Source: an uncultured Pirellulales bacterium (GTDB lineage: Bacteria; Planctomycetota; Phycisphaerae; Sedimentisphaerales; Anaerobacaceae). Taken from it: DNA of 64,000 nt. The stretch is taken from NCBI GenBank assembly GCA_964391985.1, contig CAYMOE010000008.1, forward strand, positions 19,090 to 83,089, given 5' to 3'. Shown here in pieces: positions 1 through 64,000 of the stretch (its first letter is position 1; each line of letters opens with the position of its first letter). Position numbers and translations under genes: made by a program. Under the pieces are notes generated by a model that had not been told where the DNA came from, ran no database searches, and saw only the letters and a program-made list of their open reading frames with translations.

Positions 1-497
1 GGAATGACTAATTTATGGCCGCTGTATACGCAGAAATTTTCGATTCCCCGCTCTGCCGCCTCTTTAACAACTACAGCAGTCGCCGGAGCTGTGGTTTCAA
101 AACCAACAGCCAGCAAAATTACTGTCTTATTGGGATTTTCTTTGGCAAGCACAAGGGCATCTTCAGCACTGAAAACTACCCGGACATTGGTTCCTCTGTG
201 TTTTTCAAGAGAGCCGGTCGTCCCCGGAACGCGAATCATATCGCCATAGGTTGCGATTATACAATCGTCTCGCTGCGCCATTTCGAGACAATTCTCGATA
301 TAACGCTGGTCGGTAACACAGACAGGGCAGCCGGGTCCGGAGATAAGATTCATCTGCTGGGGTATAAATGTTCGCACGCCGTTGCGGAATATAGCTACTG
401 TATGTGTTCCGCAAACTTCCATAATATTAAACGGCCTGCCGAGCTTCTCGCAGGCTGCGTCTATTAATTTATGAGCTATACTTATTCTTCTGAGCAT
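1..497 (-). CDS. hypD: Hydrogenase maturation protein HypD, N-terminal part (runs off the window edge)
   Basis: Absent from the ORF track because it is open-ended. The reverse complement from the ATG at 497 reads MLRRISIAHKLIDAACEKLGRPFNIMEVCGTHTVAIFRNG...LISGPGCPVCVTDQ...LLAVGFETTAP. This contains the CGTHT, GPGCPVC and GFETT signatures of HypD. It starts 11 nt downstream of the hypC stop. Confidence 0.85.
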   Translation of the reverse strand, partial: MLRRISIAHKLIDAACEKLGRPFNIMEVCGTHTVAIFRNGVRTFIPQQMNLISGPGCPVCVTDQRYIENCLEMAQRDDCIIATYGDMIRVPGTTGSLEKHRGTNVRVVFSAEDALVLAKENPNKTVILLAVGFETTAPATAVVVKEAAERGIENFCVYSGHKLVI

Positions 498-508
498 ATT
501 TAAAATAA

Positions 509-751
509 TCAGCCCGAAACTTTTTTGTCTGTTTCAAGAAAATTGTCAATTTGTTCGATAAGCTGCCAAGTCTTTTTGGCCTCTTCTTCGTCAATAATAG
601 AAATCGCAAAGCCCGCGTGAACCAGCACTAAGTTGCCCAGTGCCGCATCCGGTAAAAGCGTAGTTTTGGCGCGAAAGCGGTTGCCCATTGCATCGACAAT
701 CGCATTATCACCTTCCAGCTCAACTATTCTCGCAGGTACCGCTAAACACAT
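509..751 (-). CDS. hypC: Hydrogenase assembly chaperone HypC/HupF
   Basis: 80-aa ORF beginning MCLAVPARIVEL, the canonical MCLxxP N-terminus with the essential Cys2. It lies directly upstream of hypD. Confidence 0.9.
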   Translation of the reverse strand: MCLAVPARIVELEGDNAIVDAMGNRFRAKTTLLPDAALGNLVLVHAGFAISIIDEEEAKKTWQLIEQIDNFLETDKKVSG

Positions 752-913
752 ATTCGTCGTCCGTTTCTTGTTTATACTTCAAGTTGTTATTTAATGTTCT
801 CGGTCTATTTTATTAATTGTAAGGCCTAATAGCAATATCGTATTAAAAATCAAATACGAATTGGGAATAAGGTGCTAAATATAGTAAATTTGCGGTATTA
901 TTGGTTATGTGAA

Positions 914-955
914 AGAATAGAAAATATTGACAAACCAACGATTATTTTCTATTCT
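914..955 (+). promoter_or_regulatory. Candidate promoter/operator of the mntA-hepT pair: a perfect 13-bp inverted repeat bracketing a TTGACA box
   Basis: AGAATAGAAAATA (914-926) and TATTTTCTATTCT (943-955) are exact reverse complements separated by 16 nt. That spacer begins with TTGACA (927-932). After a 17-nt spacer, TATTCT (950-955) is a weak -10 candidate. The element lies 46 nt upstream of the mntA ATG. Confidence 0.4.
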
Positions 956-1000
956 ACATGCAATGTTATAAAAGCTTATATTTTTTAATATTGATGCCTT

Positions 1001-1291
1001 ATGAGTATCAGCCGGATTATTCACGAGCAAAAAGACCAAATCAACCAAATTGCTGCCAAGCATGGAGTTCGAAATGTTCGTATTTTTGGCTCTGTAGCTC
1101 GCGGTGAAGACAAGCCACAAAGCGATATAGATTTTCTGGTCGAAGCTGGAACAAACACAAGCTCATGGTTTCCTGCCGGCTTAGTACTTGACCTCGAGCA
1201 GTTACTTGGCCGCCATGTAGATGTAGTCACAGAAAAAGCTCTTAATCCACATATCCGTGATTACGTTCTTCGCGAGGCCAAAGCCTTATGA
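1001..1291 (+). CDS. mntA: MNT-type nucleotidyltransferase antitoxin (MntA-like)
   Basis: 96 aa with the minimal nucleotidyltransferase motif GSVARGE...DIDFLVE (GSxxRG ... DxD). Its stop overlaps the start of the downstream HEPN gene as ATGA. Confidence 0.8.
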   Translation: MSISRIIHEQKDQINQIAAKHGVRNVRIFGSVARGEDKPQSDIDFLVEAGTNTSSWFPAGLVLDLEQLLGRHVDVVTEKALNPHIRDYVLREAKAL

Positions 1292-1611
1292 AAGACGATT
1301 CCGTTTATCTGCGTTATATTTTGGATTGTATCAGTCGCATAGAAGAAAATGCATCGTCAGGTAAAGATGAGTTCATGGCTTCTCATACTATTCAAGATGC
1401 GGTTTTGAGAAATCTTCAGACGATGACCGAATCGACTCAAAGACTTTCGGAATCACTTAAAGAAGCACATCCGGAAATAGAATGGCACTATATATCCGCT
1501 TTTCGCAATGTTCTTGTTCACGATTACCTCGGCATTGATATCGAAAAAATTTGGGAAATTACACAGAACGAGGTTCCGAAGCTAAAACAGGCAATCCTTG
1601 CCATGCTCTAA
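1288..1611 (+). CDS. hepT: HEPN/DUF86 toxin (HepT-like RNase)
   Basis: 107 aa with the RNVLVHDY motif (the R-x4-H-x-Y HEPN active site) near the C-terminus. It overlaps the upstream MNT gene by 4 nt. Confidence 0.8.
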   Translation: MKDDSVYLRYILDCISRIEENASSGKDEFMASHTIQDAVLRNLQTMTESTQRLSESLKEAHPEIEWHYISAFRNVLVHDYLGIDIEKIWEITQNEVPKLKQAILAML

Positions 1612-1654
1612 CGACATACAAAAATTGAAGCTATAACTTGTGTGTTACGAATTA

Positions 1655-3961
1655 TTAATGACGAGAACTTTGTTTTGCTGCAATGACTGCTTGGCCGAGC
1701 GAAATTCCGCCGTCATTACTCGGCACATAGCGGTTAAATAATACGACAAAATCCGCTTGGTTCAAGTATTGAATTAACCGATTTGTCAAATATCTGTTAC
1801 AAAAAACCCCGCCGCTGAGGGCGACTTTGTTCAATTTGCTCATATCTCTTGCCTTTTTGGCCATTGCGCACAGACCTGCAGCTATACAATTATGAAATTT
1901 CGCTGAAATTTCTGAACAAGAACGCTGTTTTTGAGCGTCAGCGACTAATTGCCTTATCATTCTACGCAGGTCCAATTGAACCGGTTCTTCGGCAATATTT
2001 ATTATGTCAAAATCGTACCTTTGCTCATTGGTATCATCCGCGCAGGCTTCGAACGCCATCGGAAGCTGGGCTTCGAAATGATTATAATTGCCAAGTCCGG
2101 CTATCGCAGCAGCCGCATCAAAAACCCGTCCGAGACTTGATGTATTGACTGTATTTATTTTTTTGCGAATCTGCTCCCAAATCAGCTTCTGTTTTTCAAT
2201 ATTCGGCTCGATTTTTTCTAAAAGTCCTACGAATTTTGACAAATCAAATTCATCTCCGTAAGCCTGACTTAATAACGCAATTACAGGCCTGATAGCCTCT
2301 TTTGATGCTAAATCACCCCCAGCTAAAGGATAATATGCCAGATGTCCGAACCTCTCGAAGTTTTCGAGGTCGGCTATAAGACACTCACAGCCCCAAACCG
2401 CTCCGTCGGTGCCGTAACCGGTCCCGTCACATTCTAATCCGATAACTTTTTCATCTAATTCATATTCAGCCAAAACCGACGCGATATGAGCCCAGTGATG
2501 CTGAATCTTGACGAACTTGGCATTTTTAAGCGACCCTGCGTATTGGCTTGAAAAATATCCGGGATGAAGGTCGCAAGCTATGATTTGAGGCTCGACCTCG
2601 AAAAGCTTTTCCAAATGATTTATGGATTTTACATAATGACGATAAACGCTCGCGTCTTCCATATCGCCGATATGTTCGCTGACGATTAGCTGATTGGATT
2701 TGACATAGCTGAACGTATTTTTCAAATCAGAGCCGGTCGCCAAAATATCTTTTTGGCTGACTGTTTTTGCTATTATCGGAGTCGGAACATATCCTCTGGC
2801 CCGGCGCAATAAAACAGGCTCATTATTAATAAAATGAACGATAGAATCGTCCACCTGCCGATAGATTTTTCGATTGTGCATTAAAAAAACATCTGCAGCT
2901 TCACTCAACTTTTCCAAGGCAGCCTCATTTTCACATATAAGAGGCTCATCGGAGATATTTCCGCTTGTCATAACAAGAACTTCCGGCCCCTGCTCGAATA
3001 AAAGCCAGTGCAATGGTGCATAGCAAAGCATAAATCCGTAAGAATTAACCCCTTCAGCAGCCGCTGATGCTATAAGACTATTTGGTTTTTTAGGCAGCAG
3101 AACAATCGGGCTTTCAGGACTTTTTAAAACTTCCTGCTCAATTTCGCCGACTACAGCGTATTTTTTTATCTTCTCGACAGAATCCGTCATCATCGCAAAA
3201 GGCTTGGCATCGCGTTTTTTTCTTAGGCGTAATCTCAGTACAGCCTCATTGTCCAAAGCATTTACCGCAAGATGAAACCCTCCGATACCTTTTATCGCTG
3301 CGATTTTGCCGTCTAAGAGCATTTGGGCTGTTTGCTTTATAACCGCGTCACTATTTTTTTCGATGATTTTTCCGGTATTGTCCGTCAGCCAAATCTTCGG
3401 CCCGCATTGCGGACATGCAACCGGCTGAGCGTGAAACCGCCGGTCTGAAGGATTTTTATATTGAGCGGAACATTTCCCGCACATTTTAAATTCCGACATC
3501 GTCGTATTAGGCCGGTCATAGGGTATCGTTTTCACTATCGAATATCTCGGCCCGCAGTTTGTGCAGTTTATAAAAGGATACCTGTACCTGAAGTTCGACG
3601 GGTCGCGCATTTCCCCAAGACAATCCTCGCATACAGCTATATCAGGACTAACTTGCGACAAAGCCGTGCCGGCTCGCTCACTCGATTTAATTGCAAATTC
3701 TTCTTCTGATTCGGTTAACGGGATGTCGACGGTTTTGCAGGACTTTATTTGGGTCAGCGGTGTAACTTTGGAATCCTGTCCTAAATTGTGAACGAACTTT
3801 GTAATCACCTCGGTTTCGCCTTGAGCTTCTATGGTAACACCTTTTGTGTCGTTATATATGAACCCTGTCAGGTTGAGCTGTTTGGCTAACCGATAAACCG
3901 CAGGCCGGAATCCTACCCCCTGAATTCTTCCGGTTATAAATATTCGTTTTCTTACGTTCAA
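1655..3961 (-). CDS. hypF: [NiFe]-hydrogenase maturation carbamoyltransferase HypF
   Basis: 768 aa. It has an N-terminal acylphosphatase-like segment (ITGRIQGVGFRP), paired CxxC zinc-finger motifs (CEDCLGE..., CTNCGPRYS, CGKCSAQY, CPQCGP), and YrdC-like and Kae1-like C-terminal regions. Confidence 0.95.
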   Translation of the reverse strand: MNVRKRIFITGRIQGVGFRPAVYRLAKQLNLTGFIYNDTKGVTIEAQGETEVITKFVHNLGQDSKVTPLTQIKSCKTVDIPLTESEEEFAIKSSERAGTALSQVSPDIAVCEDCLGEMRDPSNFRYRYPFINCTNCGPRYSIVKTIPYDRPNTTMSEFKMCGKCSAQYKNPSDRRFHAQPVACPQCGPKIWLTDNTGKIIEKNSDAVIKQTAQMLLDGKIAAIKGIGGFHLAVNALDNEAVLRLRLRKKRDAKPFAMMTDSVEKIKKYAVVGEIEQEVLKSPESPIVLLPKKPNSLIASAAAEGVNSYGFMLCYAPLHWLLFEQGPEVLVMTSGNISDEPLICENEAALEKLSEAADVFLMHNRKIYRQVDDSIVHFINNEPVLLRRARGYVPTPIIAKTVSQKDILATGSDLKNTFSYVKSNQLIVSEHIGDMEDASVYRHYVKSINHLEKLFEVEPQIIACDLHPGYFSSQYAGSLKNAKFVKIQHHWAHIASVLAEYELDEKVIGLECDGTGYGTDGAVWGCECLIADLENFERFGHLAYYPLAGGDLASKEAIRPVIALLSQAYGDEFDLSKFVGLLEKIEPNIEKQKLIWEQIRKKINTVNTSSLGRVFDAAAAIAGLGNYNHFEAQLPMAFEACADDTNEQRYDFDIINIAEEPVQLDLRRMIRQLVADAQKQRSCSEISAKFHNCIAAGLCAMAKKARDMSKLNKVALSGGVFCNRYLTNRLIQYLNQADFVVLFNRYVPSNDGGISLGQAVIAAKQSSRH

Positions 3962-4051
3962 ATCTCAGCCCGCCTGTCCAGCCTGATAAATAGAAGATAA
4001 TTCACTGCTTTGGCCGACATTATACTAAGCGGTGTTGGTATTGGAAATGAT

Positions 4052-4080
4052 TTGCAAAAACCGCGCGCAATTGTTAAAAT
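4052..4080 (+). promoter_or_regulatory. Sigma70-like promoter for tRNA-Ala
   Basis: TTGCAA (4052-4057), an exact 17-nt spacer, then TAAAAT (4075-4080). The -10 hexamer ends 11 nt before the first tRNA nucleotide. Confidence 0.5.
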
Positions 4081-4091
4081 AGCAAAAATAC

Positions 4092-4164
4092 GGGGCCGTA
4101 GCTCAGTTGGGAGAGCGCTTGCATGGCATGCAAGAGGCCGTGGGTTCGACTCCCATCGGCTCCA
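4092..4164 (+). tRNA. tRNA-Ala (anticodon GGC)
   Basis: The 73-nt sequence GGGGCCGTAGCTCAGTTGGGAGAGCGCTTGCATGGCATGCAAGAGGCCGTGGGTTCGACTCCCATCGGCTCCA folds by hand into a cloverleaf. It has a 7-bp acceptor stem, a G3:U70 alanine identity pair, an anticodon loop ATGGCAT and a TTCGA T-loop. CCA is not encoded. Confidence 0.9.
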
Positions 4165-4248
4165 TTAACAGTTTTTGGGGTAGGGTTGCGTATATATTAT
4201 ATGGGGCAATGGTATTCTGAGGCTTATTTTAAGAGGGAGACAGCCAAT

Positions 4249-4914
4249 ATGGATAAGACCAGAGAATTTGATTTAAAAATATCCCCAACCAAAATTTTTA
4301 CACCCGGGGTAGTAGTTTTACTTGTATTGCTGGTAATCGGCTTTATTTTTACCAATTATTTGCCGGTTTTTTCATTTGATAACCTTGCAATCAGTGGGCA
4401 GGGTCTAATTAAAGGAAAAATTTGGCAATTGGCAACTTATCCTTTTGTTAACGGCTGTTCTTTAAATCTTGTCTTTTCCTGCTTTACAATTCTCTTTATC
4501 GGTAGCGACGTCGAGCGGCAATGGCGGACAAAATCCTTTTTGATGTTATGGCTTGTTGTCTCGGTGATTTGCGGTTTATTGTGGGGATTAATTACAGCTC
4601 TTTTCGGAGGCGGCTATATTGGAACTGGTGCCGCAGCCTGTACTTATGGGATACTTGCGGTTTTCGGGCTGCTTAATCGGGGCAGAAGATTTTATTTCTT
4701 TATTGCCGTCCTTGAAGCTCAGTTTTTGGTGATTCTTTTTATTGTTGCCGGAATATTGATTAATATAGCACAGCCGATAGGGTTAATCTGGGTATTAGGA
4801 GCTCTTGTCGGCTATTTATATGTCAAATTGTGCTGGGGGTTGAAAAAACGCAAACAAGTAGCATTGCCAGGAAATACTGCCGCTCCCAAAGGGAATTTTA
4901 TTGAGATTGATTAA
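4249..4914 (+). CDS. Rhomboid-like polytopic membrane protein, catalytic residues apparently absent
   Basis: I trimmed the ORF track entry 4123-4914 to the ATG at 4249, because the longer form overlaps tRNA-Ala and AGGGAGA lies 8 nt upstream of 4249. The TM2-like stretch WQLATYPFVNG...LNLVFSCFTILFIGSDVERQW resembles the rhomboid WRxxTxxFxH...HxxxN...G..lE motif. The GxSG position reads IGTGAAACTYG and the TM6 His position reads LIWVLGALVG. Confidence 0.5.
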   Translation: MDKTREFDLKISPTKIFTPGVVVLLVLLVIGFIFTNYLPVFSFDNLAISGQGLIKGKIWQLATYPFVNGCSLNLVFSCFTILFIGSDVERQWRTKSFLMLWLVVSVICGLLWGLITALFGGGYIGTGAAACTYGILAVFGLLNRGRRFYFFIAVLEAQFLVILFIVAGILINIAQPIGLIWVLGALVGYLYVKLCWGLKKRKQVALPGNTAAPKGNFIEID

Positions 4915-4919
4915 AAAAG

Positions 4920-5750
4920 GTGAAGAAAGAATCTCATAAAGAAGCTGGTGTCCGTGCTGAAAAGGTGCGGGAAATTTTAAAAAAATGCACGCTTTGTCCG
5001 AGGTTATGCAAAGTTGACCGGATAAAGGGCGAAAAGGGGTATTGTGGTCTGGATGATAAAGTTCGCTGTTTTCGTGAAATGCTTCATCCTTTTGAAGAAA
5101 ATATACTGAATCCTTCTCATCAGATTTATTTTGCCGGTTGTAATTTAAAATGCGAGTTCTGTACGGTTGCGGAATGGAATAATCAGCCTTCTGCGGCTTG
5201 TGAAATTGTTCTAAGACAAATGGCTATGAAGATTGAACAGCGTAAAATGCAGGGTGCAAAAACACTGAATCTTTTAGGCGGAGAGCCGACTATCAGCATG
5301 CACGGTGTTTTTGAACTTCTTGGGAATATCAGTCCGGATACCTGTGTATTACTCAATTCAAATATGTATTTTGCAGGGGAATTGCTAAGACTTCTTGATG
5401 GTTTTGTTGATATTTATCTTGCTGATTTCAAGTGTGGAAACGACGGCTGTGCGGGGAAAATTCTGGGGACAGAGAATTATGTTAAGGTAGTAAGCAGCAA
5501 TATATTAACAGCCGCGAGACAGGCGGATATTATTGTAAGGCATCTGGTTCTTCCGGGACATTTTGAATGCTGCGCAAAACCCATTATAAACTGGATAGCC
5601 TCGGAAATACCCAATGTTAAATTAAGTCTTAGAAGAGATTATGTTCCGCCTGCCGAGGCTATTTATGCCCCAAAGGCATATCTTGATAAACCTGAGTACG
5701 AAAGAACTGTGGATTACGCTCGTAATTTACATCTTAATCTGATACAATGA
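4920..5750 (+). CDS. Radical SAM enzyme, PflX-like (pyruvate formate-lyase-activase-related, unknown substrate)
   Basis: GTG start. It has the CNLKCEFC (Cx3Cx2C) radical SAM cluster motif and an additional N-terminal Cys cluster, CTLCPRLCKV...GYCG. It starts 5 nt after the preceding gene. Confidence 0.8.
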   Translation: MKKESHKEAGVRAEKVREILKKCTLCPRLCKVDRIKGEKGYCGLDDKVRCFREMLHPFEENILNPSHQIYFAGCNLKCEFCTVAEWNNQPSAACEIVLRQMAMKIEQRKMQGAKTLNLLGGEPTISMHGVFELLGNISPDTCVLLNSNMYFAGELLRLLDGFVDIYLADFKCGNDGCAGKILGTENYVKVVSSNILTAARQADIIVRHLVLPGHFECCAKPIINWIASEIPNVKLSLRRDYVPPAEAIYAPKAYLDKPEYERTVDYARNLHLNLIQ

Positions 5751-5953
5751 GTAAAGCTAAAAAATACACAAAAGAACCCGGTGATCAGGAAATAAGGATA
5801 CTTGCTGATGGAAGGTTAGTATTGGTGGGGCTTGATGAAGACATGCTGAGTTTTGCAGATGCGTTTGTTCCCTTGAAAGAAACCAAAGAAAATAAGGGCA
5901 AAAGAGGATGGAAGAACCACAACAGGCGAAAAACATTCAGAAAGTTAATCTAA
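5747..5953 (+). CDS. Small hypothetical protein (68 aa, basic C-terminus)
   Basis: Its start overlaps the radical SAM stop as ATGA, and its 3' end overlaps the AAA+ gene by 46 nt. I recognise no family, so the coding status is uncertain. Confidence 0.35.
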   Translation: MSKAKKYTKEPGDQEIRILADGRLVLVGLDEDMLSFADAFVPLKETKENKGKRGWKNHNRRKTFRKLI

Positions 5954-7524
5954 ATGCAGCTCTTAAAAATCAGCTTGGCGAGCTTGAAGTGCTGATTAGA
6001 GCAAGGTACCCCCTTGTTTATGTGATAAGCTGGGAGGAACAGAGGGTTCAGGAAGAAATAATAAGAATCGCTGAAAGATTAGATAAAAAAGTATTTGAAT
6101 GGTCAATTAATACCGGTCTTATCCCTGCAGGAACGAGTATTTTATCACAAAAACATCGTGATACCGCGACACAAGACCCCCTTGTTGCACTTGACAGCGT
6201 GGTTGAGCAAGTTGACCCTGCTCTATATGTTTTTAAGGATTTTCATCCGTTTCTAAAGTCTCAAAATATGTCCGTGATACGCCGCCTTCGAGAAGTGGCG
6301 GCTTCATTGAAAAATACCTATAAAACGATAGTTATGGTCAGCCCAATGTTTGAAATGTCCGCTGAGCTTGAGAAGGATTTGACAATTATAGACTTTGATT
6401 TGCCGGGTGAAAAAGAATTAACGAAGCTGCTTGCTCATATCATTGACCAAGTCAAAGATAACCCAAAGCTGAATGTTAGAATAGACACGAAAGTCAAAGA
6501 GCAAATAGTGCATGCTCTTTTGGGTCTGACATTAAATGAAGCTGAAAACGTTTTGGCCAAGACACTTGTCCAGAATCGCGGATTGAATGAGAAAAGCCTG
6601 AGTATTATTAATTCCGAGAAAAAACAAATAATCAGAAAAAGCGGCCTGCTTGAATATTACGATACGGAAGAAAATTTAGGGTCAGTTGGCGGATTAGACG
6701 AGCTTAAAAGCTGGCTGCAAAAACGTTCCGTTGTTTTTTCCGAACAGGCTCGTCTTTTTGGTCTGCCGGCCCCTAAAGGCATTCTTCTTTTAGGAGTGCA
6801 GGGCTGCGGCAAAAGTCTGATGGCTAAAACTATCAGCAATATTTGGCAGTTACCATTATTGCGATTTGATGTCGGTCGAGTATTCGGCAGTTTGGTCGGG
6901 TCATCCGAACAAAATATGAGGCGCGCGATACAAGTGGCTGAATCGGTTTCGCCTGTGGTATTTTGGATTGATGAAATAGACAAAGCTTTCCGCGGTTCCC
7001 GCGGCAGTGATTCAGATACAGATGCCGGTACAAGCTCCAGAGTTTTCAGCACTTTTCTTACGTGGCTGTCGGAAAAAAAGAGCCCTGTATTTGTAGTTGC
7101 GACTGCCAATGATGTTTCCCTGCTCCCGCCGGAGCTGCTTCGAAAGGGCAGATTTGATGAAATTTTCTTTGTTGATTTGCCATGCTACAAGGAACGCGTA
7201 GAAATTTTCAGGGTTCATTTATCCAAACGCAAGATGGATGCGTCGAAGTTTGACCTTGACAAGTTAGCAAAAACAGCAAACGGCTACAGCGGCGCAGAAA
7301 TAGAAGAGGTTATCGTCAATGGTATGTTCAATGTCTTTTTTGAAAAAACCGAGTTAACAACGGCACGTCTGGTAGAAAGTATAACCCAAACAGTTCCTTT
7401 ATCGAAAACTATGAGTGAAAATATTGACCAATTGCGCAAATGGGCTGAGGGGCGTGCTCGTCAGGCGACAAGCGCTAAGCTCGCGGCCGAAGAAGGGCAT
7501 GGAACGCGCAGATTGGAACTATAA
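5908..7524 (+). CDS. Classical-clade AAA+ ATPase, Ycf46-like
   Basis: 538 aa. Walker A is GVQGCGKS, Walker B is VFWIDEIDK, and the second region of homology is LLRKGRFDEIFFVDLP. The roughly 280-aa N-terminal domain (YPLVYVISWEE...) is as I recall it in cyanobacterial and plastid Ycf46 proteins. Confidence 0.8.
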   Translation: MEEPQQAKNIQKVNLNAALKNQLGELEVLIRARYPLVYVISWEEQRVQEEIIRIAERLDKKVFEWSINTGLIPAGTSILSQKHRDTATQDPLVALDSVVEQVDPALYVFKDFHPFLKSQNMSVIRRLREVAASLKNTYKTIVMVSPMFEMSAELEKDLTIIDFDLPGEKELTKLLAHIIDQVKDNPKLNVRIDTKVKEQIVHALLGLTLNEAENVLAKTLVQNRGLNEKSLSIINSEKKQIIRKSGLLEYYDTEENLGSVGGLDELKSWLQKRSVVFSEQARLFGLPAPKGILLLGVQGCGKSLMAKTISNIWQLPLLRFDVGRVFGSLVGSSEQNMRRAIQVAESVSPVVFWIDEIDKAFRGSRGSDSDTDAGTSSRVFSTFLTWLSEKKSPVFVVATANDVSLLPPELLRKGRFDEIFFVDLPCYKERVEIFRVHLSKRKMDASKFDLDKLAKTANGYSGAEIEEVIVNGMFNVFFEKTELTTARLVESITQTVPLSKTMSENIDQLRKWAEGRARQATSAKLAAEEGHGTRRLEL

Positions 7525-7535
7525 TTTTTTATGGG

Positions 7536-8021
7536 GTGGAATTTATGAGCACAGTAGTAATTTTAGCGCCTATTATTATCAGTAACTGGCCTGTTATTCT
7601 TGCGGCTGTGACCGGAGCAGCCTCAGCACTTGGTTTTGTGTCTGTAAAAGAGGCTGTTAAAGCAAAGACAGAGGTAGAAGGGCAGGTTCAGAATAAAGAA
7701 AGCGTTGAGCTGGAAGTTCAGGAAAGCCAAGTCCTTGCCGAAAGCGTGAAAACCGGACAGGAAATCGTTCTTCAGAAAGGAACTGTTGAATTGCGAGTCT
7801 TTCGAGATGAGCGGGGGCGCTGTAAAGTCTGCGCTAAAGGAGTTGGTCATAATAAAGCTGAACTTCGCACAATTGCTCAGGAATTTATGGAAAAAATGAC
7901 TCAATGCTTTGTTTATAACCGAGTAATGAGCGAAATAAAGAACAAGAATTTTAATATTGTGAACGAAGAAGTAATGGATGACCAGAGTATTCGTATCAAT
8001 ATCCGCAGATGGGTGGACTGA
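7536..8021 (+). CDS. Membrane-anchored DUF1257(Ycf35)-like protein
   Basis: 161 aa with an N-terminal hydrophobic helix (VVILAPIIISNWPVILAAVTGAASALGF). The C-terminal ...IVNEEVMDDQSIRINIRRW ending resembles my recollection of DUF1257. Its position between an AAA+ gene and a DUF2997 gene is typical for that family. The start could instead be the ATG at 7545. Confidence 0.45.
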   Translation: MEFMSTVVILAPIIISNWPVILAAVTGAASALGFVSVKEAVKAKTEVEGQVQNKESVELEVQESQVLAESVKTGQEIVLQKGTVELRVFRDERGRCKVCAKGVGHNKAELRTIAQEFMEKMTQCFVYNRVMSEIKNKNFNIVNEEVMDDQSIRINIRRWVD

Positions 8022-8024
8022 AAA

Positions 8025-8240
8025 ATGGCACAGCACGAAGTTGAGATAAGCATTTCAAAAAACGGCGAGGTTAAAGTTCACGTCAAAGGTGCAAAGGGAA
8101 AGGCCTGTCTTGCTTATTCGGAATGGCTGGCCAATGTTGTCGGTAAAATTAAAAACCAGAAGCACACCAGTGAATTGTACGAGCCTGAAACTAAAGCGCG
8201 TATAAACCTTCATCAGGACTTGAAAGTAAAAGAGCAGTAA
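8025..8240 (+). CDS. DUF2997-like small protein
   Basis: 71 aa. MAQHEVEISISKNGEVKVHVKGAKGKACLAYSEWLANVVG...TSELYE matches the remembered DUF2997 pattern (I..I..dG.V...V.G.kG..C...t..Le..lG...T.EYY). The gap to each neighbouring gene is 3 nt. Confidence 0.6.
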   Translation: MAQHEVEISISKNGEVKVHVKGAKGKACLAYSEWLANVVGKIKNQKHTSELYEPETKARINLHQDLKVKEQ

Positions 8241-8243
8241 TAG

Positions 8244-9221
8244 ATGAGATGTCCTCGATGTCAATTTGAAAACATCCCGGGAAAGACACGGTGTTTCAAG
8301 TGCGACTCGATATTAGAAATATCAGCAGGCTCTATTTCTATTCATCCGCCGCGCATGCCTAACTGGAAAAAGCCCGTTCGTAATATTTTCAGAATGTTCC
8401 GCAGACGGCATATTGTTCCTGATATTGAAGTCGGCTTACGATGGGGCAGATATTCTGAATTAGGACGTTATTCGGCTGTTATTTTGGATATTATTCCGGG
8501 ATTGGGCCATGTGTTTCAAGGGTGCTTTAAAAAAGTTTGGTGGTTAGTGCTTTTATGGTGGGTTTTTATAGCATCAGGGATTTATTTTTTCCCGAGTTCG
8601 CTGGGTTTTGCACTATTAGGAATTGGAATCGGAATTCATATCTGGATTATAACGAGGCACAGTCTTTGGAAGGATATTGAAAACTTTAAAAGTAAGGCTT
8701 TTGCGGTGATTGGCCTGTATTTATTTCTTTTATTCGTATATCGTTATAGTCCTCGGATTTTTCTTCCTGTTACCGGAGGATATACGACGTTAACAATACC
8801 TTGGAATAATGTTGAACCGAGCGATTATTTTCTGGCGAGGCGAAATATCAGGCTTGATATGCTTGAACGGGGTTCTTTGGTTTTGATAGAACCGCGGGCT
8901 ATTGGGCGCAGAAATACAACAACCGTTATTGGTCAGGTTGCAGCTTTGCCGGGAGAGTTAATTGCGATTGAGGGCAATTCTTTTGTTATTAACGGTCAAG
9001 TAATGGACAACAGCCGGTATCCGGTACCAAGATGGTTGCATAGAATCAAGATGTCGCTTAATATGGATTCAGATTCTTATTTTATAAGTTTGGAATATAG
9101 ACCCTATGGTATGCCGAACGATGAATATATAAGGCAGACTTGCATATATAAATTTGAGGATATGCGCGCAAGAGCCTTTATGAGGTGGTCGCCAATTAGT
9201 AAAAGGGGAGTTATCGAGTAA
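8244..9221 (+). CDS. Zinc-ribbon / multi-TM protein with a signal-peptidase-I-like (S26 fold) C-terminal domain lacking the Ser/Lys dyad
   Basis: The N-terminus carries CPRCQFEN...CFKCDS, followed by three to four hydrophobic helices. The C-terminal RGSLVLIEP...VIGQVAALPGELIAIEGNSFVINGQ mirrors the S26 GDiVvF...KRViGlPGDtv...l.iNG blocks. However, the SMxPT box reads NNVEPS and the KR of box D reads GQ. Confidence 0.5.
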   Translation: MRCPRCQFENIPGKTRCFKCDSILEISAGSISIHPPRMPNWKKPVRNIFRMFRRRHIVPDIEVGLRWGRYSELGRYSAVILDIIPGLGHVFQGCFKKVWWLVLLWWVFIASGIYFFPSSLGFALLGIGIGIHIWIITRHSLWKDIENFKSKAFAVIGLYLFLLFVYRYSPRIFLPVTGGYTTLTIPWNNVEPSDYFLARRNIRLDMLERGSLVLIEPRAIGRRNTTTVIGQVAALPGELIAIEGNSFVINGQVMDNSRYPVPRWLHRIKMSLNMDSDSYFISLEYRPYGMPNDEYIRQTCIYKFEDMRARAFMRWSPISKRGVIE

Positions 9222-9225
9222 TATA

Positions 9226-9978
9226 ATGGCACGTTTTTCACAACTTGAATTTGGTGATTCTTTGCCGAAGAAAGGCCCTGAGGGTGAGCCTATTCGTAAG
9301 GCCGATTTTTTTTATCAAGAGGCCTTAAAATACTGGTTCGCAGCAAATTTTGAACTTGCTTTACGCAATTTTTCGAGGGTTCTCGAAGAAAATCCTTCTA
9401 TTTTTCCTGCATGGCCATGGCAGATTCTGATGCTTATTGAGCTTGGCGAATATCCGGAAGCAATAGTTTGGGCCGATAAAGCGCTGGAATCTTTCCCTGA
9501 ACATCCTGAATTGCTTGCTCTAAAATCATTGGCATATTGCCGTGACGCGAAACTCGAAAAAGCCTTAGCTTTTTCTGATAATTCTGTTACAAAAAACGAT
9601 GTCACACCAAGAGTTTGGCTTGCTCGTGCCGAGATTTTGCTGCATCGCAAAAGCGCGGTTGCAGAAAATTGCATAAGTAAAGCTTTATCCAGTGCTAATC
9701 AGAATAGCCCGGTAATTAAATTAGAAGCAGCCAGATTGCTGAGGCGTAAACACAAATACTCCAGTGCTATTGAGCATTTAAGCTCAGTTGTTCAGGCTGT
9801 TCCCAAATCTGCTTTAGCATGGTATGAGCTTGGATGCTGTCAGGCTAAGTTGGGATTGAGCCAAGCAAAAGCCTCGCTTGAGCAAAGCTGTCAGTTTAAT
9901 CCCGAATGGGATGAACCGAGGAAAGAACTGTATCGAATTGGGAAAAGATGGTTTTTTAGAAGATTATTTGGCGGGTAA
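9226..9978 (+). CDS. TPR-repeat protein
   Basis: 250 aa with several 34-residue helical repeats carrying the A/L/Y/W...A...F..AL...P signature, for example AWYELGCCQAKLGLSQAKASLEQSCQFNPEW. Confidence 0.7.
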   Translation: MARFSQLEFGDSLPKKGPEGEPIRKADFFYQEALKYWFAANFELALRNFSRVLEENPSIFPAWPWQILMLIELGEYPEAIVWADKALESFPEHPELLALKSLAYCRDAKLEKALAFSDNSVTKNDVTPRVWLARAEILLHRKSAVAENCISKALSSANQNSPVIKLEAARLLRRKHKYSSAIEHLSSVVQAVPKSALAWYELGCCQAKLGLSQAKASLEQSCQFNPEWDEPRKELYRIGKRWFFRRLFGG

Positions 9979-9981
9979 GAT

Positions 9982-11070
9982 ATGAATGTATCATCTCAAA
10001 TGGCTCAATTATTGATATTAGCGAGAAAAGAGAATGCTTCCGATGTTCACATTGTAGCGGGATTGCCGCCGATGTATCGAATCAACGGAGAGATAGTTTT
10101 TGCTGACAGGCCGCCGCTAACTCGAGAGGATACATCGCAGTTAGCAATGAGTTTTTTAAATGAAGAACAGCGTAAGGCTTTTTCGCAGAGCTGGCAGTTG
10201 TGCAGTTCGATAAATGACCCGAATCTCGGCCGTTTTCGAATTTCACTATACTATCATGCCGGCAATCCGGAACTTGCGATAAGGTCGATTATGGACCATG
10301 TCAGAACCCGTCAGGAACTTCTTTTGCCCACCGAAATAGAGGATTTATGCAGATTAAGCAACGGCTTAGTTCTTATCACAGGGCCGACCGGCAGCGGCAA
10401 AACAACAACACTAAATTATATGATAGACCTTATAAATAGTGAAAGACGGTGTAAGATTATTACTATCGAGGACCCCGTAGAATATGTTCATAGGCGTAAA
10501 AGAGCTGTGGTTGTCCAACAAGAGCTATATACTGATGTTAAGAGCTTTTCAAGTGCTTTGATTCATGTTTTGAGGCAGGACCCTGATGTTATCTGTGTCG
10601 GCGAAATGAGAGACCTTGAAACAACTGCAACTGCGCTGATAGCTGCTGAAACAGGCCATCTGGTTATAGCTACGTGCCATACGCCTAATACAGTACAAAC
10701 GGTTGACCGCATTGTATCAATATTCCCCGAAAATCAGCAGTCGCAGGTCTTTACGCAATTAGCTAATTGTCTTAAAGGAATTTTATCTCAAAGGCTGGTT
10801 CCTTCTGTTGATAAGAAAGGTCGGAAACTCGCGACGGAGTTTTTAATGATAAGCCCTGCCGCTAAAAAAATGATTCGTGAACGACAATTACACCAATTAA
10901 CCAGTATTATCCAAATGGGCAGAAAAGCCGGCATGCATACACTTGATGATTCTTTGATTGCTTTATACCAAACTGGCGATATAACTTACGATACTTTGCT
11001 TAGCAATTCGCAGGATATTGTCGATGTGAAATCAAAAATTCACAAACCATCCAGCGAAGATAATTTTTAA
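9982..11070 (+). CDS. pilT: PilT-family retraction-type secretion ATPase (orphan)
   Basis: 362 aa. Walker A is GPTGSGKTTT, the Asp box/Walker B is DPDVICVGEMRD, and the His box is TGHLVIATCHT. The segment AAKKMIRERQLHQL resembles the PilT AIRNLIRExKxHQ motif. Confidence 0.85.
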   Translation: MNVSSQMAQLLILARKENASDVHIVAGLPPMYRINGEIVFADRPPLTREDTSQLAMSFLNEEQRKAFSQSWQLCSSINDPNLGRFRISLYYHAGNPELAIRSIMDHVRTRQELLLPTEIEDLCRLSNGLVLITGPTGSGKTTTLNYMIDLINSERRCKIITIEDPVEYVHRRKRAVVVQQELYTDVKSFSSALIHVLRQDPDVICVGEMRDLETTATALIAAETGHLVIATCHTPNTVQTVDRIVSIFPENQQSQVFTQLANCLKGILSQRLVPSVDKKGRKLATEFLMISPAAKKMIRERQLHQLTSIIQMGRKAGMHTLDDSLIALYQTGDITYDTLLSNSQDIVDVKSKIHKPSSEDNF

Positions 11071-11081
11071 TAGACAAAAGT

Positions 11082-12251
11082 TTATTTTGTCAGCACTTCA
11101 ATTTTCAGCGGATTTTCGAGCATCAGGGCTTTATTTTTGACATAAGTTTGCCATTTTTCTTCGCTGTTGAATTCGGGGGATTTACTCCAGCAGGCCCCTG
11201 TATAATAAGTTATTGAATTTGCATCTTTTAGCTTTGTCAGCAGAACATTCTGGTTATCGGTAACGGCAGACTGATTTCCGGCTGCGGTTTGCGGAAGTAT
11301 CACAGCACAGCCGATTGTACCGTTGTTCGGGTCGGGATTGGCCCAATAAGCCAGCGTTGTTTTATCATCGCTGAAAACCGCATTGCCGCCGTTAGCGGTT
11401 TTAACAATCCCCACAGCCAAAATAACCTCATTTATATCACTGTCGAAAGTGCTTTGAATTTTGTTGAAATTCGAGCCGAGGTCGATGCTTATGCGTTTTG
11501 TTTCACCGGAAATTTTACCGCCCATATCCCAAGGTTTATAAGTCAATTCGAAAATCGAGCGTATCGGCCCGTTCGCGATAATCTTCCACGAAGCGAAATT
11601 TTCCGACTGCAAGACCTGATTTTCATGCCATGCTCCAAGTCCGCCGCAGCCGAGACTTTTGCCGACAGTATAAAAATCGAACCCCATATCGTTATCTGTG
11701 TGATAATACGCATCGCCTTTGGCATAAAGTTTTTCCATAACCGGATATTCAGCCCGTTTGACCCAGACATCGATTCCGCTGCTGGTCATTTCGGTTCTCT
11801 GTAATTCCGGGCCGTACATCCGAAAAGCGATTCTGTCGTTTTCCCAAGCGAAGTCGTCTTTTCGCTGAGGAACGAACATCGCGTTAGTCCGCACTTTTAA
11901 ATCGACATCAGGAGCTTCGCCATTTGGGCTGATTCTAAAAGTTTTACTTTGATTGGCGCGGAAATCCGCCTGAAATATCAGTTCGTCATTTTTTCCGTCA
12001 CCGTTGTTATCAATAGCTTGGGATAAAACGAATTTTTCGGTTTGTTCATCGAACACGGAAATTTCCCCTGTCGTAAATCGAGCTGTTGATGGAAGCTCGG
12101 TCAGATTAACGCTGACTGTCTCATTGATACGGCTCTGGTCCAGAGGGTTGGTAACCTTGATTTTCAATGAATCATCACCGCAGACTGTGATAAAGCTGAA
12201 TGCCGTTAAGATAAAGATGTGCCCGATTAAGCTGATTTTTGAAGTTTTCAT
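11082..12251 (-). CDS. Secreted DUF4861-like protein (pectin/uronate-utilisation associated)
   Basis: 389 aa with a signal-peptide-like N-terminus. The segments AWENDRIAFRMYGP, GIDVWVKR and HTDNDMGFDFYTVGKSLGCGG match my recollection of DUF4861. The GH105 gene is adjacent. Confidence 0.55.
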   Translation of the reverse strand: MKTSKISLIGHIFILTAFSFITVCGDDSLKIKVTNPLDQSRINETVSVNLTELPSTARFTTGEISVFDEQTEKFVLSQAIDNNGDGKNDELIFQADFRANQSKTFRISPNGEAPDVDLKVRTNAMFVPQRKDDFAWENDRIAFRMYGPELQRTEMTSSGIDVWVKRAEYPVMEKLYAKGDAYYHTDNDMGFDFYTVGKSLGCGGLGAWHENQVLQSENFASWKIIANGPIRSIFELTYKPWDMGGKISGETKRISIDLGSNFNKIQSTFDSDINEVILAVGIVKTANGGNAVFSDDKTTLAYWANPDPNNGTIGCAVILPQTAAGNQSAVTDNQNVLLTKLKDANSITYYTGACWSKSPEFNSEEKWQTYVKNKALMLENPLKIEVLTK

Positions 12252-12423
12252 TTTTGACCTTTCTGTTTAAAAGAATGATACTTCAAAGCCCATTTCTAAA
12301 GAAATTATGACCGGGTTATTTTACATCTTCTGCTGAAAAAATGATATGGTTTTTTAGACAGGGCAACAGGCCGTCTAAAATGACATTTTTCTTTGATAAT
12401 TAAATTTAAATACCTGAGTGATT

Positions 12424-12465
12424 GATAAAAAAATGGGCTGACACGGGAGGTGTAATTGTCAGCCC
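12424..12465 (-). terminator. Rho-independent terminator downstream of the GH105 gene
   Basis: GGGCTGACA (12435-12443) pairs with TGTCAGCCC (12457-12465), giving a 9-bp stem with a 13-nt loop. On the minus strand the stem is followed by ATTTTTTTAT. It lies 128 nt downstream of the GH105 stop. Confidence 0.6.
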
Positions 12466-12592
12466 AAACGGATTCATCATCCGTCCTCCAAGTATAAATA
12501 CGATTGGCGTGAAATTCGGTGCTTGGGAAAAGTTTACAAATTTTTAAAGTTTTTTACAGGCTATAAAAGACACCAAGTCAGCGGCGGTGCAG

Positions 12593-13867
12593 TTACTTTT
12601 CAGACAGTGACTTTTCGTACCACAGGGCGGCTCGCATAAGAGCTCCTACCCCTTTATAGTCATTGTCCGGCCTTTCCACTTCGACATAATAGCTGTAACT
12701 GCCGTCACTGCTTAGACTTCCGACTTTGACTGTATCGGTAAACGCTAATTTGCCGTCAGCATCGTAAAAGATTTTATTCGCAAGCAGGCCTTTAAAAGCT
12801 TTGCGTGAGATATCCAGATAGAAATCAGGTTTATCGAGGTATCCTTTTTCAGCGGCTCTTCCGAGGGCATAGGCAAACATAGCCGAACATGATGATTCGG
12901 TGTAATTATCAGGATATTTTTCGCGCGGGTAGCCTTTGTCCACAACTTGCCACCATAGATGCGTTTCGGGGTCTTGATAATACGCAAGGGCTTCGGCAAG
13001 GTCGTTTAAGATTTTAATTATCTGCGGCCGATATGAGTTATCTTTGGGCAGGTAGTCAAGACAATCAACAATAGCCATCGCATACCAGCCGATTGCTCTG
13101 CCCCAAAATTCGGGACAGTGTCCTGTTTCGGGGTCTGCCCAAACCTGCGGCTTTTTGGGCGGGTCCTCGAAGGCCGAGCTATCCCAGCCGTGATACATAA
13201 GTCCTTTGCGGGTCGAGTCATCAGGATAAAGCTGTGTGTCTTGAGTATGCTTTGCGATTAGAGTTAGCTGATACCCGACGACATCAAACCAATTATTCGC
13301 TTGGAACATTTCGGCGTATTGGACGGCAAAAGGCGCGTACATAAACAAACCATCAAGCCACATTTGATAAGGATAGCGCTGTTTGTGCCAGAATCCCCCG
13401 TTGAAAGTTTTCGGCTGATTTTCAAGTTGAACGAGAAGCGTTTCGGCTGCCCGTTTGTATTTTTCTTCGCCGAATTGTTTATACATAGCCAGACAAAGTT
13501 TTCCCGGCTGAATCATATCAAGGTTATAGTCTTTTTGATGAAATCCGATGATTTTACCTTCGTCGGTGAGCATTTCGTCAAGCCAGTTTTTGACCCATTT
13601 GAGGTGAGCAGGGTTTTGCGAGACCTGCCATTTTTCATATAACGACTGAACCATAAATGCATTGTCGTATCGCCATCGGCTTGGCGGATCGAGGCGGATT
13701 ATAAGCTCGGCTATATCGTCGGAAACGAGTTTCTGCGTGGGTTTCGGTGCTGACGCACAGCCGCTGATGAGCGGCAAAAATATTGAAAATAAGGTTAAAA
13801 ACAGCAATTTGTCGTGGCTTATAAGGGCAGAACGTTTCAACTTTTTTATATAATCAAAAGTAAACAT
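12593..13867 (-). CDS. Unsaturated rhamnogalacturonyl/glucuronyl hydrolase (GH105/GH88 family, YteR-like)
   Basis: 424 aa with a lipoprotein-type signal (LPLISGCAS). The segments MWLDGLFMYAPFAVQYA and WGRAIGWYAMAIVD are typical of the alpha6/alpha6-barrel GH105/GH88 hydrolases. Confidence 0.75.
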   Translation of the reverse strand: MFTFDYIKKLKRSALISHDKLLFLTLFSIFLPLISGCASAPKPTQKLVSDDIAELIIRLDPPSRWRYDNAFMVQSLYEKWQVSQNPAHLKWVKNWLDEMLTDEGKIIGFHQKDYNLDMIQPGKLCLAMYKQFGEEKYKRAAETLLVQLENQPKTFNGGFWHKQRYPYQMWLDGLFMYAPFAVQYAEMFQANNWFDVVGYQLTLIAKHTQDTQLYPDDSTRKGLMYHGWDSSAFEDPPKKPQVWADPETGHCPEFWGRAIGWYAMAIVDCLDYLPKDNSYRPQIIKILNDLAEALAYYQDPETHLWWQVVDKGYPREKYPDNYTESSCSAMFAYALGRAAEKGYLDKPDFYLDISRKAFKGLLANKIFYDADGKLAFTDTVKVGSLSSDGSYSYYVEVERPDNDYKGVGALMRAALWYEKSLSEK

Positions 13868-14014
13868 TGCTGCATGATATACGGGCTTGGAGAAAATTTC
13901 AAGTTAAAGCAAAAAATTCATTGATAAGGGGCCTCAAAGCCGAATATAGCTATAAAATCAAACATATTTTTCAAAAACAGGGAGACGTGCAAACTTAAAT
14001 GTTAAGGATTTAAT

Positions 14015-14242
14015 ATGCCGGATTGTGAATGTTTAGAAGGCTGCCCTTACTTTGAGAATGAAGTTCTAAAAGAAATCGACGTAATGGCAAAGATAAGGCA
14101 GGAATAATATTGCAAAGGCGACTACTCCCAATGCGCGAGATATATGGTTTTTAAAGTTTTGGGAAAAGCAAATGTTCCGAGGGATTTGCTCCCTTTTCAA
14201 GTGGAAAAGGCAAAGGCACTAATAGCAAGTTCAGGAAAATAA
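14015..14242 (+). pseudogene. Small Cys-rich ORF interrupted by one in-frame TAA
   Basis: ATG 14015...TAA 14105-14107 encodes MPDCECLEGCPYFENEVLKEIDVMAKIRQE. The same frame continues with YCKGDYSQCARYMVFKVLGKANVPRDLLPFQVEKAKALIASSGK to the stop at 14240-14242. I traced the codons by hand and both halves are in one frame. Confidence 0.4.
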
Positions 14243-14440
14243 TTCAGAACTAAGCTGTATTCGAACTTGCAAAAAAACAATCGCTCAGCAATCATACGAA
14301 CCGCAAACGTCTTTTTTAAACACTACTGTTATTTTCAAACAACGGAGTCAGAAAACTTGTACCGGGTCTATTTCCATTTCAGAACTCAAGATACTGTTGC
14401 GGGTTTTTGAATAACGGATATTTCATTTTACATCCCTGAA

Positions 14441-15106
14441 TCATTTCAACAATTTTTCAAGCAACGGCTTTAGTTTGCGTATTGCATTTCCGCGGTGGGA
14501 GATTGCGTTCTTTTCGTCGGGCAGCATTTGGGCAACTGTTTTATTCACCTGCGGAACGAACATAATCGGGTCATAACCAAAACCGCCGGTGCCTGTCTTG
14601 TTTCGAGCAATAAAACCTTCGAGCTTACCTTGCGTCTCGATAAGGATGTTATCAACACTTGCCAAACATATACTGCAAATAAATCTGGCGGCTCTCCTTT
14701 CAGAGGGTACATCTTTCATAAGCTCGAGAACTTTGGCGATATTTTTGTGGTCTATCAATGTGCGTTCTTTGTCTTTTGCTCCGCTGAAACGCGCACTTTT
14801 TACGCCGGGCTGACCGCCAAGAGCATCTATAACCAAGCCAGAATCATCAGCTAAAGTCCATACTCCGGTTTGCTTTGCATAGCCGAGAGCTTTTTTGCGG
14901 GCGTTTTCAGCGAAGGTTTCGCCGTCTTCTATAACTTCCTTTAAATTCGGAAAATCGGCAAGGCTCAACCATTGGATGTCCGCATCAAGCATAGCGGAAA
15001 GCTCGGCCTGTTTGCCGGGATTAGTCGTAGCAATAAGAATTTTTTGTTTATTTTTCAAAACACTATTTGCCTTGCAGCCTAATAATTTCTTTTTTGATTT
15101 CTTCAA
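14441..15106 (-). CDS. rdgB: Non-canonical purine NTP pyrophosphatase (dITP/XTP pyrophosphatase, RdgB/HAM1)
   Basis: ILIATTNPGKQAE...FGYDPIF-like FGYDPIMFVP...ISHRGNA motifs are present. The ATG at 15106 would overlap the upstream REase gene by 44 nt. The in-frame TTG at 15058 (giving MKNKQKILIATTN) is an equally plausible start. Confidence 0.9.
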   Translation of the reverse strand: MKKSKKKLLGCKANSVLKNKQKILIATTNPGKQAELSAMLDADIQWLSLADFPNLKEVIEDGETFAENARKKALGYAKQTGVWTLADDSGLVIDALGGQPGVKSARFSGAKDKERTLIDHKNIAKVLELMKDVPSERRAARFICSICLASVDNILIETQGKLEGFIARNKTGTGGFGYDPIMFVPQVNKTVAQMLPDEKNAISHRGNAIRKLKPLLEKLLK

Positions 15107-15695
15107 TTACTTCAGGGTTGTAGATTATTTTCTTCTTACCATCTGCTATCGATATTATGTAAAAAACATTTCCGCCATATTTAGCAGTAAATTTCTCATG
15201 AGTACTTTTCTGAAACTGCCGTTCGTTAATTATCTGCGTAATGTAAGCATGGCCTGCCGGTTTTATTTGAATCCCTATATATTTTTCATCTATTTTTATG
15301 AAGAAATCTACATTATAACCTCGGTCCCATGCATCTGGAGCAGGCTCAATTTTAACTCCCAGCTCTGCCTGTAGCTGGCTGTAAATGGTTTGGACTTCTG
15401 ACTGGTAACCATCAAATGTTCTATTAACTACAAGATTAATTAGAAAGTCGATACAATCCTGTTCGGTTATATTCTCAATTTCGGCAAGGCATACTTCGCT
15501 AATTTTAATATATAACTGCCTGCCAAGTTGCTCCAGATGTTCCCTTGGATAGGCGTTTTGATAATAGAATTTCTCCCAATCTTCGGTTGTGCGAGGTGAA
15601 CATTTTCTTATTAACTCTGCAACAGGACCTACTTTGTTTTTGCGCGTTAGTCCCCACCTCATATTAGCTTGATTAAGAATCCATTCTTTAGGCAT
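15063..15695 (-). CDS. Putative type II restriction endonuclease (resembles my recollection of the MjaI family)
   Basis: 210 aa. Its ATG (15695-15693) shares one base with the TGA stop (15697-15695) of the upstream DNA methyltransferase. DRGYNVDFFIKIDEKYIGIQIKP fits a PD-(D/E)xK-like D...(E/Q)xK core. The region is AT-rich relative to the flanking genes. Confidence 0.55.
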   Translation of the reverse strand: MPKEWILNQANMRWGLTRKNKVGPVAELIRKCSPRTTEDWEKFYYQNAYPREHLEQLGRQLYIKISEVCLAEIENITEQDCIDFLINLVVNRTFDGYQSEVQTIYSQLQAELGVKIEPAPDAWDRGYNVDFFIKIDEKYIGIQIKPAGHAYITQIINERQFQKSTHEKFTAKYGGNVFYIISIADGKKKIIYNPEVIEEIKKEIIRLQGK

Positions 15696-16987
15696 CAGCT
15701 ACCTCTCAAAGAAGCAATAAATTTATCTTTAAGTTTATAATTAAGAGAAGTATCAACGTCTACCAAGCCGCTTTTTATTAAGTGTGCGTTAAGAAATGTT
15801 TTGTTCGGCAGATACAAATAGCAAAGGAGATTTTTTTCGCGGTCATGTTTGATGGTGTCAAACTTCATGAATACTTTTTGTCCATGTGTTTTGTCTTTCA
15901 AAAATTCGATTGCAGCATTACGTGTTTCCTGCCTCTCTTTGACCCCTATCAACCGAATCGGCACACCTGCCCCAACAATTAATTGATTAGGTGAGATAAT
16001 ATCTATTACCGGATAATAAGTTTCACGCTCTCCGCTTTTATGATTTATTTTTGAGCCAAACTGTATTTTCCGCGGGTCAATCTTCTTATCAAATTGGATT
16101 ATATCTTTGAAAATATAAGGCAATTTTTTTATTTTTTCAGACCAGTCAATATCATCTTCTCTGTTTATTGCAATCTCAAACCTAAATTTGTCAAAGAAAC
16201 TTTTGTTTTCCAAGCCAAGTTTTTCTTTGATAGCAGATTGGTAACTCGCATTTATTTCATAACCAATAGAATTCCTTCCAAGATTTTTTGCCGCAAGGGC
16301 AGTAGTGCCACTGCCTGCAAATGGGTCTAGTACGGTTTCTCCTACAAAACTGAACATCTTAATGAGTCTTCTGGGGATTTCTTCGGGAAACATTGCCAGA
16401 TGCCCATTTTGTTTTTCGCCCGGGATATTCCAGTGTCCGGAAAAATACTGGTTCCATTCCTCTGTTGTCATCTTAGAATTTTCTTTGATACTCGCGATTA
16501 CATTCGGCCCTGTTCCATGCTTTTTAAAAATAAGGATAAATTCATAGTCAATTTTTATAATTCCGTTGCGCGGATGAGGAAAAGAACCCATTATTGTCGC
16601 ACCGCCGGTCGTATTGCAGGTTGTTACCTTTTGCCAGATAATCGCCCCCATATAATCAAATCCTATTGTTTCGCAGAATTTGATTATTTCAGTTCTGATA
16701 GGAATTACTTTATAACGACCATAATAAACAGAACGAGCAAATTGGTCGCCGATATTTATACATAATCGGCAGCCGTTATGTAAAACTCTGTAACACTCGT
16801 TCCAGACAAGATTAAGATTGTTTATATAATCCTCGTAGCTGTGGTCAAATCCAATTTGACTGCCATTTCCATAATCTTTGAGCTGCCAATAAGGCGGTGA
16901 TGTAACAATTAAGTGTATAGATTTATCCGACACATCGGACATTTCTCGTGAATCACCGATTATTATTTTGTGATGTGTCATAAGCAC
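15695..16987 (-). CDS. Beta-class N4-cytosine/N6-adenine DNA methyltransferase fused to an SNase-like C-terminal domain
   Basis: 430 aa. Motif IV, IVTSPPYW, lies near the N-terminus and motif I, VLDPFAGSGTTALAA, lies after it, which is the beta-class order. The C-terminal 105 aa (IRLIGVKERQ...LLCYLYLPNKTFLNAHLIKSGLVDV) align by eye with staphylococcal nuclease (RLLLVDTPE...GLAYIY..G..vNe.LVrqGLAkV). Confidence 0.85.
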   Translation of the reverse strand: MLMTHHKIIIGDSREMSDVSDKSIHLIVTSPPYWQLKDYGNGSQIGFDHSYEDYINNLNLVWNECYRVLHNGCRLCINIGDQFARSVYYGRYKVIPIRTEIIKFCETIGFDYMGAIIWQKVTTCNTTGGATIMGSFPHPRNGIIKIDYEFILIFKKHGTGPNVIASIKENSKMTTEEWNQYFSGHWNIPGEKQNGHLAMFPEEIPRRLIKMFSFVGETVLDPFAGSGTTALAAKNLGRNSIGYEINASYQSAIKEKLGLENKSFFDKFRFEIAINREDDIDWSEKIKKLPYIFKDIIQFDKKIDPRKIQFGSKINHKSGERETYYPVIDIISPNQLIVGAGVPIRLIGVKERQETRNAAIEFLKDKTHGQKVFMKFDTIKHDREKNLLCYLYLPNKTFLNAHLIKSGLVDVDTSLNYKLKDKFIASLRGS

Positions 16988-17074
16988 AATCTCGTCCTAA
17001 AATTGCATAAGAACATCCATGTCTAAATTCTATTATGCCAGAAAACTGATAAAAAGTCAAACCAAGCTCTCAGA

Positions 17075-17983
17075 TTAACTCATCAGTTTTTTCAGCAGTG
17101 CACGCTGGAAGTGCAAGCGATTTTCGGATTGGTCGAAGATAATAGAGTTCGGCGACTCTACAATTTCGTCGGAAATTTCAAAGCCGCGATATGCCGGCAG
17201 ACAGTGCATAATTTTGGCGGAGGGCGAATTTTTTAAAAGTTCGGTATTTACCTGATAACCGGCGAAATCGTTAATTCGTTTTTGCTTCTCATTTTCTTGG
17301 CCCATACTGACCCAAGTATCGGTATAAATTACATCAGCATTTTTCACAGCTTCAGCAGGGTCATTAGTTTGATTAACGCTGTCTGCAGCAAGGCTGTTGG
17401 CTTTGCTGATAGACTCCGCGTCAAGCTCATATCCTTTCGGTGAAGCAATACTCATTTTCATTCCGAGTTTGCCGCAAACAAAAGCGAGTGAACGAGCAAC
17501 ATTATTTCCATCGCCGACATAAGCAATTTTAACACCTTTGAGTTTACCGAGATGCTCCTGAATAGTCATAACATCAGCCATAGCCTGACAAGGATGAGAC
17601 CAGTCGGTAAGAGCGTTGATAACCGGAATCGTCGCGTATTTGCCCAATTCAACCACTGTATTATGCTCGAAAGTTCGGGCCATAATACCATGTGCATATC
17701 GGCTTAGTACGCGGGCAATGTCTTTTACCGGTTCGCGTTTGCCGATTCCACCGATATCTTCGGGTTTAACGTAAATAGCCGAGCCGCCCAAATCGGTCAT
17801 AGCGACCTGAAAGCTAAGACGAGTCCGCAGCGAAGGTTTCTCAAAGAGCATTACAAGTGTCTTGCCGCAAAGACAGAGGTCTCGTTTGCCTTTTTTATAG
17901 AGTTTTTTTAGTTTGCTGCTAAGCTCGAGATGTTCGGTCAACTGCTGCGGAGTAAAACTATCTATCGAAAGAAAATCTTTCAT
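17075..17983 (-). CDS. argF: Ornithine carbamoyltransferase
   Basis: 302 aa with the motifs SLRTR (carbamoyl-phosphate binding), HPCQ, DTWVSMG (ornithine binding) and HCLPA. Confidence 0.9.
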   Translation of the reverse strand: MKDFLSIDSFTPQQLTEHLELSSKLKKLYKKGKRDLCLCGKTLVMLFEKPSLRTRLSFQVAMTDLGGSAIYVKPEDIGGIGKREPVKDIARVLSRYAHGIMARTFEHNTVVELGKYATIPVINALTDWSHPCQAMADVMTIQEHLGKLKGVKIAYVGDGNNVARSLAFVCGKLGMKMSIASPKGYELDAESISKANSLAADSVNQTNDPAEAVKNADVIYTDTWVSMGQENEKQKRINDFAGYQVNTELLKNSPSAKIMHCLPAYRGFEISDEIVESPNSIIFDQSENRLHFQRALLKKLMS

Positions 17984-19182
17984 TTTGATACTTCCGTTAT
18001 TGCTTGGTCTAAAATACTCACAGCTTTATCGACATGTTCTTCGGTCGCTATCATCGGCGGCATAAATCGCAGAACAGTATCATGAGTACAATTGATACGC
18101 AGCCCTTTTTCAAGACATTTATCTACGATTTGTGCACCCGGTTTTGTTAACTGCACGCCTATCATAAGTCCTATTCCCCGGATGTGGTCGATAATATCAT
18201 ATTTTTCTTTAAGTGTTTGGAGTTTTTGCGATGCATAATCGCCGAGTTTTTTGGCGTGTTCGAGCAGATTATCCTGCTCGATTGTTTCGATAACAGCTAT
18301 GGCCGCCGCACAAGCAAGAGCATTCCCGCCGAAAGTCGAAGCATGTTTACCGGGGACAAGAGCCGCTGCAATTTCCGGCTTGGCCATCATAGCTCCTATA
18401 GCTACTCCGCCGCCGAGCGTTTTTGCCATAGTGATAATATCAGGTACGACATCGCTATGCTGATAGGCAAACCATTTTCCTGTTCGGCCGATACCTGTTT
18501 GTACTTCGTCTAAAATCATAACCGCGCCGTTTTCATCGCAAAGCTCGCGTATAGCCCGAAGATAATCCTGAGTCGCCAGATTTATTCCGCCCTCGCCTTG
18601 AATTGGCTCGACCATTACAGCGGCTACTTCATCTGTAAATGTGTTTTTCAAAGCTTTAATGTCATTGAAAGGAACATAGCTGAAACCCGGCAGCAGCGGC
18701 AGAAATCCTTCGTGATATTTCGGCTGAGCGGTAGCTGTTACCGTGGCGAAAGTCCTGCCGTGAAAACTTCCTTCGGCTGTGATAAAACGGTATTTATGAC
18801 TTGCGGTATAGAGCCTCGCTAATTTCAGAGCGGCTTCGTTGGCTTCAGCTCCGCTGTTGCAGAAAAAGGTTTTTCCGCCAAAAGCGCGTTCGCTTAACAA
18901 CTTTGCCAGAATGCCCTGCGGTTCGGAGTAAAAAGTATTATCTATATGCAGCAGCTCACCGGCCTGTTTGCGGACAGCCTCGACAAGTTTCGGGTGACAG
19001 TGACCTATACCGCTAACCGCCCAGCCGGGAAACATATCGAGAATTTCGTTTCCATCGGCGTCATAGAGATAGCAGCCTTGGCCTTTGACAATTACGCGCG
19101 GCAGCCGTTTGTAATTGGCAATAACATATTTATCAAATAATTCTATCGTTTCATTCGTAGTCATTTTCAAGAACCCCTGCAC
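17980..19182 (-). CDS. argD: Acetylornithine aminotransferase (class III PLP aminotransferase)
   Basis: 400 aa with NSGAEANEAALKLAR, DEVQTGIGRTGK and TFGGN motifs. It lies between argB and argF. Confidence 0.85.
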   Translation of the reverse strand: MQGFLKMTTNETIELFDKYVIANYKRLPRVIVKGQGCYLYDADGNEILDMFPGWAVSGIGHCHPKLVEAVRKQAGELLHIDNTFYSEPQGILAKLLSERAFGGKTFFCNSGAEANEAALKLARLYTASHKYRFITAEGSFHGRTFATVTATAQPKYHEGFLPLLPGFSYVPFNDIKALKNTFTDEVAAVMVEPIQGEGGINLATQDYLRAIRELCDENGAVMILDEVQTGIGRTGKWFAYQHSDVVPDIITMAKTLGGGVAIGAMMAKPEIAAALVPGKHASTFGGNALACAAAIAVIETIEQDNLLEHAKKLGDYASQKLQTLKEKYDIIDHIRGIGLMIGVQLTKPGAQIVDKCLEKGLRINCTHDTVLRFMPPMIATEEHVDKAVSILDQAITEVSK

Positions 19183-19202
19183 TTAAGTGATGAAAAACGA
19201 TT

Positions 19203-20078
19203 TTATCTGGCAATTTGGGTGCCTATTCCCTTAGCGGTGTAAATTTCAAGCAGCAGCGAATGCGGAATTCGGCCGTCGATAATATGTGCCTTCTTCACTC
19301 CGGCATCGATAGCTTTTAGACAGGCATCGACTTTGGGCATCATACCGCTGGTGATAATACCGCTTTCAATCATTCCTTTTATTTTTTCTTCGTCAACTGA
19401 AGATATCGTACTGCTCTGGTCGTTGACATTTGAAAGTATGCCGTGCGTATCGCTGACAACAACTAATTTCTCCGCGGCTGCGGCGGCAGCGACAAAACCT
19501 GCGGCGCTGTCAGCGTTGACGTTAAGCTTGCCGCCTTTTTTGTCAAACGCGACCGAGGCTATCACAGGAATAGTTCCTGTAGAACATAAAATTTTCAAAA
19601 GTTCAGCGTTTACATCGTTTATCTGTCCGACAAAACCGAGGTCGATTTTTCTGCCGTTTTCACCGTTAAGACGAAGCGGCTCGGCAAATAAAACGCAGCT
19701 GCTCAAAGAATGCAGTCCCATCGCGGTACAGCCGAGGTCAGTAAGCTGCTGACAAATCGGGGTGTTGACCTCGCGGACAAGAGTATGTTCAACAATGGTA
19801 AGAGTCCGTTCGTCGGTGTAGCGGCGGCCCTGCACCCAGACCGGTTCGAGTCCGGCCTTGTTCATAGCCTTATTAATGGCTTTTCCGCCGCCGTGAACGA
19901 TAATCGGCCAAATTCCGACAGTATGCATAAAGGCAACATCGGTCAGAAGCTCTTTTCGCAGGATTTCATCGTCCAACACGCTTCCGCCGAGCTTAACAAC
20001 GACAATCCGGCCGCGAAACTTGCGGATATACTGCATTGCTTCAATCAAACATGCTGCTTTTGCTATAGCCTGTTCCAC
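19203..20078 (-). CDS. argB: Acetylglutamate kinase
   Basis: 291 aa with VVKLGGS, HGGG and NVNAD motifs of the amino-acid kinase family. Confidence 0.9.
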   Translation of the reverse strand: MEQAIAKAACLIEAMQYIRKFRGRIVVVKLGGSVLDDEILRKELLTDVAFMHTVGIWPIIVHGGGKAINKAMNKAGLEPVWVQGRRYTDERTLTIVEHTLVREVNTPICQQLTDLGCTAMGLHSLSSCVLFAEPLRLNGENGRKIDLGFVGQINDVNAELLKILCSTGTIPVIASVAFDKKGGKLNVNADSAAGFVAAAAAAEKLVVVSDTHGILSNVNDQSSTISSVDEEKIKGMIESGIITSGMMPKVDACLKAIDAGVKKAHIIDGRIPHSLLLEIYTAKGIGTQIAR

Positions 20079-20196
20079 TGTTAAAATCCTAAAATCATTG
20101 TCTAATAAAACGAGCGAGTCTATTATTGCGATGGGGCTTAGTCAAGCAAATTCACCTCTGTAATTTCGGCTCGCGGCGGACACCGAAATACACCGG

Positions 20197-21210
20197 TTAT
20201 CCTTTATATCTGGCAAGGGCAAGCTGAATTATACGGTCTATAAATTTTTCGTAAGTCAGGCCCGCTTGATGTGCAGATTCCGCGATTTCTTCACCGTATG
20301 CAATATCGGGATTTGCGTTGGCTTCGATTATAAAAACCTCGTTATTTTCCGTCAGCCTCATGTCAATTCGACCATAATCCTGAATCTGCAGAATGCGATA
20401 AGTTTTCTTGCATGCGTTTTCGACCTTTTTCCTTATCGATGCTTCCAAATCGGCAAAGCCGAATTCGATGTTCCATTTCTCCCTGTATTTCTTATTATAT
20501 TTAACCCTATAGGTGGCCATATAGGGCCCTTTGCCTTCGACTGCATGATTAAAGAAACACTCGCGAACCGGCAAAACTTTTAACCTGCTGTTACCCATGA
20601 TTCCGACATAAAGCTCTCTTCCGTCTATGAACTGTTCTGCAATAACCGGCTGATTCCATCTTGACATGACAAACTCGACACGCTCTTTAAGCTCATCTTC
20701 GTTTTTTACAAGCGAATCGTTGGAAATACCTTCCGAGCTGTCTTCCAAATTAGGTTTGACAACAAGAGGAAAAGGAAGTTTTTTTGAAATTCGTATCGGT
20801 TTGCCCGGAGAAAACTCGGCAAACGCCGGAGTATGAACCCTGTGAGAGCTTAACAGGCGTTTGCAAAGCTGTTTGTCCCGTGTAAGAAAAAGACCGTTAA
20901 CTCCTGTTCCGGTAAAAGGGATTTTCATAACATCCAGCAAAGCTGCGATACTTTTATCCTGCCAACGTTCGCCTCCGATATGCTCGGTAAGATTAAAAAC
21001 AAGCTGCGGTCTGTTCTCGGTCAGAATATTGACTAAACTTTTTATATCTTCGCCGGCCGGAACTACCGACACGTTATATCTAAGCTGCCGCAGCGTTCTG
21101 ATAACATGATACTCTGTGACAGTTGTTTCGTCTGTTTTGATGAAATCAGGGTCATCAGCAGGAATTTCAGCTTCATCAACAAGCACGGTTATTTTTAACT
21201 TCCTTGTCAT
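20197..21210 (-). CDS. ATP-grasp ligase of the D-Ala-D-Ala ligase-like family (substrate unknown)
   Basis: 337 aa. It shows a pre-ATP-grasp N-domain, PLVVKPNLEDSSEGI, and RIDMRL...FIIEANANP, which is the Mg/ATP-binding E-x-N end of ATP-grasp enzymes. Confidence 0.75.
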   Translation of the reverse strand: MTRKLKITVLVDEAEIPADDPDFIKTDETTVTEYHVIRTLRQLRYNVSVVPAGEDIKSLVNILTENRPQLVFNLTEHIGGERWQDKSIAALLDVMKIPFTGTGVNGLFLTRDKQLCKRLLSSHRVHTPAFAEFSPGKPIRISKKLPFPLVVKPNLEDSSEGISNDSLVKNEDELKERVEFVMSRWNQPVIAEQFIDGRELYVGIMGNSRLKVLPVRECFFNHAVEGKGPYMATYRVKYNKKYREKWNIEFGFADLEASIRKKVENACKKTYRILQIQDYGRIDMRLTENNEVFIIEANANPDIAYGEEIAESAHQAGLTYEKFIDRIIQLALARYKG

Positions 21211-21212
21211 AA

Positions 21213-22220
21213 TCAGTCATACCTCTGAACGTATTTAAATGTATTGTCCGCGATAGTAGTAATCAAAGCCGCCGCTCCAATAATATCGTCATCTTTTGCC
21301 AAAAGCTCAAGTGCATCGCATCGCATAATCAGCTTATCAAGCAGTTGTGAAATATCATATTTTCGATGCTCTGTCCATTTTGAGACGTTATCAACAAGTT
21401 TTTTTCGGTGACGGCGGAGCAATTTCGAGGCTTTTTTCACGTCGGGTGCGGGCTTGGCTGTAAAAAGTGTTTTTAATTTATCATCATAGAATGCCTGAAA
21501 CTCATTTCCGAGAGATTCACGTCTTCGCTTGTAATAAGCAGCCAGAGTCGAAGTCATTTTCGAGGCGGACCACGGAGGGTTGTTCGGCGGAGCGATGTGC
21601 GGAGGAATGTCGGCGATTTTTTTCATCAGATTATCAACGTACTGCAATTTCTTTATTGCGAGCCAATCTTTGTATTCTTCCTGCCAATTACTGTTAGGAG
21701 TCAGCCAGACAGCAAAAGTTTCCGAAAAATCCTCGTCAGGATGAGCTTGCGCATAATTGCTTTCGAGATGCACCACGAACCGCCGCGAATAAGGCAGATA
21801 ATGATAAGTATCGGAATACCGCGTACTCATTGGACCGAACAATTGCCGCCATTGAGTTTTTTTGAAAAATTCGTAGGCGTAGTTTATGGCGTGGCCGGTC
21901 TCGTGCCGCAAAAGCTTCATGCAGGTCTGTTCAGTCCCTCCTTCTACCTCAAGCATCATCTGCTGCTCTATGTGCTTTAACCGCGGGTGAGCAAGGCAAA
22001 AAGGTATCCCGATTATCGGCTCTCTGTCAGGACAAAGCCATTCATCAGCCAGATAACAGGGCGGGCGAAACGCAATACCCTTGGCGTTTAATTCTTCATA
22101 AAGCTGATTTATTCGAGCTTCAAGCTCGGAACCTGCGATTTGCAGCCCCAAGTCCCGAACCCGCATCTGCAAAAGCTGCTCATCAGTAGTATTGTCCCAA
22201 TTTATCGCTATTTTGGCCAT
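21213..22220 (-). CDS. Putative zinc metallopeptidase (HExxH)
   Basis: 335 aa with LRHETGHAINY (an HExxH zincin motif). It ends 3 nt upstream of the ATP-grasp gene. Confidence 0.6.
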   Translation of the reverse strand: MAKIAINWDNTTDEQLLQMRVRDLGLQIAGSELEARINQLYEELNAKGIAFRPPCYLADEWLCPDREPIIGIPFCLAHPRLKHIEQQMMLEVEGGTEQTCMKLLRHETGHAINYAYEFFKKTQWRQLFGPMSTRYSDTYHYLPYSRRFVVHLESNYAQAHPDEDFSETFAVWLTPNSNWQEEYKDWLAIKKLQYVDNLMKKIADIPPHIAPPNNPPWSASKMTSTLAAYYKRRRESLGNEFQAFYDDKLKTLFTAKPAPDVKKASKLLRRHRKKLVDNVSKWTEHRKYDISQLLDKLIMRCDALELLAKDDDIIGAAALITTIADNTFKYVQRYD

Positions 22221-22283
22221 AATCCGTCCCCGAGATTTCAGATTAGGATTATACAGGCAAAAACAGGGTTTTTCAATGCTTTA

Positions 22284-22766
22284 GCGTAGAGCGGATAGCG
22301 GTTAGTAGATAGATGCTTGAAGTTGTCGTATGACGGTTCAGGGTTACGAAGCCCGTCAGTTTAAATACGAATATCTAAATACCAAATCCGATGCTTAAAA
22401 TGCCTCTAACAAAAAGAGCTTTTTTCGCGGCACGGCCTTCAAGGCCGTGATTTACAGGTTTCACGGGCAAGATGCCCGTGCCACTGTTTATTTTGTTTAG
22501 AGGCTCTAAATGCTTAAAATCCATTGTTTTGGTAATTTGAATTTAGGTTATTAGATATGGTTTAGATATTAGTACTTCGGATTTCGAGTTTTCAAATCGG
22601 GCCTCGTAACCGATGAACTGAAGACGATACTGGATGCTCGACTTGTCATCCTGAGGCGAAGCCGAAGGATCTATATTGTTAAAACACATAGATGCTTCGC
22701 TGTGCTCAGCATGACAAAATTGCAGCGAAAAGAAAACCTAAACGCTATACGCTACCCGCTGTACGC
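22284..22766. repeat. Composite palindromic (REP/BIME-like) repeat cluster in a divergent intergenic region
   Basis: The outer arms are GCGTAGAGCGGATAGCG (22284-) and the reverse complement of CGCTACCCGCTGTACGC (-22766). Inner hairpins are CACGGCC-TTCAA-GGCCGTG (22431-22449) and CACGGGCA-AGA-TGCCCGTG (22462-22480). A roughly 30-bp imperfect hairpin pairs TTGTCATCCTGAGGCGAAGCCGAAGGATCTAT (22643-) with ATAGATGCTTCGCTGTGCTCAGCATGACAA (-22717). ATGCTTAAAAT occurs as a direct repeat at 22391 and 22510. Confidence 0.6.
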
Positions 22767-22795
22767 AAATACTGATTTTTGTGTATAATGTCTCA

Positions 22796-24736
22796 ATGGC
22801 GATAGCAGCATTAGAAGATATACATATAACTTTCGGGGCGGATACGATATTCGATAAGCTCACGCTAAAAGTTCATCCGAACGAATTAGCCGGTCTTGTC
22901 GGGCCAAACGGCTGCGGCAAAACCACACTGCTAAAATTAATACTTGGCGAATTGAAACCTGACATCGGTAAAATTCACACTAAAAAGAATCTGTCCATCG
23001 GCTATCTTCCGCAGGAACCGCAATTTTCAGATGATAAAACCGTTCTCCAAGAGCTTCACAGCACCGCACAGGATATTCTCAAAAAACAAAACAGGCTTCA
23101 CGAATCAGCGGAGAGCCTAAGCGGTCTTTCCGGCGATAAATTAAAAGAGGCCATGAAACAATACGATAGATTGTCGGCCGAATTCGAATCTTGCGGCGGA
23201 TATAAATATGAAAACAAAATCAAGGAAATCGCCGCCGGACTGGGACTCGACGAGAATTTCTATAACGTAAAAACCTCACAGCTTAGCGGCGGACAGAAAT
23301 CACGGCTGGGCTTGGCCAAGGTGCTGCTGTCGGATGCGGAACTTCTTCTTTTAGACGAACCGACAAATCATTTGGATTTCGAGGCGACAATCTGGCTTGA
23401 AAATTATCTGAGGGACTTCAACGGCTCGGCTTTAATCGTCAGTCATGACAGGTTTTTATTAGACCGTCTTGTAACAAAAATTATCGAAATCAAGAACCGT
23501 GACGCGACTATTTTTCCGGGCAATTACAGCAACTACCGCGAGGAAAAAGAAAAACGCGACCTCGAACTCGAAAGGCAATATCAGGCAAGATTGGAATTCG
23601 TCGAAAGGACTCGAGATTTCATCGCCCGCAATAAAGACCAAGAAGGAATGCGCAAAACCGCAAGGGGCAGGAAAACAAGGCTTAACCGCTTATTGCATGA
23701 GAATCCGGATTTCTTGGAAAAACCGACTTATGAAAAAAATCTGCGATTCGAGTTCGCTGCCGTCGAACAAAAAAGCAGGCGGGAGCAGGCTGTCTTAACG
23801 TGCGAAAACCTGACAAAAAAATATGGACAGCTTTGCCTTTTTGACAATTTCAATCTCGAAGTTCTAAGCGGCCATCGGCTCGGTATCATCGGCCCGAACG
23901 GAACGGGAAAAACAACACTGCTGAAAATGGCCATGCGGATGGAAACCTCCGGCAGCGGAAAAATCTCGCTGAAATCGAATCTCTCGGTCGGCTATTTAGA
24001 CCAAGAAGGAATTCGTCTAAATGATGAAAACACGGTCTTAGAGGAGGCCGCTGAAATAAAACCTGATTTACTTCCGCAGCAGCTCCGCGGCAAGCTCGGC
24101 GCGTTTTTATTTTCAGGAGATGACGTTTTCAAAAAAGTCTCACAACTTAGCGGCGGCGAGCGAAATCGGCTGGCGATATTCAAACTCGTACTGTCCGAGC
24201 CGCAGGTTCTGATACTCGACGAACCGACAAATCATCTCGATATACCCAGCATCGAGACGCTCGAAAACGCACTGCAAAACTACAGCGGAACGGTAATTAT
24301 GGTCAGCCACGACAGATATTTTTTAGACCGGACTGTCGATGAATTATTGGTTCTCGGCGTTGACGAATTAGGCCGAAAAAAATTCGGCGGCAGTGAAATG
24401 ATAAACGGCTCGGTCAGTCAATACCTCGAGCTTATAGAACAAAGACGCTCCGCACAAAAACCCGCGGAGAAAATTAAAACAAAAACTCCCCAGCCGAAAA
24501 CACCTCAAAAAACCACTCCGAAAGAACTGCTGCAATTCGCTATGTGGTCTTTTGAAAAATTAGAGCAGGCTGTCGAAGAAACCGAAAAACAGATTACAGC
24601 TATAACAGAACAATTCGGAAACACCTATATTTATAAAAATCCGAACGAGCTTTCCGGTCTGCAATACAAGCTCGATGAAAAAAAACAGTATCTCGAACTT
24701 CTCTACCGCGCCTACGAGAGAAAACTCAACGCCTAA
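22796..24736 (+). CDS. ABC-F family ATPase (Uup/EttA-like translation factor; no membrane domain)
   Basis: Two ABC cassettes are present (GPNGCGKTT / LSGGQKSRL / LLLLDEPTNHLD and GPNGTGKTT / LSGGERNRL / VLILDEPTNHLD), joined by a charged linker and followed by a C-terminal coiled coil. The ORF track starts at the GTG at 22781; the ATG at 22796 is the first Met. Confidence 0.85.
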   Translation: MAIAALEDIHITFGADTIFDKLTLKVHPNELAGLVGPNGCGKTTLLKLILGELKPDIGKIHTKKNLSIGYLPQEPQFSDDKTVLQELHSTAQDILKKQNRLHESAESLSGLSGDKLKEAMKQYDRLSAEFESCGGYKYENKIKEIAAGLGLDENFYNVKTSQLSGGQKSRLGLAKVLLSDAELLLLDEPTNHLDFEATIWLENYLRDFNGSALIVSHDRFLLDRLVTKIIEIKNRDATIFPGNYSNYREEKEKRDLELERQYQARLEFVERTRDFIARNKDQEGMRKTARGRKTRLNRLLHENPDFLEKPTYEKNLRFEFAAVEQKSRREQAVLTCENLTKKYGQLCLFDNFNLEVLSGHRLGIIGPNGTGKTTLLKMAMRMETSGSGKISLKSNLSVGYLDQEGIRLNDENTVLEEAAEIKPDLLPQQLRGKLGAFLFSGDDVFKKVSQLSGGERNRLAIFKLVLSEPQVLILDEPTNHLDIPSIETLENALQNYSGTVIMVSHDRYFLDRTVDELLVLGVDELGRKKFGGSEMINGSVSQYLELIEQRRSAQKPAEKIKTKTPQPKTPQKTTPKELLQFAMWSFEKLEQAVEETEKQITAITEQFGNTYIYKNPNELSGLQYKLDEKKQYLELLYRAYERKLNA

Positions 24737-24751
24737 ACAGAAGTTTTGAAT

Positions 24752-27700
24752 TTATACATTAACCAGCTCTCGGATGGACAATTGTTTTCTCTGGCGAACC
24801 TGTTCCACAAACGCTTCGAGCCGAGTCGTCAAAGCCGGGTCCTCCTGTCCGTCGAAACTTATATTGAGTATCGGCATATCGCCGCAGTCTTGGCTGATTC
24901 GCTGGGTCTGCGTGCTGACGATTGTCGAAGGCATGCAGGTAAACGGCATAACATTAACAACTCCGCCGCATCCATGATGATGGTGCTCGACCATTTTTCC
25001 GACGCTAAGCACCGCTTCGCCTTCGAAGCTGTCGTGCAGATAAGGCCTCGCCAAATCAAAAATATGCTCGACAGGCTCTTCGACAAGCGGGCCGAATTTC
25101 TTTTCCAGAGGTTTGGCAAGAGATGTTTCATAATAATTCTGGAAGTAATTCTGTGCTATATTATTTATCCATACACTGTATAAACCTCTGCGTTTTGCCA
25201 ATCTCCTTCTTGTTACATTGGTATAATAAACCCACTCAGCCAGCGAAGCCAAATCGCAAGCGGCTCCGAGCGATTCAAGACGTTCGATGATATTTGAGTT
25301 GGCAAAAGGATGGCTGCGAACATAAATTTCGCCGACGATTCCGATTTTCGGTTTTTTCAAAGTATAATCGAGCTTAAGCTCGGCAAAATCCTCGGCTATC
25401 GAAGCCATTAACCCGATTTTACGCTTGAAGGGCATCTTTTTCTCGACAGCATCGATGTACCTTTTGAGCGACCTATCATAAACCTGCTGCACCTGCGCAC
25501 GATTTTTAGCAAAAGGCCTGACCCGCAAAAGCAGTTTATATAAAATATCCACTCCGACGGAAGAAATCCAAAGGTCTTTCATTAAAGACCACTCGCCTGT
25601 ACCATTCATAGAATCTTTAAACTGGGCATAAAAACGGTCGTCCTGATTCGGCGATATAATCGGTATCTCCGGAGCCCCTGCGTACTTGAGGATTAACCTA
25701 TGCATACAGTTATACATCCCGAACCGGCACGGCCCAGAACCGCCGGGCATAAAGAAAGCAAGTCTGTCCGGCCCTTGTGATTCGATGAGTTTAATCATAT
25801 CTCCTGTGGTTATCGCGCATGGCAGACACTCTTTTCCGGTAGTAAATCTTCTGCCTTTTACCAAAGCATCTTCGTCTGCCATAGGAATAACTTCTGAAGA
25901 CTGACCGTAAGACCTGAAACATGCAGCCAAAGCATAGGAACAATCGCCCATATACGGGATATAAAGCGTCCGATTCTTGCTTACCGAACTGCACCACATC
26001 GGTATAGCTTTTTCAGGCGGAGACTGCCTGCTCGAATCATAATGTTTGAGACTTTCCAGAAACGCCTCAAGGCGGGTTATGACACCTGCATCAGCCGAAT
26101 GTTCGTCAAGCTCGAGCTGCAGACACGGCTTGTCACCCATAATATCTTTGAAGAAAGTCATAAGGAACGAATCGGGCCCGCAGCTGAAATTTGAAAGATA
26201 AATCGCGAATAATCGCCGGTCATTTTTAATGATTTCCGCAGCCCGCAGAATTTTCTGGCCGTAACTCCAATAAACTTCTTTGTGCAGCTTTTCATCGCTT
26301 AATTTGGCTTTGCTAAAATCGAGCATTTCCATGGGTATAACATCGACCCCAAGCTCGGCGAGTTTCTTTGGAAGCTGCAAGTTGACCTGCTCGTCGCAGC
26401 CGTTATACGGACGCGACACAAGAACAAATAATCTCTTGTCGGCAGGCAGATTATCCATTATTCGCCGGCCTTCTTCGCGCAGAGAGTTTTCGAATTGGCG
26501 CTGGGCTTTTAACGCACGGCTAAGAGGTTCCCGTACCAATTTTTTAGATATACCTAAATCTTCCGCCAGCGCTTCGAAGCTTTTTTGGATAAGTTTAGGG
26601 CCTTCGCCAAGCCTGATGGGTGTTGTAATTATTTTTGTTCTTCCGAGCTTATCGGCAAAAGCGCTTTTTACCTGATAACCGAACGACTGTACATAAGGGC
26701 AAAGCTGATTATGTTGATTTTCCGGAAAATTCATCGTCATAGAAACAATGCTCGGAACAAATATATAATCAGGCTGCTTATCAAGAAGCTCATTTATATG
26801 ACCGTATGCAACCTTCACAGGATAACAAGTTTGTGCGGTTACAGTCTCCACGCCGCGGCGTATTATTCGTTTGTCACTAACAGGCGAAATAATAACATCA
26901 AAACCAAGCTCTTTTAAAAACGTGCTGAATAACGGCAGCATCTGCCATACTGCTAATGCACGCGGAATCCCGATTTTAACCGGGCCGGACGGTTTAGATC
27001 CGCCCGAAAAAACCTGCGCGTTTTCAAGCATCGCGGTATTTCTAAATTTAAAAGCTTCGCCGGCACTAATCTGTCCTGTCTTTTTCTTGAGATTATACCT
27101 GTCGCAGCGCGAACCGTAATAAAGCGGCTCGCAGTCAGGGAGCTGCACCTTCTTAATTTCGCATGTATTTGAACAATGCTCACAGGTAAAAGATTCGACC
27201 GTGTAATTTATATTTACAAGATTATCAAAGCCGCGGAATCGCGATTCAGCCAGTTTGGATTTTTCCGCGGCAACTTTGTTCATATGTTCAGCTGCAATCG
27301 AAGCGGCTCCCAGCGCACCTGTTACTTCGTGATGATCCGGAACCATAATCGGTTTTCCGGTAATTATCTCGAAAGCCGCCCAAACAGCTTTATTAAAAGC
27401 AGTTCCGCCTTGGAAACAGATATTATTTCCGATTTTTCTTCTTCCGACAACTCGATTAAGATAGTTGGTAACAATCGAATAGCTCAGCCCCGCAACAAGG
27501 TCGGATGTTTGAGCTCCCTGCTGCTGATAACTTAAAAGGTCGGACTCCATAAAAACCGTACATCTTTCGCCCAATTTAATAGGCGATTTACTCTGAAAAG
27601 CAAGATTGGCAAACTCGTTATTGATGCTTATCCCAAGCCGCTGTGCCTGTTCTTCGAGAAACGAACCTGTTCCGGCGGCGCAGGCATGATTCATTTCAAA

Positions 27701-29104
27701 ATCAACAACAACTCCGTTTTCCAATGAAATATATTTGCTGTCCTGTCCGCCGATTTCAAAAATAGTGTCCACTTTAGGATTTACAATAGCCGCCCCGGCA
27801 GCTTGGGCGGTAATTTCATTTATAACGGTATCAGCTCCGATGAAATCACCGGTAAGGTATCGTCCCGAACCGGTAGTAGCCGCACCTAAGATATTCACTT
27901 TCCCAGAAACCGTCTTGGCTACCATATTTAATCCTTGTCGAACCGCTTCAAGCGGCCGTCCGGCTGTCATTAAATATGCCTTGGCAAGAACCCTCTTGCG
28001 GCGGTCCATAACAACAACGTTAGTGCTGATAGACCCGACATCAACACCGAGATAAGCGTCTATGGGTTTATCAGCCTTTGCTAAAAGCTCGTCATAAACT
28101 TTGCTTGCAGGCGGCGGCAAAACAGGTTTTTTCAGCGGTTCTCGCCGAGGGGCCTGCTTCAGCGCCGAGCCGTGTTTTAAAAGATAATCCTCCAGCTTTT
28201 TAAAGTTAACTTGGCAGGACGGGTTCGATTTGCTTTGTGAAACCAGCAACGCTCCGATAGCTCCGGTAAAGAAATACTCCTTTGGTACAACCAGCCCGCC
28301 TTGTTCAAGCTCGAATACCTCTTCCAAAGCCCTCACCACTCCGATATTCGCAGCCACTCCGCCTGTAAATATTATAGGTTTTACAAAATCTCTGCCCGAG
28401 CCGAGATTGCTTTTGAGATTCCTCGCCAGCGCAAGGCAAAGCCCCGCAAGAATATCATGGGTCGGAGTCGCCTGCTGCTGCAGGTGAATCATATCGCTTT
28501 TTGCGAACACCGAACAGCGCCCGGCCATTCGGGGCACATTTTTGCTCTTTGAAGCCATTTCCCCGAACTCATTTTCAATATTAATACCAAGCCGCTCAGC
28601 TTGCTGGTCAAGAAATGAACCGGTACCGGCAGCGCAAACAGTATTCAAGGCGAAATCTTTTATTCGAAATTGCCCATCTTCACGTATTAGAAAAATAAGC
28701 TTGGTGTCCTGGCCGCCCATTTCAATAACAGTAGCCTGTTCGAAATTGGGATATAAATGGGCAATCGCACGGGCTTGAGCTGAAACTTCGTTAATAAAGG
28801 GGATTTGTAATATCTGGGCAACCAGACGGCCCGCTGAACCGGTAGCGCAGGCGTGTTTTATCTTATTAACGGGAAATTTTTCCTGAAGAAGCACTATTTG
28901 CTCCGCGACTGTCTCTATAGGCTTGCCTTTTGTGCGGCGATAATCTGAAAATATCACTTCATTCGAATCATTAAGTACAACAATATCGCTGCTTGTCGAA
29001 CCAACATCTATGCCGAGCCGGAGATTTGGAGAATCCTTCACAAAATCCGGCTTACGACTTTTTGGCGTCCCTATAGTTTTTTCGCTATTTATTTCGCCGT
29101 GCAT
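24752..29104 (-). CDS. Giant fusion protein: two BcrAD/BadFG-type (2-hydroxyacyl-CoA dehydratase activase-like) ATPase domains plus C-terminal activase-associated domains
   Basis: 1450 aa. It contains two actin-fold ATPase modules (GIDVGSTSSDIVV..., GVDVGSISTNVVV...), each followed by C-A-A-G-T-G-S-F-L-type segments (CAAGTGSFLDQQA, CAAGTGSFLEEQA). A Cys-rich linker (CEHCSNTCE...GSRCDRY) and a long C-terminal region follow. Confidence 0.8.
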   Translation of the reverse strand: MHGEINSEKTIGTPKSRKPDFVKDSPNLRLGIDVGSTSSDIVVLNDSNEVIFSDYRRTKGKPIETVAEQIVLLQEKFPVNKIKHACATGSAGRLVAQILQIPFINEVSAQARAIAHLYPNFEQATVIEMGGQDTKLIFLIREDGQFRIKDFALNTVCAAGTGSFLDQQAERLGINIENEFGEMASKSKNVPRMAGRCSVFAKSDMIHLQQQATPTHDILAGLCLALARNLKSNLGSGRDFVKPIIFTGGVAANIGVVRALEEVFELEQGGLVVPKEYFFTGAIGALLVSQSKSNPSCQVNFKKLEDYLLKHGSALKQAPRREPLKKPVLPPPASKVYDELLAKADKPIDAYLGVDVGSISTNVVVMDRRKRVLAKAYLMTAGRPLEAVRQGLNMVAKTVSGKVNILGAATTGSGRYLTGDFIGADTVINEITAQAAGAAIVNPKVDTIFEIGGQDSKYISLENGVVVDFEMNHACAAGTGSFLEEQAQRLGISINNEFANLAFQSKSPIKLGERCTVFMESDLLSYQQQGAQTSDLVAGLSYSIVTNYLNRVVGRRKIGNNICFQGGTAFNKAVWAAFEIITGKPIMVPDHHEVTGALGAASIAAEHMNKVAAEKSKLAESRFRGFDNLVNINYTVESFTCEHCSNTCEIKKVQLPDCEPLYYGSRCDRYNLKKKTGQISAGEAFKFRNTAMLENAQVFSGGSKPSGPVKIGIPRALAVWQMLPLFSTFLKELGFDVIISPVSDKRIIRRGVETVTAQTCYPVKVAYGHINELLDKQPDYIFVPSIVSMTMNFPENQHNQLCPYVQSFGYQVKSAFADKLGRTKIITTPIRLGEGPKLIQKSFEALAEDLGISKKLVREPLSRALKAQRQFENSLREEGRRIMDNLPADKRLFVLVSRPYNGCDEQVNLQLPKKLAELGVDVIPMEMLDFSKAKLSDEKLHKEVYWSYGQKILRAAEIIKNDRRLFAIYLSNFSCGPDSFLMTFFKDIMGDKPCLQLELDEHSADAGVITRLEAFLESLKHYDSSRQSPPEKAIPMWCSSVSKNRTLYIPYMGDCSYALAACFRSYGQSSEVIPMADEDALVKGRRFTTGKECLPCAITTGDMIKLIESQGPDRLAFFMPGGSGPCRFGMYNCMHRLILKYAGAPEIPIISPNQDDRFYAQFKDSMNGTGEWSLMKDLWISSVGVDILYKLLLRVRPFAKNRAQVQQVYDRSLKRYIDAVEKKMPFKRKIGLMASIAEDFAELKLDYTLKKPKIGIVGEIYVRSHPFANSNIIERLESLGAACDLASLAEWVYYTNVTRRRLAKRRGLYSVWINNIAQNYFQNYYETSLAKPLEKKFGPLVEEPVEHIFDLARPYLHDSFEGEAVLSVGKMVEHHHHGCGGVVNVMPFTCMPSTIVSTQTQRISQDCGDMPILNISFDGQEDPALTTRLEAFVEQVRQRKQLSIRELVNV

Positions 29105-29747
29105 TTTTCCTCCATGTCATCCAAGATATTTAAAACAAGGTTCACAATTCTAATCCGTACTAACTAAAATTTCCAGCATTTTTACCCTGACAATATGTCA
29201 CATATGATAAACTTGTTCATTTTTAGCAAAGAGATACATATTTGAATAATTAATATATATACTATATACCTACTAACAGACTTGTCAAGCAGATTTTTAA
29301 ATTATTTTTTAAGACCGCCATTAATCAAAACTGTTGAAAACCTGTTAAAGAATGTGTTTCTAACTCCAGATCAGTATTGAAAATCGAACAGAGACGACAA
29401 AAACACAGCGGGCGACGGGAACATCAACAAGTAAAGTAACAGCTTATCCACAAGCGGCGGGGTGACTTTATATGCCGCAAGTTTTTATTTTCAAAAGACT
29501 TCGGTTAAATGGTATTTATAAAACTAAAAGATCCAACGTGCATAAGACTACTACTATTTTATAAAGTATTATAAAAATATAAGTCTATCGGTTGGAAACA
29601 GGGAATTCACACTAAACACATTGCATGAAGAACACTGTTTTTGGTGAAAAGTGATTGTAGTACGAGATATTTTGCGGTACACTAAACGGCTGTTTTAGAA
29701 AGCAGGAAGATTTAATTAGCTTACACTTTATTTTCAGGGGCATTGAA
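29105..29747. other. Candidate chromosomal replication origin (oriC) region upstream of dnaN
   Basis: This is a 643-bp non-coding region containing one perfect DnaA box and a strongly AT-rich tract, roughly 29221-29330 (TATTTGAATAATTAATATATATACTATATAC...). It precedes dnaN-dciA-gyrB. About 26 kb of almost exclusively plus-strand genes follow it, while the immediately preceding large gene is on the minus strand. Confidence 0.35.
29444..29452 (+). promoter_or_regulatory. Perfect consensus DnaA box TTATCCACA
   Basis: An exact 9-mer TTATCCACA was read at 29444-29452. The other CACA-containing 9-mers in the region have at least 2 mismatches to TTWTNCACA. Confidence 0.5.
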
Positions 29748-30854
29748 ATGAAAGTAGAATTTAATAGAGCAGCACTTCTCGAAGCCTTAGGGCTTGTATC
29801 CTCTGTAGTTCCATCGAGAACTCCCAAGCCGATACTTCGCTGTGTGAAGATTTGGGCAGGCGATAAAGATGTAAGGATCTCAGCGACAGACCTTGAGGTA
29901 GGAATTAATTATGTTATCTCAGAAGTGTCGGTCGCCGAAAAAGGCGAGACCGTAGTGCCGGCGGACAGACTTTCAGCAATCGTTCGTGAAAGCGCAGATG
30001 ATATATTGCAGATAAAAGCTTCTGACGGTAAATGTGAAGTAATCGGCTCGGACAGCCATTTTACTGTTTATGGTCAGGATTCGACAGGTTTTCCGGCTGT
30101 ACCTTGCTTCGACGGCAAAGCAGATATTGAAGTTTCCCTTGTTAATCTTAGAAGCGCAATCGAACAATGCCTTTTCGCCACTGCAAAAGAAAGTACGCGT
30201 TACGCCTTGAACGGTGTGCTTTGGGAAGCAAAAGCCAAGAAATTAGCTTTGGTAGCTACTGACGGCAGGCGTTTGGCTCGGGTGCGCGTAGGGCTGGCAT
30301 CGGCAGCATCTGAAAAAATCACTGCTGCAAAGATTATTGTGCCGGCGAAAACGATGGCTTTGATTGACAAAATTGCAGGCTCGGAAAAAGACATCGTATC
30401 GATTAAGCAGGTTGATAATCAGATTTTAGTCAACTGCGGAAATGTAGATATAAGCTCAAGTTTAGTTGAGGGAAGCTTCCCGAAATACGAGGATATTATT
30501 CCGTCGGATTATCAGAACAAACTGAGTCTGCCTACCGAAGCCGCGTTAAGTGCGGTAAGACGGGCGGCATTGCTGACAAGTGAAGAATCACGGGGCATTA
30601 AGATGCAGCTTGGAAAAAATAAACTTATTATAACCGGACGAGCCCCTGAAGCCGGCGATGCACAGGTCGATATGGTGGTTGATTATAAAGGACAAGCGAT
30701 AGAAATCGGTTTCAATCCGCAATTTATAATTGACGTGCTCAGGGTGATAAAAGAATCGACTTTTGAGATGGAGTTCGGCGATGCCGAAAGGCCCGGGCTG
30801 ATAAAAAGCGGAAATGATTTTCTTTATGTTCTTATGCCGATAAATCTGGGCTGA
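29748..30854 (+). CDS. dnaN: DNA polymerase III beta sliding clamp
   Basis: 368 aa beginning MKVEFNRAALLEAL, with a three-domain clamp length and the segments ...LVATDGRRLA... and ...FNPQFIIDVL.... Confidence 0.95.
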   Translation: MKVEFNRAALLEALGLVSSVVPSRTPKPILRCVKIWAGDKDVRISATDLEVGINYVISEVSVAEKGETVVPADRLSAIVRESADDILQIKASDGKCEVIGSDSHFTVYGQDSTGFPAVPCFDGKADIEVSLVNLRSAIEQCLFATAKESTRYALNGVLWEAKAKKLALVATDGRRLARVRVGLASAASEKITAAKIIVPAKTMALIDKIAGSEKDIVSIKQVDNQILVNCGNVDISSSLVEGSFPKYEDIIPSDYQNKLSLPTEAALSAVRRAALLTSEESRGIKMQLGKNKLIITGRAPEAGDAQVDMVVDYKGQAIEIGFNPQFIIDVLRVIKESTFEMEFGDAERPGLIKSGNDFLYVLMPINLG

Positions 30855-30858
30855 GCTT

Positions 30859-31191
30859 GTGCAATACGAATCACTACAAAATAAAACAGATGATGCGGAC
30901 AACAATAAACTTGGCAGTGCTTTGGCGGATTATTTGAAGTATAAAATAGAGCCCAAACGAAAACAATGGATGGTTTTAAGTGAGATTTGGGGCGATGTAA
31001 TCCCGGAAAAACTCAAGGAATATTGTGAAATGGGAGATTTAGAGGGCGGGGTTTTGACCGTAAAGGTCGATTCGCAGGCGTATGCTAACGAGATAAGATT
31101 GATAAGCAGGGATTTGATGAATAATATCAGGAATAAGACAGGGATTTTAAAAATAACAAAGATAAGAACAGAACTGCGGCAAGGAAGGTAG
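30859..31191 (+). CDS. dciA: DUF721/DciA-family protein (putative replicative helicase operator)
   Basis: 110 aa with a GTG start. Its position between dnaN and gyrB, and the GVLTVKVDSQAYANEIRL segment, match the DUF721 pattern (g.L.v.v.s...a.el). Confidence 0.7.
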   Translation: MQYESLQNKTDDADNNKLGSALADYLKYKIEPKRKQWMVLSEIWGDVIPEKLKEYCEMGDLEGGVLTVKVDSQAYANEIRLISRDLMNNIRNKTGILKITKIRTELRQGR

Positions 31192-33654
<2,463 letters not shown>

Positions 33655-33679
33655 TGATTGGGGATGGGGGTAAGATAAA

Positions 33680-34870
33680 ATGAAAACACATAGCCTTGCG
33701 ATGATGATTGTAACGGCCTTGGTTTTTCTTTCGGCCGGTTTGGCTTGGGCAGATACCTTCACGGAAATGCAAACCAAAGAAGTGCTGCATGGCTATGCTA
33801 CAGGGGAATATGAAAACGGCAGAGCTGTTGTTATGACCGCTCAAAAAGGACGAGTTACATTAAATCTGGCGCAATGGCAGGTATCTCGTGACAGAAAAGG
33901 CAGAAACAACAAGGTTTTTGTTTTTAGTATAGACGGCGGGATTATGTATGAAATCGAAACAGCCGCTTTCGAACAAGCTCTCAAACAGGCCGCAAGTCAG
34001 GGGCCGCTTTTTATATTGATTGAAATCGATACTCCGGGCGGAAGAATCGACCTTGCCAGAAGGATTTGTGCGGCTATCAGCGATATTAGCAATTGCCAAA
34101 TTATCGGATATGTCAAATCGGGTGAAAACGGCGGCGCCTTATCCGCAGGAGCTGCGGTATCTTTTGCCTGCAATCAGCTTTATATGGCGTCGGATACTGT
34201 AATCGGAGCTGCGACGATGATTACAGCACAAGCTGAAACAATGAAAAAAGCTTACGGCGATAAAGTAGGTGAAAAATTCGACTCGGCTTGGCGGGCGATG
34301 CTTGCTTCGATGGCGGAGAAAAATGCAAGGCCCGGCATATTAGCAAGAGCTATGGTTGACAGCGACTTAGAGGTAATCGAAGTCGAATACAACACAAAAA
34401 GATGGTTCATCGAGCCGATTAATAAAAGAGATGATATGAAGATGATTAAAAGCTGGAGCACAAAAGGCTCGCTTTTGACTTTAACCGCTGCCGAAGCTCA
34501 GGCTTGCGGCATAACCGACGGAGTAGTCGAATCGAGAGAAGAGCTGTTTAAATTATTGGATGCTCAAAATGTCGAAATAATCGAGGACAGGTCTATTAGC
34601 GATGCTCGAACCGAGTTATCAAGAGCAGAGGGACAGCTCGGACGGATTAGAAAAAGCGTGGATTTAAAAGTAAAACAATCGCAAAACCCGATGTATCAGG
34701 CGGAAGCTTTAAGAATGCTTCGGGAAGCAAGAGCAGAATTTAGGACGCTGATAAATCTCGCAAGAAAATATCCGGACCTGCAGCTCGATATAATAGGACT
34801 CGAAAACGAACTTAATTCGATAGAAGCTGCTTACCAGAATATTAAGAAGCAGTCAGCCAGACGAAGATAA
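33680..34870 (+). CDS. Secreted NfeD/ClpP-class serine-protease-like protein with C-terminal coiled coil
   Basis: 396 aa with a signal peptide. LILIEIDTPGGRID and GGALSAGAAVSFACNQLYMASDTVIGAAT match the ClpP-class/NfeD blocks (IdTPGG; aaSAGa...MAp.t.iGAA). Confidence 0.6.
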   Translation: MKTHSLAMMIVTALVFLSAGLAWADTFTEMQTKEVLHGYATGEYENGRAVVMTAQKGRVTLNLAQWQVSRDRKGRNNKVFVFSIDGGIMYEIETAAFEQALKQAASQGPLFILIEIDTPGGRIDLARRICAAISDISNCQIIGYVKSGENGGALSAGAAVSFACNQLYMASDTVIGAATMITAQAETMKKAYGDKVGEKFDSAWRAMLASMAEKNARPGILARAMVDSDLEVIEVEYNTKRWFIEPINKRDDMKMIKSWSTKGSLLTLTAAEAQACGITDGVVESREELFKLLDAQNVEIIEDRSISDARTELSRAEGQLGRIRKSVDLKVKQSQNPMYQAEALRMLREARAEFRTLINLARKYPDLQLDIIGLENELNSIEAAYQNIKKQSARRR

Positions 34871-34897
34871 ACATTTAACTTCGGGGAGCAGATAGGC

Positions 34898-36124
34898 GTG
34901 TTCATCAAGTCGTTTACATATATGCTGGTTTTTACTTGCCTTGTTTTTGCTGCTTCAGGCGATACGTTTATTAACAAAACCACAGGCGAAACCCTTAATG
35001 GGTATATTACTGAATATCGAAGTGATAAAAAAATTGCGGTTTATATAAAAAACCAAGGCGATAGGAATCTGGTTGCGGAGGATTGGGTTGTTTTGCCTAA
35101 TCGCCTCGGCCGGCAAAATACTGTGGTAATTATTCTTATACAGGGAAGGTTGGATTTACAGATAGTCTGTGATGCTCTTGTTGAGACGATTAACAAAGCC
35201 TGTCAAGCGGGCCCGGCGCAGGTTATCCTCGAGATAGATTCACCCGGAGGCAAGACTCAATATATAGAACGGCTTTGCGATGTCATAATAAGAACAAACT
35301 TTTGCCCTATTGCCGCTTACATTAAATCCGGTGAACATCGCGGAGCCGCCGGCGGAGCGACTGCGATAGCTCTTGCCTGTGACCAGATATATATGGCTGG
35401 CGATACCATAATCGGGGCATCAGCTATAATCCGCAGGGACAGCAGTATCAGCCAAGATTCGCCGTTGGCAGATTACCAAAATCTTAGTATCGCTTGGCAG
35501 GAATATCTGTTCCGTATCGCCGAATACCGAAATCGACCCGGACTTATAGCAAGGGCTATGGTTGACCAAGATATTGCAGTTATCGAGGTTATCCGTAATG
35601 GAAAGCCTGTTTTTATAGGACCAGACGAAAAAGAGCCTAACGATTTATTCATAAAGAATTGGTCGGATAAAGGTTCATTATTAACCCTGACCGCCGCAGA
35701 AGCCCGAAAATGCAGGATTGCCGAAGCGGTAGTTGTTGACAGGACAGACCTTCTGCAGAAACTCGATTTGGCCGAAGCCCAGCTGATTGTAAAAGATGAC
35801 GCCCTCGAAGCAGCCAGAACTTTTAGAAAAGCACAGTTGAAATTCGCAAGTCTCAGGCGGCGGCTCGATGCGGACATTAAAAGGCTTGAGCTTACGGACA
35901 GCCTGCCTCACGCGATGAATCTTTTGCGAGAGGTTAAAGAACAATATAAATCACTTCATTTGCTTGCCAGAAGATACCCCGATTTGTATTTGGATATCGA
36001 ATTAATTGAAGAACAGCTTACCGCTGCTGAAGATTATTACGAAAAAGCCAAAGAAAAACAGAGAGCACAGGATTCCAACAGTCCGAGGAGTCATGCGGAT
36101 AAAAATCAAAATTTTCAAAAGTAA
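34898..36124 (+). CDS. Paralog of the preceding NfeD/ClpP-class protein, apparently lacking the catalytic Ser
   Basis: 408 aa with a GTG start, collinear with the upstream paralog (VILEIDSPGGKTQ; RNRPGLIARAMVDQD; GSLLTLTAAEA; RRYPDLYLDI). The Ser block reads RGAAGGATAIALACDQIYMAGDTIIGASA. Confidence 0.55.
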   Translation: MFIKSFTYMLVFTCLVFAASGDTFINKTTGETLNGYITEYRSDKKIAVYIKNQGDRNLVAEDWVVLPNRLGRQNTVVIILIQGRLDLQIVCDALVETINKACQAGPAQVILEIDSPGGKTQYIERLCDVIIRTNFCPIAAYIKSGEHRGAAGGATAIALACDQIYMAGDTIIGASAIIRRDSSISQDSPLADYQNLSIAWQEYLFRIAEYRNRPGLIARAMVDQDIAVIEVIRNGKPVFIGPDEKEPNDLFIKNWSDKGSLLTLTAAEARKCRIAEAVVVDRTDLLQKLDLAEAQLIVKDDALEAARTFRKAQLKFASLRRRLDADIKRLELTDSLPHAMNLLREVKEQYKSLHLLARRYPDLYLDIELIEEQLTAAEDYYEKAKEKQRAQDSNSPRSHADKNQNFQK

Positions 36125-36264
36125 ATTAAAAAAATTTATATTTTGCTTGAAAAGATTTTAGCTGCGCGTCAGAATACCGCAAATGGAAGTTTTTGATTTG
36201 CGCAATTGGAAGTTTGATATGCCTGAAAACACAAAGGAATCAAAGCAGGTAACGGAGGCGCAAA

Positions 36265-36930
36265 ATGGCGGGTAAAATAAAAATCATCTTTACAATATTT
36301 TTATTGTCAGCGGTATTTATTTCCGGATGCGGTCGAAGTGCATCGCAGGAACAAAAAGAAATACCGGTAACGCGGTCTGAACAGGAACGGTCACGACTGC
36401 AAAGCAGAATAGACCAGAGATTCGAGAATCCGCAGGCACATTATCAGCTTGGTAAAAACTATCAGCGCGACGGGCTATGGTCTCAGGCACAGTATTCTTT
36501 CGAAAGAGCGATTACGTTTGACCCCGCCAATAGAGATGCACAAGCGGCTTTGGTTGCTGTCCTTTTGGCCAGCGGAGATACGAGAACTGCCGATGCCCGG
36601 TCGGATACTTATATAAGCAATGTATCAGGTTCGGCGGAAGAATCTTTCAAGTTAGGAATGGGTTTTCAAAAAGAAAGACTCGATGAGCTTGCATTGACAT
36701 GTTATCAGCAGGCTCTTAGGCTGGCGCCCAATAGCGCGAAGATTAACAGGCAGATAGGTTACTATTATCTCAGTAAACAGGATGGTGCCAGAGCGGGCGA
36801 GTATCTTTACAGAAGTTATCAATTGAACCGTAATCAGCCTGATGTTGCCGGTGAGCTCGGCAGGCTCGGAATTGATGTTACCGGTGCCATAACAAGCTCT
36901 TCCGAGACGAAAAGAATCGACAAGAATTAA
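36265..36930 (+). CDS. TPR-repeat lipoprotein
   Basis: 221 aa with the lipobox LLSAVFISGCG, followed by TPR-like repeats (AHYQLGKNYQRDGLWSQAQYSFERAITFDPAN...). Confidence 0.65.
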   Translation: MAGKIKIIFTIFLLSAVFISGCGRSASQEQKEIPVTRSEQERSRLQSRIDQRFENPQAHYQLGKNYQRDGLWSQAQYSFERAITFDPANRDAQAALVAVLLASGDTRTADARSDTYISNVSGSAEESFKLGMGFQKERLDELALTCYQQALRLAPNSAKINRQIGYYYLSKQDGARAGEYLYRSYQLNRNQPDVAGELGRLGIDVTGAITSSSETKRIDKN

Positions 36931-37132
36931 GACGCTTTTTTAAGCGGTATCGAATTTATTGATTATGACTCTATGGCCCTGTGGTGAACGGATTCGCCGC
37001 GGGGTTTTTTTATGGGGACGAATATTTGAATTTACTGTCGAATTGTATTTTAAAGCCGCCATTTGTGCAGGCTTAGCATTATGCTTGCCGATATATAAAT
37101 GAATAAAGCATAGTGCTGAAAGTCTATTTATT

Positions 37133-39538
37133 ATGGGACGAGGTATGAAACGTATCGAAGCAAAAAGGTCATACAAGGTCGCAGCCGAACTTCTGGCGGC
37201 GGCTGTTCTTATAATGCTGGTTTGCAGTTGTCTAAGTTTTAATATAGGCGATTGGCCGAGCAGATTCGTATTTCCGCATAACCGGCCGGCGGCCAACCTC
37301 TGCGGTTCGATAGGTGCGTTTTGCGCTTATTATCTGCTGTATTATTTCGGACCGGGGATATATGTGCTTTTGATTGGGGGGATAAGTTATTTTGCGGTAA
37401 AACTTTTCGGCGGAACGGTCAGCCAGATTCCATTAAGGACGGTCGGATTGTTACTTTTAATGATAACCGGCTCGGCGAGCTTTTATAATCTTTGGCCTAA
37501 CTGGATTTATGAATTTCCAACCGGCTCAGGCGGAATTTTAGGTGTAGCTGTCGGTGATTTTCTAATAAAGAACTTTGCCGGATTAGGAACACTTATTCTT
37601 CTGGCTGCGACATGGGTTGTTGGTTTGGTGTTGGTAGCCGATTCGGCTATGTATGTGATAACATCAGCGATAAGATATTCGTTCGGCAAGGTTTTCGGTC
37701 TTGTCTCGCCGGCATGGTCTATCGCTCGGTCTCAATCGCAGGCAGTGGCGGATATTTGGCGCAAACTCAGCCAGAGACAAAAGCAGAAACAGCTCGAATC
37801 GGTCGGGTCTTTACAATATGAAAAAGATGTCGTTATTGAATCCGGCCTAAAGAATGTTTCTCTTCCGCCTGCGGCCGAAGAGAAAAAACAGCCTGCTCAG
37901 ATTAAGCTAACCAGTCAGCCGGCACCTAAAAAAGAAAAAGAATATATCCCGCCAAGTTACGAGGACTATACGCTGCCGCCGCTGGATTTACTGGCTGAAC
38001 CGGAGTACGGTTTCGCTGCGGTGCAGGGTAAAGTTGTTAAATCAAAAGCTGCTGCTCTTGAAAAACTGCTTAGTGAATTTAACGTCAATGCCAGAGTTGT
38101 CGAAGCCGAAACAGGGCCGGTTATAACTATGTTCGAGCTGGAACTGGCGGCGGGCGTGAAGGTCAGCCAAATATCAGCCTTGTCGAACGATATTGCCAGA
38201 GCTCTTGGAGCCGGAGCTGTGCGAGTAGTCGCGCCGCTGCCGGGAAAACATACCATCGGCATAGAAGTTCCCAACAGCGAAAAAGAAAAAGTGCGTATTA
38301 AAGAGCTTATACAAATGGCCGCTGGAAAAGCCGAGCGAATGGCGATTCCGTTATTCTTAGGAAAAGATTCGTCCGGCGAAGCGCTGGTTTCGGATTTGGC
38401 CTCGATGCCTCATCTTTTGATTGCAGGAACGACCGGTTCGGGAAAAAGTGTCTGCATCAACAGTATTATCGCGGGAATTCTCGTTACGAGAAGACCGGAT
38501 GAAGTGAAAATGATTATGGTTGACCCGAAAATGGTCGAGATGACTGCTTTTAATACCATACCGCACCTGATGAGTCCGATTGTTACTGAAACTCAGCGGG
38601 CAGTTCAAATTTTAGAATGGGCTACGGTAAAAATGGACGAAAGATATGCCCTTCTTGCCGAGGCCCGCGTTAAGAATATCAGAGAATATAACAGCTTGAG
38701 CACGCAGGAAATCATAGAAAGATTTAACCCCAGCACGCAGGACGAAGAAGCCAAGATTCCTAAAAAGCTCGAATACATTGTGATAATAATCGACGAATTG
38801 GCTGATTTGATGATGACTGCTCCGAAGGAAATCGAAGCGTATATCGTCAGATTGGCGCAGAAAAGCAGGGCGGTCGGAATACACATTGTTTTGGCGACGC
38901 AAAGACCTCAGGCGACAGTGGTTACCGGCTTGATTAAATCGAATATGCCCACAAGAATAGGCTTTAGAGTAGCGGCTCGAATGGACAGCCGAATCATCTT
39001 AGACCAGAACGGGGCGGAAACGCTGCTTGGCGAAGGTGATATGCTTTTCTTAAAACCCGGAACCAGCGATTTAATCCGAGCACAGGGAACATTCCTTGAC
39101 GATATGGAAGTCAAACGGATTGTCAAACATCTCAAGGAAGTTGCAGAACCGCAATTTCATCCGGAGCTTACACAGCTTAATCGGGTTGATGCATCGGATA
39201 TGCCGAAGGACGAATTTTTTGACCAAGCGGTCAGGATTGTTCTTGAAACCAAGCGAGGAAGTGTGTCACTGCTGCAGCGGCGGCTGAGCGTCGGATATGC
39301 CAGAGCCTCGAGAATGATTGAAACTATGGCAGCAGCCGGAATCCTCGGAGAATATAAAGGCAGCCAAGCCCGCGAGGTGTTGGTGACACTCGAAGAATAT
39401 GAAAAGATGCGCGAGCAGTCCGAATCGAATGAGCAGGTAGTTACCGCCGAACATAACGACCCTGAAGAACCGGCATATGTCAGCGAAGGCCAAATGGGCT
39501 ATGTTGCTCTCGAAGAAGACGATGAAGATAACCATTGA
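37133..39538 (+). CDS. ftsK: DNA translocase FtsK/SpoIIIE
   Basis: 801 aa. It has an N-terminal 4-TM domain, a linker, a motor domain with GTTGSGKSVCIN (Walker A) and IIIDELADLMM (Walker B), and a gamma winged-helix domain (SVSLLQRRLSVGYARASRMIETM). Confidence 0.9.
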   Translation: MGRGMKRIEAKRSYKVAAELLAAAVLIMLVCSCLSFNIGDWPSRFVFPHNRPAANLCGSIGAFCAYYLLYYFGPGIYVLLIGGISYFAVKLFGGTVSQIPLRTVGLLLLMITGSASFYNLWPNWIYEFPTGSGGILGVAVGDFLIKNFAGLGTLILLAATWVVGLVLVADSAMYVITSAIRYSFGKVFGLVSPAWSIARSQSQAVADIWRKLSQRQKQKQLESVGSLQYEKDVVIESGLKNVSLPPAAEEKKQPAQIKLTSQPAPKKEKEYIPPSYEDYTLPPLDLLAEPEYGFAAVQGKVVKSKAAALEKLLSEFNVNARVVEAETGPVITMFELELAAGVKVSQISALSNDIARALGAGAVRVVAPLPGKHTIGIEVPNSEKEKVRIKELIQMAAGKAERMAIPLFLGKDSSGEALVSDLASMPHLLIAGTTGSGKSVCINSIIAGILVTRRPDEVKMIMVDPKMVEMTAFNTIPHLMSPIVTETQRAVQILEWATVKMDERYALLAEARVKNIREYNSLSTQEIIERFNPSTQDEEAKIPKKLEYIVIIIDELADLMMTAPKEIEAYIVRLAQKSRAVGIHIVLATQRPQATVVTGLIKSNMPTRIGFRVAARMDSRIILDQNGAETLLGEGDMLFLKPGTSDLIRAQGTFLDDMEVKRIVKHLKEVAEPQFHPELTQLNRVDASDMPKDEFFDQAVRIVLETKRGSVSLLQRRLSVGYARASRMIETMAAAGILGEYKGSQAREVLVTLEEYEKMREQSESNEQVVTAEHNDPEEPAYVSEGQMGYVALEEDDEDNH

Positions 39539-39619
39539 TAGCAGCGTTAATCAGAATCGAACATCTTGGCGGAGAATGAACTAGCTGCCGGTAAATTTTA
39601 ACACAAAGGAAACATCCCG

Positions 39620-40717
39620 ATGCGCAGAATTTACGCGAAGTACGCGAAACTATTAATAAATTATTCTCTGGGCCTGAAAAAGGGTGACAGGATTTTAGTT
39701 CAATCAACATATCTTGCCGAGCCGCTTCTCAGAGAGGTTCACAAAGCCGCCCTTGAGGCCGGTGCGCATCCGGAATACAGCATCAGTTTTCACGGACAGG
39801 ATAAAATCTTCTATGATTTCGGCAGCGATGAGCAGTTCGGTTATGTAAGCCCCAGACTGAAATTAGCGGGCAGTGAATACGAAGCGATGCTTTATATTTT
39901 AGCGCCTTTTGATATGAAGGAGCTTGTCGATGTTGACCCTGCGAAAATTCAAAAAGTGCACGTCGCGCGGGGCGAGATTAATAAAATAATGTTAAAAAGA
40001 CATTCGCAGGGAAATTTTAGGTGGACACTTTGCGTTTTTCCAACCGCTGCCGCAGCAAGAGAATGCAAGATGAGCATAGCTGAATATCGCCAGTTCGTAT
40101 TTTCAGCGTGTTTTCTGCTCGAAGATGACCCTGTTGCAAAATGGAATCAGTTAAGAGACGACCAGCAGCGAATTGTCGATTACCTGACCGGCAAAGAGCA
40201 GATACAATTTTTAGGCAGAGATATTGATGTAACTTTTTCAGCGAAAGGCCGTAAGTGGATAAATTCTTCGGGAACTAATAATATGCCCTCGGGCGAAGTA
40301 TTCACATGCCCCGTCGAGGATTCTGTTAACGGAAAAATCAGATTTTCTTATCCCGGATTTTATATGGGCAAGGAAATAGAAGATATAGTTCTCGAAATTC
40401 AAAACGGCGAAGTTGTACAATCCAGCGCGACGAAAGGAAAAGAGCTGCTCGATAAGATTCTTGAAATCCCCGGAGCCAAAAGATTCGGTGAAGCGGCCGT
40501 GGGAACAAACCACAGGATAACCAAGTTTACAAAGAATATGCTTTTCGATGAAAAAATCGGCGGGACAATCCATATGGCACTGGGGACATCACTGGCCGAA
40601 GCCGGCGGGGTGAACGAATCGGCGATTCATTGGGATATGCTGGCCGATATGCACCAAAGCGGACAAATTTTCGCCGACGGCGAGCTGGTCTATGAAAACG
40701 GTAATTTCCTAATCTAA
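39620..40717 (+). CDS. Aminopeptidase, M29 (AmpS/PepS) family
   Basis: 365 aa. YAKLLINYSLGLKKGDRILV..., ...NMPSGEVFTCP... and HMALG...IHWDM are typical of thermophilic metalloprotease M29 family members. Confidence 0.8.
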   Translation: MRRIYAKYAKLLINYSLGLKKGDRILVQSTYLAEPLLREVHKAALEAGAHPEYSISFHGQDKIFYDFGSDEQFGYVSPRLKLAGSEYEAMLYILAPFDMKELVDVDPAKIQKVHVARGEINKIMLKRHSQGNFRWTLCVFPTAAAARECKMSIAEYRQFVFSACFLLEDDPVAKWNQLRDDQQRIVDYLTGKEQIQFLGRDIDVTFSAKGRKWINSSGTNNMPSGEVFTCPVEDSVNGKIRFSYPGFYMGKEIEDIVLEIQNGEVVQSSATKGKELLDKILEIPGAKRFGEAAVGTNHRITKFTKNMLFDEKIGGTIHMALGTSLAEAGGVNESAIHWDMLADMHQSGQIFADGELVYENGNFLI

Positions 40718-41257
40718 AGCCGATTCGGAATTTTCCAGTTTTTTACATTGTTCAATCGTTTTTTTCACCTGCCATTGTACGAAATGCGGCGCACCAAAAA
40801 TAAAATAAATGCCGACCGAAGCTGTTAGTAAAATATTCAGTATCTCATAAATTATGGATCGAGGAATGGTTCCTACCTCCGTATATTGTCTTAAAACATA
40901 GAGAAAAATTGTCCATCGTGATACCGTCGTGACAAGGCAATATAAACCTGCAAACATACAGCATAATCGCAAAGCCGCCGGAAACCAATTAACCTGTTCT
41001 TCAGATTCATAACCAGTTGGTATCCCGACGATTTTTTCTGCAAGCCAGTCCCTGAGATAGAAAAAAAAGTACCAGATAAGCAGAATAATTATTGGTATCA
41101 TAAAAAGCCCGACCAATAGAGGCCATAAAGATTTCCATGAAAATAATGAAGTGCTTATAAGTATTGCAACTTGAAAAACTTGGGGGATAAGTCTAATAAT
41201 AAAATAAATTCCCATCGCAGCCAAAATAATTTTTGCGACGACTTTTGCATAACTCAT
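40709..41257 (-). CDS. Hypothetical polytopic membrane protein (paralog B)
   Basis: 182 aa with four to five hydrophobic segments. The C-terminal GAPHFVQWQVKKT matches GAPAFVKWQVRKN of the upstream paralog. Its 3' end overlaps the convergent aminopeptidase gene by 9 nt. Confidence 0.5.
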   Translation of the reverse strand: MSYAKVVAKIILAAMGIYFIIRLIPQVFQVAILISTSLFSWKSLWPLLVGLFMIPIIILLIWYFFFYLRDWLAEKIVGIPTGYESEEQVNWFPAALRLCCMFAGLYCLVTTVSRWTIFLYVLRQYTEVGTIPRSIIYEILNILLTASVGIYFIFGAPHFVQWQVKKTIEQCKKLENSESALD

Positions 41258-41835
41258 ATTTGCTCTCCTGTGAAGGTTTTTGGATTAGCTGATATTTTGG
41301 TGAAATTTTTTCTCACCTGCCATTTAACAAAAGCCGGAGCGCCGATGATTAGGTAAATTATCAGGCAGGTGTGCGCTAAGTCTTTTAACAACATCAGCAA
41401 GTCCATAAAGTTTTTGGGAAGATGATGGTTGTAAATCTCCGCACCGAAGGTTGTGAACAATAAGGCTCGCATCATTGAAAACAATTCAGGCAGGACGGCA
41501 ATATTTCGTCTGAGTACCCATGGAAGAAATATTAGACCTGAGAATATAATCGTTATTCGCAAAGCTTTTATAAAATCAGAAAGTTCAGCCGATTTATCTT
41601 CGGGCGCAGGTCGGCCCGACAAAAAGAGAGCACATCCGCTTTCTCTGATAAACCCGGAGTACACAACTAAGCACAACAGCAGTCCGAAAGATACGAGTAT
41701 TACAATCGGATTGCCGTATAAGCATTTATCTGCGGAACAGGTAGATATAACCAGTGACAGCCCAAGAACGGTATGCAAAGCGAAAAGTCCGAGCGCCAAG
41801 ACAACACATTTTGCAAAAACCTGCATTTTTGTCAT
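41254..41835 (-). CDS. Hypothetical polytopic membrane protein (paralog A)
   Basis: 193 aa with multiple hydrophobic segments. Its stop overlaps the start of paralog B by 4 nt. Confidence 0.5.
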   Translation of the reverse strand: MTKMQVFAKCVVLALGLFALHTVLGLSLVISTCSADKCLYGNPIVILVSFGLLLCLVVYSGFIRESGCALFLSGRPAPEDKSAELSDFIKALRITIIFSGLIFLPWVLRRNIAVLPELFSMMRALLFTTFGAEIYNHHLPKNFMDLLMLLKDLAHTCLIIYLIIGAPAFVKWQVRKNFTKISANPKTFTGEQI

Positions 41836-42224
41836 ATTCTTTTGCTCCCGTAAATGGCTGGGGTATTTTATAAGTAAATACGCTTACAGTCGAATTTTCT
41901 TTTAAATTTTTACTAAAACCCGCGTTTTCAGTATTGAAAACAGCGATTTTCTGCCGATATAAAAAAAGTCTTGCATAATTTTTTGCGGGAGGTTATATTT
42001 CCGTGTTTACGAGCTCCATCGAATGGGGTAGCTCTATTGAATTGAGAATTTAAAGTTAAGATTCGAAATTCAAACGGGGTCAGCAGTATCACGGCGTGGC
42101 TGACTCAAGCCTCCGGTGGAGTCCTGTCGGGCCTGTTTATTGGGCTTCCGTGACAGCTTGGTTAATATGTTTTGTACTGTAATATTGTATTTGCGGATTG
42201 CGCTGAATATTAGCAGGACGAGAA

Positions 42225-42296
42225 TACCCGGTGGTGTAATTGGTAACACATGGGCTTTTGGTGCCCATTTTCCAGGTTCGAGTCCTGGCCGGGTAG
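42225..42296 (+). tRNA. tRNA-Gln (anticodon TTG)
   Basis: The 72-nt sequence TACCCGGTGGTGTAATTGGTAACACATGGGCTTTTGGTGCCCATTTTCCAGGTTCGAGTCCTGGCCGGGTAG folds by hand. It has a 7-bp acceptor stem with the U1:A72 pair typical of bacterial tRNA-Gln, an anticodon loop TTTTGGT and a T-loop TTCGAGT. CCA is not encoded. Confidence 0.85.
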
Positions 42297-42343
42297 ATTA
42301 GTAAAGGTAAAAGTAAAAAGGCAAAACGTAAAGTTAAATCCTT

Positions 42344-43330
42344 ATGGCGCAAAAGGTTGCGATAATTTTGGCGGCAGGTGTGAGCAGTCGGATGAAAACC
42401 GAGCTGCCGAAGGTTCTGCATGAAGTTTGCGGCAGGCCGATGCTTGCTTACGTACTCGATGCCTGCAGAGAAGCCGGTGCTGAAAAGATATATGTGGTCG
42501 TCGGTTACGGCTCAGAGCAGGTTAAAGAATACTTTGCTGATTGCAGCGATATTGTTTGGGTCGAACAGAATCAGCAAAAAGGAACCGCCCATGCGGTATT
42601 GTGCTGCAAAGAGCACTTGAAAGATTTTGACGGCCAGACGCTGGTGCTTTGCGGGGACGGGCCTTTGATTCGCTCGGAAGTTCTCAAGGCTTTGGCAGAA
42701 AAATACGAAACCCAAAAGCCCGCGGCAGTACTGGCAACAGCGATTTTGGAAGACCCGACCGGTTACGGCAGAATAATTCGCGACGAAAACGGAAATCTTA
42801 AAGGAATCGTCGAGCATAACGATTGCACGGAGCATCAGCGGCAGATAAAAGAGATTAATCCAAGCTATTATTTGTTCAATAATAAGGTGATGTTTGACGC
42901 TTTGGCACAGGTGAAGCCCGATAATGCCAAAGGGGAATACTATTTAACCGATGCTTTGGCGATTATTTTATCCAAAGGCCATAAAATCGCTGCGATTACT
43001 GCTGTTGAGCCTGAAGAAGCTATAAGCGTCAATGACCGCCGACAGCTTAGTATGGTTGGCAAGATTTTGCAGCAGAGGATTCAGAAAAAACTGATGATTA
43101 GCGGTGTAACAATTGTTGACCCTAATAATACATGGATTGACGTGCGGGTGCAAATAGGGCAAGATACGATTATTGAGCCTTTTTCATATATCCAAGGAAG
43201 GGTTAAAATAGGTAAGGCTTGCAGGATTGGGCCTTTTGCATATATTCCCGATGGTTCGGTCTTGGCTGACGGAGAGATTTTGGATGTTTTTTCAAAAATA
43301 GACGGTGCTGCTAAAGGATTTCGCGGGTAA
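42344..43330 (+). CDS. glmU: GlmU-like N-acetylglucosamine-1-phosphate uridylyltransferase with a truncated left-handed beta-helix domain
   Basis: 328 aa. IILAAGVSSRMKTELPKVLH is the LAAGxGTRMxSxxPKVLH pyrophosphorylase signature. Only about 80 aa of hexapeptide-repeat sequence follow, compared with about 200 aa in the 456-aa E. coli GlmU. The gene order is the conserved glmU-prs-ctc-pth. Confidence 0.75.
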   Translation: MAQKVAIILAAGVSSRMKTELPKVLHEVCGRPMLAYVLDACREAGAEKIYVVVGYGSEQVKEYFADCSDIVWVEQNQQKGTAHAVLCCKEHLKDFDGQTLVLCGDGPLIRSEVLKALAEKYETQKPAAVLATAILEDPTGYGRIIRDENGNLKGIVEHNDCTEHQRQIKEINPSYYLFNNKVMFDALAQVKPDNAKGEYYLTDALAIILSKGHKIAAITAVEPEEAISVNDRRQLSMVGKILQQRIQKKLMISGVTIVDPNNTWIDVRVQIGQDTIIEPFSYIQGRVKIGKACRIGPFAYIPDGSVLADGEILDVFSKIDGAAKGFRG

Positions 43331-43334
43331 TAAT

Positions 43335-44282
43335 ATGGATAACACTTTAAAAATATTTTCTGGGACAAGTAATCCGGCTTTGGCGCAGAAAGTTTGCGAT
43401 TATCTCGGTATTAAACTCGGCAAGTGCAATATAGAGGTATTTCCCGATGGCGAAAAAGTCATCAAGCTCGAAGATGACGTACGCGGCAGGGATTGTTTTA
43501 TCATTCAATCGACCTGTATGCCTCAGGAAATAAATCTTGTAGAACTGCTGATTTTTATAGATTGTCTCAAAAGGGCTTCTGTAAGCAGGGTTACTGCGGT
43601 AGTACCGTATTACGGATACGCAAGACAGGACAGAAAAGATGAGGGACGAGTGCCTATTACCGCAAAACTTGTCGCGAACCTTATAACAACCGCCGGAGCC
43701 GACAGGGTTTTGGCGATAGATTTGCACGCTCCGCAGCTTCAGGGGTTTTTTGATATACCGGTAGACCACCTTGCCGGCGAGCTGGTGCTGAAAAGATATT
43801 TTAAGCAGCAGAATTTAGAGAACCTGACCGTTGTTGCTCCTGATGTCGGCAGTATGAAAAACGCAGCTAAATATGCTACGCATCTGGGCGGCGATTTGGC
43901 TACGGTACATAAAAGAAGGATTAGCGGCAAAGAAGTCAAAGCTATGGAGATAATCGGAACAGTCGAGGGTAGAAATGTTCTAATGTGCGATGACATCATA
44001 GCTACCGGCGATACGGTTTCAAGAGCTGCTGAGTTAGTAAGACAACGAGGGGCGAAAAAAATATTTGTCGGAGCCACGCACGGCGTGTTTTCAGGTGATT
44101 CGATTGAAAAACTTAAAAAGGCTCAGGTCGACGAGATAGTTGTTACCGACACGATTATGCAAAGCGAAAAGGTGCTTGCGGCAGGTATAAAAGTTTTAAG
44201 CGTCTCCGAAATGCTCGGCGAGGCGATTATGAGGATTCATAAAAATCAGTCAGTAAGCAGTTTGTTCGGGAAAAACGGGTAA
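43335..44282 (+). CDS. prs: Ribose-phosphate pyrophosphokinase
   Basis: MDNTLKIFSGTSNPALAQKV...FPDGE...YYGYARQDRK...DLHAPQLQGFF...CDDIIATGDT. I chose the ATG at 43335, four nt after the glmU stop, rather than the upstream ORF-track start. Confidence 0.95.
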   Translation: MDNTLKIFSGTSNPALAQKVCDYLGIKLGKCNIEVFPDGEKVIKLEDDVRGRDCFIIQSTCMPQEINLVELLIFIDCLKRASVSRVTAVVPYYGYARQDRKDEGRVPITAKLVANLITTAGADRVLAIDLHAPQLQGFFDIPVDHLAGELVLKRYFKQQNLENLTVVAPDVGSMKNAAKYATHLGGDLATVHKRRISGKEVKAMEIIGTVEGRNVLMCDDIIATGDTVSRAAELVRQRGAKKIFVGATHGVFSGDSIEKLKKAQVDEIVVTDTIMQSEKVLAAGIKVLSVSEMLGEAIMRIHKNQSVSSLFGKNG

Positions 44283-44321
44283 TTGATAAAAAGATATTTT
44301 TTGTGGTTTAAGTGAGGCAGT

Positions 44322-44975
44322 ATGGACAAGACTTTCAAATTAAAAGCGCAAATCAGAGACAAAAAAGGAACCAAAGCGTCTCAGGATATAAGAGACAGCG
44401 GGCGAATCCCGGCGGTTGTTTACGGGCACAAGGAAGATGCAGTGTCGGTGTCGCTTGACAGACATGATTTTACCGAGGGTGTTCATCACGGTCGACGTCT
44501 TATCGATCTTGCGGTCGGCAAGAAGAATGAAACTGTGATTATCAGAGATGTGCAGTACGATTATCTCGGCAAAGAAATTATACATGCTGATTTAATGAGA
44601 GTAAGCGCATCTGAACGCATCGAGGTCAATGTGCAGGTTGCGCTTAAAGGCACGGCCAAGGGACAAAAAGAAGGCGGTATTGTCGAGCTGCATGCGGCCA
44701 GCGTAGAGGTCGAATGCCCTGTAACCCAGATACCTGAGTCTATTATTATTAAAATAGATGACTTGGACCTCGAAGGGAAAATTTTTGCACGTGATGTTCA
44801 GCTTCCTCAGGGTTTGAAGATGGTATCTGACCCCGAAACACTGGTCGTATCCTGCCACACGGTTGAAGAAGCCAAGACAACCGAGGAAATCGAGGCTGAA
44901 GCACCGGCAGGGCCTGAAGTTATCGGCGAAGTTAAAGAAGATGCTGAACAGGCTGAAGAACAACAGAAAGAATAA
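44322..44975 (+). CDS. rplY: Ribosomal protein L25 / general stress protein Ctc form
   Basis: 217 aa with RDSGRIPAVVYG...VQYD...IHADL motifs and an acidic C-terminal extension. Confidence 0.9.
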   Translation: MDKTFKLKAQIRDKKGTKASQDIRDSGRIPAVVYGHKEDAVSVSLDRHDFTEGVHHGRRLIDLAVGKKNETVIIRDVQYDYLGKEIIHADLMRVSASERIEVNVQVALKGTAKGQKEGGIVELHAASVEVECPVTQIPESIIIKIDDLDLEGKIFARDVQLPQGLKMVSDPETLVVSCHTVEEAKTTEEIEAEAPAGPEVIGEVKEDAEQAEEQQKE

Positions 44976-45014
44976 CTTCTTTTTGGAATTGTCTGATTAT
45001 TGGGGATTACGAAA

Positions 45015-45611
45015 GTGAAGATAATCGCAGGACTTGGTAACCCCGGTAAAGAATATGAAGGTACTCGGCATAATGTGGGATTCGATGTAATTGATGTTTT
45101 GGCCGGGAAACTGAATATAGATGTAAAACGAAGGAAGTTTTCGGCTCGCTTCGGTCAAGGCGAGATAGACAATGACAAGTTGATATTGCTTAAACCGTGG
45201 ACGTTTATGAATCGCAGCGGCGAGGCTGTGGCGACGGCTGTAGGGTTTTATAAGATTGAGTTGGGGTCCTTGCTGGTAGTAACGGATGATATGGCCCTTG
45301 AACCCGGCAGAATCCGTCTTAGAGCCAAAGGTTCCGCAGGCGGGCATAACGGTTTAAAAGACATAATCGAAGAGCTTGGCTCTGAGGACTTTGCGAGGCT
45401 GCGGGTCGGAATCGGTTCGGCAAGGCAGCAGGAAACAGAATACAGCTCGCCCAGTGCCAGAGATTATGTTTTAGGGCGGTTTGAAAAACAGGAAAAAAAG
45501 ATTTTAGATACCGCGGTTGAAAGGGCGGTACAAGCGGTGATGTGCTGGATAACAAAAGGCATCGATGCTGCAATGAATGAATATAATAAAAACGGTGAGC
45601 ATGTTTTGTAA
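45015..45611 (+). CDS. pth: Peptidyl-tRNA hydrolase
   Basis: VKIIAGLGNPGKEYEGTRHNVGF...GHNGLKDI motifs are present. The GTG at 45015 gives the canonical N-terminus, whereas the ORF track begins at the TTG at 45000. Confidence 0.9.
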   Translation: MKIIAGLGNPGKEYEGTRHNVGFDVIDVLAGKLNIDVKRRKFSARFGQGEIDNDKLILLKPWTFMNRSGEAVATAVGFYKIELGSLLVVTDDMALEPGRIRLRAKGSAGGHNGLKDIIEELGSEDFARLRVGIGSARQQETEYSSPSARDYVLGRFEKQEKKILDTAVERAVQAVMCWITKGIDAAMNEYNKNGEHVL

Positions 45612-45659
45612 AAGTTTATATTGGAATATCTTGGGTTAAGATTTCCGGAGGTAAAACAA

Positions 45660-46136
45660 TTGAAAACGATGGCAGTGAAGTTGTATGAAGGAATGTTCTT
45701 GGTCGATACGGCGTTAGCAGCGTCGGACTGGGATGGCGTAAATGATTTTATTAGAGGGATACTCGAAAAAGCCGGAGCCGAAATCCTTTCGATGAAGAAA
45801 TGGGACGACAGAAAACTGGCTTATGATATCGCTGGTAAAAACAGAGGAACTTATGTCTTGGTGTTCTTCAAAGTCGGCGGCGGCAAGATAAGGGAAATCG
45901 AACGTTCGGTTCAGTTGTCCGAGAAGGTAATGCGAGTTCTTATTCTCAATATCGACGAGATGGGCCCGGAGCATATGGAAAAACCGACTCCGGCTATGGT
46001 AGCCGAGCAGACAGGTACAAGCGTTTCCCAGCAGCCCCAGAGCAATGAAGAGGAAGATGATACCTCTTTAGGAATCGATGAAATCGGAGAAATACCGAGC
46101 ATTGACGCGCTGGATGATATTGACGAGAAACAGTAA
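45660..46136 (+). CDS. rpsF: Ribosomal protein S6 (with acidic C-terminal tail)
   Basis: ...KLYEGMFLVD...GAEILSMKKWDDRKLAYDI...GTYVLVFF.... The TTG at 45660 lies 8 nt after GGAGG (45647-45651). The ATG at 45669 is an alternative start, and the ORF-track start at 45621 looks too long. Confidence 0.85.
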   Translation: MKTMAVKLYEGMFLVDTALAASDWDGVNDFIRGILEKAGAEILSMKKWDDRKLAYDIAGKNRGTYVLVFFKVGGGKIREIERSVQLSEKVMRVLILNIDEMGPEHMEKPTPAMVAEQTGTSVSQQPQSNEEEDDTSLGIDEIGEIPSIDALDDIDEKQ

Positions 46137-46201
46137 CAGTGGTTTAGCAATGCGGTATACAAGCCTAATCAGCGGTATATCGCAAGCAGAGGAACAGTGT
46201 T

Positions 46202-46621
46202 ATGGCTAATTTCAATAAAGTATTGATGATTGGCAATCTTACAAGAGACCCCCAGTTATCTTATCTGCCGACGCAGACGGCGGTGGTGGATTTCGGTATA
46301 GCGTCTAATCGTCGCTGGACGGGCAAAGACGGTTCTTCTAAGGAGAGCGTTTGTTTTGTCGACTGTCGTGCGTTCGGGCCGCAGGCAGAAACGATTAATA
46401 AATATCTCAGCAAAGGCAAAAATATATTTATAGAAGGCAGGCTCGATTTTGACCAGTGGACTGCTCAAGACGGAACAAAACGAAGCAAGCATCGGATAAC
46501 AGTCGAGAATTTTCAATTTCTCGGCGGTCCGGGTCCGGCGAAAAATCAGGCCGAACGTGGTGGTGAATCCGGCGAACAGGAGCTTCCTCCTGCCGGCGCG
46601 GATGATGATATACCGTTTTAG
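46202..46621 (+). CDS. ssb: Single-stranded DNA-binding protein
   Basis: MANFNKVLMIGNLTRDPQL... OB fold, with a Gly/Glu-rich tail ending in DDDIPF. Confidence 0.9.
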   Translation: MANFNKVLMIGNLTRDPQLSYLPTQTAVVDFGIASNRRWTGKDGSSKESVCFVDCRAFGPQAETINKYLSKGKNIFIEGRLDFDQWTAQDGTKRSKHRITVENFQFLGGPGPAKNQAERGGESGEQELPPAGADDDIPF

Positions 46622-46719
46622 TTCAGAGAATTAATATCGACAGAAGCTGTTAGCTGTCGGGGAAAAATAAGAATACGAAATAAATTAGTAAAATTAGTTT
46701 TGAGGGTTAGGTAGAAAAT

Positions 46720-46974
46720 ATGATAACAAAAAAAAGAAATGACAGAGCAGAGGGGACTTTTACCGGAGTACGGGAACATACGCAATGCCGGTTTTGCCGA
46801 AACGGTCAGAGTTATGTTGATTACAAGGACATCGAAACACTGTCCAAGCTGATGACTCATCGCGGCAAGATTTATTCGCGAAAGAGAAGCGGAAACTGTG
46901 CTTCATGTCAGCGTAAAGTGAAAAAGGCTATCAAGCGAGCGAGATTTATGTCGCTTTTGCCGTTTACGGCATAG
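46720..46974 (+). CDS. rpsR: Ribosomal protein S18
   Basis: 84 aa: CRFC...VDYKDIETLSKLMTHRGKIYSRKRSGNCASCQRKVKKAIKRARFMSLLPF. Confidence 0.9.
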   Translation: MITKKRNDRAEGTFTGVREHTQCRFCRNGQSYVDYKDIETLSKLMTHRGKIYSRKRSGNCASCQRKVKKAIKRARFMSLLPFTA

Positions 46975-47036
46975 TCTGTTTTATCAGGTAAAAATTTAAT
47001 CGTATCATTTAAAAAGTTTATGAATGGTGGTAGGAT

Positions 47037-47579
47037 ATGAAAGTATTACTGGTTAATGATGTAAGAAAGCTCGGTTGGCTTGGTGATGTGGTTGAGGTGA
47101 AAGATGGTTATGCTCGTAACTATTTACTGCCTCAGGGTTTGGCGACGCAAGCCAGCGAAGCCAATATCAAAGCCATAGCTTCAGCCAAAGCCGAACGTGC
47201 CGAACAAAGATTGGCTGAACGCAAACAAATGGAAATAGCATGTGCTGCTGTTGACGGAGCAGAAGCGGTTATTACTGCTAAAGCTAACGAGCAGGGTCAT
47301 CTGTTCGGTTCGGTATCGCAAAAGCAAATAGCGGAAAATCTTAGAGAGCAGGGATATAAGGTAGCCGACGACATAGTCGAACTTTCAGGGCATATAAAGG
47401 AAGTCGGCTCGCATTTTGTGAAACTTTATTTTACTGAAGGTGTGGAAGCTACTGTAAAAGTTACAGTAATAGCTGAAGGCGCTGAAGGAATAGCGGCCCA
47501 ATCCGGCGATACAGCACATCAAGCTGAGTCGGGCCGGCAGGAAAAGGAAAGTGGATCAACTGACACGCTACAGCAGTGA
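47037..47579 (+). CDS. rplI: Ribosomal protein L9
   Basis: MKVLLVNDVRKLGWLGDVVEVKDGYARNYLLPQGLA is the canonical L9 N-terminus. The protein has an extended C-terminus. Confidence 0.9.
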   Translation: MKVLLVNDVRKLGWLGDVVEVKDGYARNYLLPQGLATQASEANIKAIASAKAERAEQRLAERKQMEIACAAVDGAEAVITAKANEQGHLFGSVSQKQIAENLREQGYKVADDIVELSGHIKEVGSHFVKLYFTEGVEATVKVTVIAEGAEGIAAQSGDTAHQAESGRQEKESGSTDTLQQ

Positions 47580-47667
47580 TAAAAAAGGAAAGAGCAAGCT
47601 GGTTGCGGTAAATCGGGCTGCTTCGGCTGACTCAGGCCCAAATCCTAAGTCTGCTGAGGTGCAAGTA

Positions 47668-49005
47668 ATGCCCGAATCTCTTGCGGCTGAAGCTGCCGTG
47701 TTGGCTTCGATGATTGTTGACCCGATATGTATCGGTGAAGTCGTCGAATATCTCGGCAATGCAGGTACAAGTTCTTTCTATAGACTCGAGCATCAGATAA
47801 TTTACGATGCTCTTGTCCGGCTTTATGAACGGAACAAGGGTATCGGTATCGATGCGGTTTTGCTTCGTGACGAGCTTGAGAAACAAAAACAGCTCGAAGA
47901 AGCCGGTGGAGTCGAATATATCGGGCGTATAGTCGAGTCAGTTCCCTCGGCTGCCAATGTTATGTATTACGCCCGGATAGTAAAAGACAAACAGCTTCTG
48001 CGGGAGCTGATACAGGCGGCATCGGATATTCTCAATGACGCACACGACCAAGCCGGAGAAACTAATGAAAAGCTCGACCGCGCCGAACAAAAAATATTTG
48101 GTATTGCCGACAAAAACATATCCGGTTCTGCTTCGGCGCTGAAAGATCTTGTAACCGCTGCCTATGAACTAATAGAACGAAGACAAGGCAGACATGTTAC
48201 CGGTCTGGCGACGGGTTATTTCGAGCTTGATGAGCTTACCTGCGGACTTCAGAACGGTGAAATGATAGTCATAGCCGGAAGACCGAGTATGGGTAAAACC
48301 GCGATAGCTCTTAATATGGCCGAGCATATCGCTGTGGTTGAGCAGATGCCTGTCGCGATATTTTCACTCGAAATGGGCAGGCAGCAGTTAGCTGAGCGTT
48401 TTTTATGCAGCAACAGCAGAATCGAATCTCAGCTTGTACGAAAAGGTATGCTAAGTACCGCACATTTCGAAGAATTGGTCAAATCCTGCGGTGTTCTTGC
48501 CGAGGCTCCGATTTATATTGACGATACTTCCGGTCTTACTCCGCTGGAGCTTCGCGCAAAAGCCAGACGATTGAGAAGCAGATATAATATAAAATGCGTT
48601 ATACTGGACTATCTTCAGCTGATGGGACTGGGTTCGGGCAGAATCGAGTCTCGCCAGCAGGAGATAACCACTATATCCAGATATATAAAAGGATTAGCCA
48701 GAGAGCTTAATATACCTGTGATTATGCTCAGCCAGCTCAATCGTTCTCCCGAAGGAAGAGAAGGGCATCGGCCTCGAATGAGCGATTTGCGCGAGTCGGG
48801 AAGTATTGAGCAGGATGCCGATGTTGTTATGCTTCTTCACAGGGAAGATTATTATCATCGCGGAGAGGAAGGTTATCAGGATTGTAATACCGCTGAGGTG
48901 ATTATCGCCAAACAGCGTAACGGCCCGACTGGGACCGTAAAACTTACGTTTCTTGACAAGATTACTCGTTTCGAGAATTATTCCGGGTCAGACGAACCTT
49001 TTTAG
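47668..49005 (+). CDS. dnaB: Replicative DNA helicase DnaB
   Basis: MPESLAAEAAVLASMIVDP..., Walker A GRPSMGKTA, Walker B VILDYLQLM, and ...SQLNR.... The ATG at 47668 is preceded by GAGGTG 6 nt upstream. The ORF-track start at 47551 would overlap rplI. Confidence 0.9.
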   Translation: MPESLAAEAAVLASMIVDPICIGEVVEYLGNAGTSSFYRLEHQIIYDALVRLYERNKGIGIDAVLLRDELEKQKQLEEAGGVEYIGRIVESVPSAANVMYYARIVKDKQLLRELIQAASDILNDAHDQAGETNEKLDRAEQKIFGIADKNISGSASALKDLVTAAYELIERRQGRHVTGLATGYFELDELTCGLQNGEMIVIAGRPSMGKTAIALNMAEHIAVVEQMPVAIFSLEMGRQQLAERFLCSNSRIESQLVRKGMLSTAHFEELVKSCGVLAEAPIYIDDTSGLTPLELRAKARRLRSRYNIKCVILDYLQLMGLGSGRIESRQQEITTISRYIKGLARELNIPVIMLSQLNRSPEGREGHRPRMSDLRESGSIEQDADVVMLLHREDYYHRGEEGYQDCNTAEVIIAKQRNGPTGTVKLTFLDKITRFENYSGSDEPF

Positions 49006-49018
49006 GAGCACGGAAGCA

Positions 49019-51379
49019 ATGGCAAGGACATATCGTAATTGTCTGTTGGCAATCGGATGTTTTCTATTTTTAGTCTTCATCATTTTTCCGGTTTCTTCCG
49101 TCGGTCAGCCTGCTCAGCCGGGCAGAGGGCCGCAGATTACTATCGGCGAGGTTAAGGTTGTCGGTAACCGAAGCGTGACCCAAGCCGAAGTTCTTTCGAG
49201 AGTTCGCAGCAGAGCGGGCCAGATATTTGACCCTGCTGAAGCAGATGAAGACGCAAAGCGCGTAGCCGAAATTACAGGTGTGGAGTTCTGCTACTATAGC
49301 ACGGCTATGGTCGATAATAAAATGGAGCTTACCTTTGTTGTCGTCGAGAAGAACATTGTCAGAGCTATTGTTTTTGTCGGAAACAAAACTTTCAAACCTA
49401 ATGTTTTGACTCAAAGGCTGGATTTTAAACTCGGCGATTATCTCGACCCGCTTAGTGTTCGAATGAGCGAGAGGGCACTGATAGAGTTTTATGAGAAAAA
49501 AGGATTTCCTGATGTTAGGGTGAATCTTGAAGGAGACAGGCTTAGCGAGGGCAGGGTTATTTATCGGATACAGGAAGGCCCGCGCGTAGTGATTGATGCG
49601 GTGCAGTATTCGGGCAATAAAAAAATCAAAACAAGCGAGCTTAAAAAGATTGTAAAAACGACCAAGAGAAGGTTTATGGCTTTTAAGAGATATTATGTTG
49701 CCGAAGAAATCGAAAAAGATATCTCTAATTTGCTTACTAAATACTATGAAAGGGGTTTTCTTGACTGCAAAGTCAGAGCGGATTTGGCTTTTAACGAGGA
49801 TAGAAGCAAAGTCAGAATCACTTTTGTTATCGATGAAGGAACTCAGTACAGAGTAAATGATATAACAATCGAAGGGAATATACACTTTTCCGATAACGAG
49901 CTTAGCGACGAATTCAAACTCGAGCAGGACAAATTTTATAACGAGAGAAAAGCCGAGTTCGACTCGAAAAAGATACTTAGTAAATATCGAGAAAGCGGTT
50001 TTGTCGAAGTCGAAGTCGAAAAGAAAAAATCTTTCGTGGGAGCCGATGCGGTTGATTTGGAACATAATGTTACCGAAGGCGGACGCTTTACAATAGGAAG
50101 AATTAATATCACCGGAAACAAAGAAACACGGGACAAGGTGGTCAGAAATGTTCTTAACGAATATGATTTTGTGCCGGGCAACTGGTGGAACGCCGATATT
50201 GCCCGCGGTGATGGTTCGGGTTATCTCGAAAAACTCGTAAGGCGCACAGCCGTTGCGGAATCGGCTACGATTATACCTTCCGGAAGGGAACCGAACTTCA
50301 GGGATGCACAGGTTAATATTACCGAAACGCAGTCAGGTATGATTTTGCTCGGTGCCGGCGTCGGAAGCGACAGCGGTGTTATGGGGCAGTTGGTTTTTGA
50401 GCAGAGGAATTTCGACATTTCCAACCGACCCAAAAGTCTCTGGGAACTTTTGACCGGACAGGCGTTCAAAGGAGCAGGTCAGAATTTCAGAATAGCTCTG
50501 GAACCAGGAACTCAGATGAGTCGATACTCGATTAGTTTTTCAGATCCTTACTGGAGAGATAAACCTATCACTTTCGACATGGCGGCATCGAGTTTTATGA
50601 GAGGCTATGAATCTTACGAAGAAGAAAGAATCAAGGGAATGTTCGGATTCGAGAAGAGATATAAGAATAAATGGCGCAGAAGTATCAGCTTCAGAGCCGA
50701 GAATGTTGACATATCCGGTATAGATTTTGATGCGCCCCGCGAAGTCAGCAGACACAGAGGTTCTAATATTATTTACGGCTTGCGGTTTGGTACCGGCAAA
50801 GATATGAGAGACGATGTCTTTAATCCCAGCAGCGGTTATAGTTTCAATATGGGCTACGAACAGGTTGCCGGCGACCACACATTCGGCATTGTTGATATTG
50901 TTTACAGGCATTACAAAACACTGCACGAAGATTTGGCTGAAAATAAAACAGTTTTAGCGGTTAAACTTTTAGGCGCCACTGTGGTCGGCAATGCCCCGAT
51001 GTTCGAGAAGTTTTATGGGGGCGGTTCGGGTTATTATGGAATTCGAGGTTTCGAATATCGCGGTGTCAGCCCCAGAGGTCTTCAAACAAATGTTCCCAAT
51101 CCGAGGCGCAAAGATCCGGTAGGCAGTGACTGGATATTCCTTGCTAACGGTGAGGTTACTATTCCGTTAGGAAGTGAGACTTTTGCGGGACTGGTTTTTG
51201 TTGACAGCGGTATGGTTGAGACAGGCGGATACAGAGCGGCTGTTGGTGTCGGTATTCAAATACTTATGCCGCAATGGTTCGGGCCTGTTCCGATGCGGTT
51301 CGAGCTGGCTACGCCGATAATGAAAGACAGCTCAGATGATACTCAGGCTTTTAGCTTTTCGGTCGGCAGGCTGTTTTAA
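49019..51379 (+). CDS. bamA: Outer membrane protein assembly factor BamA
   Basis: Signal peptide, then repeated POTRA units (VKVVGNRSVTQAEVLSRV..., IVFVGNKTF..., VQYSGNKKI..., ITIEGNIHF..., INITGNKET...), and a C-terminal beta-barrel ending ...FSFSVGRLF. The ATG at 49019 follows an AGGAG. Confidence 0.85.
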   Translation: MARTYRNCLLAIGCFLFLVFIIFPVSSVGQPAQPGRGPQITIGEVKVVGNRSVTQAEVLSRVRSRAGQIFDPAEADEDAKRVAEITGVEFCYYSTAMVDNKMELTFVVVEKNIVRAIVFVGNKTFKPNVLTQRLDFKLGDYLDPLSVRMSERALIEFYEKKGFPDVRVNLEGDRLSEGRVIYRIQEGPRVVIDAVQYSGNKKIKTSELKKIVKTTKRRFMAFKRYYVAEEIEKDISNLLTKYYERGFLDCKVRADLAFNEDRSKVRITFVIDEGTQYRVNDITIEGNIHFSDNELSDEFKLEQDKFYNERKAEFDSKKILSKYRESGFVEVEVEKKKSFVGADAVDLEHNVTEGGRFTIGRINITGNKETRDKVVRNVLNEYDFVPGNWWNADIARGDGSGYLEKLVRRTAVAESATIIPSGREPNFRDAQVNITETQSGMILLGAGVGSDSGVMGQLVFEQRNFDISNRPKSLWELLTGQAFKGAGQNFRIALEPGTQMSRYSISFSDPYWRDKPITFDMAASSFMRGYESYEEERIKGMFGFEKRYKNKWRRSISFRAENVDISGIDFDAPREVSRHRGSNIIYGLRFGTGKDMRDDVFNPSSGYSFNMGYEQVAGDHTFGIVDIVYRHYKTLHEDLAENKTVLAVKLLGATVVGNAPMFEKFYGGGSGYYGIRGFEYRGVSPRGLQTNVPNPRRKDPVGSDWIFLANGEVTIPLGSETFAGLVFVDSGMVETGGYRAAVGVGIQILMPQWFGPVPMRFELATPIMKDSSDDTQAFSFSVGRLF

Positions 51380-51443
51380 CTTTGTAAACGTTCAGGATTG
51401 TACTTGAATAGATTCTTATTTCGTATAACAGAAAGGATATAAA

Positions 51444-52040
51444 ATGAAATCGAGAGCACTAATACTGTGTTGTGCAGCAGTAATAATAGCTTTGTTTGTG
51501 AGCAGCGAGCCTAACTGGGCGGCCAAGTCAGATTCCGGCAATCCCTCCGGTATAAAAATCGGCGTTATTAGCATTCGGACTATTTTCGAAAAATGTAAAC
51601 GCAACGATGCGTACAGAGATACTATGGCTGCTAAGCAGGATAAAATTATCGCTGATTTAGAAAAATTGAGAGCGGAGATTGAAGCTGACAGAGCGGGGCT
51701 TAGAACAGTAAAAGCAGGCAGCAGTGAGCATATGGCCAAGATGAAAGAAATTCTGACTAAACAAGCCAGTCTTACAGCTCAACAGGAATTCTACAAACAG
51801 CAAATGGCTATGGAAGAGCAGCAGTGGATTGAGCGGCTTTATAGAGATATTGTCCGCATCACCAACGAAACAGCCAAAGAAAGAGGTTTGGACATGATTC
51901 TTGATAACAGCGAACCCGAACTGACGGAAACAACTGCCGAAGGGTTGGTAATGAGTATAAGGACGCATAAGGTTTTATTCAGTGCCGGCTGTACTGATAT
52001 TACAGACGAGGTAATAAAAAGACTGGATGCTATGAACTAA
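51444..52040 (+). CDS. skp: Periplasmic chaperone Skp/OmpH family
   Basis: 198 aa with a signal peptide and a long coiled-coil-type region. It sits between bamA and lpxD, as in the canonical cluster. Confidence 0.7.
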   Translation: MKSRALILCCAAVIIALFVSSEPNWAAKSDSGNPSGIKIGVISIRTIFEKCKRNDAYRDTMAAKQDKIIADLEKLRAEIEADRAGLRTVKAGSSEHMAKMKEILTKQASLTAQQEFYKQQMAMEEQQWIERLYRDIVRITNETAKERGLDMILDNSEPELTETTAEGLVMSIRTHKVLFSAGCTDITDEVIKRLDAMN

Positions 52041-52074
52041 AAATTAATGCGAATCGCAAGAGTTGTTAGGCAAA

Positions 52075-53118
52075 ATGATTACCATTTCACAGCTTGCAGA
52101 GAAAATCGGCGCGAACCTGTTGGGTGATGGTTCGGGGTTTGTTAAAGCGGTCGGACCGATTGAGTCGGCTTGCGAAACCGATATTACGTTTATTTCCGAT
52201 GCCAAACGGGAATCTTTTCTGAAAAATACCAAAGCAGCCGGTGTAATTGCAGCCAAACAGGTCGATGGATTTTCTCGTCCGCAGCTTTTAGTCAAAGATG
52301 TTAATATAGCCTTGGTAGAAGCCCTGAAGATTTTTGCTCCGCGGTTAAACTTACCTGAACCCGGAATTGATAATACGGCAAAGGTATCAGATTCAGCCGA
52401 AATCGACAAAACTGCGAGTATCGGAGCGTTTGTATTAATTGCCGACGGTGTTTGTATCGGTAAAAACTGTGTTATCGCGGCAGGATGCAAAATAGGACAA
52501 AATACGGTTATCGGCGACAACTGCAGGCTTGATAATAATGTTGTTGTGTATCACAACTGCAAGATTGGAAATAACGTTATAATCCAAGCCAATACCGTCA
52601 TAGGTTCGACCGGTTTTGGTTATACTCAGGTTAAAAACGGGCATCAGCTAATACCTCATAACGGCGGGGTAATTATCGAGGATTTTGTCGAAATCGGTAC
52701 TAATAGCTGTGTGGACCGAGCGAAATTCGGAAACACAATAATCGGAGCGGGAACTAAGATAGATAATCTCGTTCATATTGCGCATAATGTAATTATAGGA
52801 AAATGTTGTTTAATAATAGCTCAGGTTGGCATCGCAGGAAGCAGTAAAATTGGCGATGGCGTTGTTTTGGCCGGACAGGTCGGTGTGGTAGATAACGTTT
52901 CAATCGGCTCAGGCACGCTTATCGGCGCCCAAGCCGGTGTAATGCATGATATACCTGCCGGTAAAAAAGCGGTCGGTTCTCCTGCGATTGATTATACGGA
53001 AGAACTAAAGCTTGTTGTTTTACGTGCGAAATTACCAAAAATGGTTCAACAGTTAAAAGACTTGACCAGACGGATAGAATCTCTTGAAACTGCAAAAGAC
53101 GATAAAAAATCAGGTTAG
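52075..53118 (+). CDS. lpxD: UDP-3-O-acylglucosamine N-acyltransferase
   Basis: [13 protein letters not shown]... N-terminus, a long hexapeptide-repeat region and a C-terminal helix. I chose the ATG at 52075 within the ORF-track ORF. Confidence 0.9.
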
Positions 53119-54394
53119 ATTGGCCGGCAAAGGTTTGTTCGGCGGCGAGCCTGCCGAGGCGAATTTTCTTCCGGCCCCGGTGAATAGCGGGATTGTTTTT
53201 ATTAAAACAGATGCTCCCGAACCGGTTCGGATACCCGCGCTGGCGACGAGTGTTGCCGAGCGAGGCCGCAGAACCAGTCTCAAGAGGGGAAGCTACAGCA
53301 TTGAGACAACCGAACATTGTTTAGCGGCGGTTGCGGCACTTGAAATTGACAATTTAACCATTGAAGTCGCCGGCTCGGAATTACCGGCACCTGATTGCAG
53401 CAGCGCAAAATTTTTCAGTATTCTCAAAGAAGCCGGTCTGGTCGAGCAGAACGCCGAGCGCAAAGAGCTTAAGATTACTGAACCAATCAGCATTAACACA
53501 GCCGGAGCTTCGATACATGCTTTGCCGAGCGAAGAAGAGGGGCTTAGTATAACTTATGATTTAGATTATTCGATGCACACGGGAATCGGCAGGCAGATAT
53601 TCGGATGCAGGCTGACTGCGGAAAGTTTCGAAAAAAACCTTGCTCCTGCCAGAACATTTCTGCTCGAAGCCGAAGCGAAACATTTCCAGTCCCGCGGAAT
53701 CGGAACTCATCTTGGCCCAAGGGATATATTGGTGATAAATTCCGACGGGCCTATAAAGAACAGTTTCAGATTTCCCAATGAATGCGTAAGGCATAAAATG
53801 GTTGATTTAATCGGTGATTTGGTTCTTGTAGGCAGGCCGATTAACGCAAGGATTGTTGCTTATAAAAGCGGCCATTCTCTCAATCAGCAGCTTGCACGGA
53901 AATTATATGAATTGGCTCGCAAGGCCGAACGTATCGAAAAACTCGGCTCCGATGCTCTTTTGGATATACGCCGCATCCAAAAAATACTTCCTCACCGCTA
54001 CCCGTTTTTGCTTGTTGATAAAGTGATAGAAATTGACGGTGACAGATATATAAAAGGCATTAAAAATGTTACGTTTAACGAACCGTTCTTTCAGGGGCAT
54101 TTTCCCGGAACGCCGGTTATGCCGGGTGTGCTTATAGTCGAAGCAATGGCTCAGATATCAGGATTGCTTTTTGCGCAAAAACTCGAACATACCGGTATGC
54201 TTGCGGTTTTGCTGAGTATGGACTCGGTTAAACTGCGAAAAGCCGTAATGCCGGGCGACCAGCTTATATTAATCGCTGAAAGCGACCGCGTCGGCAGCCG
54301 TGCGGCTCAATGCAAATGCAAAGCTATGGTCGGCGATGCAGTAGCAGCCGAAGCAAATATTAAATTTATGTTAGTGGACGATGAAAAAATATAG
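53084..54394 (+). CDS. lpxC-fabZ: Bifunctional LpxC deacetylase / FabZ dehydratase fusion
   Basis: 436 aa. The TTG start gives [21 protein letters not shown], a typical LpxC N-terminus. The zinc-ligand contexts TTEHCLAA and [10 protein letters not shown] are present. The C-terminal 150 aa carry the FabZ motifs [11 protein letters not shown] and HFPG.PVMPGVL. Confidence 0.9.
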
Positions 54395-54421
54395 TTCAAG
54401 GAATGACGAGGAGTTTTTTTG

Positions 54422-55228
54422 ATGTTGGAAATACATCCGAGTGCAGTAGTAGACAAAACAGTAGAATTCAAAGGAAATGTTAAAATCGGACCGAATTGCG
54501 TAATAGGAAAAGGAACTTCGATAGGAGACGATTGTATATTCCAAGCCAATGTAGTTGTCGGCGAAAATGTGAAAATCGGCAGCGGCAACAGATTCTTCGC
54601 TTTCAGTATAATCGGCGGCAGACCTCAGATATTGGCGATGAATCCTGATGAGCCGGTCGGCGGACTTGTCATAGGCGATAATAATGTTATTCGTGAGCAG
54701 GCTACGATTCATCCGAGTATGTACAAAGACCAGTTTACCAAAATAGGTAATGATAATTTTTTGATGATAGGTGTTCATATCGGCCACGATTGCGTGCTCG
54801 AAGATAAAATGGTATTGAGCAACTATGTTCAAGTCAGCGGTCATTGTAAAGTTGAAACAGGCGTCTGGTTAAGCGGCATGGTTTTGATTCATCAGTTTGT
54901 TACCATAGGCAAATGGTGTTATGCCGCCGGAATGACCGGTATTAATCATGATGTTCCGCCTTTTTTGATTATCAGCGGCCATTATCCTCCTGAGGTTCGA
55001 GGGGTTAACGAACGAGGCTTGACCCGTGCCGGATTAAACGAAAAACAGCAAAAGCTTGTGTTCCAAACGTATAAAAAACTGTATCGCAACGATGGACCTT
55101 TGCTGAAAAATGCCCAAGATTTAGCACAGCAGGATGGAATCGATGAAAATGTTCGGGCTATGCTGGACAATATTATAAACAGCGCAAAACATCGTTACGG
55201 CAGGTATCTTGAAACTTTCAGACACTAA
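54422..55228 (+). CDS. lpxA: Acyl-ACP--UDP-GlcNAc O-acyltransferase
   Basis: MLEIHPSAVVD..., hexapeptide repeats and a C-terminal helical domain (RGVNERGLTRAGL...). Confidence 0.9.
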   Translation: MLEIHPSAVVDKTVEFKGNVKIGPNCVIGKGTSIGDDCIFQANVVVGENVKIGSGNRFFAFSIIGGRPQILAMNPDEPVGGLVIGDNNVIREQATIHPSMYKDQFTKIGNDNFLMIGVHIGHDCVLEDKMVLSNYVQVSGHCKVETGVWLSGMVLIHQFVTIGKWCYAAGMTGINHDVPPFLIISGHYPPEVRGVNERGLTRAGLNEKQQKLVFQTYKKLYRNDGPLLKNAQDLAQQDGIDENVRAMLDNIINSAKHRYGRYLETFRH

Positions 55229-55246
55229 TATCGGAGAAAGACAGAA

Positions 55247-56269
55247 TTGGGGAAAATTAACAGTCAAGTCAGAACGGCGGTTATCGGCGCCGGAAAAATG
55301 GGAGAAATCCACGCTAAGGTTTACCACCAGTTACCCGACAGCAAATTAACAGCAGTTGTCGATACGGATATCAGCAAGGCAAAAAGTCTGGGCAAAAAAT
55401 ATAAATGTTTATATACGACCGATTGCTCGGAGATACTTGGCGAGGTGGACGCTGTTACGATAGCTACCCCGACAATCAGCCATTTGGAAACAGCCAAGAG
55501 ATTTATTGAAAACGGCAAAGCGGTTCTGATTGAAAAACCTCTTGCCGCAAGTGTCTCTCAAGCAAGAGAAATTGTCGAACTTGCCGAGAAGCATAATGCA
55601 GTTGTCGCGGTCGGTCATTCGGAAAGATGCAATCCGGTTGTTCAGGCGATGAAAAAATTCAATATACAAGCCAAATTTATCGAGGCTCACCGGATAAGCC
55701 CTTACCCGTTTCGTTCGACCGATATCGGCGTGGTGATGGATGTAATGATTCACGATATCGACATTATTTTATCGCTTGCAGCCAGCAAACTTAAAAAAGT
55801 CGATGCGGTCGGAATCGGAGTGATTGACGAAGAAAAAGAGGATATTTGCAATGCACGTCTTGTTTTTGAGAACGGCTGTGTCGCGAATGTTACAGCCTCG
55901 AGATTGGCTCTCAAAACCGAGCGAAAGGTAAGGCTTTTCAGCAGGCAGGCTTATATGAGTCTGGATTACTTCAAAAAAACCGGAACCGTCATCAGGGCTG
56001 ATACGGATAATATCGAAGTAGTCGACAAAATCCGTAAATTGAAAAAAGTCGGGAGATTCGAGCTTCTCAAAGCCGGCTGGACCGACTTGGTTCACTACGA
56101 AAGATTGCAGATTGATGACAGAGAGCCTCTAAGAATCGAACAGGAATCTTTCCTTAAAGCAATTTTAGACAAGTCAGCTAAACCAGAGGTAACAGCACGC
56201 GAAGGATTGGCTGCGATGGAATGTGCCGAGATGATTATCAATTCGATTAAACAGCATCGATGGGATTAA
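55247..56269 (+). CDS. Gfo/Idh/MocA-family NAD(P)-dependent oxidoreductase in the lipid A cluster
   Basis: 340 aa with a TTG start, a Rossmann N-terminus (VRTAVIGAGKMGEIH) and an EKPLA motif. It lies directly downstream of lpxA. Confidence 0.75.
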   Translation: MGKINSQVRTAVIGAGKMGEIHAKVYHQLPDSKLTAVVDTDISKAKSLGKKYKCLYTTDCSEILGEVDAVTIATPTISHLETAKRFIENGKAVLIEKPLAASVSQAREIVELAEKHNAVVAVGHSERCNPVVQAMKKFNIQAKFIEAHRISPYPFRSTDIGVVMDVMIHDIDIILSLAASKLKKVDAVGIGVIDEEKEDICNARLVFENGCVANVTASRLALKTERKVRLFSRQAYMSLDYFKKTGTVIRADTDNIEVVDKIRKLKKVGRFELLKAGWTDLVHYERLQIDDREPLRIEQESFLKAILDKSAKPEVTAREGLAAMECAEMIINSIKQHRWD

Positions 56270-56271
56270 AC

Positions 56272-57678
56272 CTACAGCGGTCGACGGAGAATACTCATTA
56301 CGGTTCTGGCAAGACCTACTTTTAGAGATAATTTCGGGTCGAAGAAAAATCTTTCAGCTGCGTTCATTTTATAATGCGCCGGTTTGTCCGCCGGAATCAT
56401 TTTAAAAAGCAAAACCGCGCAGAGCCTCATTGCTGCACTGACCGCAAAAACGCTTTGAAGCTGATAATCTAAAATCACCGGAAGCATCGGGCCGATAAGC
56501 CCTCCTAAAAACGCGCCGAGCGCCACGCCGGTGTAATTAATAACATTAAGATAAGCTATATACGCGACTCGATAACGGCGGTCTATCGTGTGGATGGTAT
56601 AATTGAAACTTGCCAGCGCCAAGCCGCCCCAGCCGATTCCCGCCAGGACCTGATTGCACAAAAGCAGCAGATGATTATGCGTAACAAGCCAAAGTACCGG
56701 ATTTAAAGCAGCACACAGCGCGAATAATCGCATAGGTAAAACATTTCCGAGTCTGTCGCAAAGTTTGCCCAGCAGACCTATGGTAAGAATAATTACAAGC
56801 GGCGGTGTTATATGAACCAAGGTATATTGCAGATAAGACCACTTTAAATCATTAAGCATATAGACCGCAAAAAACGGAGCAGCGAAATTGGCTGCGAAAC
56901 TCAGCATTGCCATTGCGATTCCGTAAGTACCTAATGGCCCTGAGATGTTAGATTTTAGAAACTGAACGAAGTTACCGCTGTGTCTTGGGTGTGCATGGAT
57001 TTGGGCAGGTTCGTACTGCAGCATTAAACCGATTGCTGAAACGATTCTCGCAGCCGAAGATATGAACCATATCATTGCAAAAATCAAAGCCGCCTTGGAA
57101 ACGATGTGGTCGAGCATCTGGCCTGAAATAACAACAAAAGCTAATTGAATCACGGTCAGCAGCCTGTTTCGAATTCCGAAATATTTTCCGCGGCGCCTTC
57201 GAGGAACAATATGGCTCATCCAGTCGGCCCATGCAGCCATGCCGCAGCCGAATGCGATTGAAGCGACAACTACCGCTGAAATTGCAGACCAGACCGGAGC
57301 CGGGCCTGACATATAAATTACAAGGCCAAGCGGAATAAAACACAATGCGTGTATAAGTGTGGATATCGCGACAATCGGTTTGTATCGTTTAGCTCGGACA
57401 AGCAGCAGCGGTATCCAAAGCTGACTTAAACCCATCACCAAAGCCGGCAGAGCCGCTCCTATTCCGATTTGAATTTTCGATGCTCCGAGAAAATTCAGAT
57501 AAGGAACGTAAAACGCCTCCTGTAATCCGATAGTAATAACCGCAAAGGCTCCTTCAATAACCGAAAGACGCATTGTCTTTGAGCGGTATCGCCTGTCGTC
57601 ATAAGGGCTTATAACCGGTTTTGTCAAAATTTCTTCCATTAAATCAGCCTTTTGCAAATAAAGCGGTCTGTTATACAA
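56272..57678 (-). CDS. Major-facilitator-type transporter (12-TM membrane protein)
   Basis: 468 aa with about 12 hydrophobic segments in a 6+6 arrangement and a basic loop (RRRRGKYFGIRN) resembling MFS motif A. The substrate is unknown. Confidence 0.6.
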   Translation of the reverse strand: MYNRPLYLQKADLMEEILTKPVISPYDDRRYRSKTMRLSVIEGAFAVITIGLQEAFYVPYLNFLGASKIQIGIGAALPALVMGLSQLWIPLLLVRAKRYKPIVAISTLIHALCFIPLGLVIYMSGPAPVWSAISAVVVASIAFGCGMAAWADWMSHIVPRRRRGKYFGIRNRLLTVIQLAFVVISGQMLDHIVSKAALIFAMIWFISSAARIVSAIGLMLQYEPAQIHAHPRHSGNFVQFLKSNISGPLGTYGIAMAMLSFAANFAAPFFAVYMLNDLKWSYLQYTLVHITPPLVIILTIGLLGKLCDRLGNVLPMRLFALCAALNPVLWLVTHNHLLLLCNQVLAGIGWGGLALASFNYTIHTIDRRYRVAYIAYLNVINYTGVALGAFLGGLIGPMLPVILDYQLQSVFAVSAAMRLCAVLLFKMIPADKPAHYKMNAAERFFFDPKLSLKVGLARTVMSILRRPL

Positions 57679-57723
57679 TTAAGTTCAAAAGGTGCAATAA
57701 AAAATGTCGGCAAGTAATCGTTT

Positions 57724-58383
57724 TTACTTTAGCTTGGCAACTTCTATATCAGCCAGCCGAGTCGGTTCGGGCAGACGAAATTTGGGAGCGCAATTAAGCG
57801 TCCATTCTATCGCGTCATCAAGAGTGCATTTGTGGCCGACCGAAAGAAACAGCGGTTTTACGTTTGTTTTTGTTCGAACAACCGCTCCGATTGTTTCTGA
57901 GTCGTCTTTAAGCAGCGAAAAAGAACCTCGCCGCAAAGCCGGTTCGTTATAATTGCCGATAAGTCTGCTTTTTGCACATCCGATTGTAGGTTTATCTAAA
58001 AACAATCCCAAATGTGCCGCAAGACCAAGCCGCCTGGGATGAGCGATGCCTTGACCGTCAACAATAAATAAATCCGGAAAGATTTTTAGTTTTTCGGCTG
58101 CCTGAATACAGGCAGGAGCTTCACGAAACGAAAGCAGTCCCGGTATATAAGGCATTGAGAGCTTTCTTTTGGCACTTTGAATTTCAAGCATCTCAAGGCT
58201 AGGATAACTTAAAACCACGATGCAAGCGATTATTTTATGTTTGTCCGAGGTCAGGGCACAGTCAATTCCGGCTATGAGTTTCGGCGTTTTACTGAGAGGT
58301 TTATGAATAACACGGCCCGCAAGCTTTTCCTGAAGCGCTATTGCATCCTGATAAGATAAATTCCATCTATATAGATGTTTCAT
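57724..58383 (-). CDS. nfi: Endonuclease V (deoxyinosine 3' endonuclease)
   Basis: 219 aa: AGIDCA...MPYIPGLLSFREAP...FIVDGQGIAHPRRLGLAAHLG...GCAKS. Confidence 0.85.
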   Translation of the reverse strand: MKHLYRWNLSYQDAIALQEKLAGRVIHKPLSKTPKLIAGIDCALTSDKHKIIACIVVLSYPSLEMLEIQSAKRKLSMPYIPGLLSFREAPACIQAAEKLKIFPDLFIVDGQGIAHPRRLGLAAHLGLFLDKPTIGCAKSRLIGNYNEPALRRGSFSLLKDDSETIGAVVRTKTNVKPLFLSVGHKCTLDDAIEWTLNCAPKFRLPEPTRLADIEVAKLK

Positions 58384-58404
58384 TTAATAGTTTGGCCAGA
58401 CTTC

Positions 58405-59748
58405 TTAACTTCTAATGTATTTTAATGCGGCTTCAATTACAGGGTCCTTGTCCTCGAAATCCTCATCGGTTGTGACTATTTCTATGTCCGGCTTGACGCC
58501 TTCTCCTTCTAAGAAGCTCCCATCTGGCAGCATACTTTTCCAGCTTGGTAAATATACGATAACACCATTGCCCAAGTCTATCGATTTGGGATTGCCGCAA
58601 CTACCTTGCGTTTTCATTCCAATAATTTTACATTCAGGAACTTGTTTCATCATCAAAATAAAAGCTTCGCAACTACTCATAACGACAGGGCCGGAAAGAA
58701 CAGCTATTTTTCCTCGATACCTCGGTCGGGTCTTATTCGGCTCCAAATACTGTTCATAAACATCACTGAAACCGCTATCTGTATCTGCTGCTCGATAAAC
58801 GTGTTTAGCATAGAGTTTGCGTTCATTAATAAAGCAACCGGCGACCTCCTGCGCTAATCCTTCGGCTCCTCCGCTGTTTCCCCTAACATCAATTATTATC
58901 CCCTGTGAATTCGCGAATTCCCATATCGCCTCATAAACCGGCTCTATTATTTCTTTATTATCTCCGGACCAGCGGTCTATATAAATATAACCGATGCCGT
59001 CATCAAATTTTCCGGCGTAAACCACATTATTGATTTTTTGAAAATTCTCGATGTATTGTGGCAGTTTTTTAAAATTAGCATTCGGACTAATTTTTTTGAA
59101 GTAACACGGAAAGTTTTCTCCGTCCGCTTTTACCCAAATATGTTTATCCTTTGCGTTAATCAGTATTTCCGCGGTTAATTTTGCAAATTCCTTTGTTGTT
59201 TTGGCGTTTTTTAATTTGTTTTCGTATTCAGCGAATAGCTTATCCCAGTCAATACCGCGAAAGTCTCTGTAAGAATAATTATTGTTGATTGCTTCTTTGA
59301 GAATCCGAAAGGCTTCTTCGTTGTCTTGTTCTTGCTGTTGTTTTTCGGGTTTAGTACTGATGGATGAGCCTGTTTTGAATGTAACAGGATACGGTACAGC
59401 GGAAATTCCGCGGGCACTTTTGAAGTTTTGGTAATCGCGACAATTTATACTGAAGCCGTATTCGTGATTAGGCTCCAACCTTACTCTCATTACAAATACC
59501 CGTTTATTTTGCCAGCGTGGTTCGCCGATTAATTTTGGAAAAGTCGGCCCGCCGCCGCAAACCGAGTACCCTCCAGCGGTATCCATATCCTGATCAAATA
59601 CAACTCGGATCGTCTTTAGGCTGGGATCAACGTTGACATCGCCATTTTTCGGTTCTGCCTCTATGACTTTCGGCTCTGAGGCAAATAAATTGACCGACAG
59701 TAAGGACAGAAAACCAACGACCAGAAAAAGACTGTTAAACCTGCTCAT
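58405..59748 (-). CDS. Secreted S41-family (tail-specific-protease-like) peptidase with an N-terminal Ig-like domain
   Basis: Signal peptide, then a PKNGDVNVDPSLKTIRVVFDQDMD Ig-like segment. IIDVRGNSGG and VLSGPVVMSSCEAF match the S41 DLRxNxGG and xSASE blocks. Confidence 0.75.
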   Translation of the reverse strand: MSRFNSLFLVVGFLSLLSVNLFASEPKVIEAEPKNGDVNVDPSLKTIRVVFDQDMDTAGGYSVCGGGPTFPKLIGEPRWQNKRVFVMRVRLEPNHEYGFSINCRDYQNFKSARGISAVPYPVTFKTGSSISTKPEKQQQEQDNEEAFRILKEAINNNYSYRDFRGIDWDKLFAEYENKLKNAKTTKEFAKLTAEILINAKDKHIWVKADGENFPCYFKKISPNANFKKLPQYIENFQKINNVVYAGKFDDGIGYIYIDRWSGDNKEIIEPVYEAIWEFANSQGIIIDVRGNSGGAEGLAQEVAGCFINERKLYAKHVYRAADTDSGFSDVYEQYLEPNKTRPRYRGKIAVLSGPVVMSSCEAFILMMKQVPECKIIGMKTQGSCGNPKSIDLGNGVIVYLPSWKSMLPDGSFLEGEGVKPDIEIVTTDEDFEDKDPVIEAALKYIRS

Positions 59749-59878
59749 AATATTCCCCCTTATTAAGTTCCCAAAAACACGGATTTCCTAAGTATTATAC
59801 TGCAGAATTCAAGATTAGCAATCCTAATTTAGAGGTGATTTCCGATCCCGAGAGGGTCTGTGCGGTAAAATATCGAGC

Positions 59879-60841
59879 TTAATCAGTTGATTTTAACCAA
59901 TTTTCGACAAATAAATTTAAATCATCTAAGTTCACAGTCTTGTCAAGGTTTAAATCGCCGTATAGCTCTGTGCCATTTTTATCCCAATCCTGTGCGAATA
60001 AAGCGAAATCCTTGAAATCGACTCGTTTGTTATTGTCGATATCCGCGGTGATTTCGCGATACCAAACGCTTGTGCGATTCCAGCTTTTCGCGAAATTCGC
60101 GAACTCTTCGAAATTCACATTTCCAATAACTTCCATATCACCCAATTCAGCGGAGCTTAGCCAGTTTTCAGAAATTAGTCTTAAATCCTGCTCATCGACA
60201 ATACCATTATAATTGATGTCTGCCTTGAGCTGGTCTGCCTCGGGTATAACTATCGCTTTATAAATCATAATAAAGTATGGGCTTTCATAGTTGCCGTAGT
60301 AAGGTACTGTATTACCTACCCCTGGCAATTCCATCTTGTTGAGAACGGCTATCCAATCAATAAAATCCATACCATACAACACATCGCCGAAAACACAATG
60401 AATTCCATCAAGCCAATGACTGTGAACTTGATTTATGTAAAAACCTGAAGTAGCGCTGTCTGGTAAAACATTGCCGGATTCATCACTAAGAAGTGCCATT
60501 GCTATCGTCCCGCGAAGATTTAGCAGGCCGTTGCTGCTTTCGTTCGGTATTGGCTCGACCGGAGTGCGGTGTTTTAAGTAAGGATAATTCGAATAGGCCC
60601 ATTGATATGAACCCCCCTGAACCATAAAATCGCTGATTGCCCTGTGAAAAACAATCCAGTCGTAAAAGCCGGACTCGACGTAATTAAGGAAGTTTTGAAC
60701 CGTAATCGGTGCTTCTTCAGGGTACAATTCTATAACAATATCTCCGCCAATGAATATGGTTCTGAGAACTACTCTGGGATTGCCTGCTTGGGCAACGCAG
60801 AAAAACAAAAGCACAAACAAGATAACCGATACTTTTTTCAT
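59879..60841 (-). CDS. Secreted cyclophilin-type peptidyl-prolyl isomerase fused to dockerin-like repeats
   Basis: Signal peptide, then a cyclophilin core (FHRAISDFMVQGG). Four C-terminal EF-hand-like repeats each end in W: DINYNGIVDEQDLRLISENW, a degenerate VIGNVNFEEFANFAKSW, DIDNNKRVDFKDFALFAQDW and DLNLDKTVNLDDLNLFVENW. Confidence 0.8.
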   Translation of the reverse strand: MKKVSVILFVLLFFCVAQAGNPRVVLRTIFIGGDIVIELYPEEAPITVQNFLNYVESGFYDWIVFHRAISDFMVQGGSYQWAYSNYPYLKHRTPVEPIPNESSNGLLNLRGTIAMALLSDESGNVLPDSATSGFYINQVHSHWLDGIHCVFGDVLYGMDFIDWIAVLNKMELPGVGNTVPYYGNYESPYFIMIYKAIVIPEADQLKADINYNGIVDEQDLRLISENWLSSAELGDMEVIGNVNFEEFANFAKSWNRTSVWYREITADIDNNKRVDFKDFALFAQDWDKNGTELYGDLNLDKTVNLDDLNLFVENWLKSTD

Positions 60842-61045
60842 CGCCCTTTGCCTTGTACCAAGACGTCAAATTTGATGTTAAAACCGCCCTGTTTATAAAA
60901 ATCAAGTTATAACCTAATTTCAACATAAAGTCAAGCAATATAAGGACTTCTATTTGACAAACATTATGGGGCTTGCGTACTTTTAGCAGGAAAAAGGTTA
61001 TTTTATAAGCCGCGGCGCCATAAAATTTTGCGAAGATATGAATTT

Positions 61046-62188
61046 TTAGCAAAGCATTTTCAAAGCGATTCTGCAAACCTGTTCGGAGACGTTATGTCCT
61101 GATAAAGGTTTAGTAAGTTCCACAAGCTCTTGGCTTGTCTGTGTCAATTTTGTTTTATCATCGAGCAGATTTTCGATGCTTTTGATGATAGGTTCGGTAC
61201 TGATAAAATACGGCATAAATTCAGGGACTAATTTTTTCTGTGCCAGAATATTTACCAGAGAAAGATATTTTGTCGTAACTAACCATCGCCCCGCAAGATG
61301 CCATAAAACAGGGCTGGTCTGGTACATAATCACCATAGGACATCCGGCTGCGGCAACCTGCAAAGTCGCGCTGCCGCTGGCTACAATTGCGAAATCACTT
61401 TTTGCGGCGGTATCGTGCACCGAACCAATTTGATAATCACAATCGAATCCGTCTATTTGTTTTGATTTTAGGATTTGAGCTTTTTTGTCGTCAACTGCCA
61501 CTGTAGTAAATTTGGCGTTTTTATATTTTTCTTTGAGATTAACAGCAATCTGCTGCATCGCAATCCAAAGGGTTTCAATCTCGGCATTTCGCGAGCCTGG
61601 CATAATCGCGATTTTCGCGTTGTCAGGATTAAAATTCGTATACCGTTGAGCGGTTTGAATATTTGCGGATTTAACTTTTTCTAAAAGCGGATTTCCGACA
61701 AATTCGGCTTGGACTTTTCTCGTTCCGAACCACTGCTGTTCAAACGGCAAAATGCAGCATAATTTATCGCACCATTTTTTCAGCTTTCTGATTCTCCACG
61801 GGGCCCAAGCCCATAATTGTGGTGCAACGTAGAACAACGTTTTAGCTCCGTGTTTTTTTGCTGCTTTGGCGACGTGAAAATTAAAAGCCGGCGAGTCGCA
61901 GACAATTACCAAGTCCGCAGGATTGGTTTTGAAATATTGATTTAGGCGTTTTATCAGCCTGCGAAAATAGAGAATCTGGCCGAAGGCTTTATATGTCATC
62001 GCAGCCCGGGCGGTTGTTAATTCGAGCAGTTCACACCCGGCTTGACGCATCTTCTCTCCGCCGACCCCGGCAAGCTCTATGTCATAACTGCTGTTTTTAA
62101 AAGCAGTTACAAGGGCTGCGCAATGTGCGTCTCCGCTTGGTTCGGCTGCACTTAAAAAGATTCGATATTTGTTTTTTCCTTCTGCCAT
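61046..62188 (-). CDS. lpxB: Lipid-A-disaccharide synthase
   Basis: 380 aa: IFLSAAEPSGDAH...YVAPQLWAWAPWR...ASGSATLQ... are typical LpxB (GT19) blocks. Confidence 0.85.
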   Translation of the reverse strand: MAEGKNKYRIFLSAAEPSGDAHCAALVTAFKNSSYDIELAGVGGEKMRQAGCELLELTTARAAMTYKAFGQILYFRRLIKRLNQYFKTNPADLVIVCDSPAFNFHVAKAAKKHGAKTLFYVAPQLWAWAPWRIRKLKKWCDKLCCILPFEQQWFGTRKVQAEFVGNPLLEKVKSANIQTAQRYTNFNPDNAKIAIMPGSRNAEIETLWIAMQQIAVNLKEKYKNAKFTTVAVDDKKAQILKSKQIDGFDCDYQIGSVHDTAAKSDFAIVASGSATLQVAAAGCPMVIMYQTSPVLWHLAGRWLVTTKYLSLVNILAQKKLVPEFMPYFISTEPIIKSIENLLDDKTKLTQTSQELVELTKPLSGHNVSEQVCRIALKMLC

Positions 62189-62335
62189 AGCTGTTTAATA
62201 GGAATTTAATACCAATATTTCGGCAAAACAGCAACTCTAAGTCCGGGCAAGGTATTTTATTTATACTAAAAATACCTGCTTGGCCGTTATATAATATAGC
62301 CGAATCTATTTGGTAAATCAGGGAATCGAAGGCAA

Positions 62336-62875
62336 ATGCTCGAAGATAAGCAGCTGATATTCAAATTTAAACACGGCGACAAGGATGCCTTGCGCCAAAT
62401 TTATGAAAAATATAAAGACGCTATGTACAATATCGCAAATTCATTATTGAACGAACCAGCAGCGGCAGAAGATGTCCTTCACGATGTCATAGTTGCTTTC
62501 GCCAGAAGCGCACCGAGTTTTCGTCTTTACGGTTCGCTGAAAAATTATTTAGTTGTCTGTGTTCTTAACCGCTCGCGGGACATGCTTCGCAGCAGAATAT
62601 ATAACATTGTCGAAATCGAAAGGGCAAAAGACACAGTGCATGCAAAGATTAATCCGCAGGAGCAGGCAGTTGAAAATGAAAATACCGCGATGATTTCGAA
62701 GGCTCTTGCACAGGTCCCTTTGCCTCAAAGAGAGATTATTATACTGCACCTGAACGCAGACCTGACGTTCAGAGAAATCGCTGAGATTCAGCATATATCT
62801 ATTAATACAGTTCAGGGCAGGTATCGCTACGGGCTGGAAAAATTGCGGGCAATTCTTAACGGACAGATATTATGA
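62336..62875 (+). CDS. ECF-type RNA polymerase sigma factor
   Basis: 179 aa with a region 2 (DVLHDVIVAF) and a region 4 helix-turn-helix (LTFREIAEIQHISINTVQGRYRYGLEKLR). Confidence 0.85.
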   Translation: MLEDKQLIFKFKHGDKDALRQIYEKYKDAMYNIANSLLNEPAAAEDVLHDVIVAFARSAPSFRLYGSLKNYLVVCVLNRSRDMLRSRIYNIVEIERAKDTVHAKINPQEQAVENENTAMISKALAQVPLPQREIIILHLNADLTFREIAEIQHISINTVQGRYRYGLEKLRAILNGQIL

Positions 62876-64000
62876 CAAACGGGTTTGATGACATCGAAAA
62901 AAAAATAAAAGACATCAGCAAAAATACATCTGCTGACACCGATAAGAGAATTTTAGACGATGCTTTTGCTGTTCTGGAACAAGTGCCGCGTATTAAATCC
63001 CAATCCTCTGAAAAGCCCGTTTGGGCGGCTGTCGCCGCAATAATTATCGTGGCTGTCGTAATAGGTGCATTTTTTATTTTTAACAGACCTAAACCGAAAG
63101 CGCAAATGGTGAAGACTTTGCAAGTTCACGAAGCATTAAAAATCGCCGAACCGAATGCAAAACAAACTGACGAAGCAAAAAAACTTCAGAAAGAAATCGA
63201 ACATATTGTCGCATTGGCTCGCGCGGGCGACGTGAAAGGTTTGCGGTTAGTTCTTGATGAAGGCTCTGAATCCGCAAAAATGCTCGCGGCCGAATACTTA
63301 GAAAAAATGCTTACTTCGCATATTGATAAACTGCCGCAAGGTCTCGAAGATGAAATAATTCCGCAGGATACGAATGTTTCCTCTTTGTTAAGCGGCGATA
63401 TTTTAGAAGCTGCCGACCAAAACGAAATTTTAATTGACGCTGCTATTGAGGATAAGCCTCGCATCATTTCTGTAAATCCGCCTTCAGGCTCTGAAATGCC
63501 GCTTGCCAGTGAACTGGAGGTTGTTTTTGACAGGCCTATGGATGCGAATGAATTTGAGATTTGGTCTGAAGATACAGCTATGCTCTTAAGTGGAATATTT
63601 GAAACACTTGTAGCCTATGACATTTCCGCAAACAAGTTTCTACTACCTTTAAGACTGCCTGCCAACTGGAATGGACAGATTATACTGCAAAACTTTGTTT
63701 CCGCAGACGGAATCGAGGCTGAACCGCTTGCCATAAATTATCATACCTTCAGCAAGCCTTTTTCCGATAAGCTGTTAAGCCGGTTTGAGAAGCATTCTAA
63801 TAGTTATGAACTTATTGACCTGATGGAAAAAATCAAAAATGCGAGGATGCAGCTTAATTCACTCAGTATGACGGTACAATCAGTAATGAATTCTGTAGCC
63901 CGAAAAGACCTTGATGACCGGACCTATAGAGCTATCTATAAATTTCAGGGTGACAGCCAAGTGTACGCCAAGTTTGAGTTTGATATTATGAATCGTCCTT
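62872..64000 (+). CDS. Putative membrane-anchored anti-sigma factor with extracytoplasmic Ig-like domain (3' end outside the window)
   Basis: Absent from the ORF track because it is open-ended. Its ATG overlaps the sigma gene stop as ATGA. I translated it by hand without stops to the window end. It has a single TM segment (VWAAVAAIIIVAVVIGAFFIF) and a PRIISVNPPSGSEMPLASELEVVFDRPMD Ig-like segment. Confidence 0.55.
   Translation, partial: MTNGFDDIEKKIKDISKNTSADTDKRILDDAFAVLEQVPRIKSQSSEKPVWAAVAAIIIVAVVIGAFFIFNRPKPKAQMVKTLQVHEALKIAEPNAKQTDEAKKLQKEIEHIVALARAGDVKGLRLVLDEGSESAKMLAAEYLEKMLTSHIDKLPQGLEDEIIPQDTNVSSLLSGDILEAADQNEILIDAAIEDKPRIISVNPPSGSEMPLASELEVVFDRPMDANEFEIWSEDTAMLLSGIFETLVAYDISANKFLLPLRLPANWNGQIILQNFVSADGIEAEPLAINYHTFSKPFSDKLLSRFEKHSNSYELIDLMEKIKNARMQLNSLSMTVQSVMNSVARKDLDDRTYRAIYKFQGDSQVYAKFEFDIMNRP

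Follow-up and report, generated by a model that had tools for sequence, protein, structure and literature searches.

A conserved nine-gene operon of Phycisphaerae: a putative membrane-tethered AAA+ extraction or remodelling machine with two pseudoproteases

What could two ATPases, two protease folds lacking their catalytic residues, a radical-SAM enzyme and proteins of the DUF1257 and DUF2997 families be doing together in one bacterial gene cluster? The question is raised by nine co-directional genes that fill positions 4249-11070 of the + strand in the ORF listing of the window, the 64,000-nucleotide stretch of DNA from an uncultured planctomycete analysed here (Table 1, genes numbered g1 to g9 in order). 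A first-pass annotation of this DNA knew of no described system with such a composition, which agrees with searches of the literature and PADLOC, where no description of one was found.

The nine genes form a single operon. The packing and junction values of the first-pass annotation were reproduced exactly from the ORF coordinates (from g1 to g9: +5, -4 (ATGA), -46, +11, +3, +3, +4 and +3 nt, with g5 read from GTG 7536, where its ORF opens). All of these stand except the g4/g5 junction, which is probably +20, because the g5 orthologues (155-158 aa) begin MSTV and a Shine-Dalgarno-like GGGGTGG precedes the ATG at 7545, the probable g5 start. The placement of the g1 start at 4249 was also correct, since the longer ORF, from 4123, overlaps a tRNA-Ala(GGC) gene at 4092-4164. 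The unit comprises exactly nine genes, because the flanking genes are divergent upstream (HypF, 1655-3961, - strand) and convergent downstream (DUF4861, 11082-12251, - strand). The sole promoter-like site found upstream of the operon by a promoter scan (4051-4080) precedes the tRNA gene, and is weak evidence because this region holds no more such sites than expected from shuffling.

Table 1. Features of the operon and its leader, with the principal match or signal for each.
Feature	Length (aa)	Coordinates	Strand	Match or signal
Leader, tRNA-Ala to g1		4165..4248	+	Shine-Dalgarno site AAGAGGGAGA 8 nt before ATG
g1, rhomboid-fold pseudoprotease (predicted)	221	4249..4914	+	Pfam Rhomboid 33.7 bits (cut-off 22.6), DUF1751
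g2, radical-SAM enzyme (PflX-like), GTG start	276	4920..5750	+	Pfam Radical_SAM 32.9 bits (cut-off 29.5), Fer4_12
g3, conserved small protein	68	5747..5953	+	38-orthologue alignment
g4, Ycf46-like classical AAA+ ATPase	538	5908..7524	+	Pfam AAA E = 1.4e-28
g5, membrane-anchored DUF1257 (Ycf35-family)	158	7545..8021	+	Pfam DUF1257 24.7 bits (cut-off 22.2)
g6, DUF2997 small protein	71	8025..8240	+	Pfam DUF2997 46.3 bits (cut-off 24.1)
g7, Zn-ribbon/S26-fold membrane protein	325	8244..9221	+	Pfam Peptidase_S26 24.0 bits (cut-off 22.9)
g8, cytoplasmic TPR protein	250	9226..9978	+	TPR_16 E = 8.8e-15
g9, PilT/PilU-family hexameric ATPase	362	9982..11070	+	TIGR01420 396.7 bits (cut-off 319.1); T2SSE E = 1.3e-44

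The operon is kept intact across Phycisphaerae (Planctomycetota), where the block behaves as a unit. All nine genes are present in 46 of 61 non-redundant Phycisphaerae-type loci, 14 of the remaining 15 being cut by contig ends and one lacking the last five genes. Loss of synteny in related genomes had been named beforehand as a refuting test, and the comparison clearly favours the operon as a unit, with the block retained in identical order and on the same strand in 46 of the 47 evaluable genomes, contig-cut loci being excluded. The junctions remain tight or overlapping in 27 genomes (medians +4, -4, +3, +6, -4 and +3), the ATGA overlap of g2 and g3 is retained in 21 of 26 genomes, and the window's flanking genes do not recur close to the block in the other genomes compared. 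Identity to orthologues is 41-65% for g2, 57-79% for g6, 61-81% for g9 and, across Phycisphaerae, 64-83% for g4. A second lineage is represented by loci L059 and L097 (unclassified, non-Phycisphaerae), which contain an AAA gene, a g3-like ORF, DUF1257, TPR, DUF2997, a PGLGH membrane protein and PilT.

Domain profile searches (Pfam and NCBIfam) reproduced all nine family assignments of the first-pass annotation. Two of the products have protease folds that are predicted to be inactive family-wide, since every orthologue lacks the catalytic residues, yet are conserved. The description of g1 as a rhomboid-like protein without Ser and His was borne out by alignment with Haemophilus influenzae GlpG (PDB 2nr9), in which GxSG is replaced by GAAA, the catalytic His by Val, WR by WQ and HxxxN by NxxxS, and by the consensus of 55 orthologues, which shares the losses of Ser, His and the WR motif. 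Hydropathy and positive-inside analysis give about six TM helices with both termini in the cytoplasm, and the C-terminal tail (...G-x-F-V/I-D/E-I-D) is conserved. For g7, the proposed signal-peptidase-like fold without Ser/Lys was confirmed by an alignment of 28 orthologues, by profile comparison with the PDB (SPase I matches only, with Gly at the position of the catalytic Lys) and by Foldseek. This protein contains a Zn-ribbon (C3, C6, C17, C20), the motifs PPRM..WKKP.R and IPGLGH, and a C-terminal S26 (signal-peptidase-I) fold, and its family includes 237 cluster representatives at E <= 1e-30. The best Foldseek matches of the AF2 model (pLDDT 85.6) are SpsB (2.4e-05), LepB (2.5e-04) and the inactive pilus chaperone SipA (4n31, 3.2e-04), with TM-scores of 0.59-0.62. 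The S26-like domain is probably periplasmic, a placement that rests on the three TM helices of the AF2 model, where a simple hydropathy scan gives only two.

Catalytic motifs are intact in both ATPases of the operon. In g4, a family-specific N-domain (residues 1-255) is followed by a single AAA module and a lid; the protein ends in RKLEI and matches phrog_8638 over its full length (E = 4.7e-153). An alignment of 21 orthologues shows no variation in its Walker A (GCGKS), Walker B (DEID), sensor 1 (N401), Arg fingers (R412/R415) or pore loop (GSLVGSSE). The nearest solved structures are Cdc48/p97 D2 and D1 (E = 2.4e-58), with VAT and NSF also among the best PDB relatives, and the sequence suggests an unfoldase-like character of the Cdc48 type. 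The corresponding motifs of g9 are Walker A GPTGSGKTT, GEMRD and the His box ATCHT. Between the two genes lies that of the TPR protein g8, which has no TM segment by hydropathy scan, an N-terminal motif M-x-R-F-x-x-L-E-F conserved across phyla, and a basic, amphipathic C-terminus (GFFRRLFG); an orthologous TPR gene follows the AAA gene in L059, L060, L063 and L064 (HMM E = 1e-57 to 1e-76).

The remaining products are small. The enzyme g2 is assigned to the small radical-SAM enzymes of the activase/QueE/NrdG-like clade, with sub-threshold NCBIfam matches only (NrdG2, PflA, QueE); its CX3CX2C motif (C74, C78, C81) and N-terminal CxxCxxxC...C cluster are conserved in 59 orthologues. The gene g3, which overlaps both its neighbours (ATGA with g2, 46 nt with g4), gave no family match in Pfam, NCBIfam or PHROG. 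It had been called a basic peptide, and a basic tail is present, but only in this window: conservation at the protein level among 38 orthologues is limited to the N-terminal 45 residues (core KPYKRKPGDFEIRIL-DGRVV-I-PDE-L-E-A, tail variable), marking g3 as a conserved, folded-looking protein and not simply a peptide. A g3-like ORF of 64 aa precedes the AAA gene at the same position in L059. The TM anchor reported for the DUF1257-like g5 was recovered by hydropathy (helix 7-25) alongside the Pfam match, and is followed by an acidic linker and a cytoplasmic alpha+beta DUF1257 domain ending in VRRWVD; AF2 pLDDT is 76-85 in the domain and 67.2 overall, and Foldseek against the PDB gave no informative match (best E = 0.056). 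L059 also has a TM-anchored DUF1257, and the anchor appears specific to the Phycisphaerae lineage and L059, the plasmid and phage proteins being judged, alignment-free, by their annotated lengths (102-147 aa). The DUF2997 protein g6 has the invariant motifs KG..GK.C and TSE-YE(P) in an alignment that includes L059, and matches phrog_23133 (E = 3.1e-06).

Of these proteins, g2, g4, g5 and g6 correspond to a module that occurs on plasmids and in phages of Bacillota, Actinomycetota, Spirochaetota and Cyanobacteria. Among 13 inspected plasmid and phage loci, the AAA+ gene is adjoined by DUF2997 in ten, by DUF1257 in seven, and by a small 4Fe-4S/radical-SAM protein in seven (four phyla), while one plasmid version neighbours GrpE-Hsp70. 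The PHROG families of the AAA+ and DUF2997 proteins carry no known function. In cyanobacteria, a DUF2997-ycf35-fed7 cluster has been described (PMC4284462), and ycf35 and ycf46 have largely matching presence and absence across red-algal plastid genomes (PMC5940233). Together, radical SAM, AAA+, DUF1257 and DUF2997 constitute an ancient, uncharacterised core module, and because this core also occurs on plasmids, in phages and in cyanobacteria, the present locus is better regarded as its lineage-specific elaboration than as wholly unique.

The likeliest role of the operon is to pull membrane proteins apart or remodel them, and our tentative model, held at somewhat short of an even chance, sees it as encoding a membrane-tethered AAA+ machine for extraction or remodelling, with the pseudoproteases as substrate receptors. 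The products would assemble at the cytoplasmic membrane into one multi-protein machine, with a Cdc48-type, Ycf46-like AAA+ hexamer at its centre, accompanied by the small partners DUF1257 (Ycf35) and DUF2997 and the small radical-SAM enzyme, and completed by a TPR adaptor and the PilT-type hexameric ATPase. The g1 pseudoprotease would bind and destabilise transmembrane helices in the manner of Derlin, and the S26-like domain of g7 would keep segments of extended peptide in place on the outer face in the manner of SipA (PDB 4n31), an inactive SPase with a chaperone role. After selection of a membrane or envelope client by the pseudoproteases, the TPR protein and terminal peptides (g1 ...FVDID, g5 ...RRWVD, TPR M.RF..LEF) would dock the parts on the AAA+ ring, conservation of the g1 and TPR motifs counting in favour of this step, and ATP hydrolysis by the ring, possibly with PilT at a membrane platform, would extract, unfold or re-sort the client. 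The radical-SAM enzyme may modify or activate g3, DUF2997, DUF1257 or the client.

Precedents for a rhomboid-family protein working with an AAA+ machine are YqgP-FtsH (PMC7231995) and Derlin-Cdc48 (PMC12615303). The analogy with ERAD, though only an inference, has some footing, in that Cdc48/p97 is the nearest solved structure to the AAA module of g4, g1 appears to be a conserved rhomboid-type pseudoprotease like Derlin, and DUF1257 carries a membrane anchor in this lineage. On the other side, the nine-gene operon encodes no protease, ubiquitin-like tag, ligase or obvious client. The extraction model also has points against it. The pore-loop-1 position of g4 is Leu (GSLVG) and not aromatic, resembling the p97 D1 ring, whose role in translocation is less clear. 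In phages and plasmids the core also occurs with no membrane partner, and its basic activity may therefore be unrelated to membranes. Extraction alone, moreover, leaves the role of the radical-SAM enzyme unexplained.

That enzyme is central to a rather unlikely alternative, in which the core radically modifies or activates g3, DUF2997, DUF1257 or a client, with the AAA+ protein unfolding or presenting the substrate and the membrane parts merely localising or exporting the product. The radical-SAM/4Fe-4S neighbours in mobile elements, the translational coupling of g2 and g3, the near-invariant short motifs of g3 and DUF2997 (an invariant Cys and TSE-YE(P) among them), the activase/QueE-like affinity of g2 and, in cyanobacteria, the ferredoxin gene fed7 adjoining DUF2997-ycf35 instead (PMC4284462) are all consistent with such a maturation. 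However, g2 shares with the NrdG-like plasmid enzymes (annotated at 140-272 aa) a generic core at only 21-22% identity, too little to establish orthology, and neither a glycyl-radical motif nor a Cys-rich precursor can be recognised among g3, g5 and g6. No radical-SAM gene is seen in L059 (cut upstream) or in many AAA-TPR loci, and PilT, TPR and the two pseudoproteases would be left unexplained.

Service to a type IV pilus is unlikely. Here g9 would be the retraction motor, with the pseudo-SPase and pseudo-rhomboid binding the N-terminal TM helix of pilins and the AAA+ protein recycling or extracting retracted subunits. The score of g9 exceeds the curated PilT/PilU cut-off, its gene is always the last of the block, as is the PilT gene in L059 and L097, and a T2SSE ATPase gene adjoins the AAA-TPR pair in L060. 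The structural matches of the S26 fold include SipA/LepA, signal-peptidase homologues that are inactive but required to polymerise pili, although SipA serves sortase pili and not type IV pili. Moreover, the AAA-DUF1257-DUF2997 core is widespread without any PilT, and genes for pilin, PilB, PilC, PilM-Q and prepilin peptidase are absent within 10 kb in the inspected loci and beside the operon in the window, in line with the first-pass statement that no pilus gene is present.

It is quite improbable that the locus is instead a domesticated phage- or plasmid-derived module for defence, anti-defence or a growth-arrest checkpoint, comparable to the ycf46 operon of Synechococcus, which is induced by severe stress, darkness and ppGpp (bioRxiv 10.1101/2025.07.21.665879). 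The frequency of the core on plasmids and in phages, toxin-antitoxin genes near it on some plasmids, and a generic similarity of the AAA module to IetA point in this direction, but PADLOC gave matches only for g4, g2 and g9, all partial: g4 matches IetA/TRIP13 across its AAA module, g2 matches pVip across its radical-SAM core and g9 matches mad8/mad3 at its P-loop. The block is present in essentially every related genome, with high AAA conservation and a composition like its surroundings (GC 0.39-0.43), a pattern of a vertically inherited housekeeping locus and not of a patchy defence island. A chance neighbourhood of unrelated same-strand genes is scarcely credible, for although the textbook roles of the member families differ widely, it is contradicted by the synteny data, with gene order fixed while flanks vary, by the conserved overlapping or 3-6-nt junctions, and by the recurrence of gene sub-sets in other phyla.

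The comparisons show a layered origin of the operon, in which an old core was joined by Phycisphaerae additions (two apparently dead proteases, TPR and PilT). If the preferred model of a membrane-tethered extraction machine holds, a formerly soluble core would have been shifted to the membrane in Phycisphaerae, since DUF1257 gained an N-terminal TM anchor, and the resulting membrane module would then have been enlarged by the two non-catalytic protease folds.

A genome scan restricted to one genome per species recovered 80 loci encoding relatives of the Ycf46-like AAA+ ATPase (g4) of the nine-gene block, which were searched by tblastn and with HMMs built from orthologues. In a non-redundant set of 61 loci (AAA identity 64-83%), all nine genes (g1-g9, numbered in order) are found in 46, of which 45 are strictly collinear; 14 others lack genes only at contig ends, and the sole exception (locus L058) has unrelated ORFs downstream of the AAA gene. 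The pseudo-rhomboid (g1) and AAA+ genes lie in one operon in 46 of the 47 evaluable genomes, the median junctions across 27 genomes are +4, -4, +3, +6, -4 and +3 nt, and the ATGA overlap between the radical-SAM gene (g2) and the small-protein gene (g3) is preserved in 21/26 genomes. None of the genes flanking the block in the window (HypF, HepT, DUF4861, GH88) occurs within 10 kb of it in any other locus, and the flanking genes of the homologous loci L001 and L002 differ from one another too. Because the loci are complete and collinear, the tight junctions are kept and the flanks are not shared, the nine genes clearly appear to form a single conserved unit, and synteny in related genomes, on which the first-pass annotation had staked its proposal, is plainly retained. 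In L058, g5-g9 are absent despite 10 kb of contig beyond the AAA gene, the only such case among the related loci, reflecting either a rearrangement or a chimeric assembly. About two dozen closely related MAGs are titled 'uncultured Pirellulales', and their proteins are as near those of the window as are the proteins of Sedimentisphaerales MAGs; either these titles are unreliable taxonomic labels, or the block reaches into the Planctomycetia.

In the window, the ORF coordinates agree with the first-pass description of nine co-directional ORFs with junctions of +5, -4, -46, +11, +3, +3, +4 and +3 nt. For the g4/g5 junction, +11 holds for the ORFs as listed, but the true gap is probably +20, because orthologues of the DUF1257 protein g5 (155-158 aa) begin with MSTV and a GGGGTGG site lies just upstream of ATG 7545. 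The g1 start at 4249, with AAGAGGGAGA just upstream, is to be kept over a mechanical 263-aa ORF from 4123, since the latter starts within the tRNA-Ala(GGC) gene and passes through it. The tRNA gene was considered as an operon member and rejected, since 28 other loci have no such gene ahead of the block; it is thus a local neighbour, which may share one promoter with g1. Promoter and terminator scans gave site counts not above those of shuffled sequence. Downstream, the DUF4861 gene is convergent with the operon and its end lies 11 nt after g9. Further along, a stretch with a GC content of 0.37, against about 0.42 in its surroundings, is on that account probably an acquired restriction-modification island.

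Features of the window and of three homologous loci, with their positions
Feature	Sequence	Positions	Strand	Remark
Nucleotidyltransferase (MNT) and HepT-like RNase pair	window	1001-1611	+	4-nt overlap; type VII toxin-antitoxin module
HypF gene ([NiFe]-hydrogenase maturation)	window	1655-3961	-	divergent; upstream boundary of the operon
Promoter-like site	window	4051-4080		before tRNA-Ala(GGC)
tRNA-Ala(GGC)	window	4092-4164	+	84 nt upstream of g1, same strand
Nine-gene block, g1-g9	window	4249-11070	+	
g1 C-terminal peptide, FVDID	window	4897-4911	+	candidate docking motif
g3 hairpin-plus-helix motif	window	5780-5870	+	
g4 C-terminal peptide, RKLEI	window	7507-7521	+	candidate docking motif
g5 hairpin-plus-helix motif	window	about 7780-7850	+	
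g5 C-terminal peptide, VRRWVD	window	8001-8018	+	candidate docking motif
g6 hairpin-plus-helix motif	window	8034-8090	+	
g8 N-terminal peptide, M.RF..LEF	window	9226-9252	+	candidate docking motif
DUF4861 and GH88 unsaturated glucuronyl hydrolase genes (polysaccharide use)	window	11082-13867	-	downstream flank
MjaI-family restriction endonuclease beside N6/N4 DNA methylase with C-terminal SNase domain	window	15063-16987	-	low GC
Region of L058 lacking g5-g9	L058	11590-21590		
Tandem AAA+ paralogues	L059	75-3164		also in L097
4Fe-4S/radical-SAM and AAA+ genes, then baseplate-protein gene and gene for a 1164-aa protein	L084	5345-13076		Treponema succinifaciens pTRESU01

The source organism is a Phycisphaerae MAG, and a database search turned up a 100% identical protein. 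All nine family calls of the first-pass annotation are reproduced by Pfam and curated profile searches. The products comprise g1 (Rhomboid, PF01694, 33.7 bits, cut-off 22.6; also DUF1751), g2 (Radical_SAM, PF04055, 32.9 bits, cut-off 29.5; also Fer4_12), g3 (no family), g4 (AAA, E = 1.4e-28), g5 (DUF1257, 24.7 bits, cut-off 22.2), g6 (DUF2997, 46.3 bits, cut-off 24.1), g7 (Peptidase_S26, 24.0 bits, cut-off 22.9), g8 (TPR) and g9 (T2SSE, E = 1.3e-44; TIGR01420 PilT/PilU, 396.7 bits, curated cut-off 319.1). The small protein g3, described earlier as a basic peptide, does carry a basic tail in the window, but this tail is specific to the window; what 38 orthologues have in common is the core KPYKRKPGDFEIRIL-DGRVV-I-PDE-L-E-A, followed by a variable tail, and g3 is by this measure a real gene.

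Both protease-like proteins lack the catalytic residues of their families, as had been proposed for each. Relative to Haemophilus influenzae GlpG (2nr9), g1 shows GxSG changed to GAAA, the catalytic His to Val, WR to WQ and HxxxN to NxxxS, and the consensus of 55 orthologues carries the same losses, with no catalytic Ser or His. For the C-terminal domain of g7 (AF2 model, mean pLDDT 85.6), the 22 best Foldseek matches comprise only S26 signal peptidases and the inactive homologues SipA/LepA, with a probability of 1.00 for the 20 best (e.g. SpsB, E = 2.4e-05; LepB, E = 2.5e-04; SipA, 4n31, E = 3.2e-04 with a target TM-score of 0.59-0.62), so that, on the model, this domain is a genuine S26 fold. 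Gly, Ala or Val stands at the position of its catalytic Lys, both across 28 orthologues and when the profile is aligned with 4nv4, and the position of the catalytic Ser is Ile/Val-Pro in a manual register anchored on the invariant D194.

Both predicted motors, by contrast with these losses, keep intact motifs. In g4, GCGKS (Walker A), DEID (Walker B), the sensor 1 residue N401 and the second-region-of-homology arginines R412 and R415 are invariant in 21/21 sequences, and the translation of g9 contains GPTGSGKTT, GEMRD and the His box ATCHT. The nearest solved structures to the AAA module of g4 are the D2 and D1 modules of Cdc48/p97 (E = 2.4e-58), followed more weakly by VAT, NSF and AFG2; its N-domain (residues 1-255) has no relative among solved structures or in Pfam, and its pore loop 1 is SLVG rather than aromatic-hydrophobic-Gly, aligning with KMAG of Cdc48 D1 and MWYG of D2. 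The radical-SAM protein g2 keeps the CX3CX2C cluster motif (C74, C78, C81) in 59 orthologues; against the named equivalogs NrdG, PflA, QueE and viperin its best score is for NrdG2 (37.8 bits, cut-off 131), and the others lie far below their own cut-offs.

The g5 protein has one N-terminal TM helix (residues 7-25), an acidic linker and then the DUF1257 domain, which lies on the K-rich side and is presumably cytoplasmic. The plasmid and phage DUF1257 proteins are annotated with only 102-147 aa, and their length and alignment suggest that this TM anchor is missing from them. In the AF2 model (pLDDT 76-85), the domain consists of a three-stranded sheet, a long helix and two more strands; a PDB profile search with DUF1257 gave nothing significant (best E = 0.019, for a TM-like stretch, then SUI1 at 0.024), and Foldseek with the model gave no match better than E = 0.056. 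In g1, no fewer than five TM segments stand out clearly; the positive-inside signal alternates along them and gives the N-in/C-in arrangement of a six-TM rhomboid. In g7, a basic N-terminal region of 97 aa, including a Zn-ribbon, is followed by three helices in the AF2 model, against only two in a plain hydropathy scan; the N-terminal region would be cytoplasmic and the S26 domain outside the membrane. No TM segments are found in g2, g3, g6 or g8.

Several termini are markedly conserved, including the C-termini of g1 (G-x-F-V/I-D/E-I-D), g5 (V-R-R-W-V-D), g4 (R-K-L-E-I) and g8 (G-F-F-R-R-L-F-G) and the N-terminus of the TPR protein g8; the C-terminal peptides of g1, g5 and g4 and the N-terminal one of g8 are candidate docking motifs. 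Acidic C-terminal peptides of this kind are ligands of TPR carboxylate-clamp domains in Hsp70/Hsp90 co-chaperones, which suggests, by analogy, that g8 could connect the AAA+ ring with g1 or g5. A hairpin-plus-helix motif, E-I/V-x-I/V-x-x-D/G-G-R/E-V ... E-L..A, is also seen in g3, g5 and g6. Pairwise hhalign comparison of g3, DUF2997 and mid-DUF1257 gives P = 0.001-0.004 and a probability of only 8-19%, a hint that the three may contain copies of one small fold.

Beyond the Phycisphaerae-type genomes, the block is found in reduced forms. In L059, an unclassified MAG with a 50% identical AAA, and in the metagenome contig L097, 93% identical to L059, the contigs stop at the first AAA gene, so that the upstream g1/g2 region is not covered. 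Most of the block is nevertheless present in both. The L059 locus contains a tandem AAA paralogue, a g3-like 64-aa ORF, the AAA gene, TM-anchored DUF1257, TPR, DUF2997, a 171-aa membrane protein and PilT; the membrane protein resembles g7 in its PPR, LPGLGH and TM-His motifs but has neither the Zn-ribbon nor the S26 domain. The tandem AAA+ paralogues of L059 and L097 are 51% identical, with the g3-like ORF in between, which hints at a hetero-oligomeric ring. Nitrospirales and related MAGs contain only AAA plus an orthologous TPR gene (HMM E = 1e-57 to 1e-76), one of them also with a divergent T2SSE ATPase, and the TPR N-terminus M-x-R-F-x-x-L-E, which extends to M.RF..LEF even in Nitrospirales and L059, is kept across the Phycisphaerae-type, L059 and AAA-TPR loci. 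AAA homologues at a greater distance (about 42% identity), from Myxococcota, Desulfuromonadales and other groups, are solitary.

Full-length homologues of g4 are also present on plasmids (38-48% identity) and in phages (about 30-35%), and g4 aligns over its full length, N-domain included, with plasmid AAA+ genes lying beside DUF1257 and DUF2997. In the 13 annotated plasmid and phage loci inspected, the AAA+ gene is accompanied by DUF2997 in 10, by DUF1257 in 7 and by a small 4Fe-4S/radical-SAM protein (NrdG/QueE type) in 7. Examples include Paenibacillus polymyxa pPPM1a (AAA, DUF1257, DUF2997, 4Fe-4S), Rhodococcus and Arthrobacter plasmids (AAA, hypothetical protein, DUF2997, HhH, 4Fe-4S), Treponema (4Fe-4S, AAA) and three cyanobacterial plasmids, one of them with GrpE-Hsp70, together with Bacillus plasmids and Rhizobium phage RHph_I4. 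On the Treponema plasmid (L084), the 4Fe-4S/radical-SAM and AAA+ genes are immediately followed by a 'phage baseplate assembly protein V' gene and a gene for a 1164-aa protein, and the core may there have a contractile-injection or prophage context. A recurrent HHH_3 (ComEA-like) protein lies between DUF2997 and 4Fe-4S in plasmids of Bacillus, Arthrobacter and Rhodococcus (L086, L088 and L095). Compared with the plasmid 4Fe-4S proteins to test for orthology, g2 proved similar only in the generic radical-SAM core, and the association claimed is thus one of families. Among PHROGs, phrog_8638 matches the AAA+ over its full length (E = 4.7e-153) and phrog_23133 corresponds to DUF2997, both being function-unknown families, and in Mycobacteriophage Firecracker the neighbours of a full-length AAA homologue have no Pfam matches. 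A tblastn search of plasmids with DUF2997 at E <= 0.01 gave zero matches even though annotated DUF2997 genes exist there, because the family is too short and divergent for such a search.

In cyanobacteria, a DUF2997-ycf35-fed7 cluster has been described (PMC4284462), DUF1257 being Ycf35 (PMC13060386); in red-algal plastid genomes, ycf35 and ycf46 are largely co-present or co-absent (PMC5940233); and in Synechococcus, ycf46 belongs to a three-gene operon inducible by severe stress, darkness and ppGpp (bioRxiv 10.1101/2025.07.21.665879). The locus resembles this module in having DUF1257 and DUF2997 beside a full-length Ycf46-like AAA+ and a small Fe-S partner, which is frequent (radical-SAM here and on plasmids, fed7 in cyanobacteria), and differs from it in the TM anchor of g5 and in being part of a larger, nine-gene operon that also encodes pseudo-proteases, a TPR protein and PilT. 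The label "Ycf46-like" for g4 is based on a JGI COG label and on similarity to cyanobacterial plasmid homologues. Thus g2, g4, g5 and g6 represent an ancient, mobile core of function-unknown families, to which g3, g8, g9 and the membrane module of g7 were added at or before the split between the Phycisphaerae and L059 lineages. So far, the S26 domain is confined to Phycisphaerae-type genomes, from which come the 237 cluster representatives of the g7 family at E <= 1e-30, and the rhomboid-like protein is possibly so too.

A possible functional parallel is with eukaryotic ERAD, in which Derlin works with Cdc48/p97 (PMC12615303). As in that system, a rhomboid-like protein without the Ser/His dyad (g1) is coupled, here genetically, to an AAA+ ATPase nearest, among solved structures, Cdc48/p97, and the conserved cytoplasmic tail of g1 could act like the SHP box of Derlin. 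At the WR position of g1, W is conserved and R is replaced by Q (IWQL), and instead of an SHP box there is the different conserved C-terminal FVDID. Unlike Cdc48, g4 carries just one AAA module, and its N-domain is unrelated; no ubiquitin-like tag, E3 ligase or downstream protease is found among the nine products or the genes within 10 kb in L001-L003; ubiquitin, E3 ligase and proteasome components are lacking here, and radical SAM, DUF1257, DUF2997 and PilT have no ERAD equivalent. The resemblance is thus one of analogy, and common descent of the system is not indicated. In Bacillus subtilis, the rhomboid-family protein YqgP passes membrane proteins to the AAA+ machine FtsH (PMC7231995); YqgP is active and FtsH has its own protease domain and TM anchor, whereas g1 is dead, g4 lacks a protease domain, and its ring would be tethered via the separate DUF1257 subunit. 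The S26 domain of g7 is paralleled by the inactive signal-peptidase-I pilus chaperones SipA/LepA of Streptococcus pyogenes, which likewise lack the Ser/Lys dyad; g7 differs in its additional Zn-ribbon at the N-terminus and in a membrane module of three helices bearing the PPRM and PGLGH motifs, in having no sortase or pilin genes nearby, and in a sequence identity of only about 16%.

We tentatively favour the operon as a membrane-tethered AAA+ remodelling machine for membrane or envelope proteins, a reading that is quite possible though short of probable. An old soluble module of AAA+, DUF1257, DUF2997 and radical-SAM proteins would have become anchored to the membrane and coupled to two pseudo-protease receptors, one intramembrane and the other at the outer face; the TPR adaptor and the PilT motor would have joined it, and the machine would serve to extract, unfold or re-sort proteins of the membrane or envelope. 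This reading is suggested by the continued coupling of the nine genes, the Cdc48-like ATPase and the gain of a membrane anchor, by the fact that both protease folds are kept although catalysis has been lost throughout the two families, and by the precedents of Derlin-Cdc48 (PMC12615303), YqgP-FtsH (PMC7231995) and inactive SipA. Counting against it are the non-aromatic pore loop of g4, an operon without a client, tag or protease gene, the unexplained radical-SAM step, and a core that works in phages and plasmids without the membrane partners. That the operon instead carries out a radical-SAM-centred maturation of one small protein, with the AAA+ acting as an unfoldase, is an unlikely but serious alternative, in line with the recurrent association of radical SAM, AAA, DUF1257 and DUF2997 and with the coupling of g2 to g3.

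An accessory role in type IV pili is less probable still. The g9 protein is a bona fide PilT, scoring above the TIGR01420 cut-off with Walker A, Walker B and His box kept, and g7 resembles SipA; but g9 is unlinked to pilus biogenesis genes and instead stands constantly at the end of an AAA+ operon in each of two distant lineages, and no pilus genes (pilB/C/M-Q, pilins) are found within 10 kb in L001-L003, nor any Pfam pilus domain in the nine flanking ORFs of the window. A domesticated mobile-element or stress-checkpoint module is decidedly unlikely in view of the vertical conservation across the class and of the PADLOC v2 results, in which no two operon components match one defence system and the partial matches fall to unrelated systems, the AAA module of g4 matching IetA/TRIP13, the radical-SAM core of g2 matching pVip and the P-loop of g9 matching mad8/mad3. 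An identity as an anti-phage defence system was rejected on the same results. The window holds no paralogues of the nine operon proteins. Chance adjacency of the nine genes deserves next to no credence.

Judged by domain and motif content, the locus falls outside each of the named systems compared: active rhomboid or S26 proteases, ERAD, type IV pili, radical-SAM equivalogs and defence. Full-text literature searches returned no paper on the nine-gene operon or linking its families and, like PADLOC, are in keeping with the earlier statement that no such system has been described. As a system, the composition is new; it contains the Ycf46-like/DUF1257/DUF2997 neighbourhood, known from databases and uncharacterised, and its functional role is a predicted one. 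The pairing of a dead protease fold with a Cdc48-type ATPase occurs, in the literature found, only in eukaryotic ERAD (Derlin-Cdc48, PMC12615303), and here two distinct protease folds have been retained without catalytic residues over hundreds of species-level lineages beside such an ATPase. That a single class-wide operon combines two dead proteases with two motors and a radical-SAM enzyme would surprise a specialist. If the extraction model is true, bacteria would gain a new route for controlling membrane-protein quality or remodelling the envelope, in a phylum noted for its unusual envelopes.

The conservation of Ycf46, Ycf35 (DUF1257) and DUF2997 extends from phages and plasmids through cyanobacteria to algal plastids, and these families still lack an assigned function. 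The operon ties them into one translationally coupled unit with defined partners (radical-SAM enzyme, TPR adaptor, membrane platform, PilT motor and two pseudo-proteases), and these partners, together with the docking-like terminal peptides, provide a concrete, testable interaction map for ycf35 and ycf46. In a bolder and rather improbable form of the remodelling proposal, the operon would be a bacterial counterpart of eukaryotic membrane-protein dislocation, with a Cdc48-like ring tethered by Ycf35/DUF1257 and DUF2997, receiving its substrates from a Derlin-like dead rhomboid and a dead signal peptidase, helped by a PilT motor and a radical-SAM step, and built on a four-gene core spanning phages and plasmids to cyanobacteria and plastids. 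If true, this would bring an ERAD-like principle to the Planctomycetota and provide the first biochemical role for the long-orphan plastid genes ycf35 and ycf46.
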